A stretch of 64,000 bases of DNA from Octopus vulgaris. Taxonomy: Eukaryota. Where the stretch lies: positions 115,568,001 to 115,632,000 of the forward strand of contig OX597819.1 in assembly GCA_951406725.2 (NCBI GenBank), written 5' to 3'. The position numbers were made by a program, and so were the translations under genes. Under the pieces are notes generated by a model. That model was not told the origin of the DNA. It did no database searches and was given only the letters and a program-made list of their open reading frames with translations. Numbering within the stretch: position 1 is the stretch's first letter; the number at the start of each line of letters is the position of its first letter. This document shows positions 1 through 64,000 of the stretch, piece by piece.

Positions 1-300
1 CTGGAAAATATTAACGTATCATGTTTCATGCCAGTTCATAATAATTATGTTTACTTGCTGTGTATAGGTATGACCTCATTATGTACGTCTTTTTGCATGA
101 TATGCATTATAGCCTCAACCAGTCACTGAATCTTTGAAACAGCTGTAAAGATCTATCTTCATATTGTAATATGGATATGTATGTGTAGCATCTCATATAA
201 ATGAATTCTTACCACCTATAACAGCCTGATTTGTGATTATAAATACATACACACATACATATTTACCTACACACACATTTATATGTGCATACAAGCATAC

Positions 301-371
<71 letters not shown>

Positions 372-787
372 CATACACATTTAAAAATACATTAAGAATA
401 GAAAAAAAAGAAAATGCTTTGGAAATTTTATCTTGGAAAATGTATTAATAACATTTTAAAGAAAGTAAACTTCCAGTTTCAGTCGTTTTAAAAGGATGAT
501 TTAGTCATACTGAAATAAAGGGGAAAATAAATTGAAATAAATTAAATTAATTTAAATCTTTCATCACATCAGCCCCGGAAGTTCATACTTTGCCAACAAA
601 AGTCAAATGGTGCGGCGTTTCGTGTCTTTCTGACCGTTTCTGGTTGACACCCAAATACACTCACACATGTAAATTTATATATATATATATGCATACATAC
701 ACATACACACACATATATTTATCACGAACACATACATAGGTACTCATATATTCATATTCATAATTATATATATATATATATTTTTAG

Positions 788-1536
788 GATATCGTATTGC
801 GCCTCGGTCTTATTCTGGAAGAACACTCAGCGTGTTTTGGTGGATATTCGTCTTGGTAACACTGGTTCTTTACATCGGTTCCATGGCAGCGCACTTACTG
901 GCAAACAGACCAAAGAATGCTTTTCTACCATTCACAACTTTTTATGAAATGGCCAAACAAAGTGAAGTCCGTTATGGGGCCTTAAAATCAGGTTCAACTC
1001 TCCGTTATTTTAAAAGGTCATCAGTTGCTATGGAAAGACGTATTTATGAAAACATCATGAAGAATCAAAGTGTTTTGACATCGTCAACAGAGGAAGGTTT
1101 GCAAAGGGTGCGAGAATCAAATGGCATGTATGCCTATATTATGGAAGGCGATCTGGCTGAATTTTTAGTTAGTCAAAAACCCTGTGACCTTATGGTAGTC
1201 GGAGACATAGGAGATCACTCTTATTCCTTTGTCACGCAGAAGAATTCTTTACTGAGTAATGAGGTAAATCATGCTATTATTAGCCTAAAAGAAATGGATA
1301 TTATTGAACAAATACATAAGAAATGGATGCTGGGTGAATGTCACACGACTATCTTTTGGGAAGTCTTCATGGACGGTCAAGCATACTTTGATAAAATCAC
1401 TTCAATACATGACAACATCTTCAGCGGCCTTAACATCACTTTATTTGCTGGCCCTTTGATAATATTGCTCATTGGAATGATTATAGCTGGATCTTTATTG
1501 GTGGCTGAAGTGTTCCTGTCAGGCGGAGATATCAAG
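788..1536 (+). CDS. Internal exon of a divergent ionotropic glutamate receptor-family subunit (end of pore loop, M3, S2 ligand-binding lobe, M4)
   Basis: TTTTTAG acceptor ends at 787 and GTAAGT donor starts at 1537. Translation APRSYSGR..FWWIF..YGALKSGST..EEGLQRVRES.G.YAYIME..KPCDLMVVG..KKW..GEC..AG.LIIL follows the AMPA/kainate/IR M3-S2-M4 layout. Upstream exons lie outside the window. Confidence 0.92.
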
Positions 1537-1589
1537 GTAAGTATATAAATTATTATTACTATTATTATTTTATATACGCACAACAGATT

Positions 1590-3440
1590 AGACTGTTGGA
1601 AAAATTCCTAACATCGGGTTACAACAAGTAATCTTAGATGCCAAGAACTCTCCGAAGTATTCTAACTGTCCCTAATAACACTTTTTTCTGGAGTTGCACA
1701 AGACTATGTTTTATGCCTATTTTCCATGTCCATCTGTTCAAATACTTAGTGATAGTTACTAATAGTTCCCATAGTCTCTGTAATTAAATGGCTAGATCGT
1801 AGTACTTTGCTATTTTTTCTATACCTCTCATATTGACTTTCTCATCATTTGGAACTGTAAAGTTATATGGTACTTTTTATTCTTTTTGTCTACTAAATCA
1901 AGACTTCTAGTTTCTATTACTCTGTCCATCTCAATGTTAAAGTCCCACAACATCTTTCTTACTTTTTACTAATTTACTAGGTTCATGTTCATACCATCTA
2001 TCATTATCGTAAAATCCTAGATTCCTACATAATTCCCAGTGGATTATGCTCTCTAGGTTGTCATGACTATTCTTGTATTCTTTCTGTACCACCATGCTAT
2101 ATTCACTTACTATATGAGTAGCACTATCTTTTTTTGATTTACATAACCGACATTAGGAATCTACCTGGTTTTTGTTTATTTAGGCTTTTATCCAATTAGT
2201 CCTTAATGCTTGATCTTGTGCAGCTACTAACAAACTTTCTGCCTCCCTTTTCTGCTTCTCTTTCTGCAAACATAATCATGTCTCACTACTACTATTTGCT
2301 GTAATTATCTTTGGGAATCTACCACGAAAAGTCTTCTCTTGCCTGACAGATAATGTTTCTTCTGGGTTTTAACTTTATTTGGCTTTTTGGTTTCCTTATA
2401 TCTTGTGACACTAGCAGCTCTTAAGCTTTCTTCACTATTACCTACATAGGAGTCTATATCTACTCTAGCTGACTGGAGCGTATATTAGCCGACGCGTTGT
2501 GTTAACAACAAACAAGATGAGGACAAATATCCATCGAATGTAAATAATGTAAACAGTATTTCTGCAAGCATAATCATATCTCTCTGCTACTATTTGCTGC
2601 AATTATCTTTGGGAATCTACCATGTTAAGTCTTCTCTTGCCAGTCTGATATCCTTCTTCCTTTCTTGGGTTTTAATTTCATTTGGCTTTTTGGTTTCCTT
2701 ATGTCTTGTGACTCTAGCAGCTCTTAAATTTCTTTCACTATTACCTACATCTACTCTAGCTAACACCACACAGTCTTACACTGATATTAACCCTATTCTA
2801 TCTTACCTTTCCAGGTAAGTATAATCTTACTACTCCTGTTCTTGAGAGAGGTCCTCTATTTGTACTGAATTTCTTCTTACTTCTGTGTAGACTTGCTCAT
2901 TCAGATTTTGTCCAATCTACAAATTCGGACCATTTAGCTTTGACTTCATTAGCTTTCTCACCCTTCTGATGTACTTCTCAGTTTTCGTTTTCCTTTCTAT
3001 AGTTAGTGCTCTGTTAGATATCTAATACTCCTAGATACTTACAACTCTCCCCTTTTAATGATTTTAATGTCTGGCCATCTGGTAATTGGACGCCTTCACT
3101 GTTGACTACCCGACCCTTTTTCATGACTAATATTTCACACTTATTAGGCGGGGGTGAGCTGGCAGAAACGTTAGCACGCCGGGCGAAAATGCTTAGCGGT
3201 ACTTCGTCTGTCGTTATGTTGTGAGTTCAAATTCCACCGAGGTCGACTTTGCCTTTCATCCTTTCGGGGTCGATTAAACAAGTACCAGTTGCGCACTGGG
3301 GTCGATGTAATCGACTTGATCCCCTTGTTTGTCCCCTCTATGTTTAGCTCCCTTGAGGGTAATAAAGAAATAAATATTTCACACTTATCTATACCAAATT
3401 CCATCTCTATATCTTTACTAAAGAGTCTTACCGTTTGTAT
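1590..3440 (-). mobile_element. Degenerate R4/Dong-like RLE non-LTR retrotransposon fragment
   Basis: Minus-strand remnants MEFGIDKC, YKYLG, AAQDQAL, LWDF and LGILDY-type tail, with stops and frameshifts; interrupted by a SINE. Confidence 0.7.
3147..3372 (+). mobile_element. tRNA-derived SINE family A (GGCGAGCTGGCAGAA..GAGTTCAAATTCC..GCCTTTCATCCTTTCGGGGTCGATAAA)
   Basis: A/B-box-like head. Further copies near 3560, 17998-18330, 19567, 29958, 43010-43430, 45870, 50296, 50838, 54835-55455, 58585-59025 and 59222. Confidence 0.85.
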
Positions 3441-3508
3441 TAAATAATCTATTTATTTTTTTAATATATTTTTTATGATCTGAAGCCTTTTAGTAAGAAT
3501 AAAAAAGA

Positions 3509-3557
<49 letters not shown>

Positions 3558-3779
3558 AAGGAGGCGAGCTGGCAGAATCGTTTGCACGCTAGACGAAATG
3601 CTTAGCGGTATTTAGCCCGTCGCTAAGTTCTGATTGAGGCTGACTTTGATTTTCATCCTTTCGGGGTCGGTAGATTAAGTACCAGTGAAACACTGGGGTG
3701 GATGTAACCGACTAGTCCCCTCTCCCAAAATTTCAGGCCTTGTATCTATAGTAGAGAGAATTGTTATAATTATTAGTAT

Positions 3780-6700
3780 ATGAAAACTCACAGCTCATTT
3801 TGCTGGGTATGATGGGAAGTATTAGCTGTCCACAGCCAGCAGACTAAGGTGACACTTGTTTACTGGTCATGCTTCAAGAACCCTGCGATGAATTCTTGCA
3901 GTTCTAAGCAATCCTTTTCAACCATGTTGGTAGCTGAATGCTGATACGTCCCCGTATACCAATTACTATTGGTATCACGTCTACTCTCTTCATTGAGCAC
4001 AACCTTCGTATTTCTCACTTTAAATCGTCGTAGCTGTTTATTTTTTTCTTCGATTTTCATATTAATCCTTTTGTCACCGGGACATGTTATGTCGATAATC
4101 ATACATGTTCTTTCTTTTTTATTCACCACAACAATGTCCTGTTTTCTATGTCTGGTCAGGTGATCGTACTGGATCATTACATCCCACAGGATTTTGCAGT
4201 TCTGATTTTCGGTGACTCCTTGTGTGTTTTTTTTCATACCACGTCTTTGCTCTTTGTAGGCCGTGATTTCCACAGAACTCGCAATGGATCATTCTTACCA
4301 CATTGTCATGGTGTCGTTTGTATTCGTGCATTCGCTAACGATGTGCCATACTCTTTCACCCCTCTTACCTCACATTCTGCATTTGTCGCTATCGGTAGTG
4401 TTGTCAAATCTGCGCTTCATATAATTGGTTATCAACGCTTGTTCCTGGGCTGAATGTATCTGTCTCTATCTTCAGGTCACTCCTCCTCATTGATAGCCAC
4501 CTGTATCTGTCTTGGCGTTCTAATCTCTTGCAAACTGGCCGTACATTTTTTCCTTTCATGCCTTTCATACCACTTTTTTGCTCTGTCAAGTCCATACTTG
4601 TTGCAGAGTGTCCAATGGACAATCCTTGTTATATTATGACATCGCTTATATTCTTTCTGGGCTAGTGGCGTACATTGGCTGGTAATATGCCAGACTGTTT
4701 CCCCATTTTGTCTACAAATTCTGCACTTATTTGATGTGTTCTCTATTCTGTATTTGATGTAATTGGTTCTTAATGCTTGCTCTTAGGCAGCACAGGTTAG
4801 AGCTTCCGTTTCCATTTTTAAATTACTTTTACTCATCCATAGCCATCTTTTTTCTGTGTCTGTCTTATCTTCAACATCCCTGAGAAGTTGTCCATGCATT
4901 CTTTTCTTTATCCGCCTATTTTCAGTTTGATTCATTCTCAAGTGCTTGCACAGTGCTTTATTTTTGCAATCTTCCATCCTGCACAAGCCTGACCTTCTTA
5001 CTTCCAATAATAGCAGTTCTGAGACATTTGTTACATACCACGTTATGTTGTTTTATTTTGCTCTAATGCTGTGTTCGCATCCAAACAGTCCCCTTCCTCC
5101 TCTCTTTCTTTGTACATACAGTCTGTGTGAGTCACTTTTTGGATTGAATATCCTATATCTAGTTAGCGACTTCCTTGTCTTTCTGTCTAAGCTGTTTAGT
5201 TCGTCTACTGTTCATGCGATCACCCCTGCTCTATATCTAAGGAGTAAAACCGCCCAGGTGTTGATCGCTTCAATCGTATTCCGTCCGTTTAATTTCAAAT
5301 TAAGGATCCGTCTCAGTCTGCCCAAGTACTCCACCTTAAATATTTTTGTCATTTTTTTCTCCATCAATTTATCAATTTCAAATATCCCCAAGTACTTATA
5401 GCCCACCTCTTCTATTTGTTTCATAACCTCCCCCAACGGTATCGCTGGCCCGTCCATACATTTGATATTTGCCTTTCTTCAAGACTAACACATCACACTT
5501 TTTTAGTTTTAACTCCATTCTGATATCAGCACTGCAAGTATGCACCGTATCAACGAGGGAACTGACTTGGGATTCATCTTTACTATAAAGTTTGAAGTTT
5601 TCCATAAGTAATAAATGGTTGACTTTATGTTGGCGTTTCTTTGATACACACCCAGCCTTTGCTCTCCTCAGAATCACTGTTAGTGGTATCAAGCACAGTA
5701 CAAAGATCAGTGAGGACAGGCAGTCTCCTTAGAAGATGCCTCTCCTGATTTCTATTTCCCTAAACTTCTTCCGTATGCTGTCAGGTCCGTCCTCCACTTC
5801 ACCATACTTTTTCCAAGCAATCGCTCAACATTTGATGCAATACCAAATAGGTTCATACATTCCATAATTCAAGAATGTGGGATCATATCGTACACCTTAC
5901 AATAATCGATCTATGACATAACTAAGTTAGTTTTCCTCCTCTTGCAGTCTCTGAGTACAGTTTTGTCTATCAGGAGTTGATCCTTGGTATCTCTGCTCTT
6001 ACGTTTGCAACCCTTCTGCTCATGTGGCAGGACTCCATTTTTTCGTATATTAACTGCGACTATTTTTGTCAATAATTTCTACACAAGTGGCAAGCAGGAT
6101 ATCGGCCTGTAATTGTCTACCGTATTGCCTTTTTCGAAGTTTTTCAGGCATAGCACCAACCCATTGTCGACCACTCTGGTGTTACTTGGTCGGTATTTAA
6201 CAGGGTGTTGAGTTGTGCAGCTATTCATGCATGGCATTCACCAAATCTTTTTATCCAGTAACCTTGAACTCCGTCTGGTCCTGGGGCCTTCCAGTTTCCC
6301 ATTTTGTTGCTGATTTCCTTTACTTCCCAAACTGAAATGAGTAGTTCTGCCTGTTTTGGACAGACTACTGTTTATTTCAGTTCTTGCAACCATTCAGCAT
6401 CCTTATTGTGCTCCTTGTCTTTGCTCCAGATGTCACTCCAAAACTTTTGGTTTTCAATGCTATCTGGTATCAACTTTTCATCTGTACACACTCCATTTAC
6501 TTCTTTGTAAAATCCCTTCTGATCTTCTCTGAAAAACCTATTCTGCTGGTATCCCTTCCTTCTTTGGTTGTATTTTACTATTTTTGCTTTCTTTGCAGCG
6601 ATGCGCTGTTTCAGTTTCTCCATTACCACTTTCAGGCCCTTACCTTCAATATCATATTTCCTGTTCAGTGCTCTGTATTTTTATTTGCTTTTAAGCCCCG

Positions 6701-7670
6701 CCCTTATCTTTTCGGTCTAACACAGAAATGTTTTTCGAGAACATGTCTAACCCCGCCTGTATTTTTCTTTTCCACCATGGATCTTTTCTTTTTTTTATGA
6801 CATCAACACCCATATTTTCTGCTATAACAATACTTACTGCCTTGATCAAATTATTTGTTTCTGTGATGGTTTTTGTTCTGATGTATTTCATTCACATTTG
6901 TTCGTTTCTTGGTTCAATTTCCACCGATCAACCTTTTTAAGGCTGCAAATAATGTCGCTATCGTTCTCCTGTAGCCTTGCCTTTATTCTGTCGTAGATTG
7001 TCTTTTGCCCATCTGTCATATCACCATTAGTTTCATTGTCTTCTTCCAGACCATCTATTTGTCTCTCATTGACAAGCTATCACTGTTTCTTGTGGTTTAT
7101 TAGAGATCTCACCTCTGTTTTCTGCCATGAGATTAATTTTATCAATAAGAACTTTATTTTTATCGTTCTTACTGTTGCTGTTATCCAATACCCGTCTTTT
7201 GATAGCCTCGAGCTGTACTTCTGTGAGCCAACGTTTTTTTTCTTATTGCTCTAGTTTGATCACATAATCTTTATTCCGTGAGTTGAAACAATCCTCACTC
7301 TCTCTCCATAATACGTTGTCGGTATCCCCTAATAAGAACACCATTTTCGTCTACAGGGTTGCTCAGGTCGTAACACTCCATAACCACAGCATTGACTTGT
7401 TTGTCCCATCTACGCCGTGTGTGCTGGTCCCTTGCTGAATAACGACAGGCTGGAGTCAGACCAGTATCTCTGAGCCTGCTGGGCGCAACCCTGTCACCAT
7501 CAAGGGCTTTAGTTTCATTACCACCGCTATTCACAATATTTTGTTTTTTCATTGTCATTCGTATGAGGTAGCGATTATTAGGTTGCGCAATTACCAGTGT
7601 TTTTATCGTGACACCATTACTAGATATATCATCAATCAGGACATGGGGAGATTCCAACCGCTTCCTTTCA
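3780..7670 (-). mobile_element. Long degenerate R4/Dong-like RLE LINE
   Basis: Minus ORF pieces cover the N-terminus (VMECY..RGYRQR, DPWWKR), RT (HLLLMENFKLY, YKYLG) and RLE (ILWD..QDIVVV..IIDITCP). Confidence 0.8.
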
Positions 7671-7730
7671 TAATTATTATTATCATCACTGATTTTATTA
7701 TTTTCATTTTTTTTACTATCTGTTATTGTT

Positions 7731-10064
<2,334 letters not shown>

Positions 10065-10107
10065 TCACCTTGTTTTATTTTTTATTACTGATAGAAAAAT
10101 GATACAC

Positions 10108-10173
<66 letters not shown>

Positions 10174-10257
10174 TGATGGTCACATCGTTGAATTTTTCTT
10201 TTTTTCTTTCTATGAATTTTGCTGTGGTTTACAGTTATTATTATTATTATTATTATC

Positions 10258-10720
10258 ATTATTGAGTGAGAGAGTAGTGCATGCCATCAAAGTGATACTG
10301 GGGTAAAATATACCAAGCCCAGTATACCCATCATGACTACCCGTCTGAAAAGGGTACACCAGGCACATGCATCACAACCATATGTGCGCGACATGGTGAT
10401 CTCATATCAAGATAAACAGCACATGACCTTGCAGGTGGGGCCCAGTTAGAATTTTCTTCCCGCTCAAAAAGTCCCTGAATAAGGATTGTTTAAGGATGTT
10501 GAACGAACCACCCATGTTTCCAAGGTGAATTATCCAAACCTCCAAGAATTCCTTTCAACACATGGCTATGATTCTCCTCCACTACTTCTGCTCATGATCA
10601 GAGATGCACATATCGTCAGCCACTAAGGGACATACTCAACTGGTTAAGGTCAAACAACTGACAATCAAATCTGTGGTATTGAGCAGAATATTTGCTGTAG
10701 CCTATCTTTTATACCAAGAC
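10258..10720. repeat. Unclassified interspersed repeat bounded by (ATT)n/(AAT)n
   Basis: Its first ~130 bp recur inverted at about 48890-49008, again adjoining (AAT)n. Confidence 0.6.
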
Positions 10721-10722
10721 AA

Positions 10723-10827
<105 letters not shown>

Positions 10828-11067
10828 TATTATTATTATTAAAATTGGGTAAAATCCTCAATGACGACACTATTTCTACGACAAGAAACAATCCCAGTTG
10901 TTACATACAGTTCACTCAAATTTTTAATTACGTATACCTTCTCAAATACAAGCATTCACCCACATACACACAAAGTCCCAGACCCACGTATTACTTCAAT
11001 TGCTCAAACTATTTTATCATTCAGTTGACTCTCTCCAAATGTATTTTTCTTTTATTTACATGTACAG

Positions 11068-11127
11068 CGTAGTAATATCGGTGAAGATGGCCACCAGCTT
11101 CAAGAAAGCTTTAATGAACAAAATTAA
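11068..11127 (+). CDS. Candidate terminal coding exon of the iGluR-like gene (RSNIGEDGHQLQESFNEQN*)
   Basis: Pyrimidine-rich acceptor (TTTTTCTTTTATTTACATGTACAG) in the first non-repeat DNA after the LINE-filled intron. Phase 0 matches the 1536 donor, and the frame is open to TAA at 11125-11127. No homology support. Confidence 0.45.
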   Translation, partial: RSNIGEDGHQLQESFNEQN

Positions 11128-11619
11128 TTGAGGTAGAAGCAACTTTTTACTGGACATGCGCAGATGAGCGATGAGGTGATGAGTCGGAAAATCGGTGAGG
11201 CAAAAGATGAACAAGTTACTGATAAGTGGATCATTAAAACACACTTGTACTAACTTGACTCTCTGGTCTTTATAATATATTTATTCTATTTGTGTCTTAT
11301 ATGCATGTAGCTTCAATTTTCTTTTGAAATGTCTCTGAATAATTTGTAAACCAATTTCCTTTCTTAATTTTCTAACGTTCATGTCTCAAAACGGATGGAG
11401 GCCATCGTAGCATTGAGGACTATTAAAAAGGAAAAGAAGGGGCCTACAAATTCCTGGCTAGCTATTTCAAGAGGCGACACCTAGTAGTGTTCGATACGTC
11501 TTCCCTGTTACAATGTTTGAATACTTCTCTACTTGTCAGTCATGGGTTCCGCACAACTTCCATTTCCACACTTGACAAAGTACGATTCGAAACAACCATC
11601 GACTAACAATTTTATGTCA

Positions 11620-11684
11620 AAAAAATTGTTCGTAAACCGATTTGTTCGTAATGAGAGGCGTTCGTAAACCGAAGTTCTACTGTA
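11620..11684. mobile_element. One end of a Tigger/pogo-like MITE
   Basis: Minus strand TA-CAGTAGAACTTCGGTTTACGAAC with repeated TTCGTAA motifs; partner end not found. Confidence 0.45.
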
Positions 11685-13386
11685 TTTACAGTTTCACTGT
11701 CAGAAATCAATTTACTTCATATCTCTTTCATTTTCTGAATTCTTACCATGTAAACATCTTGCCAATGAGAAAAAATCCTCCCCGATAAGAACAAAACTTC
11801 TAAATTGGATGAAAAAATTTGAAGCGTTGCTTTGGTGTAATGGTTTGCGTGTCTGTCATTCTTACAAAAAAGTAGGTTCGGGTCCTGTGGTCAACGTGCT
11901 ACTTTTTTCCATCCAGAGGACTCTTTATCATCCAATAGTCTATATGCTATCATTTATAGCTTTATGGACTTTGAGCCCCACAGTTAAAAATAATTTACTC
12001 TACGACTCCATATTTTTTTGTACGCATAAAAATGTGTATTTCATTTTGTGCAATGCATGTTATTTAGAAGTGCTTATTCTGTGATTGTAAGAATGTCAGG
12101 AATTCTGATCTCGGCTAAAGACAATCTGCTTTCTCCAGTAGAAAAGTGTTTTCACTAAGTGCTCGGCATCACAGTTTCCTGTCCTCACCAAAAAATGCTG
12201 TCTTACAATTCACTAGATTTGAAACCGAAAGTCATCTCTTTATTGATAGTACAGCAACATTATAATTCACAAACAAAAATTCAACACAATATGTATCGGA
12301 AAGAGACAAACATCGCCACAGCAGTGAATCATGAGAACGTCAGACGCGTTTCGCCTTTCTTGGAGCTTGTCATCCCTGTCAATGGTGTGTATTTGCTGAA
12401 TATGATACACAGATGGCATTTATAATTTAATGCTGTTTCAATTGCGTACACTGAGTTTATTTACGCTCGGCAAGCTGTGCGCAATGTTAGTGAATGTGTT
12501 ATTCGCTGGTCGCTATATGACGGATGTAACATATTCCGTCTAGGAACGAGTCAATTGGGTATTTGTCACTGACTAGGCCCAAGAAAGGAAAACACGTTTG
12601 ATGTTCATGAGAGTCGCTGCTAGGACGATACTCGTCTTACTCCAAAATATATTGTGTTTTTAACAAGACATGTCTGTGAAGAAATTTTCTCGCAGACATT
12701 TTGCAAACTATAGCATCAAGTCTTTCAATGGTGTATATACGGTAAGTACAGCTTACAGATGGTTATTTCAATTCAATGCTGGTTCTGTTGCTTGCATTTT
12801 ATTTTAGGAACAATGTCTATTTTGCAATAAAATAATCAAGAATAAAGGCACTTGGGAAGCAAATGTCATCCATTGTCAGACAAGATTTTATCAAATCATT
12901 TCTCAATGTTATGACTTCGGCAGATTGAGAAATTTATTGGAGGAGATGATCTGATTTACAGAGTCGTGGAATGGTTTTAAAACTTGTCCATTATTAAATG
13001 CTTTATTACTGACATCGTCAACAAGAAACGATTGGGAAAACAGTCAGGTGAAAAAAATTCACAACTTGAACACCAGATGTTGAGAATCAACGAATATGTG
13101 TCACTAAAAGAAAGCAGCCTGAGCGCAAGATTAGATAAAACAAGCATTTAATTTGAGACATAATTGTCGTATATATAGAAATTACTTAACTTCACAATAT
13201 CCTTTTATGGATGACCTAAAATAAAGTTAAATAGGGGAAGCACACATATGTCTACCCACACACACTTCTAACATATACCTAAGTTATCAGCTGATTACTG
13301 TAAACTAAAGAGACTCTATTTCAAAGTTGTCTTAAAAAGGGCTTCTACTGTACACACACACGCACAGACATGTATACACACACACA

Positions 13387-13453
<67 letters not shown>

Positions 13454-13724
13454 CAGCACTGTCTGAAATCAATGTGACCATCACTCAGAATGCTTTTGGT
13501 AGTACCAGTGTACCAACATTTCGGATACTAGACTGGACATTTGAAGAGATCTTCAAATTGAACGACGCTTGCAGGATCTATGTTTAAACGGAGGGATGGA
13601 TACAGAAGCATAAGACCAATCCAGACGGCCTTTGAGTGTGACATAATATCATTTAGATAATAGAAAAGAGAGAAATGAATAACAAAGTGCAAAAATAACG
13701 CAGTTAAATTAAATGAAGAACTCA

Positions 13725-13980
13725 TCATCATCATCATTGTTCGACCGTGGTTGAGACAATGGAATTTACCATGCTACGCCAGACTTCACGGTCCATCATG
13801 GCATTACGGAGGTCCTGTTGCTGGATGCCTGTATCCCTGGAGGTTACATCAGGGTAGGAGAGTGTGCGCCCTCTGGTATCGCGAGTAGATGGCTTCCAGA
13901 GGAGAAGAGTAGAAATTACCTCTTTTTCAGCTCTACAACAATGTCCAGCAAACTGGACTCTCTTACCTTTCACAAGAACT
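13725..13980 (-). mobile_element. RTE-like LINE 3' end with (GAT)n tail
   Basis: RVQFAGHCCR..LLWKP..GRTLSYPD..AMMDREVWR; near-identical to 60210-60535. Confidence 0.8.
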
Positions 13981-14519
13981 ACTCAGCAGGTAGTCCGAGT
14001 GTACAGCTGTTCTATGTGAACCACGGATAGCTGGTTTAACTTACTTAACATAAACGTGGTGAAGAAAATACTCATTCCAGCAAAAAGGTAAGCATCGCTG
14101 AAGAATACCAACAACATTGACAATTAATCATTGGCATGATTAATAGATTCACGGGGAGTTGGGATACCAACATCTCATCTCATCTAGAAGGCTACGTCTT
14201 TTCAGTGCAAAAACATGAAATACGTATTAAAACATTAGAGTTAAGGCTGTTCCTAAACGTCCACGACGTGATGGAAAGTATAGATTGCATATCCAATGTT
14301 TAAGATATCACACAGAGTATCAGCACCTGTCCAAATTTATCCGCAAAGTATTACTGTTTTGGGAAGATAGATAAAGTATTACATCTAGGCAGTTGGTTGA
14401 AAGGGTATCGAAAGTAATGCTTATTATTAGCGTCTATCTGTGTTGTACGTATTCTGACTTGAAGTTCTATCTTCAAGCTTGCATTTGAGTTACAAAGTAA
14501 AAGTTAATTTTAATGCTGC

Positions 14520-14781
14520 CACTGGCTCGGGAATGAAATTTGCTTAGGGGTTGCAAACCCAGGTCCAAAAATATTTACAAAAAAGGTCTATTTTTTGTTA
14601 TTTTTGTGTTTTGCTCTTTGAGAAGGAACCTAACTTCAAGCTACTTTTTACACATCACTTTTTATTTACCGTTTTCTAAACCCGAGGAAAATAAATAGGG
14701 CTGCAAATTTTGGTTCTGCACTCCGCAAAAATTCTAGGGGGTGCACTTGCACCACTTGCACCCCCTGTTCTCGGGCCCATG
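14520..14781. mobile_element. hAT-like MITE
   Basis: CA...TG ends, imperfect TIRs, perfect 8-bp TSD AATGCTGC. Confidence 0.75.
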
Positions 14782-16067
14782 AATGCTGCATTTTAATAGC
14801 AATCAGAGTGCGTTTATTAGACCATTGTTTTTATTAGAAAAGATAGGCTTCGTTAAATAGTGACTGTTCCCATATGTTCAGAAAAAGAAAGTTTGGCTCC
14901 AGTTTAAATGACAGGATTCTCTGTCAAACATATCTCAGCTTTAAACAAATCTCAACATCATGTTTACAAGTGCCTCTTGTAAAGACAATTTTCGCCTTCA
15001 CGTCGAGAATGGCTTTATAACAAAATTACAATATCAGACGTTGAAGCGTTCTTATGATGGTAAACTGTTCAAATATCAGCAAGATGAAGTAGTTTGATAT
15101 TTACTGTCATACTGATGTATCAAATACCACCTAAATTCAACCGAAAAAGATATGGTGATGATTGTCAACAGTATGTGGTTACTGTATCATAACTACACGC
15201 ATATGAAAGCAATACAAACTGAATGATCTGAAAGATATATGGTTCTATCTCAGGAGGGTTATTATTCCAAAAAGAAACATATACACTGGTGTAAAAAAGA
15301 AACACACAGCACCTATTCCAAAAAGAAACACAACACCTGTCCAAATTTATCCGTTTACTGCTTTGGGAATATAGATAAAGTATTACACCTAGGCGCTTGG
15401 TTGAAAGAGTATCTAGTGGCATCTATTTTGACTTGAAGTTCTATCTCCTGTGACCAACAGAAACGGTGATAGAATGGTGGGGAAGTACCCAAGTATTTCA
15501 GCGAATCATCATCAACGCCAGAATACCAACTGATGGGGAAGAATGCAAGAAGACGTTCAGGTGCTTCTCATTCAACGAAGAATATATACTTGTGTGTGTA
15601 TACATATATGTATATGTGTGTATGTATGTATATATATAATATGTAAAATATTTATATAATATATATGTATATATATGTATATATATGTTTGTTTGTATAT
15701 GTGTATATATATACGTATGCATGTATGGGTACATGACGTCACCAACAGTAAACAACATGAAGTACGAAAACGAATGAGTTTAATACGTAAACAGCGAGAG
15801 AAACAAATGGAAAACATAAAGAATGTTCTTTCAACAGTTGTCGGCAGTCTGAAGGGATGGTGGCATCCAGAGAAACATAGGTTCAATACCTAATATTTTT
15901 GGGGGAAATGATTTCCTTAAAATAATAGGTAGCTTATATTCATATAAAGGAAGAAGAAGGACATGGAGATTGTGAAGTTAATAAGAGTTTATTATTAACA
16001 ACAAATCGAGCATAATTTTTTCGTTAATAATAAACTCTTATTTACTTCACAATCCCCATTTTCTACT

Positions 16068-16157
<90 letters not shown>

Positions 16158-16496
16158 GTATATATGTAAGTATGCATGTATATTTATGAGTGTATGTGTG
16201 TGTTTTATGGTACAATATTTTTTTACACTAAATTGAAGGATTACTCAATACATATGGTGGAGTAGAAATTTATTCTTCTTTAACGAGAAGAGTATGTTTG
16301 TGTACGTATATATACATACATTTGTATATATGTGCACTTATACACATACATAGAGACACATACAGACGCACATATTATGTCAACGAAAGCGTTAAAACTA
16401 GATTGCAAATGAGCAATAAATGGAAGAAACAGAGAACACAGAAGGGTCAACGTTTAACAAGCGCTGTATTAGCTTAATGCTCAAAAGAAGAAAAGA

Positions 16497-16534
16497 TTCT
16501 TAATATTTCGGACATTAATCTTTCATCAGAAGAA
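16497..16534 (-). ncRNA. Minimal hammerhead-like motif
   Basis: TTCTT-CTGATGA-AAGAT(TAAT)GTCC-GAAA-TATT-AAGAA; perfect 5-bp stem I, palindromic AATATT stem III, weak stem II. Confidence 0.55.
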
Positions 16535-16804
16535 AGAAACAAGCAGAGAAGGAGGGAGAAAAGGAAAGAAAAAAAGCAAAACAAAAAAAAAATTGGCCTG
16601 TGGTTGAAAGCTAGGCAAGAACGAGATTCTATAGGGAAAAGGTAAGGAAAAAGAGGTCGACATATATGAGATAGTGATCGTATGTAGATTTTTGAGATGT
16701 GATGTGTGTATGAGTGTAAACGTGTACAAGTGCGGAAGTATAGTGGAATACGACTATGGCTACACTCCAGATACTTGTTGATCAAACTACGTGTATACAT
16801 ATAC

Positions 16805-16885
<81 letters not shown>

Positions 16886-17089
16886 AAGTTAATCCAAACA
16901 TGAAAACATAAACAGAAAACACAACAACGCGAGGACGTGGAACAAATATAGTATTATTGGACGCTCAGGAAAGAAGGAAAGAAGGAGGGTTTAACGTTTT
17001 GAGTGGAGCTCTTCATCAGAAATATAGGAAAAGGAAAGATCCAGAGAAGGGAAGACGGAGGAAAAAAATCGCCAACGGCACTAACGCGG

Positions 17090-17151
<62 letters not shown>

Positions 17152-17182
17152 ATACATATATATGCGTATGTATATGTATATA

Positions 17183-17232
<50 letters not shown>

Positions 17233-17235
17233 TGG

Positions 17236-17268
<33 letters not shown>

Positions 17269-17634
17269 CGTGTGCAAAAACTATCTGCGTGCTTACACGT
17301 ATGCAAATATATATGGTCTCTTGCTTCTTTTTAATGAGTTAGTGCCTCTCTTCACCAAACTGGATAACGAGGACATACATTTGAATGAAAAAACACCAAA
17401 ACTTCGCCACTTAGACACCGTCAGCGTTTCAGTAGTGGACGCAGACGTGCAGGAGCCGGGAGAATCGTAACTACTTCCGCCTATAACTTCACATTCTGTG
17501 TGCTCTCTCACAATCAAGGAATTAACGGAAGCAACTGGTCTTTCGTTGTCGCAACGAAAGGTTAGCCGTTTATGCATACATACATACATACATACATACA
17601 TACATTCATACATACATACATACATACAAGTGCC

Positions 17635-17694
<60 letters not shown>

Positions 17695-17854
17695 AATATA
17701 CACACATTCATACGCATAAACATATATTCGCGTGCTCACACAGATGTACACACAACCACACACATTCATAAACATACACACACTCAGAAACAGAGAGATA
17801 ACTAAACCTTCGTTGCCACACTGAAAGACCATTATTTCCGTTAGTTATTAGCTC

Positions 17855-17962
<108 letters not shown>

Positions 17963-20199
17963 TGTATGTATGTATGTATGTATGTATGTATGTCTCTCAC
18001 TGCCGCTACGTTCTGAGTTGAAATTTCGTCGAGGTTAATTTTGCCTTCCATCCTTTCGGGGTCGATTAAATAAGTACCAGTTACACACTGGGGTCGATAT
18101 AATCTGTTTGTCTGTCCTTGTTTGTTCCCTCTGTGTGTATCGCCTTGTGGGCGGTAAAGAAATAGGTATTTCGTTTCTCTTTACGTTCTTAGTTCAAATT
18201 CCGTCGAGGTCGACTTTGCCTTTCATCCTTTCGAGTCCGATAAATTAAGTCCCAGTTGCGTACTGGGGTTGATCTAATCGACTGGCCCCTCCCCCAAAAT
18301 TTCGGGCCTTGTACATAGAGTAGAAAAGGATACTGGTAAAATAAATATAAAATTGAAATAAATTGAATAAATACTGATGCTGATATGATATGCAGTAGAA
18401 GGCAGTTTTGCAGTGTGGTTGTGTTACAATGATTAAAAATAGCTTTTTATGGATAGTGAAGGTAAAGTGAGGCTTACAAGCAAACAAAAGATTGTGCTTT
18501 TCACCAAAAAGGGAGAAAAATAGAAATCATTTTGCTGTTCTCGTTATTCACCTTTACTCTGCCTCAAATACAAATAATATGAATTTTAGATCACTGTGAA
18601 ATTTGCATATAATCTGTCTCTGAATTAAGAGAAGATGCTAGTTAGATACTCTTTTCTCCTTTTTTTACTCTTTTACTTGTTTCAGTCATTTGACTGCGGC
18701 CATGCTGGAGCACCGCCTTTAGTCGATCAAATCGACCCCGGGGCTTATTCTTTGTAAGCCCAGTACTTATTCTATCGGTCTCTTTTGCCGAACCGCTAAG
18801 TGACGGGGACGTAAACACACCAGCATCGGTTGTCAAGCAATGCTAGGGGAACAAACAAACACACACACATACACACACACATATATATATACATATATAC
18901 GACAGGCTTCTTTCAGTTTCCGTCTACCAAATCCACTCACAAGGCCCGGGGCTATAGCAGAAGACACTTGCCCAAGATGCCACACAGTGGGACTGAAGCC
19001 GGAACCATGTGGTTGGTTAGCAAGCTACTTACCACACAGCCACTTTCTGAATATTGTAATTCTTTCTCAAGTCATTAAAAATATTGTCTTGAGTTTCTTA
19101 CAAAATAATCAAGGTATCAAGGAGAGAAATAGTATTCGCTGTCGAAAGATTTTGTCGAATCTTCTCAAAAACAGTCACTTATGGGCAAATAATAAAATAT
19201 AGGAGGCGTAGAAGTAATTTTTTATAGACAGATAAAACGTAGATCCATGTGGGTGTTGTATTGTAAGCTGGGAAAAATCAATATGGCGTTTAAAAGTAAC
19301 TGTTAGAAGTCTATCGATTTGAGAACTCTGTAGTAGTACCTTGTATTTGTTGATTACCGATATCGCTTTTGTGGAGTGGATAAAATAAGTACCGAGCGAA
19401 TAGTTAGGTTTGTACTGACCTAAAACCAAGACAGCAATCAAATGTCAATTTCAGATGATGAAGACACAACACGGATTCATGCGCTGTGAAGGCACCTCTC
19501 AAACAAACCACTGACGTTAAGTGTGCTTAATCATACATTTAACATGTTAACGGTATTATCAACATCGAGCTGGCAGAATCGTTAGCACGCCGAGCGAAAT
19601 GCATAGCCGTATTTCGTCCGCCGTTACGTTCTGAGTTCAAATTCCGCCGAGGTCGACTTTGCCTTTCATCCTTTCGAGTCCGATAAATTAAGTACCAGTT
19701 ACGCACTGGGGTCGATATAATCGACTTAATCCGTTTGTCTGTCCTTGTTTGTCCTCTCTATGTTTAGCCCCTTGTGGGTAGTAAAGAAATAGGTATTATC
19801 AACATATGTACTATGTGGATAAGCAACAATAACAATAATATTGAAAGTTTGGTTCTTTTTGTGTTGTACTGACTTTTGACTTCGAAGCAAAGTCACATAC
19901 ATTACGGAGAGTACAGGTAATTATCTATATAGACCCATGTATATTATTTTGGAGTCAAGAAGAACGTAGATTTGAGATACAGCGAAAGTGGAAAAGGTGG
20001 TGAATATGGCGGCTGCGGGGAAGAACGATCAAGAAAACAGAGATCAGAAGAAATGAGGAGAGTAAAAATATAAATCAAAGAAAAGGAACAACTACTGGAT
20101 GGGAAACTTGGGTTTTATCATGCTAGAGCTGCACAATATTCGGGTGAATTGCTGTGTTCTGAATAGGTTAATGTAGAATAATGTTGTCTGGTTTGTAGG

Positions 20200-20470
20200 A
20201 AGTTGTGGCGGGTTGAAGTATTAAGCTGAATGCTGTTGAAGCATTTTCATTTTGTCAAGATTTCAGAATTAGTATTTAAGTGTGTATTAAAGATTCTTAT
20301 AATCCAGAAAATGTGGACCTTCTCAGCTGGGCAGATGTCACAGCATTTGGTTCCTTCTATATTTGGCTACAAAATTTCTAGTATGTTGTACTTGATGTTA
20401 AACTCGTTGCTACAGTCTTTTAAGCTCGGAATGTGATTAATCACTTGATAATTTGGTGGTGTTTCTCTTC
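20200..20470 (-). mobile_element. Probable Penelope-like C-terminal fragment of a second family, inverted against the RT copy
   Basis: Minus strand reads EIL*PNIEGTKCCDICPAEKVHI...LNTNSEILTK, resembling the Penelope C-terminal C.LC..EK..I..LN.RSE motif. Confidence 0.5.
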
Positions 20471-20475
20471 TCACG

Positions 20476-21800
20476 TTCAGATTGAATATGGTATTGAGGC
20501 AATTGATTTCTGGAAAAAGAAACACCCAGAAGCATTTCCTAACCGCATTAGCAAGACCTTCATTACAGAATCACTCAAGTTCATTCTGACAAACAATTAC
20601 TTCCTCTTCGAAAACACACAATACCGTCAAAAATGTGGTATCGCGATGGCTACCAAAGCTACACCAGTCCCTGCGAACCTCATAATAGGCTTCTTCGATC
20701 TATCACTTTATGAGATATCACGCCAGAAACTTGGACACCTTTTCCACATCTACTTAATGGAAAACTGGAAAAGATACTTAGATGATTGTTTCTTCATATG
20801 GAAAGAATCTTATGAAAAACGTCTAAAATTCAAAACCAAACTTAACAACATACAACTCAACATTCAATTCGCTATGGAATTCAATAAACATCATCTCCCT
20901 TTTCTTGATCTCCTAATTATAAAAACACCTAATAACCAAATCACAACCGACATCTACCACAAACCTACAGACTCACAACAACACCTCCTCTTCAGTTCAT
21001 GCCATCCAAAACACACCAAAAAAATTATCCCCTTCAACCTAGCTAAAAGGGTTTGCGCCATTGTCTCGGATCCAACAACTCGAGAAATACGCCTTCAAGA
21101 CCTAAAAAAAAACACACTATTACAACGCCAATATCTCTCCACACTCATAGACTATGGAATAAAACGTGCCAAGGGACTCGACAATAATACACTGAAAACC
21201 ACTCAACGCAGTAACACATCCAACCTCAAAATATTTCCATACATTTCCACCCACAACCCCCAAAACATCGAAGCATACACCACAATCATACAAAACCTTC
21301 CCTTACTGCTCACAGACACCCAAAATGAATAATATTATCAATACACATAAAATCCTTAAATGCAAAAGGCAACATAAATCATTGAAAAAACTCTTAAAAA
21401 ATGCCAGACTTCACACACCACATACACCCCCATCAGTTAAAAGATGTGCATGTCCTAACTGTGATACCTGCCCCTTCCTACTTGAAGGCTCTGAATTTAC
21501 TTTCAAACAAGGAACAAAGTTTAAAATCAAGACCAACTTCTCTTGTTCCTCCGAGAACCTCATTTACGTTTTTACATGCGCCGGTTGCCAACACAATTAT
21601 ATCGAACAAACGAGCCTTCCTTTACGCAGAAGAGTAGCAGTCCATAAAGAACAGATAAATTTCCCACAATACCGTCAAATTCCACTCAGTAGCCACATAG
21701 ACTCTTGCGCTAGAAATAAAAAATCCAAAATTTCATATATTCTCTTTCTATCAATGTAAAGACAGAATCTCTATACAAGAAAGAATTAACAAGGAGAATC
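20476..21800 (+). mobile_element. Penelope-like element, RT plus GIY-YIG endonuclease (frameshifted)
   Basis: QKCGIAMAT, RYLDDCFFIW, LPFLDL, TDIYHKPTD, SCHPKH; then C..C..C and NLIYVFTCAGCQHNYIEQT (GIY-YIG-like). Confidence 0.9.
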
Positions 21801-24800
21801 TTTTTATTGAAAAATTCCAAACGCTTCTTAATATGCAAACTCCACGGTGACCGTATTCCTTTTTCTAGCATCCTGTCTGACAAAAAATAGATATAAGCAT
21901 CCTGTTTGACAAAAAATTCCAGCATTCCAATTAAAGAGTATAAAATTCACAGAATTGTCTCCCCTGATTCACTGGAACTGGATAACTCATACCCCATTTC
22001 CTGTTTTGACATATAAACATCCAACCTTTTCAAACAAAACATTACACTAAAACGCATGCATCCTAATCCCCCAAAGAAGTTTTTCCATGGACTAACATTG
22101 AACTCTAAAAGCATAAAGACACTACAATGCATTGGTATACTTATTTATTAATTTTTGTATATACTCTTTTACTCTTTTACTCTTTTACTTGTTTCAGTCA
22201 TTTGACTGCGGCCATGCTGGAGCACCGCCTTTAATCGAGCAACTCGACCCCGGGACTTATTCTTTTGTAAGCCCAGTACTTATTCTATCGGTCTCCTTTG
22301 CCGAACCGCTAATTATTTTTTTTGAAAAACATTGTAAATTTCTTTTTTCCCCTTACTCAATTAAAAAAAAAATTCCCTTCCAAATCTTGAAAATTTGCCT
22401 TGCAATGAAAGTCGGTTTGATTTCTCTTTTTTAATTTTTAATGCACCCATTTTTATCAAAATTTACTTTCAGTTTAGCATTCTGCCTTATTATGTTTTTC
22501 TCTCTTACATATATACATATACGCGTGTGTGTATGCATGTCTTTGCATTTGTCCTTCTGCTTAATAACCGGTGTTGGTTTGTATCCATCTCCGTCACCCA
22601 CCAGTTCGAAAAAAGCGTGCAACAAAGACTTATATAAAAATGTACTGGGGCAGATTTGATCAACTAAATCCTTCAAGGTAGTGCCTCAACATGGCCGTAG
22701 TATAATGACTGAGACAAGTAAAAGAATGACTAAAATAATTGCAACGTCTGTAGTTTGTAATTACTTAGAATGAAAATTTTAATAAAATACAAATTTTGTA
22801 GATGTCATTTTAAAACTGATTAAGTTTTAGTAAAATCAGATAATATCCTGTTTTTCTACAATTTATATTTAAAATTAAAATTTTATTTGAAATATATAAT
22901 CTATAGTCTTCTTTATAACACTTCATACTCAATAAAGTAGTTTCATATATTTTTGGTATTTACTGTGTCAGTTCCCAGGTTTCAGATCGCGCGACGAAAA
23001 GTTTGACATCAAATAATGAATAATCAAGTGAAGTTAATAATGTTTCTGTGATTTTAATGGCTGAAATAAGTTTTTCAGTGTAAATTCTTTAGTTTTAACA
23101 CACAATCTTAAATAAAATCAGCTCCGAAATTTCTGATATCTTTCAAATGAAAGCTTTTAGCAAAATCTGTTCAAACTGGAATAAATCTTATGTTGTAAGC
23201 AATAAGCGTCAAACGTTTTGGATAGAATATTTTCGTGGGAAATATTTACCAGAGATACAAGAAAATAGAAAACTAGAATTGTGAGGACGAAGAAAATTAT
23301 TATAATAGAGAATACAGGGGAAAGAGAAGGAAAAAGAGGAGGAAGAGGACGAGAGAAAGAGAGAGGGAGAGAGGTAACATGTGTGTATAGGGGGAGACAA
23401 ATCAGGGAGCAACTCAGTTCTTATCACATCTCCTGATTTCTTCCTTATTCCTTGCTGTTATAATAATTTCCCCTCCCATTCACTTCTAGTTTATTTACCT
23501 TTCAACATTAGTAAACTTTTCATTTCTCACCAACAAAGAGTTCTACCTGAAACTTTAGATTTCTCTTCTTACATATCGCATAACTTTTACTCCGTGACCA
23601 GAACATTTTGTATTACCATTTACCAACATGTGACATCGTTAATTTCTACAAGTTCTTCACTAGTATTAATAAGATCATTGTTGGTGTGTGACAGCGTATT
23701 TTGATACTTTGAAATTTTCTGACAACGGTCATACAACAAAACATCAGATGACAGACTGACAGACGTTTTACTGATCGATAGAACGTCTGTTTTCTGATAT
23801 TTTGATGCGATATAGTTGTAAAACCTCTGTGGGTATTTATCTTTTAATTTCTGGTCATCCACCAGTCAAAGAAAACGTTCAGAGTAACCAATTTCTTTTT
23901 CTGTTGTTACTGGTTGCTTCAAACATCTTTTCTTGATTCATCGATAGACGATGACTCTCGGTGGTTAACAGATGTTATCAAACAAGTGAAATGATATGAC
24001 ATTCCAAAGCTGTTTGGATCAGTATTAAACGTCTGCCCTCATTATACGCAGTCAATATCATTATCGATGTAAAAATTTCTGGTGGCAGTTATTTTCGTGT
24101 TTTAATATCAAAGACCCGGATCTCATTTAGCCTTCAATCGAGCAACGCAAATGTCGGTCTCCTTGATCGATGATTCGAGAATTTTCACACACGCACACGC
24201 GCGCATACACACACACACACGCACTCACACACACACACACGCACACACACACACACACACACGCGCACACACACACACGCGATCGCGCGCACACACACAC
24301 ACACACGCACGCGCTCACGCACACACACACACACACACACACACGTAATTGTTTGTGTACGAACGTATGTTTATATATGAATGTAAGTATGAGTTCTGTA
24401 AAACAAATCGAACATTGTTTGCTTTCTTTACAATTTAATCAGCAATATCTTCTTCAAAATAAGATACTGCACTGTTGATATGCTGATCTCGACTGGTTTG
24501 CCACGTTTGAAACACGTCATCATTAAACACATTTTCAAGAATCACACCCATTTCTCACAATAGATTTTCTTTTCCTTGATGTCTTCAGTTCTCCTGATCT
24601 GGTTAACTTGGATTTCAATTTTAGGTACAAAAACCTACACAGGAGGCAAATCTGATAACTAGGACCATTAACGGAGAAAACGAGAATTGTTTCATGATTT
24701 TCCAGTGCCATGGATAAAGATTGACGGATGCCTATGTGCACAATCTTTGTACATAATCTAAGTTTTATTTGTCCGTAATCCAAGTCTCTTCCTTCGCGAC

Positions 24801-26019
24801 CTTTCTCAAATGTCTTTGGAGATCCAAAATCGTTGTTAATCGTTGGTCGACCCGAAGGTATAGTAGAAAATACTTGTCCAAAGTGTCACGCAGTGGAACT
24901 GAACCCAAATTGACTGAAACTTCGAAGTCACTGTCAACAACAATATTATCTAAAAAAATAAACCTCTATTCTACAAAAGTATACAGTAACCTCTCAGATT
25001 ATCGTAAAATTGTTTTTATTGTAACTAAATATAAACACACACACACACGATGGGCTTCCGCATAGTTTCCTTCTACCAAATTCACAAGGTATCGGTCGGC
25101 CCTGCGCTATAGTTAAGGCATTTGTTAAGGCATTGTCTTTTTTTTTTACAAAGTTTTCATCAGTAATAGGATCAAACAACTTTAATGAAAATTGTTTTAC
25201 ACATGCAGCAACACCTGAAACAAACCTTGATTTTGATCTGTGATCTAGACGAAGATTGAGAACAAGCAATAGAAATAACAGTACCTTTCACCAGCCAAAG
25301 ATATGTGAGTTTTCGTGCTGGTAGAAAGAACAGTTCAAATCACACATCCATATAAGTTATGAATTATAGGAAATTAACTGTATTGCTCTAACTGGAATGA
25401 ACGCCTACGTGAACATGATTCGCTGGTATGTGACCAATTAAAGCGGTATACTTGAAAGAAAGTTGTGTAAAATTCTTACTAAATAGTTTCATCGAAAGTT
25501 CTAGAAGCTTTGCTAAAAATTCTAAAAAGCTTAGATATTGAACTCCAGTTCAAACAACCCGAGATGTTTCACGGAATTCTCTCAGTTCTTTGATAAGTGT
25601 TTTCCTGTTTTCGGCTTGTTCTGCCAATAACAACTACGGGCAATTACCATATTTTAAACTATTTCTATTTCATGTAATGAAAATTTTTAATTGTCGCATA
25701 CACGATAACAAGTATGTATTTTAATTTAATTAATTCCAAGTGCATTTATAAATACAACTGTTCGATGTTATAGAAATATACAAGAAACATATATTATTAT
25801 TAGTGTGGTCATTCTCACTTTACTACGCAGCCTTCCAAGCTACCTTCCTACTATTTTGTATTGCCATTGATGATATGATGACTACCATCATATTATTATT
25901 GTAAGAACATATATCATGTTGACCCTGATATGGAAAATGACGTAGTGGTCACGGATGGAGCATCTTCATTATGTGTTAGCTCGATCCTATCTCACCTGTT
26001 TGAAAACCTTTTACAATTC

Positions 26020-26262
26020 TAAGTTAAGTTAATTTTTTGGCTCAAAAAGCAAAAAGGAAGGCCATGTAGGGGGACATGGAGTTATGAACAGGGTGGTGTT
26101 CATGCAAAGAGTTCAGGCCATTTGTGGTCAAGGGAGACTTTGAACCGAGCGGTCGTCGGCATCTTCACTATCTCGTCCGGCAGCTTATTCCACGGATCCG
26201 CAACCCGGACGGAAAAAGCCCCTCTCCTTCGATTGAGATGAAATCGTCGCAGATAGAGCTTC
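26020..26262 (-). mobile_element. CR1-type LINE 3' end, same family as 61635-62170
   Basis: Reverse complement matches 61915-62150, ending in TTAAC repeats. Confidence 0.8.
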
Positions 26263-26654
26263 TAGTTTAGTTTGCGTCAGTATCGATTTCAAACTTCGTC
26301 ATAGAGTCACAGATTTTCTGGCAGATACAGTTGATAATATCGACCCAAATACACAACTGGTACTTAGTTTATCGATTCCACAAATACGAATAGCAGTAAT
26401 CAACAAATACAATTGCAAAGCTCTCTGATCAATAAACTTCTTAAGAAATTTTTAAACGCCATATTGATTTTTCCCAGCTTACAATGACAACACCCAAATG
26501 TTATTTCCTTTTTTAAATACGAAGCTACATTCTCTCAATCTTTTTCTCTGTCTCTATCTCTCTCTGTCTGTCTATTTCTGTCTCTATCTTTGTACTAATC
26601 ACTATACCTACCTATATATTTCTTTCGTTCTCTCTAGTTCATTCTCTCCCGTTC

Positions 26655-26754
<100 letters not shown>

Positions 26755-27601
26755 CATACCTACCTACCTACTTACATACCTACTTACCTACCTACCTACC
26801 TACCTGTCTGTCTGTCTGACAGTTTGTCTATCTATCTATTGTCTGTATTAACACTATAAGTTAAAGAAATATTTTTTGTATCACAGACTTCTGTTTGAGA
26901 TTGTGCTAAGCTTTACCTATAAGTTGCAAATATTTATAGCTTGTTTGAATGGCGTGAGAATTAACTGCATTTTATTTCATACATACGTTCAGATAAACGC
27001 ATGTTTAATAAGAAACCAACCTTTTAAAACTGCGCGCTTGTCAGCTACCTTGATATTCAGCATAATAATAATCATATCACACCACGTCATTTAGTGAGCG
27101 ATCTATTCGTGCTAGAGTAAAAGTACGGTAAAACACTTGGTGGTTAATCACAAGTTTCAAACAAAACTTCAGAAAATAACATGCTTGTGCGAAAATCTTT
27201 TTCATTTCTGGAAAAAAAAAAAAATGAAACCACTTTACAGAGACTTTTTTGATGTTGCAATTGATCTGTGGGAAGATTTTGTTTGATGTTAATTTTATCT
27301 AGTGCCATGATTAATACCAGGGTTTCAAATCGAGGACATTCGTCGAAAAAATTCCTCAAATCTAGACGATCTTTCACGACAATGGACAAAAATTCAATTG
27401 TAGAAGAGTGAAAATCGCCACTTGATTTTCGTAATATGATTTTAAAAGAAAAATGAAGAATTTAAAGATGAATCGTGTTACAGCATGTATGTATGTATGT
27501 ATGTATGTATGTATGTATGTATGTATGTATGTATGTATGTATGTATGTATGTATGTATGTATGTATGTGTATGTATGTATGTGTGTGTGTTTATATGAGT
27601 G

Positions 27602-27690
<89 letters not shown>

Positions 27691-27934
27691 TCATATATAT
27701 ATATATATATATATATACTTTATTTAAAGCAGCAGAAAATTCAACAAAATCTGTTACTCTGTTGAATTTTCTGCTGCTTTAAATAAAGCATATTACTCTA
27801 CCACTGGTACTTGAGTACTCTTTTTTCTTTTTTCTTTGAGATTTTGTCTACCAAATCTACTTACAAAGCATTGGTCAGCTATAGTAGAATACACTTGTCC
27901 AGTGACACTGAAGGCAGGAAAAATGCGGATGGGA

Positions 27935-28868
27935 AGCAAGGGGACAAACACAGAGAGGACAAACACGGACAAACAAAGGGATTTAAGTCGATTACATCGA
28001 TCTCAGTGCGTAACTGGTACTTAATTTATCGACCCCGAAAGGATGAAAAGTAAAGTCGACCTTGGTGGAATTTGAACTCAGAACACAACAGTAAACGAAA
28101 TACCTATTTCTTTACAGAGAGGACAAACATGGACAGAGAAACGGATTAGGTCGATTATATCGACCCCAGTGCGTAACTGGTACTTAATTTATCGACCCGG
28201 AAAGGATGAAAGGCAAGGTCGACCTCGGCCGAATTTGAACTCAGAATGTAGCGGCAGACGAAATACCTATTTCTTTACTACCCACAAGGGGCTAAATACA
28301 GAGAGGACAAACAAGGACAGACAACCGGATTAAGTCGATTATGTCGACCCCAGTGCGTAACTGGTACTTAATTTATCGACCCGGAAAGGATGAAAGGCAA
28401 GGTCGACCTCGGCCGAATTTGAACTCAGAATGTAGCGGCAGACGAAATACCTATTTCTTTACTATCCACAAGGGGCTAAACACAGAGAGGACAAACAAGG
28501 ACAGACAACCGGATTAAGTCGATTATGTCGACCCCAGTGCGTAACTGGTACTTAATTTATCGACCCGGAAAGGATGAAAGGCAAGGTCGACCTCGGCCGA
28601 ATTTGAACTCAGAATGTAGCGGCAGACGAAATACCTATTTCTTTACTACCCACAAGGGGCTAAACACAGAGAGGACAAACAAGGACAGACAACCGGATTA
28701 AGTCGATTATGTCGACCCCAGTGCGTAACTGGTACTTAATTTATCGACCCCGAAAGGATGAAAGGCAAAGTCGACCTCGGCGGATTTTGAACTCAGAACA
28801 TAACGGCAGACGAAATACCGCTAAGCATTTCGCCCGGCGTGCTAACATTTCTGCCAGCTCGCCGCCTT
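27935..28868 (-). repeat. Tandem multimer of SINE family A, about 5 units, 184-bp period
   Basis: GAAATACCTATTTCTTTA recurs at 28097, 28260, 28444 and 28628; only the rightmost unit has the 5' head. Confidence 0.9.
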
Positions 28869-28932
28869 CTTACCACACAGCCACACCCATGAAAGTTTAT
28901 GTGTCATTCCTACAGGCATTGGTGCAACATCC

Positions 28933-28967
<35 letters not shown>

Positions 28968-29302
28968 TCGGTGCGTGCGCTCATATTTAGATATGTCCAA
29001 TCCCTGTAATAATTTATATCAACATTTGACCATAACACTATACGATACTTCTGCTTTGCAGCTTATTACACCAGCAGAGCTGGTTGTTTTCTTCCTGTTT
29101 ATATTAGACATTGATTTGTTACATTAAAATGGCACGCGTTCTATTTACAGCACATCCAACACTAGAGGTAACTGTACAAAATCATTTAAACTGCTGTTAG
29201 CATAAATCAATGGAAAATTTTTCGACGCATCGATTAATAATATATTTGATAAGTATGTAAAAGCATGTTTGTTTACATATGTTCTACAACACGAATGTAT
29301 TG

Positions 29303-29398
<96 letters not shown>

Positions 29399-30714
29399 AT
29401 TTACTGCTTAATACTAGTGTAATTACTGATAAGTTTAGCTCTTTTTCGAATTCGGGTGAAGGTGCATTCTGCTTATTAAAGGAAAATTAGAACACACAGT
29501 CGCACGCACAGGCACACTCCCATAAACATATGTACGTGTGTATGTAATTGATTATGCTGTCACTTCTACAAACACTGACCAATAAAATATGTAGCTTAGA
29601 CAAATACAAGTTCTACTGTTAGTATAGTTGACTAAACTCATGAAGGTGTTACTCAACAACGTCTGCAGCCCAATGTCTAAAACTTGTCATGAAATAAAAA
29701 TACTTTCACGACCCACACTCTCTCTCTCTCTCTCTCACACATACATACACACACGCTTGCTCGCAAGCGCAATTCTCCCGTCATCCTTCAATAAAGCTTT
29801 TTTTAATTTTTCCATCATCTTTCACTAGAGCCTTTTTAAAATTCTTCCATCATCCTTCACAAGACGTTTTTTTTTAATTCTCCCACCATCCTTCACTAGA
29901 GGTTTCCTTCGTATATAAGCCTAATCATCGTAAAAGTGGTTAGTATCTGATGGAGTAAGGCGGTGAGCTGGCAGAAACGTTAGCACGCCGGGCGAAATGC
30001 TTAGTGGTATTTCGTTTGCCGCTACGTTCTGAGTTCAAATTCCGCCGTGGTCGACTTTGCCTTTCATCCTTTCGGGGTCGATAAATTAAGTACCAGTTAC
30101 GCACTGGGATCGATATAATCGACTTAATCCGTTTGTCTGTCCTTGTTTGTCCTCTCTGTGCTTAGCCCCTTGTAGGTAGTAAAGAAATAAATATCTGATG
30201 GAGTAGCCAACAACTAACGTAACGAAGCCAAAAATTTCCTTCCTTTCTTTTCTTTTCTCTTACATGTCTTCAAACGTTATTAATTATCAATTTCTTTATT
30301 CCTGATGAAAGGGACACCTCAATGGCATTCTAAAGGATTCATACCTGCTGACTAATCGACTCCAGAAACGGCTACCGAATTGCTTCATATAAAACATTTC
30401 TTCGGAACTCTTCTAAACTGTTAAATCCATAATTAGGATTTCCAACTACTACCGATGTATTTTATAACTTTTAATCCTTATTTCAACGTCTTTTAACGTT
30501 AAATTTAAATTTAAAATGATTTTTAATCGAAATATTAACTTTATTTATTTACGCTTTTCATGTTCATTTTTACCTCATATAAACTAAATGATATATAAAA
30601 TTGTTCCTTGTCTTGTTATATTATATCTATGTAGGTACTTATGTATTTATTATGTTGATGTAAATAAAAAATAAAAAATAATTATCTAAATTTTTGTCTC
30701 TTCTTATACCAAGT

Positions 30715-30779
<65 letters not shown>

Positions 30780-30876
30780 GAGGGAATATTATTCCAAACT
30801 TATAGGGAAAAATTCAATTTAGAAATACTAAATAAATTTCATATAATATAATAAATATATATATATAAATTAGAAA

Positions 30877-30918
<42 letters not shown>

Positions 30919-31393
30919 AAAGGAGGAAAACGCAAACAATTTACATAGTTTTAATATGTTTTAAAATATATTTTATAAGTGAAACAGTATTGTGTTTGTC
31001 GACTGGTTTCGCTTTCGCTAATCATGTCATTTAGATTATTGTAATTTCGTATTTTCTTGCGAAGATGTAAGTCCATGTCGTGTAATGGGAATTTGTGAAT
31101 GAAATAACAAGTAGAAAAATCTAAGGGGAGGTAATTAATTGGTGGTTGTTATTATTTTGGACAGGGGAGGTAATTGCTCATTTCTTTCTAAATGATATAT
31201 AAATATGTTCCTTGTCTTGTAATTTTATATTATATCTCTGTATGTATTTATGTATTTATTATGTTGATGTAAATAAAACAAAAATTATTATCAAAATTTT
31301 TGTCTCTTATACCAAGTTATATAATATATATATATGTATATATATACATATATTTATGTATATACATATATGTATGCAGTATGTTTGCATACT

Positions 31394-31444
<51 letters not shown>

Positions 31445-32106
31445 TCCTCGGAAACACAAGTGAAGTTGATTTTAATTGTGAACCTCTCTTCTTGTTTGAA
31501 TAGATACATATATGAAAACGCTTGAATCAAAGTTCAAGGAGGAAAACGCAAACAATTTACATAGTTTTAATATGTTTTAAAATATATTTCGACACCAGTA
31601 TCCTGATTAGACACTGTGATTCTATGTACATCGTTATCAGAGAAATCGTTGTTATTTCCAACTTTCGCGCATCTGCAAGTGACAAGACCATGGAAGATCG
31701 ATGGCTGTTGATTTATCTCACGTTAGCAATATAAACAATAGTGCTTTTATGCGTCACAGTTCCATATGAGAGGTTCTCTCATAATAACTGCCATAATAGT
31801 CTACGTCCTAATGCAACAACCACTCTTAAGTGGGGATAAATATATTTTTATTTCAAAAAGTTCATGTTTTAGTAAGGTGTCTCAATTTTCGCCCATAGAT
31901 AGCTCCTTTGACACAGAATTTTTGAATCTATAAAATAGTAAAATTATTTCACAAAAGTGTTTTTAAAATGATTCTACGACGTTTTACAGATTCAAGGTAT
32001 TCTCCTTCGGAGGAGCTGTCTATGAATTAGCAGAATGTTTTTATTAAGACATTAAATCTATGAAATAATATCAACATATACATACATACATACATACATA
32101 CATACA

Positions 32107-32735
32107 TGATGGCCGTCCACTCGTGACCGAGGAAGACCATTGCCATCCTTCAGGAACATTGTGCGCTCTAGGACTAACTTATATTTTGCATTTGGGGCTC
32201 CGTTGGTGGCTAATGAGCCCTACTCTTGACAAGCATACACGACTGCAAACATTGCAGACCAAGCTGTTCCTTATGTAGTGCGGTTCTCCGTCTAAGTGCC
32301 ATACTTGTCTGTCCTATATAGTGTCTGTCCTATATAGTGTCTCTCAAAAGTGTCGATCCCCTCCTTAACCTGCTTCCTCCATCTGTGTCGATGACAGACA
32401 TTGTTCTCCCAGTCAGTGTCCTGCATATCACAGGCCTTTAATGAGGACTTGACACAGTCCTTAAATCGCAGCCTTGGTTTCTGCCGGAGTCTCCTTCCAT
32501 TCACAAGTTCTCCATAGATCATCTGCTTAGGAATCCTGCTATCCTTCATTCTAATAAGATGTCCAGTCCAACGTAACCGGTGCTTGTGCACCATCGCCTC
32601 AATACTCAAGATATCAGCTGTCCTCAGGACCTGTGTGTCTGGAATTTTTGAGGTCCAGCCAACATTTAGAATGTGTCTGAGACATCTCTGATGAAAGCGT
32701 ACAAGGACCCTTACCTGACGTTTGTACACAGTCCA
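32107..32735 (-). mobile_element. RTE-clade LINE 3' fragment in (CATA)n
   Basis: FHQRCLRHILNVGW..LRWTGHLIRMKDSRIPKQMIYGEL..RLRFKDCVK. Confidence 0.88.
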
Positions 32736-32970
32736 TACATACATACATACATACATACATACATACATACATACATACATACATACATACATACATGCAT
32801 ACATACATACATACATGCATACATACATACATACATACATACATACATACATACATACATACATACATACATACATACATACATACATACATACATACAT
32901 ACATACATGCATACATACATACATACATACATACATACATACATACATACATACATACATACATACATGC
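32735..32970. repeat. (CATA)n microsatellite, representative of many (CA)n, (TA)n, (AAT)n, (TATC)n and (CTA)n tracts
   Basis: Seen directly; such tracts explain most low-complexity ORFs in the track. Confidence 0.95.
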
Positions 32971-33785
32971 ATATATACATACACAAGCATCTGCAGTGAA
33001 TTTACCTTTTTGTTGAGATCTATTAAGAGCTGAACGAGTTGTTGCCTTGTTTGATAACAAAGATTTGATTTTTTTCTGCCGAGCATAAAAATTCTGTTAT
33101 TTTAGAACTGTGTTTTAATTTCTTGAAATTATCATCTTTTTATGTTTGAAGATCACCAACAACTACCATTTGTTGATTCTGTTTTTCTTCTCTAAGAGGC
33201 AAATTTCAGTTTATTGCAGCTTTTTCTTGCGTGTCTTTCAATATATAATCACTTACTACAAAGAAATGTGTGTGCGTGTGTGTATGTGTGTGTGTATATG
33301 TAATATACGAGATGAACAAGGAGTTGAACGCCTTTGATCACAAGTCTGCCGAATACAGATTAATAGTGGACAAAACAGCATGAGGTGAGGGTCGATAACA
33401 ATCTTGTATGGTGTCGATTGTTGTTACTTCATTCGAGTATTAGGTGGTGGCATATTGTGTTTGGTCTCTGGACAACACTGAATAAAATATTGAACATAAT
33501 ACAGAATATAGGTTTCAACGAATTAATTCACATGACTTATTGATGTTATGTTCATGTACCTTTACGAATACACTCAGAAAAAATCCAGACACATGATCAC
33601 CCTTTTTCTCCACACTCCTCTTTCATATATAATTCATAGGCGTAGGAGTGGCTCTGTGGTAAGTAGCTTGCTTACCAACCACATGGTTCCGTGTTAAGTC
33701 CCACTGCGTGGCACCTTGGGCAAGTGTCTTCTTCTATAGCCTCGCGCTGACCAAAGCCTGGTAGACGGAAACTGAAAGAAGCCCG

Positions 33786-33827
<42 letters not shown>

Positions 33828-33915
33828 ATAAATATTAGGGAATGAATCCAAAATTACAGGTAAAAATAAGATTTAGGGTTAAATCCAATTTTATAGTAAA
33901 ATATTATATAATATA

Positions 33916-34238
33916 ATTCGAGACAAAACCACTATTTTAAAACCAAACAAGGAAAGACTTAATCAATACATAAAATTTTAATATAAATTAAATAAACCGC
34001 CACTACAAATGTTTCATGTCTGCTACCGACAATCTTCAGGTGGATTTTCGATCTTCTAATCAGTATCAAATTTTGACTTCAAAATTTGATACTGATTAGA
34101 AGATCGAAAATCCACCTGAAGATTGTCGGTAGCAGACATGAAACATTTGTAGTGGCGGTTTATTTAATTTATATTAAAATTTTATGTATTGATTAAGTCT
34201 TTCCTTGTTTGGTTTTAAAATAGTGGTTTTGTCTCGAA

Positions 34239-34239
<1 letters not shown>
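33916..34239. repeat. Perfect inverted repeat, 161-bp arms, 2-nt spacer
   Basis: 33916-34076 reads as the reverse complement of 34079-34239; flanked by (TA)n. Confidence 0.95.
34112..34155 (+). ncRNA. Hammerhead ribozyme-like motif inside a perfect palindrome (mirror copy on - strand at 34000-34043)
   Basis: CCAC-CTGAAGA-T-TGTC(GGTAGCA)GACA-T-GAAA-CATTT-GTA-GTGG; stem I CCAC/GTGG, GUA triplet, T-T mismatch at the base of stem II. Confidence 0.62.
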
Positions 34240-34310
<71 letters not shown>

Positions 34311-34910
34311 ATATGTATGTGTGTCTGTGTTTGTCCCCCCAACATCGCTTGACAACCGATGCTGGTGTGTTTACGTTCTCGTAACTTAGCGGTTCGGCAA
34401 GAGAGCCCGATAGAATAAGTACTGGGCTTACAAAGAATAAGTTCTGGGGTAGAATTGCTCGACTACAGGCGGTGCTCCAGCATGGCTGCAGTCAAATGAC
34501 TGAAACAAGTAAAAGAGTAAAAGAAAAGAAAAATACAGGGTATAATTCCATCATTCGAATTATCAGAGTTTCGTGTCCCTGTCGTCGAACAATCCTCAGA
34601 CGGTGGTGCCTGGTGAAAACACATTTATTAACCTGAGGACTAAAATTTTTATGAAGTATTTCCCCCGTTACAAATAATGAATTCTCTTTGACTTTCTTGC
34701 AGTGACCACCAGTTTCCTATTTATTGATTTTTGGGTCTTTATGTATACAGCATAACTCTGTTTTAAATTGTGCAAGAGTGACCTTGATTTAATGAAGCTT
34801 GAGAGTTTGCAAATGTATATCTTGTTTGGAAATTGTTATGCGCATATATACACATGATAGGATAAATTGCCGAGATATACGTAAAATAACAGGCACGTAT
34901 ATAGGCGCAG

Positions 34911-34941
<31 letters not shown>

Positions 34942-34951
34942 TGTATGTATG

Positions 34952-34998
<47 letters not shown>

Positions 34999-35355
34999 TC
35001 ATACATACATACATCTCTCTCGCTCTCTCTCTATCTATCTATAGTGTGTGTATGTGTGCGTATGCGTGTGTGTGTGTATTAAATAAATGAGACAATAAAA
35101 CCAAGGCAATGTGAAACTTCTAGGACATTTATAAAGAGAGAGGTAGTCTTACACCTGTTTCATTAGAGATGATAAGAGAGAGTTAAATTAGGGGAAATGG
35201 TAGAGTTCAATATAAGTTATTTTGGAAAAGGAAGGATATAGGAAGTATAAAGGGAAATAAGAGAATAAAAATAAAAGTAAAAATATATGTAGGATGTTAC
35301 AGTTGCAGTTCCATTATCCAAGGAATGTGCTGTGTAGAATGGGTAGAATGGCTTC

Positions 35356-35432
<77 letters not shown>

Positions 35433-35471
35433 GATCGATCGATCGATCGATCGGTCTGTCTGTCTGTCTAC

Positions 35472-35671
<200 letters not shown>

Positions 35672-35689
35672 TTTCTTTTTTTTTGTTCT

Positions 35690-36390
<701 letters not shown>

Positions 36391-37314
36391 CTTCCTTAAA
36401 AAACGAAGCAAAACAAGAGCCTATATACAAAATGACCGGATTGTCGCTGGTGGGACGTTTCTGGTTGTAGATCTACTCAATCAGGATTGACTTGGAGCTC
36501 AGCAGCAGCAGCAACAACAACAACAACATCAACAACAACGACGACGACAACAACAACAATGAAACACGAACGTGATTGCCAGGTTATTTGAAATAACAAC
36601 CAAATCTCCTTCATCCTACCGTCTTGAAAAAGAAAGGATAGATCCATTACTTTTTAAAAGACATAAACGCGATAGCTATGACTAGAACATCTTCTATTCC
36701 AGAATGGTGCTGATCAAGTAGATCTTTGATCTTCCTGATCAGGTCTACTTTGAGACAAAAGAGTAACAACAGTAACAGCAATAACGAACAAAAGAGGGAA
36801 CCTATGTGTGGTCACCGAATCTGCTAGAAAGTGCAGTGTAATCTCCTTCAAAAGACTCAACCGTATTAATAAAAGATAAATAAGACAATATGGCCCTAGA
36901 TACACTTATACGGATAAAGATAGGATAATTACGGCTGAAAGACACTGATTATGAGTTTGCATGGTCGGAGTGAGTTAGGTCTAAATACAACAAGAATGCC
37001 AGAATGCGCCTGATAATATCATTCTTTGTACATTAACATCGTAAGGAAGACGGTATGATTATGAGAGAAACGCGTTCGGTAATGGATTTTCTTGATCGGG
37101 TCTGATCCGGAGCTAAACAACAACGAATGCCGGAGAAAACATAACCAAAATGTTCAAAGAAACGCATCAGATACAACATTGCCATTGTCGGAATCGTCCA
37201 CCCACACCAACAGCACTCCTCCTCCTCCCCCTCCCCCCACCACCGCCGCCGCCACCCTTCCCTACCCCTCCTCCTCCTCCTCCTCCTCCTCCTCCTCCTC
37301 CTCCTCCTCCTCCA

Positions 37315-37840
37315 AGAAATATGGACTTCACAGAACAAAAAATTGGTACGACCACAAACCTGAAGGCATCGTCGAAAATAGAAATGCAAAGATCCTATGG
37401 GATTTTATGATTCCGTGCGACCATGAGATAGAGAACAGTAAACCAGACATAGTCTTAATTGAGAAAGAAAACAAACTATGCTGGATCATAGATATAGTAT
37501 GCCCAGCTGACAACAAGGTATGCGATAAGGAAGAAAGAAAAGTTGAGAGATATGACAGGTTAGTTTGGGAAGTTAAGCAGTTGTGGTCGATGAAAAAGGT
37601 AGCAGTAGTACCAATAATTATCAGAACCCTGCGAACAGTGAGCAAAAATCTCGAGAAGTACGTGGAACAAATAGGGGCTGCAATAAGGGTGGATCACTTG
37701 CAGAAAACAGCATTGCTTGGAACCGCTCGAATACTCTGGAAGGTGCTCGGAAAATAAGAGGTGTTACCTTAGTTTACTGGTAGTGAACAGCTGACACTGT
37801 AGTACATCTCCAGCGTTAGAAGCTGTGCAAAGGCAATAAT
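37315..37840 (+). mobile_element. R4/Dong-like LINE 3' fragment (RLE domain)
   Basis: WYDHKPE..ILWDF..KPDIVLI..IIDIVCP..LQKTALLGTARIL; ends in AATAAT. Confidence 0.85.
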
Positions 37841-37844
37841 GATG

Positions 37845-38202
37845 GCACTCCGTCGGTTACGACGACGCGTGTTCCAGTTGATCTGATCAACGGAACAGTC
37901 TGCTCGTGAAATTAGCGTGCAAGTGGCTGAGCACTCCACAGACACGTGTACCCATAACATAATTCTCGGCGAGATTCAGCGTGACGCAGAGTGTGACAAG
38001 GCCGGCTCCTTTGAAATACTGATACAACAGAAACAAGAAGAAAGTGTAAGAGAAAGTTGTGGTGAAAGAGTAAAGCAGGGTTCACAACCAACCCCTGCCG
38101 GAGCCACGATCAATAAACACTCACAACGCTCGGTCTGGGAATCGAAACCGCGATCCTACGACCGCGAGTCCGCTGCCCTAACCTCTGGGCCATTGCGCCT
38201 CT
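37845..38202 (-). mobile_element. tRNA-derived SINE family C
   Basis: Head GGCGCAATGGCCCAG..GGTTAGGGCAGCGGACTCGCGGTCG..GGTTTCGATTCCC; related copies at 53480-53770 (+) and 55470-55770 (-), and a more distant one at 56395-56700 (+). Confidence 0.75.
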
Positions 38203-38208
38203 AAAGGC

Positions 38209-38261
<53 letters not shown>

Positions 38262-38741
38262 TAATAATAATAATAATAATAATAAATATTGGATACAGCA
38301 CACACACACACAGACACACAGACACGCTGTTATATCCGGTCTAATGTGTTCATGCGTGTGGGTGTGTATGTACAAATATCGACTTAATAATGAAAGGTTG
38401 AGAAAATGAAATAAAGCAATAAAATGAGAAAAGGAACGGAGAGAGAAAAGAGAGAAAGAGAACCAGAGAAAGAGAGGGAGACTCTTGTTTTCTTAAGCAG
38501 TGAACAGACACCATATGTTACAATTCTCCAAATTGAAGACATGACAAGGTATTTTAGTTCACAGTTACTTTCTTTAAGGACAACAACAGGATTTTAAGGT
38601 TGTATGTAACAAGACCGGACCACAAAAGTCTATCAGTCGCTAACAGCAATAATATTAATTACAACATCGACAACGACGCGCAAGACAACATCGGCAGATG
38701 TAAGTTCAATATCTTGATATCTATAATAGTTTAGAGTGTAA

Positions 38742-39140
38742 TCTTTATATATAAAAGTGAAGTTGTGTGTCTGTCTCCTACGATTTAGATTCCTAACTAC
38801 TCCCACATTTTGCCGTGCAGTTTAACCAAAACCGGGTATCTTATAGTCGTGATTCATATCGAGCCCTTCTGGGTATTAGCGCGCGTCTACAATGAGTGTA
38901 CGATTTAAAAAAAAATTTACCATCATTTTTTTCCATTTTAATGCATTTTTTTCGCTATTATATAAGGGAAGTAACTCTCTAAAAATGTCTACGATAAGTC
39001 AACGATTTAAAAAAAAATTTACCATAATTTTTTTTCCATTTTTAATGCATTATTTTGCTATTTTTTGGCTATAACTCTCTAAAAATGCTTATATAGTTAT
39101 TTCCCTTACAAACCCGAGCAACGCCGGGCGATACTGCCGG
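38742..39140 (+). mobile_element. Non-autonomous Helitron-like element
   Basis: A|TC 5' end, 3' hairpin CCCGAGCAACGCCGGG, terminal CTAG decayed to CCGG; inverted copy at 41087-41483. Confidence 0.75.
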
Positions 39141-39509
39141 TTGTTTAATGAACTTTAATATGAGGCGTGACTGTGTGGTAAGAAGCTGGCTTCCCAACCA
39201 CATGGTTCCTGGTTTTAGTCCCACTGAATGGCACCTTGGGCAAGTGGACCTATAACAGTTTCGGGCTGACGAAAGCCTTGTGAGTGGATTTGGCAAAAGG
39301 AAACTGAAAGAAGCATGTCGCAGGTGTGCGTATGTTTGCTTACGTGTTTGTGTGTGTGCGTGTGCATGTGTTTGTGTCTGTGCATATCCCCACCCCACCG
39401 CTGGACAACCGGTGTTGGTGTGTTTACGTCCCCATAATTTAGCGGTTCGGCAAAAGTGAACGATAGAATAAGAACCAGGCTTTAAAAAAAGGAGGAAAAA
39501 GTACTCCGA

Positions 39510-39657
39510 TTACATTATTTACATTATTTACATTCGACGGATATTTGTCCTCATCTTTGTTGTTAACACAACGTTTCGGTTGATATACCCTCCAGCCTTC
39601 TTCAGGTGTCTTGGGGAAATTTCGAACCTGGGTTCTCATTCCTAAGGTATTTTTCGA

Positions 39658-39705
<48 letters not shown>

Positions 39706-39985
39706 CATTATTATTGTTGTTGTTCAGCGCGGGCTACAAACCCCAAGATTCTGAGTTCGATTCCAAGCAGTGACTTGAACAATAACAACAACAACCACAG
39801 CAACAACAACATCGAAAAATACCTTAGGAATGAGAACCCAGGTTCGAAATTTCTCCAAGATACCTGAAGAAGGTTGGAGGGTATATCAGCCAAAACGTTG
39901 TGTTAACAACAAACAAGATGAGGACAAATATCCGTCGAATGTAAATAATGTACATAATTCCTCATCTCTTAAATATAGAACTGTA
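39510..39985. mobile_element. Foldback tRNA-head/(AAT)n/hammerhead element, copy 2 (centre partly deleted), inserted in a SINE
   Basis: Inverted tails at 39510-39660 (-) and 39805-39985 (+); partial head 39727-39777. Confidence 0.78.
39565..39610 (-). ncRNA. Minimal type I hammerhead ribozyme motif
   Basis: GACAC-CTGAAGA-A-GGCTG..CAACC-GAAA-CGTT-GTGTT; core intact, one stem II mismatch. Confidence 0.62.
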
Positions 39986-40139
39986 CATAGATTAGTTTAA
40001 CTTAAAATCTTCTAGGCCGTGCTCCAGCATGGCCGCAGTATACTGACTGAAACAAGATAAATATATCTAAATTTTCGTCTACATACATACGTACGTACAT
40101 ACATACATACATACATACATACATACATACCTACATACA

Positions 40140-40172
<33 letters not shown>

Positions 40173-40237
40173 TCACGCTTATATAACCGATTCATACGTA
40201 CACACTCATGTATACATACATACTTACATACATCGAT

Positions 40238-40822
40238 TTTTCTACTCTAGGCACAAGGCCAAATTTTTTGGGAGGGGGCCAGTCGATTAGATCGACCCCA
40301 GTACGCAACTGGTACTTAATTTATCGACCCCGAGAGGATGGAAGGCAAAGTCGACCTCGGCGGAATTTGAACTCAGAACGTAGCGGCAGATGGAATATCT
40401 ATTTCTATTTCTTTACTACCCACAAGGGGCTAAACACAAAGAGGACAAACAAGCACAGACAAACGGATTAAGTCGATTATGTCGACCCCAGTGCGTAACT
40501 GGTACTTATTTAATCGACCCCGAAAGGATGAAAGGCAAAATGGACCTCGGCGGAATTTGAACTCAGAATGTAGCGGCAGACGAAATACCTGTTTCTTTAT
40601 TACCCACAAGGGATTAAACATAGAGGGGACAAACAAGGACAGATAAACGGATTAAGTCGATTATATCGACCCCTGTGCGTAACTGGTACTTAATTTATCG
40701 ACCCCGAAAGGATGAAAGGCAAAGTCGACTTCGGCGGAATTTGAACTCAGAACGTATCGACGGGCGAAATACGGCTACGCATTTCGCCCGGCGTGCTAAC
40801 GGTTCTGCCAGCTCGCCGCCTT
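40238..40822 (-). repeat. Tandem trimer of SINE family A
   Basis: Three core units behind a single head at about 40760-40822. Confidence 0.85.
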
Positions 40823-41086
40823 ACCTACATACATTGATACCTATATACATGCATATGAAGTACTCAAATACATACATACATACATACATACATACACACA
40901 CACATACATACATACATACATACATACATACACACATACATACATACATACATACATACATACATACATACATACATGCATACATACATATATATATACA
41001 GACACACGTACGTAGATGGATTCGTACGTGCATATATGCACACATACTTAAGTGGAAACATAAATTATTACATTCTTATACACACA

Positions 41087-41483
41087 CTAGCAGTATCGCC
41101 CGGCGTTGCTCGGGTTTGTAAGGGAAATAACTATATAAGCATTTTTAGAGAGTTATAGCCAAAAAATAGCAAAAAATGCATTAAAAATGGAAAAAAATGA
41201 TGGTAATTTTTTTTTTAAATCGTTGACTCATCGTAGACATTTTTAGAGAGTTACTTTCCTTATATAATAGCGAAAAAAATGCATTAAAATGGAAAAAAAT
41301 GATGGTAAATTTTTTTTTTAAATCGTAGACTCATCGTAGATGCGCACTAATACCCAGAAGGGCTCGATATGAATCACGTCTATAAGATATCCGGTTTTGG
41401 TTAAACTGCACCGCAAAATGTGGGAGTAGTTAGGAATCTAAATCGTAGGAGACAGCACACAACCTCTCTTTTATATATAAAGA
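41087..41483 (-). mobile_element. Non-autonomous Helitron-like element (same family)
   Basis: On the minus strand: A|TC start, GC hairpin, CTAG|T end, no TSD. Confidence 0.82.
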
Positions 41484-41849
41484 TATGCATGCAAACATAG
41501 AAATAACCATACGTATGTACATACACGCTTATTGTGAACCATTTAGGTTGACAACCATAGTCTCTCTTTCCCGTATCCATTGACACATCGATTCCATCCA
41601 TTCATTCATTCATACGCACAGGTATATATTTACAAACATACATATGTACATACGTTCATATATGCATAAATATCTGTACACACATTAATACATATCTACA
41701 TGAACATGGAAGGTACTATGTATGAAAATACACTAAAGAAGTCTTATGATGTTATCAGACTCATATATGTAAATTTGGTGAAAGGATGCACTTCGACACT
41801 TGGTGGCTAAAAGATGTTGCTAAATGGATATGATACGAGATTCAAAGGT

Positions 41850-42285
41850 AGTTTGGATCGATGTTAAGTCTCTGTCGTCTTGTTTTCATTTTAGGTAGAA
41901 GTGGTCTACGTCACTGTTGATGTGGAAATTATGTGTGCTTGTTAGTATATTCCGGGTTTTCACATCAATGGCTCAGATCTCATCAAGCGTCCAATCAAGT
42001 AACCCAAATGTTGGTATGAGTACTGGCATTGCAAACACATTGTGGGTCACTGTATTATTGAATCCAAATTTTCTTTATTCGGCTGTAATATTCTTTAGTG
42101 ACACGTGTTTTGTTACAGGTGCTTCTGTAAAATATGTTTTCATCCACCCCTAGATATCTGTAAAATTCCTCATCAGATAGAGGGGAAACGGTTGAGTCAT
42201 TGATGGAGATGTTCCTAGTCTGATTTACAGCTTTCCCTTTTTTTATAACCATATAGCAACATTTATCCTGACCAAATATAAGTAT
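41850..42285 (-). mobile_element. RLE-LINE RT fragment
   Basis: FGQDKCCYMVIKKGK...YRYLGVDE resembles the equivalent region of the 8220-9596 ORF. Confidence 0.65.
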
Positions 42286-44678
42286 GAACATATGTATGTA
42301 TTTATGTACGTATGTATGTAAGTATGTATGTATTTATGTATGTATGTATGTAAGTATGTATGCATCTATGTATGTATGTATGTATGTGTGCGCGTGTGTG
42401 TATGTGCGTGTACTTACATGGATGGATGCGTGTGCACGTGTGTGTGTGTGTGAATGCCTAAATCTATGCGTGGGAATCCTTACAACAAACGCATGTCTTA
42501 ATATATCCTGCAGTCAGAATGTCTGACCGGCTGTACCTAGCAGTGGTTTGAAATGAATAGCGAATGCTAAAACAGATGAACGGCTTTTAACGACAACTGT
42601 TGTCATAGGCTAATTACATATGACGTTAGGTGCCATTCATCTTATCTCGTTCATCAGGAGAGTTCTACTTAAAGTTCATGAGAAAAAAATTTGGACATAC
42701 GACGGATATCTGTTTAATTAATCGGCTGTACAAACACAACAGATTGCGGAAATATATTCACTGCATCCCATTTTCGAAATTTATTTCGGGAAAATAATCG
42801 AGAAGCATAAAAGGAAATAGAAAATGACGAGCGATTTTGTTTTGTTAAACCCAAGACCAATAGTGAAATTGGGCAAGCCTATGATCAAAATGCATTCCAG
42901 TTTTGACCATCACGTCTTGGATAAGAGGTGATGAAGGAGTGAAATCAATTGATGCATACAGGCTAAAAGTATGACTAAAACTTGCATTTAATAATGGTTT
43001 AATAATTGCACAAGGCCAGGGGTTAAATCGATTACGTCGACCCCAGTGATCGACTGGTACTTATTCTATCGAACCCGTATGGATGAAAGGCAAAGTCGAC
43101 CTCGGCAGAATTTGAACTCAGAACGCTAGGCCAGATGAAATGCCACTAAACATTTTGCCCGGCGTGTAAACGATTCTGCCAGCACGCCGTCTTAATATCT
43201 GTATTCAATAATCTTTTCTACTATCGGCACAAGGCCCGAAATTTTTTTGGGGGAAGGAGGCCAGTTGATTAGATCGACCCCAGTACGCAACCGGTACTTA
43301 ATAGATCGACTCCGAAAAGATGAAAGGCAAAGTCGACCTCGGCGGAATTTGAACTCAGAAAGTAAGGCCGGATGAAATGCCGCTAAGCATTTCGCCCTGC
43401 ATGCTAACGATTCTGCCAGCTCGCCGCTTTAAATCTCTATTTAATAATAACCGATGTAGCATTTGGTTGGTCTTGTTAGTTGACTTCTTCATTCACGCTT
43501 TATGTTGTAAAGAAGAAGGCAGAGCAGAAGAAAATAGAGAACCCGAGAGATTCGTTAACCTAAGAGGAGCTGGATTAGTGCTCATACAAAGCTTGGTAGC
43601 ATGTAATGTGTACAGTGTGAGAGACAGAAATTTCGTACCTTGTGCCTAAAGTAGAAAAGAATATTTGTGTCAAGTGCTAGGTAATTATATAAAAATCGAA
43701 AGTTCTCTATATACATCTTTTCATCATACATCCGCACATCCCGATTAATGGATCAGTTTATTGTGCTTGTTGAAGCAATGTCTTTCTTTTTATGTTATAC
43801 TCTTGTTCTCATATGCGTTAGGAAAAAATTCAAGTAATTGCCTGAAGTTTTTTTTCATGTTGCAATTACTGTAGTATCATCTGCAGAGCGTGAGTTCAAT
43901 TACCGATGCAGTCGTTGATGTTTTCGGTGCATAACCTGCTAGTTACTCTTACTCTTTTACTCTTTTACTTGTTTCAGTCATTTGACTGTGGCCATGCTGG
44001 AGCACCGCCTTTAGTCGAGCAAATCGACCCCAGGACTTATTCTTTGTAAGCCTCGTACTTATTCTATCGGTCTCTTTTGCCGAACCGCTAAGTTACGGAG
44101 ATGTAAACACACCAGCATCCACTCACAAGGCTTTGGTCGGCCCGAGGCTATAATAGAAGACACTTGCCCAAGGTGCCACGCAGTGGGACTGAACCCGGAA
44201 CTATGTCGTTGGTAAGCAAGCTACTTACCACACAGCCACTCCAAGTTTGCTATCAGTATGGTTGATATTTTGGACGTATGGTGTAAGTTTGTTCATAACG
44301 ACGTCGATTACAGTTGACGAGAAATGGAAAAGAGAATTAAGGCAGCTACATATTCCTACCTTACTTCAAACTATTCTGTGGCAGAAGTTTGGAAGCTCAC
44401 GGAAATCTGTCACATTGCGTTAGATTTTTGTGGTAGCCAGTTTTGGATAGCACTTTCTTCATTGCTTCACAGCACAATTTGCGGATTCAAATGTCTTGGT
44501 ATGGTCAAAGAAAACCATGCACATAGGTATATATAATGTTTACACTCCGAAACAAAATACAAACTGGTTTACTTCAATAGTTTCGTTACACACAGAAAGA
44601 AATAAAAGACAAGACAGCGTATCACAAATAAAACTGAAAACTAAGCAAATTCTGCACTACATTACTTCATTTCTGATG

Positions 44679-44714
<36 letters not shown>

Positions 44715-45116
44715 ATACATACGTACGTACATGTGTGTATCCTTGTGTGTGTGTATGAACGGATGGATGCATGTATATGTATATGTGTGCATATGTGCGT
44801 TGTTAGCTCAACACGAAAAATTGGAACGACCCCGCCTCCCCAAGCATAACAGAGTTAAGAATAGAAACAAGATATAGAACGATGTGAAAATGTGAACGTC
44901 AAAGGCGGATTAAAAGTGTTGGGTGACTAAGCTCAATAGAATAATCAATAAAAACTGTGAACAAGAACAGATGGTTCAAAAATATATATCAACTCATTTC
45001 TGAATGAAAACAAGGAAGGATTCATAATGGCAGCTCAGAAGATAGAGTTCTATATTTAGGAATTATGTACATTATTTACATTTGACGGATATTTGTCCTC
45101 ATCTTGTTTGTTGTTA

Positions 45117-45160
45117 ATACAACGTTTCGACTGATATACCCCCCAGCCTTCATCAGGTAT
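45117..45160 (-). ncRNA. Minimal type I hammerhead ribozyme motif
   Basis: ATAC-CTGATGA-A-GGCTG..CAGTC-GAAA-CGTT-GTAT; stem I carries a paired change relative to the other copies. Confidence 0.7.
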
Positions 45161-45213
45161 ATGAGGGAAATTTCGAACTTGGGTTCTCATTCCTAAGGTA
45201 TTTTTCGATGTTG

Positions 45214-45291
<78 letters not shown>

Positions 45292-45421
45292 TCACTGCTT
45301 GGAATCAAACTCGGAACCTTGGGGTTAGTAGCTCTTAACCACTACGCCATATGCCCGTAGCATAATGGTTAAGAGCGCGGGCTACTAACCCCTAGATTCT
45401 GAGTTCGATTCCAGGCAGTGA

Positions 45422-45475
<54 letters not shown>

Positions 45476-45593
45476 GTAATAGTAATAATAATAATAATAA
45501 CAACATCGAAAAATACCTTACAAAACTCAGAATAAACAATCACAGCACATACCAGGACACAGAGCTGCGCCGTAATATAAAAAAAAACTACTG

Positions 45594-45662
<69 letters not shown>

Positions 45663-45696
45663 CCGAATGAGGACCCAAGTTCGATATTTCCCTAAT

Positions 45697-45738
45697 ACAC
45701 CTGATGAAGGCTGGGGTATATCAGCCGAAACGTTGTGT
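45697..45738 (+). ncRNA. Minimal type I hammerhead ribozyme motif
   Basis: ACAC-CTGATGA-A-GGCTG(loop)CAGCC-GAAA-CGTT-GTGT: stem I ACAC/GTGT, 5-bp stem II, intact core, loopless self-complementary stem III. Confidence 0.7.
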
Positions 45739-46241
45739 TAACAACAAAAAAAAAAATGAGGACAAATAACCGTCAAATGTAAATAAAGCTCAGAAGATTT
45801 GTGTCAGAACAAGATATTGTTAGTTGGTAACTTATTTGTTTCTGATTTGGGCCCTAGACAATAGCAGTGAGTTGGTGGAAAAGCTAACACACCGGGGAAA
45901 TTGCTTGGCAGCATTTTCTTCTCTTTACGTTCTGCGTTCAAATTCTGCCGAGGTCCGCTTTGTTTGCATTCTTTCGGAGTCGATAAAATAGGTACCAGTT
46001 AAAACTTGCTGGCCTTGCGCTAAAATTAGAAATTTACAGATACAAGATTTGCAGTTTTGAGGAAACGAGGTTAGTCAATACCATCGATCACAGTCCTTGA
46101 ATGGAACATTATTTTATCGATCCTGAAAGCATGAAAGGCAAACTTGAACGAGGTAGGATTCGAATTCAGTCGGGAGAAATATTGCTAACCATTGTGCCCA
46201 ACGCGTTTACCATTCTTCCAACTCATTGCTTTATTAATACA

Positions 46242-46762
46242 CTAGCAGCATAACCCGGCATTGCCCGGGTATGTAAGAGCCCCTGGAGCAGACATAATGC
46301 TCGCTGTGAATTTTAAAAAAATTCCTGCCAATTTGAGAAAGATATTGTCGAAAATATGTCATCTTGAATTTGAACGCGATTTCCCAAAATGGCATGATTT
46401 TATCGATTTTTTCTGATGGTAAGGTATTGCATGGAAAACTAACGTCAGAATTAAGTTTCTTAGGGTAACATTAAGCTTCACCATGAGTTTGGTGAAAATC
46501 GATTGCAAGTTGCGAAAACTACAACAGAAAATGTGTTGCAAATAAAAAGCTTAGATTCTCGAGCCCATGTCGAATTTATCGATTTCTTTCAGAACTGGGG
46601 GAATTTTTCAAAATTTTCGCTGCGTTAGTTTTGAATTATGACATTGGGCTATGTGTGTGTCAAATTTCATCAGAATCGGTTGAAAGCCGTGGTCAGGGTG
46701 AAGGTACAACCTGACAGACACACAGACACACAGACAGACAAACTGCCGTTTATATATAGAGA
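46242..46762 (-). mobile_element. Non-autonomous Helitron-like element, second family
   Basis: Minus strand: TCTCTATATATAAA start, CCCGGGCAATGCCGGG hairpin, CTAG|T end. Confidence 0.78.
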
Positions 46763-46879
46763 TCTATTAAAAACAAAGTGAAGTATAAATGTTATTTGTT
46801 GATTTATCACAAAATATAACTGTGACAAAAAATTGTAGGTGGAAAAAAATTGACTCTTCTGTTTTGTCTTTCCAGCGCC

Positions 46880-47275
46880 ATGTCGATATTAATAGGAATG
46901 GAGAGGAAGGAGAAGAAACGGAGTCTCAGCATTGGCGCTCTCACCACTCTTGTGGAGACACGTCTTCAGGATGGCCTCACAGATGATGAACAAGACTTTC
47001 ACTCAGCTGCGGAAATCGGTGATCTGGAAACGGTCAGACGTCTTGTGGAATCAGGTAAAGTGTCCAGTATCTGCACCGATTCTATGGGCCGCACCTGTTT
47101 GCATGTAGCCACGATTGCCAATGATCCGGAAATGGTTCGCTACTTGCTCGATCTCTATCCAGAGGACTTCACACATTCTGCATTTCTCTGTGCAGTAGAA
47201 AACGATAGAGAGAAACTATGTGACATATTTCTAACACTTCCAATGTATACACTTGACGAAGCAGAACCGAAAATT
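46880..47275 (+). CDS. TRPC-like channel, coding exon 1 (start codon, ankyrin repeats)
   Basis: TTTCCAG acceptor ends 46875, GCCATG start at 46880; [16 protein letters not shown] and [11 protein letters not shown] ankyrin motifs; GTAAG donor at 47276, phase 0. Confidence 0.88.
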
Positions 47276-47302
47276 GTAAGTAGGTTAAACTCTCAATCAT
47301 TC

Positions 47303-47339
<37 letters not shown>

Positions 47340-47351
47340 ATCAGTCAGTCC

Positions 47352-47444
<93 letters not shown>

Positions 47445-47461
47445 CCTACCTACCTATCTCT

Positions 47462-47551
<90 letters not shown>

Positions 47552-47627
47552 CCTATCTCTTCTCTCTCTCTCTTTTTTTTTCTCTCTCTCTCTATCTATC
47601 TACCTATCTACCTACCTACCTATCTCT

Positions 47628-47694
<67 letters not shown>

Positions 47695-47899
47695 CTATCT
47701 ATTTATCAGTCTATTATTTGTATTAAAACTAAGTTGAAATATTCTTTGCATCATAACTATTTGGAATAATGCTAAACTTTACCTATAAGTTGTAAGTATT
47801 TATAGCTAGTTCGGTTGATATGAGAATTAACTGCCCATGGGGGTTGATTGGTGACGGTGACCCTGGTGCAGGCAGCGCAGGGGAGTAGATGATACTAAG

Positions 47900-48135
47900 G
47901 TGGTATATCCGGGTTGTCGACGGCCAGTGACTCGAAATCTACCAGTGGGGCATAGCTCTGGTGACAGCGATAAGATAGATCGTACTTCGCGTTGATGGAT
48001 ACTGCGGGTTGGTAGAGGATGTGCAGGTTTTCGCAGAGGCAGGGCCGACAGTTAAGGGCGCCAAGTGAATATGGTGGCGCCCTGTCGACAATAGTCCACT
48101 TGATGGTGGGTGTTTCGTGTCGGAGGTCACGGAGT
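47900..48135 (-). mobile_element. Penelope-like C-terminal fragment
   Basis: IKWTIVDRAPPYSLGALNCRPCLCENLHIL...INAKYDLSYRCH. Confidence 0.65.
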
Positions 48136-48295
48136 CTTCCTCTCTCTCTCTTGCTCTCTCTCTCTCTTGCTCTCTCTCTCTTGCTCTCTCTCTCTCTCTC
48201 TCTTGCTCTCTCTCTATATATACATATGTATGTATGTGTGTGTGTATATATATATATATATACATACATGTATGATATATATATATATTATATAC

Positions 48296-48329
<34 letters not shown>

Positions 48330-48527
48330 TATAAAGGAATATGATTCCAAACTTACAGGGAATTACTAACTATATATTATTTATTTATTATTTAGTACTT
48401 TACTTAGTTCTAAGTAAATGTTTTATCGTATCTTTAATATTTTTCTACATGGTATGATTTAAGTATATCATTGTTGAATTGCTTCTCTAATTTATATACA
48501 TGTATTATACATACATACATACATACA

Positions 48528-48613
<86 letters not shown>

Positions 48614-48781
48614 GTATGTGTGTGTATTTGTTTAAAATCTAAGAGTCATGAAAAGCTCATGTATTGATTAATAAAGTGGATATATTATTGGCAATTCCTT
48701 TCAGGTTTTACTGATGACTGTTGTGGGGGGTTCTCAACTCTTGGTGTGAATCCGATTGATTGTTATGGAAACGTAGTAACG

Positions 48782-48868
<87 letters not shown>

Positions 48869-49006
48869 CACCACCATGACGCGTACTTATGATTGTGATG
48901 CATGTGCCTGGTGTACCCTTATCAGACGGGTAGTCATGATGGGTATACTGGGCTTCGTATATTTTACCCCAGTGTCACTTTGATGGCATGCACTGCTCTC
49001 TCACTC

Positions 49007-49059
<53 letters not shown>

Positions 49060-49909
49060 TAAAAATAATAATAGTAATAATAATAACAACAACAATGATA
49101 ATTATTATTTATAACACACACACTCATGTAAAATATAAAGTCAGAATCCGTAAGATGTGAATACATTACCATATGATTTACATATATACAAACATACATA
49201 CATATATACACGCATAATACATACATACATACATACATACATACATACATACATACACACATGCACACACATGTATATACATTATTATATAAGCTGTAGA
49301 TAAGTTTACATGCGTATGCAGCACATGCAGGCTAAACAGATGTTTACTTAAAATACGAATATACACTCACACTTATATATAGCCTGTCTCAGTACATTGA
49401 TTAATACAAGTAATACGAATAAATAAAATAAATGTAAACATGTTTAAAGGTCTATGTTTATGTGTGAGAAAACATAAAGGTGTCGATGTGATTTGGTGTA
49501 GTTTATCTCTTGGTCAGATCTAAAATCGAAGGCATTTTTGCCGTGATCTTCATAACATTTCTTTAGTCAGTGTATCGATTACTTTGAGCAATTTGTTCTT
49601 TAGAACGTGATTGGAAGCTATTTGTGGGGCGACATGCAGAGTGGTTTTTATGTGTTGAATGGTGATACATATAAAGTGACTATTAAAATTAATTTTCGAG
49701 TCATAAGGTTACAAGTGAACGGTTCACACGTCCAACTTTTTTTTATCGTATTAAATGAATGAGGGAAATCTTGGACAGAAAGCTGCTCTAGTGTACGTAA
49801 CTTCATCCAAATGATGAATATCATTCAACTCTGAAAACCAATATGCTATACGTCAATAGAACGTTGTTAACTTTAGATATCATTCGTATGATCAAACCAT
49901 ACGTTTTTT

Positions 49910-50040
49910 GGCTCTTTACCTTTTGACCGACAGATTTAAAAAATAATTTTTTGTAACTAAACACTTTCAAACTTCAGACACTGGTAGAATGTGTCATATA
50001 AAATTATTTTTTAAATCTGTAGGTCAAAAGGTAAAGATCC
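49910..50040. mobile_element. 131-bp related MITE with GG(A/C)TCTTTACCTTTTGACC TIRs
   Basis: Long TIRs; TSD CGTTTTTT / CGTTTATT; shares the AAACTTC..ACTGGTAGAATGTGT core with the larger family. Confidence 0.78.
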
Positions 50041-51053
50041 CGTTTATTCAGACAAACAAACCTGACGTGATAGTAGAAATGAATTTTTATAATTCTGTCT
50101 GAACTGCAATTCATTCTGGGCAGGAAAAAATCTCTTAAGAAAATCGATAAATCAAATGGATTTCAAAACTTCATACTATTTCATGTGCAAAGAAACTTCC
50201 TGGAACTTGATCGAGGAGTATATAAGTCGTGCTATCTTCTTTGAAACTCAACTTAGTTACGTAGACATTGAGATGATATAAATTTAAAAGAATGCAGCGA
50301 GCTGGCAGAAACGTTAGCACGCCGGACGAAATGCGTAGCCGTATTTCGTCTGCCGTTACGTTCTGAGTTCAAATTCCGCCGAGGTCGACTTCGCCTTTCA
50401 TCCTTTTGGGGTCGATAAATTAAGTACCAGTCATGCACTGGGGTCGATGTAATCGACTTAATCCCTTTGTCTGTCCTTGTTTGTCCACTCTATGTTTAGC
50501 CCCTTGTGGGTAGTAAAGAAATAGATATAAATTTAAAAGCAAGTGAAATGTATAGAGGTGTGTTATACCAGCATATGGTATCTACTTACCCCTTAGTGGA
50601 ACTGATTCGCGTGAGTGAGTGATAGCCATGTGATGGACACAAGGGGTAATAAGTTCTCAGATCTTTGCCCTAGGAGCTTATCGACTTGCTCTTATACATT
50701 TGATATGCGAAACACGTAAGAGACGCTAGAATCCAGACATACTAGAAATAGTTGCTAAATCTTCCTCGAACTTCAACCGTACTTCTGTTATATGGTTCTG
50801 CAGGATGACTTATCTAACTCATTTATAGTATTGTTAAAGGCAGTGAGCTGACATATTCATTAGCATGACAGAGAAAGTACTTAGCGCCATCTCACCCGTC
50901 TTTAAGTTCTGAGTTCAAATTCCACCAAGGTCGACTTTGCCTTTCGTCCTTTCTGAATCGATAAAATAAGTATCAGTTAAACACCGAGGTCGATGAAATT
51001 GACTTATCTCCTTCTCTCATAATTTCAGGTATTGTGCCTATAGTAGAAAGGAT

Positions 51054-51482
51054 TGATCTTTTCGGTTTGAACGGCAATTTTTTAAAATAATTTCCACGTA
51101 ACTAAACACTTTTAAACTTCGTATACTGGTAGAAAGTGTTTATAAAACATCTTTTTCTCTTGGCTTTATTGAGAAAATTCTATAGTATGTAAGATATTTG
51201 TATTTTTCTTCAATTTCTGCAATTTCAACCAATCAATGACGTCTACAGAGGTGAAAACATTCTGTGCCGTATGAATATATCCCTTGTTTAAGAAACAGAT
51301 TGGGTTTATTTACATTTCTGAAGAATAAAAGATACCCTTTCCCACACCCCTAACCCTAACCCTAACTAACCCTAACCCGAAAACAGATTGAAATGCAATA
51401 GATCGATACCAGGGTGATAATTATGGGTGACAATTTCATATGACACCGCTAGAAAAAACTGCCATTCAAACCGAAAAGATCC
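51054..51482 (+). mobile_element. MITE with GGATCTTTTCGGTTTGAA TIRs (Merlin-like)
   Basis: 8-bp TSD GAAAGGAT on both sides; internal (CCCTAA)-like repeats. Confidence 0.85.
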
Positions 51483-51521
51483 GAAAGGATTTATAATGTT
51501 GTTGTATTTGTTTCTTTTTAG

Positions 51522-51866
51522 CCGGAGAAAACCACAGAATCAAGCAACGAGAAATCAGAAACGGTGCGAAGGTTACTTCGTGAAGCTCTGATAATTGCAG
51601 CCACACAAAACAATTTCTTGATCGTCAAAAAGCTGATGCTGCGTGGCATCTTGTTGGACATGCCACACGAATACTTCTGCATGTGTAAAACATGCAGTGT
51701 GGCCAGGTCTGAAGATTTTATGAGATTTACAAACGGTAGACTCGATGCTTTTCGCGCCATTGCTAGTCCAGCTTATCTTGTTTTAACGGAGCGGGATCCT
51801 ATTGTGGCGGCATTTCACCTCAGCGAAAGATTCCGGAAAATGGCAGAGATTGAAACAGAATACAAG
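51522..51866 (+). CDS. TRPC-like channel, coding exon 2 (ankyrin end and TRP_2 zinc-binding motif)
   Basis: AG/GT bounded, 345 nt, phase 0/0; PHEYFCMCKTC (TRPC H-x3-C-x-C-x2-C), RLDAFRAIASPAYL, DPIVAAFHLS, EIETEYK. Confidence 0.93.
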
Positions 51867-53113
51867 GTAGAGTGCAGTCGCGAATTGTTTTAATCAAGCA
51901 CACACACAAACACCCACGCAAGCACACACATACACAACCACATTAACACACAGATACACACACTCATGCGCACACATACACAGACACACGTACATTTCAT
52001 ATGTTAAAGATTGAGAGAGGATACAAGGCAGAGGTGCACTTACATTTCTATACATACACAGACAGACACACGGTTATACACACAGAAGCGCATACACACA
52101 CATCCGTACACACACATCCGTACACACACGCCCGTACACCTCCTGCGCGCGCACACACACATTTCAAATTCTACTTACCGCTCGCCAACTTACAGGATGT
52201 TTCATTTGTAGGATAACATAGCTGAATAGAGAATAAACAGGATATAGAATATAGCTAAGAGAAGCGTTTGAGTTCGGTGTGGAGTGGCATGTGTGGATAC
52301 ATGCGTGTGTGAATATGTGAGAGTCAGTATTAAGTGACATAGGGATAGGAACGAAAATACGAAGGGGAAATGCTACAATGAATTCCTGGGAAGAATATTG
52401 CAGTCACTCCATTGGACTCTTGCTAACATTCCTACTTTATATATATATATATTTATAGATAAGTATAATATCGATATTTAAATATCGATCTTATCAAGTG
52501 GCCAGCATGGGAATGAATACCATACAAAGGTAATAATTATTTAAAACTATAAACAAGGGTATCCGAAAGATAACACCATGCCGAAATAGCAGTCAGAACC
52601 CTGATCCTAAAAACCACCTTAAAAGTTCATATCGCGCCATGAGATAAGACAGAGAGACAAAATAAACTAGCAAAAAAGATTTTACTGGATAATTCAAGAT
52701 CCTGGATTTCTGACTTTGCTTCAAATAAGCTCTACCTTCGTCAGTTGAATATACCAGATGGGCACATGAATACAAATATATATATATACAGAACATACGT
52801 TAAGCGTCGAATGTGGTTGGTATTTTGCAGAGAAGAAAGTAAATTCGAACGCAGTAAAGCTGTAAGCAGAGAACGGTTGGGTATTTACCATTATAAGACG
52901 GACAAAAGTTGCTAGCTGGCGGCTACGAGAGTCAAATCTGTACCCCTCAAATACCGGCAGAATGCTCTAACCATCGGTGTCCGAGGCGTACAGCTTCGAC
53001 GCCTGTAGCCACCTGCTGATTACTTTTTTCCGACTTATAAGGAGTAAATACCTAATCTTTCTCTGCTGATCTTACTAAGCTTTACTGCGTTCCAAATTTA
53101 ATTCCTTGTCTGC

Positions 53114-53195
<82 letters not shown>

Positions 53196-53242
53196 GCATA
53201 CATATGTATATATCTGTCTAATCTATCTATTTTATTTCTCAG

Positions 53243-53410
53243 CAAGTCTACTACGAATTGGATTCCCAAGTACAAGGATTTACTTTAGATTTATTAGCCG
53301 AGTGCCAAAGTTCGGAAGAGGTGCGCATACTTCTTGGAGTTGATCCCGGCGTGGAGAGACCCGACACGTTGCCTTTGATTAACATGGGCCTCGTCTATCA
53401 ACAAAAAAAG
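53243..53410 (+). CDS. TRPC-like channel, coding exon 3 (linker helices)
   Basis: TTTCTCAG / GTAAGT, 168 nt; QVYYELDSQVQGFTLDLLAECQSSEEVRILL...YQQKK resembles TRPC Y.EL..QC..FA.DLL...RSS.E...IL...YEQKK. Not in the ORF track. Confidence 0.9.
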
Positions 53411-54489
53411 GTAAGTGTTCATTAGAGCCATTAGACTAAATATCAGTAAGGCTAAATATATATATATATAGGAAGTTCGTGGAGGTGCAATGGCCCAGTG
53501 GTTAGGACAGGGGACTCGCGGTCGGAGGATCGCGTTTCGATTCCCAAACCGGGCGTTGTGTGTGTTTATTGAGCGAAAACACCTTAAAACTCCACGAGGC
53601 TCCGACAGAGGGTGGTGGTGACCCCTGTTGTACTCTTTCGCCACAACTTTCTCTCAATCTCTCTTCCTGTTTATTGAGTAACGCGTCCCGTCCTGCTGGG
53701 TAGAGCACATACGCCACAGAAACCGGGAAATCGGACCCATGAGCCTGGCTAGGCTTGAAAAGGGCAACGTTTATCGTTTTTTTTATTTAGGAAGTTCAGT
53801 TCGCAATCATTAGGCTCCATGTTCGATCTCTTGCTTCAAATCTTGTTCAAATGTCTTTTTGTTTTTTTTACCGTAGTATTGAGACAATTTAATCATTGAT
53901 AGTGAAGTCGAATGGACGGAAACTGTGTGGAAGTCTGTAGTTCAAGGAGTCAACTTTGTTGCACGGTTTCTCGAGGATTATGTTAACGTTACAAGTGTAC
54001 GTGGAATACTTATCCATTAGGATATATTTTAATGAGAGTGTGTAACTTAGTTGATGGAAGTATCGGAATAGTCATCGTTGAAACCGACGAAGGACTCATT
54101 TTGATAATTTTTCTGTCTATTGACCAACTTGCTCTTGTATTCATTTCTTGCTTGCTTCATTATCGATATCTGACATGTTCGAATACATTTCAGGTTTTAA
54201 TTGAAACAACCTCATTATATTTCATAGATTAACATCCCGTGACTTATAACAAATTTCCAAATCTTTTCACATCTCGCAATAACTGTTCAACTTTTTCGTT
54301 TCTCCCGACTGTCCAATTTCACTCTTCTCTTAAAACAACGGTCGAAGTTTTTCCATATTTCACAACAACGTCCAGTTTCTTTCATATCTTCAAAATGTCC
54401 ATATTTTTCTCACAGCCGTTCATATATTCATATATCTCACAGTTGTCAATTCTATTTATATTTTACAACTCTCCAATTTTTTCCAACAG

Positions 54490-54657
54490 TTCCTTGCTCA
54501 TCACAAGTGCCAGAGTCAAGTCGCTCAATTATGGTATTCTGGAGTTCCAATCCTTAGATACCTCAATAACTTTAAGTACTTAGTAATGAGCATTCCAGTC
54601 GGTATGATTCTAATACCCGTCTTGTCTATGGTCTACATAATCACTGGATATGGAAAG
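54490..54657 (+). CDS. TRPC-like channel, coding exon 4 (pre-S1 elbow)
   Basis: TTTTCCAACAG / GTAAGT, 168 nt; FLAHHKCQSQVAQLWYSG matches TRPC FVAHPNCQQ.L...WY.G. Not in the ORF track. Confidence 0.9.
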
Positions 54658-55997
54658 GTAAGTATACATTTCAGTCTCCCTAATTGTCAAATATTTTGAT
54701 TAAAATAGTCATTCTCTATTAGTATGTATAACAAACCCTTAAGAACTGAGATACTGTATTACTGTTTTATCAATATACAGTGCAACCTGACAATTGTTGC
54801 ACTTTCTCGCAAATTAAAGCAGCGATATGTATTCTTTTCTACTCTAGGCACAAGGCCTGAAATTTTTGGGGGAGGGGGCCAGTCGATTAGATCGACCCCA
54901 GTACGCAACTGGTACTTAATTTATCGGTCCCGAAAGGATGAAAGTACAAAGTCGACCTCGGCGGAATTTGAACTCGGAACGTAAAGAATACTATGAGTAC
55001 AAAAATGTAAAGCTCACAGACAAACTCATTGTATTCACGTTGTTAATGTATATTGCTACTACGTCTGTCTTTACGTTCTGAGTTCAAAATTCCGCCGAGG
55101 TCGACTTTGCCTTTCATCCTTTTGGGGTCGATAAATTAAGTACCAGTTGTGTACTGGTTGATCTAATCGACTGCCCCCCTTCCCCCAAAATTTCGAAACT
55201 TGTGCCTAGAGCAGAAAAGAATAAGAGCTTTAAGGACTTCTAAATTAGTTGTTAATATAGATTTCAACTTTGTCACAAGGCCAGCAAGTTCGGGGGAAGG
55301 GATAAGTCAATTACATCGACCCCAGTGTTCAACTGGTACTTATTTTATTGACCCTGAAAGGATGAAAGGCAAAGTCGAACCCAGTGGAATTTGAACTCAG
55401 AACGTAAAGACGGACGAAATATCACTAAGCATTTTACTCAGCATGCTAACAATTCTACTCTATAATTGTTGGTTGTTCCTTCTCGAGCTATGCCTGGCTC
55501 ATTAGGGCCGGTTTCCCGGTTTCCTTGGCATATAGGTTCCCCACCTGAACGGAACGCCGGTCCGTCGCAGGTGAGCTGCAAGATGCAGGAGGAGAGAGTG
55601 AGAGAAAGTTGTGGCGAAAGAGTCAGCAGAAGTTCGCCATTACCTTCTGCCGGAGTCGCATGGAGCTTAGGTGTTTCGCTCATAAACACACACATCACCC
55701 GGTCTGAGATTCGAACCTGCGATCCCTCGACTGCGAGTCCGCTGCTCTAACCACTAGGCCATGTGTCTCCATTCTATAGTTAATATAGATTATTAATGCA
55801 CTATTCGTGCATCTTTACGATCTGTGTTCAAATTCTACTGCTGTCTTCTTTGCCATTCATCTTTTCGGATAATGTAAGAACTAGTCGAGTACTAGGGTTG
55901 ATGTAATCGGCCTATCCGACTCTCCTGAATTTGCTGGCCTTGTGCCAAAATTTACAATCAATATGGACCATTAAAAACTATACTTCTTGTATTGCAG

Positions 55998-56181
55998 GTA
56001 TTCAACTTTCTCAACACTCCAATAACGCGCTTTTTAAGCTACACCACGTCCTATTTTACATTTCTTTTGTTGATGGTTTCGTCAAAGCTGTCACTAAGCG
56101 ACAACTGGGCCAGTATTTCTTGCCGTGGTATTGATGTGACGATGACAATATTTATTATAGTACTCTCAATGTGGCTCATAG
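55998..56181 (+). CDS. TRPC-like channel, coding exon 5 (S1 and start of S2)
   Basis: TTGCAG / GTAATT, phase 0/1; TPITRFLSYTTSYFTFLLLM matches TRPC [20 protein letters not shown]. Confidence 0.9.
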
Positions 56182-56297
56182 GTAATTTCAATTCATTAAA
56201 CCCTTGAACCCCCCCCCCCCCAAAAAAAAACCCAGTCCGTGAAAATGTCTAGAGTTCAATAAAATAGTTAAGTTAATTACCCTCCCCGACTTTCTCC

Positions 56298-56393
<96 letters not shown>

Positions 56394-57420
56394 ATGGCGC
56401 ATGGCTCAGTGGTTAGAGGATCGTGAGGTTGTGGGCTGCGTGTTGTGTTCTTGAGCAAGACACTTTATTTCACGTTGCTCCAGTTCACTCAGCTGTAGAA
56501 ATTAGTTGCGACGTCACGGGTGCTAAGCTGTATCGGCCCCTTTGCCTTTCCCTTGGATAACACGGGTGGCGTGGAGAGGGGAAGCCGGTATGCATGGGCG
56601 ACTGCTGATCTTCCATAAGAAACCTTGCCCGGACTTGTGCATGGGAGGGTAACATCCTAGGTGCAATCCCACGGTCATTCCTGACCGAAGGGGGTCTCCG
56701 CATATATAAGTTCAGATGAATATGGTACTTAAGTTAAAGGCACCAGAATTTGGTATGGTATTATCCATATAAATCAAATGAGGTAATTATAATCAAAATA
56801 AGCAACAAGGATATCCAAGGTAGTGTAGTACAATCGTTTCATGCTTCATATATATATATATATATAAATGATTTTTGTTATAAACGAAAGGATGTGTGCT
56901 CTATGTATGCCGAGTACGGTTAATACATATCATGAAACAGCTGATCACTCATACCGATGATACTCAGAATGTTTCCTTCATCGTGCATGTGGTCAGTTTA
57001 ACGTTACCTGAAATTCTGAGCAGATATATATGGTTTTCGAACCAAAGTCGACAGTTTGCCTAGAAGGAAAACAAAACGCTGCTCTCCATGTCACGCCTTA
57101 GAGCCTTTACAGTGTTCACAGGCCATTGAACAACAAGATTAAACCAGAACTTTAATCTTTTTGCTTCCCAACACCGGTAACTCTTTACTGATACATAAGT
57201 TATTCTTGACTCCCCCCTGCCCCCCACCAAAGAAAATAAAAAAACAAAAACGAAGCAAAACAAAAAAGACACAAAACCCTGTCAAATTCAACCTGAATAC
57301 CCTTAAATGTATATATGTATGTATATCTGTCTGTCTATCTATCTATCTATCTTTCTTGCCGTGGTATTGATGTGACGATGACAATATTTATTTTAACACT
57401 CTCAATACATACATACATAC

Positions 57421-57473
<53 letters not shown>

Positions 57474-57516
57474 ATAATAAGTGTAGATCGTATACGAGTG
57501 GGTATATATTTATAAA

Positions 57517-57962
57517 AAAGAAGTTTGAAAACGCCACTATATAAGATAAATTTTAATTTTTTTAGAAATTTTACATGTTTTGGTTCTTCTTGAAGAAACG
57601 AACCTTATCAAAAATATTTTAAAAAGTTAAGTGTAATAAAAGAGTTCATAATTGTTTCTTACTGGTCTCAACAGAATCCATGTGGTGGTGTTTTGTCGGT
57701 AGTAAGCATAATAGCTGTAAGTTTAAAGTTGAGTGTAATAAAAAAGTTCATAATTGTTTCTCAACATTCGGACACATAAGAGAGCTAAAAACAACCACGT
57801 GGATTCTGTTGAGACCAGTAGGAAACAATTATGAACTTTTTTATAACACTTAACTTTTTAAAATACTTTTGATAAGGTTCGTTTCTTCAAGAAGAACCAA
57901 AACATGTAAAATTTCTAAGAAAATTAAAATTTATCTTATATAGTGGCGTTTTCAAACTTCTT

Positions 57963-57964
<2 letters not shown>
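57517..57964. repeat. Imperfect inverted repeat, about 175-bp arms and 90-bp spacer, between (TA)n tracts
   Basis: AAAAGAAGTTTGAAAACGCCACTA...CAACAGAATCCA mirrored by TGGATTCTGTTG...TAGTGGCGTTTTCAAACTTCTTTT. Confidence 0.9.
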
Positions 57965-58036
<72 letters not shown>

Positions 58037-58193
58037 GTGAAATACACATCCCTTCTCTCACCTTTTAATTGCTTCTCTCTTTCTTCCCCCCTCTCTCTCT
58101 GTATATATATATATATATAGTCTCTGTGTTGACCTGTTCACTGTAAATCTACTGCTGACCTCACTTTGCATGTATTTTTTTTTATCAATGCAG

Positions 58194-58466
58194 GTCTCAT
58201 ATGGGAGGAATGTAAGCAGATATTGGAAGCAGGTCCTCTGAATTATTTCTCATCTTTATGGAACATATTGGACTCGTTTATGCTCAGTTTCTTACTCACA
58301 TCTTTCCTGGTTGATGTGGTGGTGTCGTTTAGACTTCAACATGTCTTTCAGAATGAGAGAAAAATCAAAAATATGTATCGCAACAAATCAGTTATTCTGC
58401 CTGCTTGCGACTGGGATTTGAACTCGGGAGATTATTGCAGCAAAACGCGTGACTACGATATTGTTG
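58194..58466 (+). CDS. TRPC-like channel, coding exon 6 (S2-S3 and S3-S4 loop)
   Basis: TGCAG / GTGAGT, phase 1/1; GLIWEECKQILEAGPLNYFSSLWNILD is the TRPC W.E.KQ....G...Y....WN..D motif. Confidence 0.93.
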
Positions 58467-59737
58467 GTGAGTTTAAATGTATTCTGTCTACATTGTCACT
58501 TTCCTATGCTTATGTTGTCTTTTCATGTTGTAACATCTCTTTTCTGTAGTGGTTTTACCTATCTAATATATTTAACTCAGCAAATAGCAGAAACGTTAGC
58601 ACGCCGGCCAAAGTGCTTATCAGTATTTCGTCTGCCGCTACGTTCTGAGTTCAAATTCCACCGAGGTCGACTTTGCCTTTCATGCTTTCGGGGTTGATTA
58701 AATAAGTACCAGTTACGCACTGGGATCGATATAATCGACTTAATCCGTGTGTCTGTCTTTGTTTGTCCTCTCTGTGTTTAGCTCCTTGTGGGTAGTAAAA
58801 AAATAGGTATTATTAAAATAACAAGACCGTCCACCATTGTACCAATGCAAACGTGTTCGCGGCATTCTTTTCCGTCCTTACTTTCTGAGTTCAAATTCTG
58901 CCGAGGTCGGCTTTGCATTTCATCCTCTCAGGGTCAATAGAATAAGTCCCGGCTGAGCACTGGAGTCGATGTAATTGACTATCCGCCTCTGCAAAATTTC
59001 AGGCCTTGTGCCTAAAGTAGAAACAATTATTAAAATGACCGTCCAACTAACACACGTGACTAGTAATCAAGCAATTCGGACTGGCAACTAATAACCAAGC
59101 AACCACCACGTGACCAACACTCAGCTAATTATCATATCGACATTTTATTCCTTCTGCCGATAAGATTGATGTAATTAATGCCCAACTTTTAAGTTTTCAA
59201 TGGTTTATATTAACATCAATAAAGCGGCGAGCTGGCAGAAACGTTAGCACCCCGGGCGAAATGCGTAGCCATATTTTGTCTGAGTTCAAATTCCCGCCGA
59301 TGTCGACTTTGCCTTTCATCCTTTCGGGGTCGATAAATTAAGTACCAGTTAAGCATTGGGGTCGATGTAATCGACTTAATCCGTTTGTCTGTCCTTGTTT
59401 GTCCCCTCTGTGTTTAGCCCCTTGTGGGTTGTAAAGAAATATAATTTCACTAGCTCCAGTTAATTTGAGCTGTTAACACGCTTTAATCAACGATTCTTAA
59501 TCCTCTTGAATATTTAATCTCAATGCTGTAGGCATGACTGTGTGGTTGAGCAGCTTGCTTCTCATCCATGTGGTTTGGGGTTCAGTCCCACTGTGCAGCA
59601 CCTTGGGCAAGTATCTATAAAAGGTTAAAATAAAAGACTGATAGATTAGCAGAGGTAAGAGAAAAGAGATCTGTGTTGTCCATTTACTCCCCACTCAACA
59701 CATTTACTTATTTGGTACCATTTTTTTTTCTTTGTAG

Positions 59738-59999
59738 TCAGTTGGTCGCCAGTATGGTCACCGGACCCAGAACTGGTATCTGACGTTTGTTTCTCTCTTG
59801 GGATCTTGCTTTCGGTTTGTCGAATTGCATTCTTGATGCCTTGTAATGAGACTTTCGGAACTATGTTGGTATCTTTTTACCGGACACTCATGGACTTGTT
59901 CAAGCTTTGTGGCATGTTCGCTCTTGTCCTGATCGCCTTTACATGCAGCATTGCTGCCCTTTACAGCGCCCTTAAATGCAACACAGAATCATTCAGCAG
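59738..59999 (+). CDS. TRPC-like channel, coding exon 7 (S4, S4-S5 linker, S5)
   Basis: TTTGTAG / GTAAG, phase 1/2; DPELVSDVCFSLGILLSVCRI...NETFGTMLVSFYRTLMDLFK...VLIAF. Confidence 0.9.
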
Positions 60000-60209
60000 G
60001 TAAGATTAATTTATTTCATTTTGACTTAATCTTCCGTTTTTGATAGCAGTATTTCTTTACGCTCTGAATTTACATCTTGCTGCAGTAGACTTTGCCTTTC
60101 ATCGGGTTGGAATCTATATAATAGGCACGAGTAAAATATATCCCGAATCAATTTAAGCGATTGTACCACTCGCTCCAAATGACTGGCATTGTGTCTTAAA
60201 TACAAATCA

Positions 60210-60535
60210 ACCGACCGACCGTGGTCGAGACAATGGAATTTACCATGCTACGCCACACTTCACGGTCCATCATGGCATTACGGAGGTCCTGTTGCTGGAT
60301 GCCTGTATCCCTGGAGATTACATCAGGGTAGGAGAGTGTGCGCCCTCTGGTATTGCGAGTAGATGGCTTCCAGAGGAGAAGAGTAGAAATTACTTCTTTT
60401 TCAGCTCTACAACAATGTCCAGCAAACTGGATTCTCTTACCTTTCACAAGAGATGACACAGGTGGTAGGTTCCCATATATTTGCATTTTGGTTGGATGGC
60501 GCTTCCACGAGAGATTTTGAGCTTGTTATTCCACC
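60210..60535 (-). mobile_element. RTE-like LINE 3' fragment in TRPC intron 7
   Basis: Same family as 13725-13980 (RIQFAGHCCR..DREVWR). Confidence 0.8.
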
Positions 60536-60568
60536 TTGAATAACACCACTTGTCTCTTGTTATTCCAG

Positions 60569-60806
60569 CGTCGCTAACACCATCGTCTACTTAATGTGGG
60601 GTACATTTGGAATGAGTGATTCAAATGCTCCTGATCTTGATCTCAATGGACAACCAATGCATTCGCTGATCAATAACTTCAACGCTAAACGGAACGTCAC
60701 GGTGGCTCTTGGTTATATGCTCTACGGCACATTTATATTCGCCTCAACCATTGTACTCATCAATCTCCTTATCGCTGTTATGTCGAACACGTTCCAAGAG
60801 ATACAA
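60569..60806 (+). CDS. TRPC-like channel, coding exon 8 (pore helix, filter, S6)
   Basis: TTCCAG / GTAAGT, phase 2/0; YLMWGTFG (TRPC LFWSIFG) and IVLINLLIAVMSNTFQEI (S6). Confidence 0.93.
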
Positions 60807-61090
60807 GTAAGTTATCTTAAATTGCTATCTTTTTGCACTCCTAGTCATTTACGGCACCGTCTTCAGTTTTGTTATTTCAACCCATTTCAACCCCCAAATA
60901 ATTCATGGAAAGACATAAGCGCACTGCAACTAAATGTATAGACCGTATCTGAAACGAGTGGGAGACGTTTTTGCGCAATCGTTTGGGTGCCACGTACAGT
61001 GTGCTCTGGTTGGATTTGACAATTTGCATAAAAAGAAAACACAACAACCCATCCAAAAATAAAACTATTTTAAAAAATCAAAAAAATATC

Positions 61091-61523
61091 GGATCTTTTC
61101 GGTTTGAACGGCAGTTTTTTCTAGCGGTGTCATATGAAATTGTCACCCATAATTATGACCCTAGTATCGATCTATTGCATTTCAATTTGTTTTATGGTTA
61201 GGGTTAGTTAGGGTTAGGGTTAGGGGTTGGGGGGAAGGGTATCTTTTTTTCTTCACAAATGTAAATAAACCCAATCTGTTTCTTAAACGAGGGACATATT
61301 CATACGGCACAGAATGTTGTTTACCTCAATGGACGTCACTGATTGGTTGAAATTGCAGAAATCCAAGAAAAAAACAACAAATATCTTACAAACTATAGAA
61401 TTTTCTCAATAAAGCCAAGAGAAAAAGATGTTTTATAAACACATTCTACCAGTATACGAATTAAAAAATTTTTCAGTTACCTAGAAATTATGTTAAAAAC
61501 TGCCATTCAAACCGAAAAGATCC
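61091..61523 (-). mobile_element. Same MITE family, opposite orientation
   Basis: TIRs present; TSD AAAATATC / AAAACATC. Confidence 0.85.
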
Positions 61524-61634
61524 AAAACATCAACTATATTATGGCTGGGAGATAACAGTTTACTCAAAGTACCTCTACTCAGCTTCCACCACGGCATCAA
61601 GACGGCTCCAGAACCTAGCGCATACTTCCTGCTG

Positions 61635-62170
61635 GCCACGGTTTTATACTCTCAAGCCTCTTCTCTTCTCCTTATCTCCTCAAAGACATACAGCACCTCG
61701 AAAGAGTCCAGAGGCTGGCTACCCGCATGGTTCATGGTCTCAAAAATTTGTCCTACGAAGAAAGGCTGAGGACGCTCGACCTTTGTTCTCTTGAAAAACG
61801 CCGCCGCCGTGGTGATCTCATTCTCGCCCACAACATCATAAGCGGGAAGTGTAACCTCTCGAAAGAGCTGTTCTTCACTCCTGCTCCGGAGCGTCGGCTG
61901 CGGGGTCATTCCGAAAAGCTCTACCTGCGACGATTTCATCTCAATCGAAGGAGAGGAGCTTTCTCCGTCCGGGTTGCGGATCCGTGGAACAAGCTGCCAG
62001 ACGAGATGGTGAAGATGCCGACGACCGCTTTGTTCAAAGCCTCCCTGGACCTCAAGTGGCCTGAACTCTTTACATGAACACCACCCTGTACTTAACTCCA
62101 TGTCCCCCTACATGGCCTTGCTATTTGCTTTTGAGCCAAATTAACTAACTAACTAACTAACTAACTAACT
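61635..62170 (+). mobile_element. CR1-type LINE 3' end with (TAAC)n tail
   Basis: LSYEERLRTLDLCSLEKRRRRGDLI..LRGHSEKL..FSVRVADPWNKLP; tandem TAAC tail at 62141-62170. Confidence 0.88.
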
Positions 62171-62297
62171 CTCAGGTGCAGCTTTTCATGTCACTTCTTA
62201 CAGCCTTTACTGTGTGTCCATGCACAGAGTATTTGGGCAGTAGTCATGATGCCGGCATTTTGACACCCGGCGTGAAAACTCGTGATACAGGTAACTC

Positions 62298-62742
62298 GGA
62301 TCTTTTCGGTTTGAACGGCAGTTTTTAACATAATTTCTAGGTAGCTAAAACATTTTAAACTTCGTATACTGGTAGAATGTGTTTATAAAACATCTTTTTC
62401 TCTTGGCTTTATTGAGAAAATTCTATAGTTTGTAAGATATTTGTTGTTTTTTTCTTCAATTTCTGCAATTTCAACCAATCAATGACGTCCATTGAGTTAA
62501 AAAGCATTCTGTGCCGTATGAATATATCACTCGCTTAAGAAACAGATAGGGTTTATTTACATTTGTGAAGAAAAAAAGATACCCTCCCCCCACCAACACT
62601 AATCCTAACCCTAACTAACCCTAATTAACCCTAACCCTAAAATAGATTGAAATGCAATAGATCGATACTAGGGTCATAATTATGGGTGACAATTTCATAT
62701 GACACCGCTAGAAAAAAACTGACGTTCAAACCGAAAAGATAC
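62298..62742 (+). mobile_element. Same MITE family
   Basis: TIRs present; perfect 8-bp TSD GGTAACTC. Confidence 0.88.
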
Positions 62743-62952
62743 GGTAACTCTTTTCCAGTACTCAAATGGCTACCAGTCCTACACGTCAGCTAACTTTTTC
62801 TCAACTACAATTTTAATCAGTATGCTCTCCAACACCGTTGACAGTTTACCAATAAACCAAACTCTACCCGAAAAAGGATTTGTAGAAGTACATTGTTGAA
62901 TCAATTGAAATATGTTGTTAGATCAGTTAAATTGTTGGATCAATAGAAGCAT

Positions 62953-63157
62953 TCTTTTACTCTTTTACTTGTTTCAGTCATTTGACTGCGGCCATGTTGG
63001 AGCACCGCCTTTTGTCGATCAAATCGACCCCAGGACTTATTCTTTGTAAGTCTAGTACATATTCTATCTGTCTCTTTTGCCGAACCGCTAAGTTACAGGG
63101 ACGTGAACACACCACCATCAGTTGTCAAGCGATGTTGGGGGGACAAACACAGACACA

Positions 63158-63221
<64 letters not shown>

Positions 63222-63389
63222 TATACGACGGGCTTCTTTCAGTTTCCGTCTACTAAATCCACTCACAAGGCTTTGGTAGGGCCGAGGCTATAGTAGAAGA
63301 CACTTGCCCAAGGTGCCACGCAGTGGGACTGAACCAGGAACCATGTGGTTGGTAAGCAAGCTACTTACTACACAGCCACTCCTACGCCC
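62953..63389 (-). mobile_element. tRNA-derived SINE family B with internal (CA)/(TA) microsatellite and (GTAAAAGA)n tail
   Basis: Near full-length copy. Others at 18645-19045 (-), 22160-22312 (-), 33639-34525 (+, interrupted), 39163-40060 (+, interrupted), 43945-44242 (-) and 59530-59612 (+). Confidence 0.85.
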
Positions 63390-63810
63390 ATACATTATTA
63401 TACTAATGTAAGCTGTCTGTTAGTGATGTTTTCTTCAGATTTTGTGCTCTGATTTAAGGTCGCAGGCGGCTCCGAAGTTGTTCATAAATGAACGTTAGTT
63501 ACTTTATATATTCTTTTAATGCGTCACACAAATTTTGATTTTGATAATGTTGCCTGATGCTGTTACGTTTTCGTAAGTATACATAGTATTTCCATAGCAA
63601 AATCAACCACTTAGTCGTTTCAGAAATAGAGAACGATAAAATAAATACCAAACTGAAATACCTACTAGGATGGATATTATCCAATACAATTCTTGCAGGC
63701 TGTGCTCAGCATGGCCGCAGTCTGATGACTGAAACATGTAAATTAATAAAAGATTAATCCCACAATTTCTAATGTTTTTTCTCTCTTTTAAATATTTTTT
63801 TAAAACTTAG

Positions 63811-64000
63811 GATGAGCAAGAAAGCGAATGGAAATTCTCAAGGACAGAGCTCTGGCTTACTTTTATCGAATCTGGTTGCTGCGTTCCACCACCTTTCAAC
63901 ATTTTACCAAAATTTGATGATTTTTACTATTTCTTTCGTTATCTTTGGCAAAAGTACTCCGGAAAATGTCCATGTATGAAGAAAGAAAAAAGTTCTTCTA
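63811..64000 (+). CDS. TRPC-like channel, coding exon 9 (TRP box; runs off the window)
   Basis: CTTAG acceptor ends 63810, phase 0; DEQESEWKFSRTELWLTFIE..VPPPFNILP is TRP box 1 (EWKFAR-like) and box 2. Confidence 0.93.

Follow-up and report, generated by a model that had tools for sequence, protein, structure and literature searches.

The interrupted palindrome at positions 45044-45786 of the Octopus vulgaris DNA studied here (contig OX597819.1; the whole stretch of 64,000 nucleotides is called the window below) very probably consists of two head-to-head terminal repeats (pLTRs) of one ORF-bearing element of the Penelope/Poseidon type, a pair that is likely rebuilt at each insertion. The palindrome itself is ordinary Penelope biology; the unusual part is the tRNA-type promoter with which the pLTR opens. 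This locus, referred to as copy 3, is a genuine interrupted palindrome that reads tail (-), (ATT)n, head (-), 8-nt loop, head (+), (AAT)n, tail (+), and it is flanked by an identical 12-bp TSD (45032-45043 and 45787-45798). Its right arm is broken by a 73-bp piece from the 3' end of an unrelated LINE together with a second (AAT)n array (45521-45659). The (-) head retains an intact A box (45339-45349) and a CpG-decayed B box, and the (+) head has three mismatches in the A box and an intact B box (45401-45412). The parts of copy 3 are:

45032..45043 (+): left copy of the 12-bp TSD; the same 12-mer recurs at 45787-45798
45044..45212 (-): left-arm pLTR tail, long end with the ~30-nt Penelope 'tail' (sequence of the ORF N-terminus)
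45117..45160 (-): minimal type I hammerhead predicted from sequence, with an intact core, a palindromic loop III and a single G-U in stem II
45213..45288 (-): left-arm (AAT)n spacer
45289..45356 (-): tRNA-derived head with native 5' leader; 6-bp deletion
45350..45357 (no strand): central loop of 8 nt; the junction belongs to a minor type of fold-back
45358..45424 (+): inverted partner head, beginning at the A box
45425..45520 (+): (AAT)n and the first 19 nt of the right tail
45521..45659 (+): secondary insertion foreign to the pLTR, consisting of the 3' end of a likely Dong/R4 LINE (RT/REL) and its (AAT)n; matches the copy 1 LINE at its 3' end
45660..45786 (+): remainder of the right tail, short end
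45697-45738 (+): right-tail hammerhead predicted from sequence, core intact; predicted cut after 45734
45787..45798 (+): right copy of the TSD

A sequence-only reading of the window had ascribed this layout to three loci, with a hammerhead ribozyme in each outer tail, and had missed the TSD of copy 3. The layout stands as described for copy 3 and holds loosely for copies 1 and 2, and the hammerhead core is complete in three of the six tails, both tails of copy 3 included, and not in the others. The repeats lie far outside chance expectation (BLAST E values down to 1e-63; 0 in reversed-pattern controls), and the remaining family pieces in the window are:

2474..2551 (+): tail fragment of this family, standing alone
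7732..7849 (-): copy 1, a 34-nt tail stub (7732-7765) without hammerhead, and (AAT)n
7850..9616 (-): copy 1, a 5'-truncated LINE of 1.77 kb with RT, CCHC and REL (RVT_1, zf-RVT), likely Dong/R4, within (AAT)n
9713..9844 (no strand): copy 1, two heads with the loop at 9780-9787; 6-bp and 4-bp deletions in the (+) head
9845..10065 (+): copy 1, (AAT)n followed by the short-end tail, whose hammerhead core is broken
39514..39985 (no strand): copy 2, inserted in another SINE: tail (-) with the short end, (ATT)n, partial head (+), tail (+) with the long end

The right hammerhead of copy 1 is broken by a change of GAAA to AAAA. Copy 2 has a single partial head (39725-39776, (+)) that lacks the A box, and its centre differs from that of copies 1 and 3. 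The copy 1 LINE is likely a Dong/R4 element, judging by its sequence motifs and its target; TAA is given as the target of LINEs of this type in PMC7998251. A LINE with RT, CCHC and REL lies in or beside (AAT)n in two of the three window copies (7850-9616 (-) and 45521-45659), LINE ORFs occur in the same (AAT)n arrays at further loci (e.g. L236), and the pLTR microsatellite seems to serve as a landing pad for LINEs.

The window also contains repeats of other kinds. A near-perfect 110-bp hairpin at 34022-34133 does not belong to the Penelope pLTR family, and its Rfam miRNA matches fall below the gathering score. A SINE-like unit is found in 184-bp tandem repeats at 27986-28934 and 40281-40888, and two inverted pairs with 94% likeness, of 294 and 191 bp (61230-62591 and 57503-57977), are possibly other fold-back insertions or MITEs. 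RT-like ORF fragments at 20424-21756 have 26% identity to Penelope RT and no Pfam match.

The identity of the arm follows from its surroundings elsewhere in the genome. The family was met at 15 loci in 80 evenly spaced 10-kb stretches (800 kb), which extrapolates to about 50,000 copies in the 2.8-Gb genome. One of these loci, L037, carries an endonuclease fragment ahead of the head, and a search with this fragment returned a set of 30 ORF-end loci. In 28 of the 30 the head lies 3' of the ORF stop, separated from it by a 32-nt spacer, and in 27 of the 30 the tail comes next. At L335, a 5' copy, the head, (AAT)n, hammerhead and tail continue directly into the N-terminus of the ORF in an open frame; L319, L331 and L323 are partial 5' cases in which the tail end continues into the ORF N-terminus. 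Because head, (AAT)n and tail are thus present both behind the ORF (28/30) and ahead of it (L335), they constitute its pLTR. The repeat is about 330 nt long and comprises a short hairpin, the tRNA-derived head, (AAT)n, the ORF start, the minimal hammerhead and a tail of about 30 nt. The ORF, of about 2.4 kb, encodes RT and GIY-YIG and has a pLTR on both sides, one overlapping its start; this whole anatomy was pieced together from several loci, none of them recovered intact from end to end.

The majority columns of the ORF give 801 stop-free codons. Its product matches RVT_1, and a GIY-YIG-type motif at the C terminus can be read in the translations, which also contain what we take to be the YVDD and VY-YKG/CxC motifs; no Cys-rich linker of the Neptune type was seen between RT and EN in the ORF translation. 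The 23 protein homologues, one of them from Anolis, are 595-863 aa long, which is PLE size, and contigs of four other organisms span head, spacer and ORF. By every feature tested the element is a PLE, probably of the Penelope/Poseidon type. The involvement of Penelope machinery, earlier proposed from the window alone, is borne out by the RT/GIY-YIG ORF that adjoins head and tail, and the autonomous Penelope with the same tail that was to be looked for has been found, given that the tail stands behind the ORF in 27/30 loci. The proposal that the element is non-autonomous has to be abandoned, as the arm belongs, as its pLTR, to the autonomous coding element itself. The tests made place the element outside three other classes. 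A tRNA-derived SINE would be a lineage separate from its autonomous partner in all but the 3' tail, and here the unit is a pLTR with the same haplotypes; non-LTR retrozymes are head-to-tail, hammerhead-bounded tandem units, and here head-to-head pairs dominate; a MITE or foldback DNA transposon, with its symmetric terminal inverted repeats and a TSD of fixed length, is at odds with the asymmetric ends, the TSD of 10-16 bp and the link to RT.

The ends of the palindromes carry an insertion signature. Eighty of the 88 divergent tail pairs combine one long and one short end, with the long end on either side, and a TSD of at least 9 bp (10-16 bp) was found in 56 of these 80 pairs vs 12 of 400 shifted controls. 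The extension of about 30 nt at the long end is ORF sequence, as in Adineta Penelope (described in the accessible part of PMC3846280). Long ends on the non-native arm were considered as proof that both arms are transcribed, and this was rejected, since ORF-bearing copies too have the long end on either side. One to three copies of a 9-nt unit lie near the short end of the tail (e.g. 10043-10065); they keep the ORF frame and are a mark of that end, and they resemble slippage or realignment by a telomerase-related RT.

The two arms of a pair are related in sequence. They are concordant at three linked subfamily sites in 26/29, 51/60 and 46/54 pairs, and the discordant remainder (3/29, 9/60 and 8/54) suggests either that two templates are used at times or that mutations recur. 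Shared non-CpG variants amount to 0.74 per 100 columns within twins vs 0.22 between twins (0/20000 permutations; 25 of the 49 twins were usable for this comparison), and this concordance could partly be the work of gene conversion. The ratio of the two haplotypes is alike in ORF-bearing arms (15 Tc to 3 AG) and in arms that begin at the head start (44 to 11), and since solo and ORF-bearing arms have the same haplotypes in the same ratio, a separate SINE lineage is unneeded.

Several individual loci deserve mention. L029 (C1:16.75 Mb) is a twin with two short ends in which the palindrome reaches about 80 bp into the flank, so that an inverted duplication of the target flank stands in place of the TSD; this suggests that fold-back synthesis overran the primer. 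At L129 both arms enter the ORF (for 230 and more than 440 nt) and have private variants in common, which makes it a clean large fold-back. At L269 (C27:12.456 Mb) the deleted head start is found in tandem 38-bp repeats, and the near-identical locus pairs L161/L162 and L234/L237 are segmental or assembly duplicates.

It had been suggested that the inverted dimer moves as a fixed unit, for which a genome-wide count of its central junction was the proposed check. The count shows junctions that vary. With at most one mismatch, the pattern of the window junction matches 106 times, that of a fold-back with a 2-nt loop 1530 times (some CpG-decayed sites being entered twice) and that of the native join of UTR/spacer and head 1293 times (some copies cut just upstream being included), so that the window type makes up about 3-4% of the three classes counted. 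Exact matches in the two largest contigs number 3, 55 and 60, respectively, and the exact 28-nt window junction holds 14 of the 1016 exact head starts. Among 16 centres with both A boxes that were collected without regard to the junction (from a sample including 29 loci found with the tail as query), nine are of the 2-nt-loop type, six of an 11-nt type, one is different and none is of the window type; in many further copies the head is joined to arbitrary points in the tail or the (AAT)n. Nor does any arm-specific variant survive control. The 6-bp deletion, described as specific to one arm, has 36 matches genome-wide in many junction contexts, at least 13 of the 30 inspected being native ORF-linked heads, and it is likely recurrent, being flanked by two GC dinucleotides. 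No column separates native from inverted arms in 49 twins, and an apparent long-end-specific variant turned out to be an alignment artefact (1/236 ends).

What speaks for the inverted dimer being a non-autonomous unit copied as one piece of RNA or DNA is that one fixed junction recurs at 106 places, that copies 1 and 3 have junction and deletion in common, and that a G>C variant of the head, flagged in a pooled arm test for which 2 of the 20 main 2-nt-loop loci were usable, is confined to the inverted arm (5/41 vs 0/38 native arms, and inverted only in all five twins carrying it). This variant is also present in 3/48 native heads and, among loci found by pattern only, in 2/30 besides copy 1, and its enrichment tracks the query, because the query that found three of the five carriers had G>C itself, which makes it partly a query bias. 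With the small share of the window junction, a long end on either arm (19 inverted, 9 native), the deletion in native ORF-linked heads and a T5 run in the antisense arm that would stop Pol III, this explanation is very improbable. The identity of junction and 6-bp deletion in copies 1 and 3, on which it had leaned, is itself correct: these copies lie 35 kb apart, have different ends, and have in common the junction, the rare deletion and two further variants (9780-10065; 45044-45356). Local copying or conversion between them is possible, and without it their likeness is unexplained by a model in which the pair is rebuilt each time.

It is also conceivable, if unlikely, that the main 2-nt-loop palindrome gave rise to the 8-nt-loop junction by losing sequence between short repeats after insertion: the latter corresponds to the former less 8 nt between CCA repeats, and a deletion at the centre is near-universal in main junctions (19/20). 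Such an origin would produce mirror deletions equally often; all six 11-nt-type centres keep the sense side, and mirror forms number 0 vs 6. The frequency of intact centres bears on which type catches the eye. Both heads are intact in 21/30 centres with the 8-nt loop vs 1/20 with the 2-nt loop, so the 2-nt-loop palindrome decays, the 8-nt-loop one persists and the rare type is the more noticeable. That the palindrome is an assembly artefact from chimeric palindromic reads has a negligible probability, as the arms differ by about 8%, the ends are asymmetric, TSDs are present, secondary insertions affect one arm only and joints of opposite strands also occur in RNA reads of another organism; no support for such an artefact was found.

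We regard it as probable that one Penelope/Poseidon insertion accounts for each palindrome, with the pLTR pair rebuilt every time from an RNA likely begun at a tRNA-type Pol III promoter. On the model of Anolis Poseidon (available part of PMC11167929), the protein would cut and extend both DNA strands, and reverse transcription would begin at two sites bracketing the tail. Copying begun in the 5' pLTR would end at the RNA start beside the tRNA head (-7 to +5) and so give rise to solo repeats, and the cDNA end would then fold back, or pair with a second cDNA, through 3-5 self-complementary bases. Three such ends (-7, -6 and -4) are each complementary to the head over 3-5 bases; this would explain why three centres recur, and in all three the sense side is intact. 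The 8-nt-loop junction of the window would be a minor product of an RNA end near -4. Fold-back of a single cDNA and pairing of two cDNAs predict one and the same junction.

Cleavage by the hammerhead does not set the ends of the element; insertions end 70-100 nt beyond the cut site. The putative ribozyme, assigned by motif, has an intact core in 87 of the 259 ungapped family copies; no covariation was detected within the family in these 259 copies, the hammerhead does not appear in the MFE fold, and an Rfam scan of the whole window did not find it. Its stem II differs in related PLEs yet pairs, and the wiring predicted for 45117..45160 matches that of 18 hammerheads behind related PLE ORFs.

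The A/B-box head described earlier as tRNA-like is indeed tRNA-derived. Aligned with tRNA-Arg/Ala of its own genome, it is identical at 47-50 of 74 sites (z about 7) and has canonical A-B spacing, the comparison set being 27 sequences of only six amino-acid types, so that the parent tRNA is not fixed; a profile built from those tRNAs matches 10/10 own pLTRs and 0/37 regions behind related ORFs from other organisms. ARAGORN at default settings and Rfam (window and one head) make no tRNA call for the head, and relaxed ARAGORN returns noise. In 30 loci chosen by an exact head start (two of them one duplicated segment), 17 heads stop at -7 to -3, whereas the other 13 continue to breakpoints scattered across about 850 nt. 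The pLTR boundary lies within 7 nt of tRNA +1, the expected Pol III start. Starts at -13 to -19, for the most part alignments continued into the fold-back, were not treated as UTR.

The sense strand is depleted of TTTT (T4) runs. None occurs in 2701 majority columns of 30 copies vs 2.5-4.7 expected under three nulls (P 0.08, 0.027 and 0.005), and single decayed copies contain 24 in 49,757 nt (0.48/kb), no site being found in more than two copies. Other retroelement ORFs of the genome have 34 in 19,998 nt (19 ORFs), and related PLEs of matched T content have 227 in 91,158 nt (2.5/kb; 59 of 80 loci). The sense strand of the pLTR is T4-free in 4/4 window arms, and T4 is present in 13/15 related pLTR regions. 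G4 runs are likewise absent from the majority columns, and 5 of the 45 long relatives have at most one T4. L378 and L388, PLE ORFs of other organisms with T-rich pLTRs and no tRNA head, are T4-free over 1.9 and 1.4 kb, and show that a T4-free ORF can arise without a tRNA promoter. Raw RNA-seq reads of poly(A) type from a related organism (84% likeness) are abundant, with equal first-mate directions and no pile-up at the start.

From these sequence features we consider it rather likely that Pol III starts the element RNA at the tRNA-type promoter of the pLTR. Pol III RNA is uncapped. A bolder and doubtful extension is that Pol III may transcribe the whole 2.7-kb coding RNA, the ORF having been purged of T4 and being translated without a normal cap; that the same promoter would in this way yield tens of thousands of palindromic solo repeats is an equally tentative proposal. 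The 5' ends could pile up in the same way if the pLTR held a Pol II promoter or if RT stalled at the small 5' hairpin, and the accessible portion of PMC8557442 places a Pol II promoter in the pLTR of Drosophila Penelope.

Two other accounts of the head each have some chance of being right, although neither is likely. The solo repeats might come mainly from SINE-like Pol III transcripts of 3' pLTRs or older solos, mobilised in trans, with the coding RNA made by Pol II. Arms beginning at the head start outnumber ORF-bearing arms (86 vs 29, in a mixed sample), the pLTR is T4-free where relatives have T4, and Kojima argues (PMC10886601) that coding partners must use Pol II. No solo-specific subfamily exists, however, the haplotype ratio and the identity of about 90% being as in ORF-bearing copies, and the ORF too lacks T4; this account is compatible with most of the rebuilt-pair explanation. 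The head might also be the dead relic of a SINE in the 3' UTR of an element transcribed by Pol II, the pile-up being an RT stop at the hairpin. The lack of tRNA calls, the absence of G4 runs, the relatives with at most one T4 and the palindromes known at pLTR 5' ends without a tRNA (PMC3846280, as far as available) agree with this, whereas the coincidence of the pLTR boundary with tRNA +1, the canonical spacing of the boxes and the deficit of T4 under the three nulls do not. The preferred reading remains a pLTR pair rebuilt at each insertion from RNA that probably starts at the head.

With about 50,000 copies, this one family provides a rare statistical record of the PLE insertion step, and the record shows a long and a short end, arms from the same source and junctions probably fixed by the RNA 5' end. 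The junction census, the arm concordance, the pile-up of 5' ends and the terminator depletion are new to this analysis. If Pol III did drive the coding RNA, autonomous retrotransposons would no longer all depend on Pol II (or on co-transcription by Pol I), as the rule has it, a SINE-like promoter and a ribozyme would be seen to meet in one terminal repeat, and a possible route to Pol III/hammerhead repeats of the Schistosoma type would be indicated. Copies of the tRNA-headed pLTR have probably been annotated wrongly, as SINEs. A search of the literature, mainly outside subscription journals and repeat databases, turned up neither a pLTR with a tRNA head nor a PLE driven by Pol III; PMC13282606, a recent annotation of octopus repeats, counts 190 Penelope-like families, and the part of it that was consulted gives no detail of a tRNA head.

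The comparisons that follow refer to those parts of the cited reports that were accessible. The octopus element resembles described Penelope/Poseidon PLEs (Anolis PAc, PMC11167929; Adineta, PMC3846280; PMC8557442) in its ORF with RT and C-terminal GIY-YIG, in the pLTR that extends over the ORF start and contains a hammerhead, in the head-to-head inverted 5' copy with a junction palindrome, in the tail of about 30 nt at one end and in the TSD of about 10 bp at AT-rich targets. Inverted 5' copies and a one-sided tail of 30-40 bp are standard for PLEs (PMC8557442), junction palindromes of Adineta Penelope have been interpreted as self-priming (PMC3846280), and Anolis Poseidon protein, when purified, cuts both strands and extends them, with two starts bracketing the tail and no need for hammerhead cleavage (PMC11167929). 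In contrast to these elements, whose pLTR promoters are described as TATA/Inr or internal Pol II types, the octopus pLTR opens with a tRNA-derived A/B-box head followed by (AAT)n, and its sense strand is T4-free. The predicted ribozyme itself is no different from the minimal metazoan PLE hammerheads (PMC4209133), with which it shares a short helix I, an unpaired base before stem II, a G-C closing pair and palindromic positions 15.2-16.2; pairs of such hammerheads on opposite strands, 100-700 bp apart, have been noted for metazoan PLEs in the same report.

Outside the PLEs, Helenus, Cassandra and Ajax TRIMs (PMC10886601) also carry a small-RNA-gene promoter within the terminal repeat, but they are LTR elements that have PBS/PPT and lack autonomy. 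Animal non-LTR retrozymes (bioRxiv 10.64898/2026.07.22.740005) are likewise PLE-derived hammerhead repeats, non-coding and organised in tandem direct arrays, whereas the octopus repeats are inverted pairs with no independent lineage shown. The nearest precedent for the combination of a Pol III-type promoter and a hammerhead is provided by Schistosoma SM-alpha and Sj-alpha (PMC6765202, PMC8490949), which are non-coding, head-to-tail tandem repeats with ribozyme-set ends and no known ORF; the octopus unit, on the other hand, is the pLTR of a coding element, and its ends ignore the cut site.

What the first reader, a model, noticed from the sequence alone, without database searches (positions are those of the whole stretch)
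45117..45160. Paired substitution in hammerhead stem I and a stem III that can only form in a dimer
Seen: stem I is ACAC/GTGT at 45697 and 39565 but ATAC/GTAT here, so both partners changed. Stem II variants mostly keep G-U pairing. After GAAA comes CGTT with no loop, so stem III (self-complementary ACGU) cannot form within one motif. An extra A follows CUGAUGA. Copies near 9966 and 39859 have GAAA changed to AAAA at a CpG. Known: minimal Penelope hammerheads can cleave as dimers, and an extra nucleotide after A9 occurs in some viroid hammerheads. Inference: the two outward transcripts of one element could pair in trans and cleave after GUU.
Basis: partly seen in the sequence, partly recalled or inferred. 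Interest (0 to 1): 0.7.

Follow-up and report, generated by a model that had tools for sequence, protein, structure and literature searches.

The report
Decaying Penelope hammerhead, chance double mutation
This stretch is one aged copy, among thousands, of an already-described minimal hammerhead motif (predicted to cut RNA only as a pair) in the end repeat of a Penelope-type jumping gene; its two matching mutations occur together no more often than chance, so it is ordinary, and the only unusual trait is a tRNA-derived segment at the start of that repeat.

Summary
The sequence is as described, but the paired stem I change is not covariation. Exact genome-wide counts are 955 (neither change), 43 and 28 (one each) and 2 (both), against 1.3 expected (p=0.38). 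In 149 copies not chosen on the motif, core and stems decay about like the flanks. The motif lies in the 3' pseudo-LTR of a Penelope/Poseidon-type element and overlaps its ORF's first codons. 45032-45798 is one head-to-head insertion with a 12-bp target duplication and a tail on one end, the published Penelope pattern. The extra A, the palindromic stub for stem III and dimer-only cleavage are in Cervera & de la Pena 2014. In the dimer fold stem I is intermolecular, so pairing with the partner arm gives an A-C mismatch. The unusual part is a tRNA-Arg-like head in the repeat, where 70 of 90 copies begin. This suggests Pol III transcription or snap-back (untested); the scan noted it before on other DNA (e1-8669850).

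The parts
45117..45160 (-). Minimal type I hammerhead motif (the finding); predicted cut after GUU, between 45121 and 45120; three private changes (two in stem I, one G-U in stem II)
45045..45215 (-). Left arm: 3' part of the Penelope pseudo-LTR, equal to the first ~52 codons of the element's ORF; long-tail end with an 8-nt deletion
45216..45287 (-). (AAT)n tract between head and arm
45286..45360 (-). Left tRNA-derived head; A box intact, B box altered at a CpG
45360..45427 (+). Right tRNA-derived head, 5'-truncated in the A box, B box intact
45499..45520 (+). First 22 nt of the right arm
45521..45660 (+). Secondary insertion: 3' end of a non-LTR element like the one ending near 7851, plus (AAT)n
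   Evidence: by eye; the Dong/R4 label is recalled
45661..45786 (+). Right arm, short end, with its hammerhead at 45697-45738
45032..45043 (+). Left copy of the 12-bp target-site duplication
45787..45798 (+). Right copy of the 12-bp target-site duplication
39514..39985 (.). Second head-to-head insertion of the same family; both arms carry the N7=A subfamily allele
7733..10065 (.). Third insertion, split by a non-LTR element at 8220-9710; hammerhead at 9967-10010

Best explanation
The motif is a minimal, likely dimer-dependent hammerhead in the 3' pseudo-LTR of a Penelope/Poseidon-type retrotransposon, and this copy is a 5'-truncated, head-to-head insertion whose two stem I changes most likely arose independently by neutral decay after insertion. 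Shown: the head-(AAT)n-arm follows the stop codon of an RT + GIY-YIG ORF; in a near full-length copy the arm also runs in frame into the ORF's N-terminus; insertions carry a short target duplication and a ~30-nt tail on one end only; the two arms of one insertion usually share subfamily alleles. Inferred: the element's protein nicked both strands about 12 bp apart and copied one source RNA into two outward-facing halves (priming at two tail sites, or fold-back at the hairpin at the head's 5' end). In the active ancestor, two hammerheads in a tandem transcript, probably helped by the element's protein, swapped strands through ACGU and cut after GUU. Today's copies are passengers.
For: Independence of the two changes: 955/43/28/2, p=0.38. 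Substitution rates in 149 unselected arms, core vs flank: CpG 15.6 vs 15.6%, other G/C 6.9 vs 8.1%, A/T 3.1 vs 2.8%; only 28 of 149 keep core and both stems. The partner arm of this insertion shares other private changes with it but has ACAC/GTGT. 20 of 90 head-selected loci continue upstream into a GIY-YIG-type C-terminus. 25 of 29 ORF-selected loci have the head just after the stop and 26 of 29 have the arm. Homologues carry PF00078 and PF26215, and one is named from Octopus sinensis at 73%. L312/L333 shows arm-into-ORF continuity, as in PAc (PMC11167929). Of 26 pairs typed at both ends, 23 are long+short, 3 short+short and 0 long+long (p=4e-5); 19 of those 26 have a junction repeat of 11-17 nt (no shuffled control). 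The pattern is published (PMC3846280; PMC8557442).
Against: Non-CpG G/C positions in the stems vary slightly less than in the flanks (6.3 vs 8.1%), and the wobble-keeping single change is commoner than the pair-breaking one (43 vs 28, p=0.10); a weak constraint is not excluded. Only one near full-length copy shows the arm-ORF junction (1 of 29 loci), and it lacks the head upstream. No intact ORF was found (longest open frame 569 aa among 300 scored hits). 8 of 75 pairs disagree at N7, so one template is not universal; time-separated subfamilies or gene conversion could also give concordance. Cleavage was not tested.
Confidence: 0.85

Rival explanations
1. One reading: the double change is compensatory, and the two outward transcripts of this insertion pair in trans and cleave after GUU.
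For: Both changes do restore a pair within one copy, and ACGU is intact in both arms. Family sequence is present in RNA-seq reads. Minimal hammerheads show some cleavage in linked dimers (PMC4209133).
Against: No covariation. The left+right dimer has an A-C mismatch and is 12 kcal/mol above the free monomers. Promoter boxes are damaged in both heads. No reads lie on this copy's unique flanks in 3 runs. A read-through transcript folds into a hairpin that pairs 40 of the 44 motif bases with the other arm. Published activity is low even in cis, and PAc needed its protein.
Confidence: 0.05
2. The short copies are a self-propagating, Pol III-transcribed SINE-like offshoot: the tRNA-derived head drives a ~270-nt RNA that the Penelope protein retrotransposes. 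This is compatible with the best explanation and concerns how the short copies arise.
For: The head aligns end to end with host tRNAs, best tRNA-Arg(TCG), z=7.7 against shuffles (30 tRNAs tested). 70 of 90 heads lack the upstream ORF end, against about 2% expected from a crude truncation rate. 26 of those 70 start with ATATGCCC and none with the parent's AATTGCCC. The sense strand of the arm has no T4 run.
Against: The same pile-up and the ATATGCCC extension follow from reverse transcriptase folding back at the TGCCC-AC-GGGCA hairpin; palindromes at inverted junctions are known (PMC3846280). Short and ORF-linked copies share the same alleles and similar divergence (5.5 vs 6.6%), so no separate lineage is evident. 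No Pol III data.
Confidence: 0.35
3. A non-LTR retrozyme propagating through circular RNA.
For: Type I hammerhead in a short dispersed repeat; one tandem array of a ~215-bp unit exists.
Against: Copies are inverted pairs tied to an ORF, not tandem monomers. The motif is minimal, not canonical. The one tandem array lacks the cut site.
Confidence: 0.05

Closest known systems
Minimal hammerheads (min-HHR) of metazoan Penelope-like elements, Cervera & de la Pena 2014 (PMC4209133; read parts 1-2 of 4: abstract, results, discussion, start of methods)
   Same: Type I, 4-bp helix I, unpaired nucleotide between 9 and 10.1, G10.1-C11.1, palindromic 15.2-16.2 with no loop III, thousands of dispersed copies, opposite-strand pairs 100-700 bp apart, dimer model
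   Different: Helix II is 5-6 bp here (7-8 in Schistosoma); the passages read name no octopus family and no tRNA head
Poseidon_Ac (PAc) of Anolis, Frangieh et al. 2024 (PMC11167929; read parts 1-2 of 4, main text)
   Same: Hammerhead overlaps the ORF start; the tail lies in the first codons and has two end points; both strands are cut and extended
   Different: PAc is active and its hammerhead cleaves only with protein; this family's ORFs are all broken in the copies seen; no tRNA-like head is mentioned for PAc
Adineta Pen2a/Pen3a insertions, Arkhipova et al. 2013 (PMC3846280; passages), and the PLE scheme in Craig et al. 2021 (PMC8557442; passages)
   Same: Inverted 5'-truncated pLTR, 8-10 bp target duplication, 30-40 bp tail at one end, palindrome at the inverted junction, pLTR includes the first codons
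   Different: There a TATA/Inr-like Pol II promoter is proposed; 'tRNA' has 0 occurrences in PMC3846280
Schistosoma SM-alpha SINE-like elements with hammerheads (via review PMC6765202, passages)
   Same: Internal promoter followed by a hammerhead in a short repeat
   Different: Those carry canonical hammerheads in tandem repeats; here the unit is the end repeat of an ORF-bearing Penelope
Lunse, Weinberg & Breaker, RNA Biol 14:1499 (title seen in a reference list only; text not held)
   Same: The title states that small Penelope-associated hammerhead variants cleave as dimers
   Different: Could not check whether it lists this family or tests trans cleavage

Membership tests
Minimal PLE hammerhead (min-HHR) | Core CUGANGA ... 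GAAA ... UH, type I | tested here: met
Minimal PLE hammerhead (min-HHR) | Extra nucleotide between 9 and 10.1; G10.1-C11.1 | tested here: met
   A in 143 of 149; G-C in 111 and G-U in 22 of 142
Minimal PLE hammerhead (min-HHR) | Palindromic 15.2-16.2, no loop III | tested here: met
   ACGT intact in 78 of 149, the rest decayed
Minimal PLE hammerhead (min-HHR) | Self-cleavage as a dimer | not testable with these tools
   Fold energies only; ordinary RNA-seq showed no end pile-up but cannot be expected to
Minimal PLE hammerhead (min-HHR) | Covariation among copies | tested here: not met
   within one family only, not across families
EN+ Penelope-like element, Penelope/Poseidon type | Single ORF with RT and C-terminal GIY-YIG-type endonuclease | tested here: met
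   Motifs read in broken copies; homologues carry PF00078/PF26215. Direct Pfam scans of two fragments gave no relevant hit
EN+ Penelope-like element, Penelope/Poseidon type | pLTR overlapping the ORF start, hammerhead inside | tested here: met
   One near full-length copy, L312/L333
EN+ Penelope-like element, Penelope/Poseidon type | Inverted 5'-truncated copy, tail at one end, short TSD | tested here: met
EN+ Penelope-like element, Penelope/Poseidon type | Clade placement by RT phylogeny | not tested
   The clade label rests on recalled motifs and domain order
tRNA-derived SINE | tRNA-related head with A and B boxes | tested here: met
   ARAGORN and Rfam do not call it a tRNA
tRNA-derived SINE | Independent lineage separate from the autonomous partner | tested here: inconclusive
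   5' pile-up but alleles shared with ORF-linked copies
tRNA-derived SINE | Pol III transcription | not testable with these tools
   Libraries unstranded and randomly fragmented
Non-LTR retrozyme | Tandem monomers each with an intact canonical type I hammerhead | tested here: not met

The most novel reading that the evidence does not exclude
This Penelope family captured a tRNA-Arg-derived Pol III promoter at the start of its pseudo-LTR and thereby spawned a Penelope-mobilised SINE: short Pol III RNAs, held two at a time by the palindromic hammerhead and loaded on the dimeric protein, were inserted as head-to-head pairs. The recurrent 3-nt deletion over the cut site (~10% of arms) would then be the scar of reverse transcription across self-cleaved RNA.
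Probability: 0.2. Interest if true: 0.6.

Novelty: new member of a known kind. Interest (0 to 1): 0.22.

Why it matters
As flagged, little: it shows that a single apparently compensatory change in a high-copy repeat needs counts before it is read as selection, and that for strand-swapped dimers within-copy pairing is the wrong test. The family is a large natural record of Penelope insertion (one long and one short end, ~12-bp stagger, arms from one source) that fits the in vitro PAc mechanism. If the tRNA head proves to be a working Pol III promoter, it would be a route from a Penelope element to a SINE; I found no paper on that in three searches, returning only general papers that I did not all read.

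Tried and rejected
Rfam found no hammerhead or tRNA at E<=5 in the window or at E<=10 in four loci; ARAGORN found none. These models do not cover the minimal motif. The intact 753-aa Penelope-like family related to window 20424-21759 was tested as the partner and rejected: no arm similarity (best E 0.67) and no hammerhead by my pattern in 30 loci. 'Independent SINE head' was rejected: the head sits at a fixed place behind the ORF. The top-40 BLAST loci were not used for rates, being selected for likeness to this copy. RNA: no RNA holder listed. Three raw RNA runs of one study, about 6% of each read, gave 4,679-6,503 reads on a typical 301-nt copy, equal on both strands, with no pile-up of ends and none on this copy's flanks; such libraries cannot show 5'-OH ends. 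The many A>G differences cannot be read as editing because other copies are mixed in. The 3-nt deletion over the cut site as a cleavage footprint is not supported so far: it is on long and short arms alike (12 and 12 of 24), mostly in one arm of a pair (15 discordant, 4 concordant), and an AAC unit nearby is lost about as often (~14 vs ~19 of 183 by my count). One search used wrong coordinates and is void; one search timed out. Lunse et al. could not be read. No supplements were opened; supplementary alignments of PMC4209133 or the repeat library of PMC13282606 may already contain this family.

Full report
Observation. The 44 bases at 45117-45160 read on the minus strand as a type I hammerhead: stem I 5' strand, CUGAUGA, an extra A, a 5-6 bp stem II, GAAA, CGUU and the stem I 3' strand. 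Five family copies lie in the window (9967, 39566, 39860, 45117, 45697) plus fragments at 2473 and 7733.

Is the paired change more than chance? Four exact 44-mer searches of the 2.8-Gb genome gave 955 copies with neither change, 43 with C>T only, 28 with G>A only and 2 with both. Independence predicts 1.26; Fisher p=0.38. I then collected 149 distinct arms from loci chosen by the head, by the tail or at random (34 stretches of 10 kb), plus the window. Substitution rates in the catalytic core match the flanks class by class (CpG 15.6 vs 15.6%, other G/C 6.9 vs 8.1%, A/T 3.1 vs 2.8%); 50 of 149 keep the core and 28 keep core and stems. Stem G/C positions are slightly less variable (6.3%), the one hint of constraint. 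G-U retention in stem II is mostly CpG decay at C11.1. The other arm of the same insertion shares other private changes with this one but not these two, so they most likely arose after insertion.

What the repeat is. Each half reads head - (AAT)n - arm. The head aligns from base 1 to host tRNAs, best tRNA-Arg(TCG), z=7.7 among 30 tRNAs. In 90 head-selected loci, 76 have the arm downstream; several of the other 14 break off at the (AAT)n into other retroelement sequence. Twenty of the 90 continue upstream into one shared sequence that translates to a GIY-YIG-type C-terminus. Conversely, of 29 loci chosen by that protein (the query's own locus left out), 25 have the head just after the stop and 26 have the arm. 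Upstream lie reverse transcriptase motifs; the homologues listed (best 120 of 266) mostly carry PF26215, some also PF00078, and one is named from Octopus sinensis. In one near full-length copy the arm runs in frame into the ORF N-terminus, so the hammerhead overlaps about codons 8-22. All ORF copies seen are broken. The host is inferred to be an octopus from genome size and that homologue.

How it inserted. Of 26 head-to-head pairs typed at both ends, 23 have one long and one short end, 3 short+short (two are one duplicated locus) and none long+long; 19 of 26 have an 11-17 nt repeat at the junctions (p=4e-5). The insertion holding the finding has a perfect 12-bp duplication at 45032 and 45787. 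In 82 pairs from all loci the arms agree at subfamily sites (N7: 67 of 75, odds ratio 88) and share 25 other non-CpG variants against 10.8 +/- 3.1 in shuffles, yet differ by 8.4% overall. So the halves usually come from one source and then decayed separately, though age-separated subfamilies or gene conversion could contribute. An inverted truncated copy, a tail at one end and a short duplication are the published Penelope signature (PMC3846280 passages; PMC8557442 passages). PAc cuts and extends both strands and starts at two sites that define the tail (PMC11167929).

The dimer claim. Cervera and de la Pena describe the extra nucleotide, the palindrome, dimer folding, opposite-strand pairs, no monomer activity and low dimer activity (PMC4209133). 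In the strand-swapped dimer, stem I pairs one RNA's 5' strand with the other's 3' strand, so a within-copy double change helps only a homodimer. With the partner arm it gives an A-C mismatch; the active fold scores -8.3 kcal/mol (left+right) and -8.9 (left+left) against -18.1 for typical copies, all above the free monomers (nearest-neighbour model). A transcript through the whole insertion would fold back and pair 40 of 44 motif bases. Neither head keeps both boxes. RNA-seq holds family reads but cannot assign them to this copy or show cut ends.

What remains unusual. Seventy of 90 copies with an intact head lack the ORF end upstream, where a crude rate from candidate counts (5,690 vs 2,252) predicts about 2%. 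Twenty-six of the 70 begin ATATGCCC and none with the parent's AATTGCCC. Either the head is a Pol III start that yields a SINE-like RNA, or reverse transcriptase folds back at the hairpin there; these data do not separate the two. Searches for a Penelope-mobilised tRNA SINE found nothing relevant, and two octopus repeat papers contain no mention of hammerheads in their main text.

Verdict. A real but known motif in a dead copy; the paired substitution is coincidence; trans cleavage by this pair is unlikely. Interest 0.22.

Noticed in passing
family-wide; e.g. L337-L361: A recurrent 3-nt deletion across the predicted cut site in about 10% of arms (305 exact matches; 10-11% of RNA reads), on both subfamily backgrounds and mostly in one arm of a pair. 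Slippage is the simpler reading.
   Followed up: partly
L361-L366 (G000:C2 near 2.734 Mb): Tandem array of a ~215-bp unit (AAT tract + arm with long tail, no head), every unit seen lacking the cut site.
   Followed up: partly
family-wide, hammerhead position N7: The only common core polymorphism (U/A at N7) is also a conservative Asp/Glu change in the overlapping ORF.
   Followed up: no
window 8220-9710 and 3860-7730, minus strand: Non-LTR retrotransposon copies (RVT_1 + zf-RVT; Dong/R4-like by recalled motifs) inserted at the (AAT)n tract and in the arm of this family; they split other copies too.
   Followed up: partly
window 20424-21850; L104-L132: Broken copy of a second Penelope-like family that has many long open frames elsewhere (753 aa, RVT_1 + GIY-YIG), often as head-to-head pairs; no hammerhead found by my pattern in 30 loci.
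   Followed up: partly
window 16985-17025, minus strand: A lone hammerhead-like motif of another family with G12 changed to A.
   Followed up: no
window 33914-34240: Near-perfect ~325-bp palindrome containing CUGAAGA, likely a head-to-head insertion of another Penelope-type family.
   Followed up: no
window 57503-57977 and 61230-62591: Further inverted-repeat elements; the second has short telomere-like repeats at its ends and flanks an RT fragment.
   Followed up: no
window 46826-60941, plus strand: Exons of a TRP-type channel gene (ankyrin, TRP_2, Ion_trans); the insertion lies about 1 kb before the ankyrin exon. A ligand-gated channel exon lies at 673-1548.
   Followed up: partly
window 2262-2760: A truncated arm (2473-2551) sits between two diverged ~200-bp direct repeats (seen by eye).
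   Followed up: no
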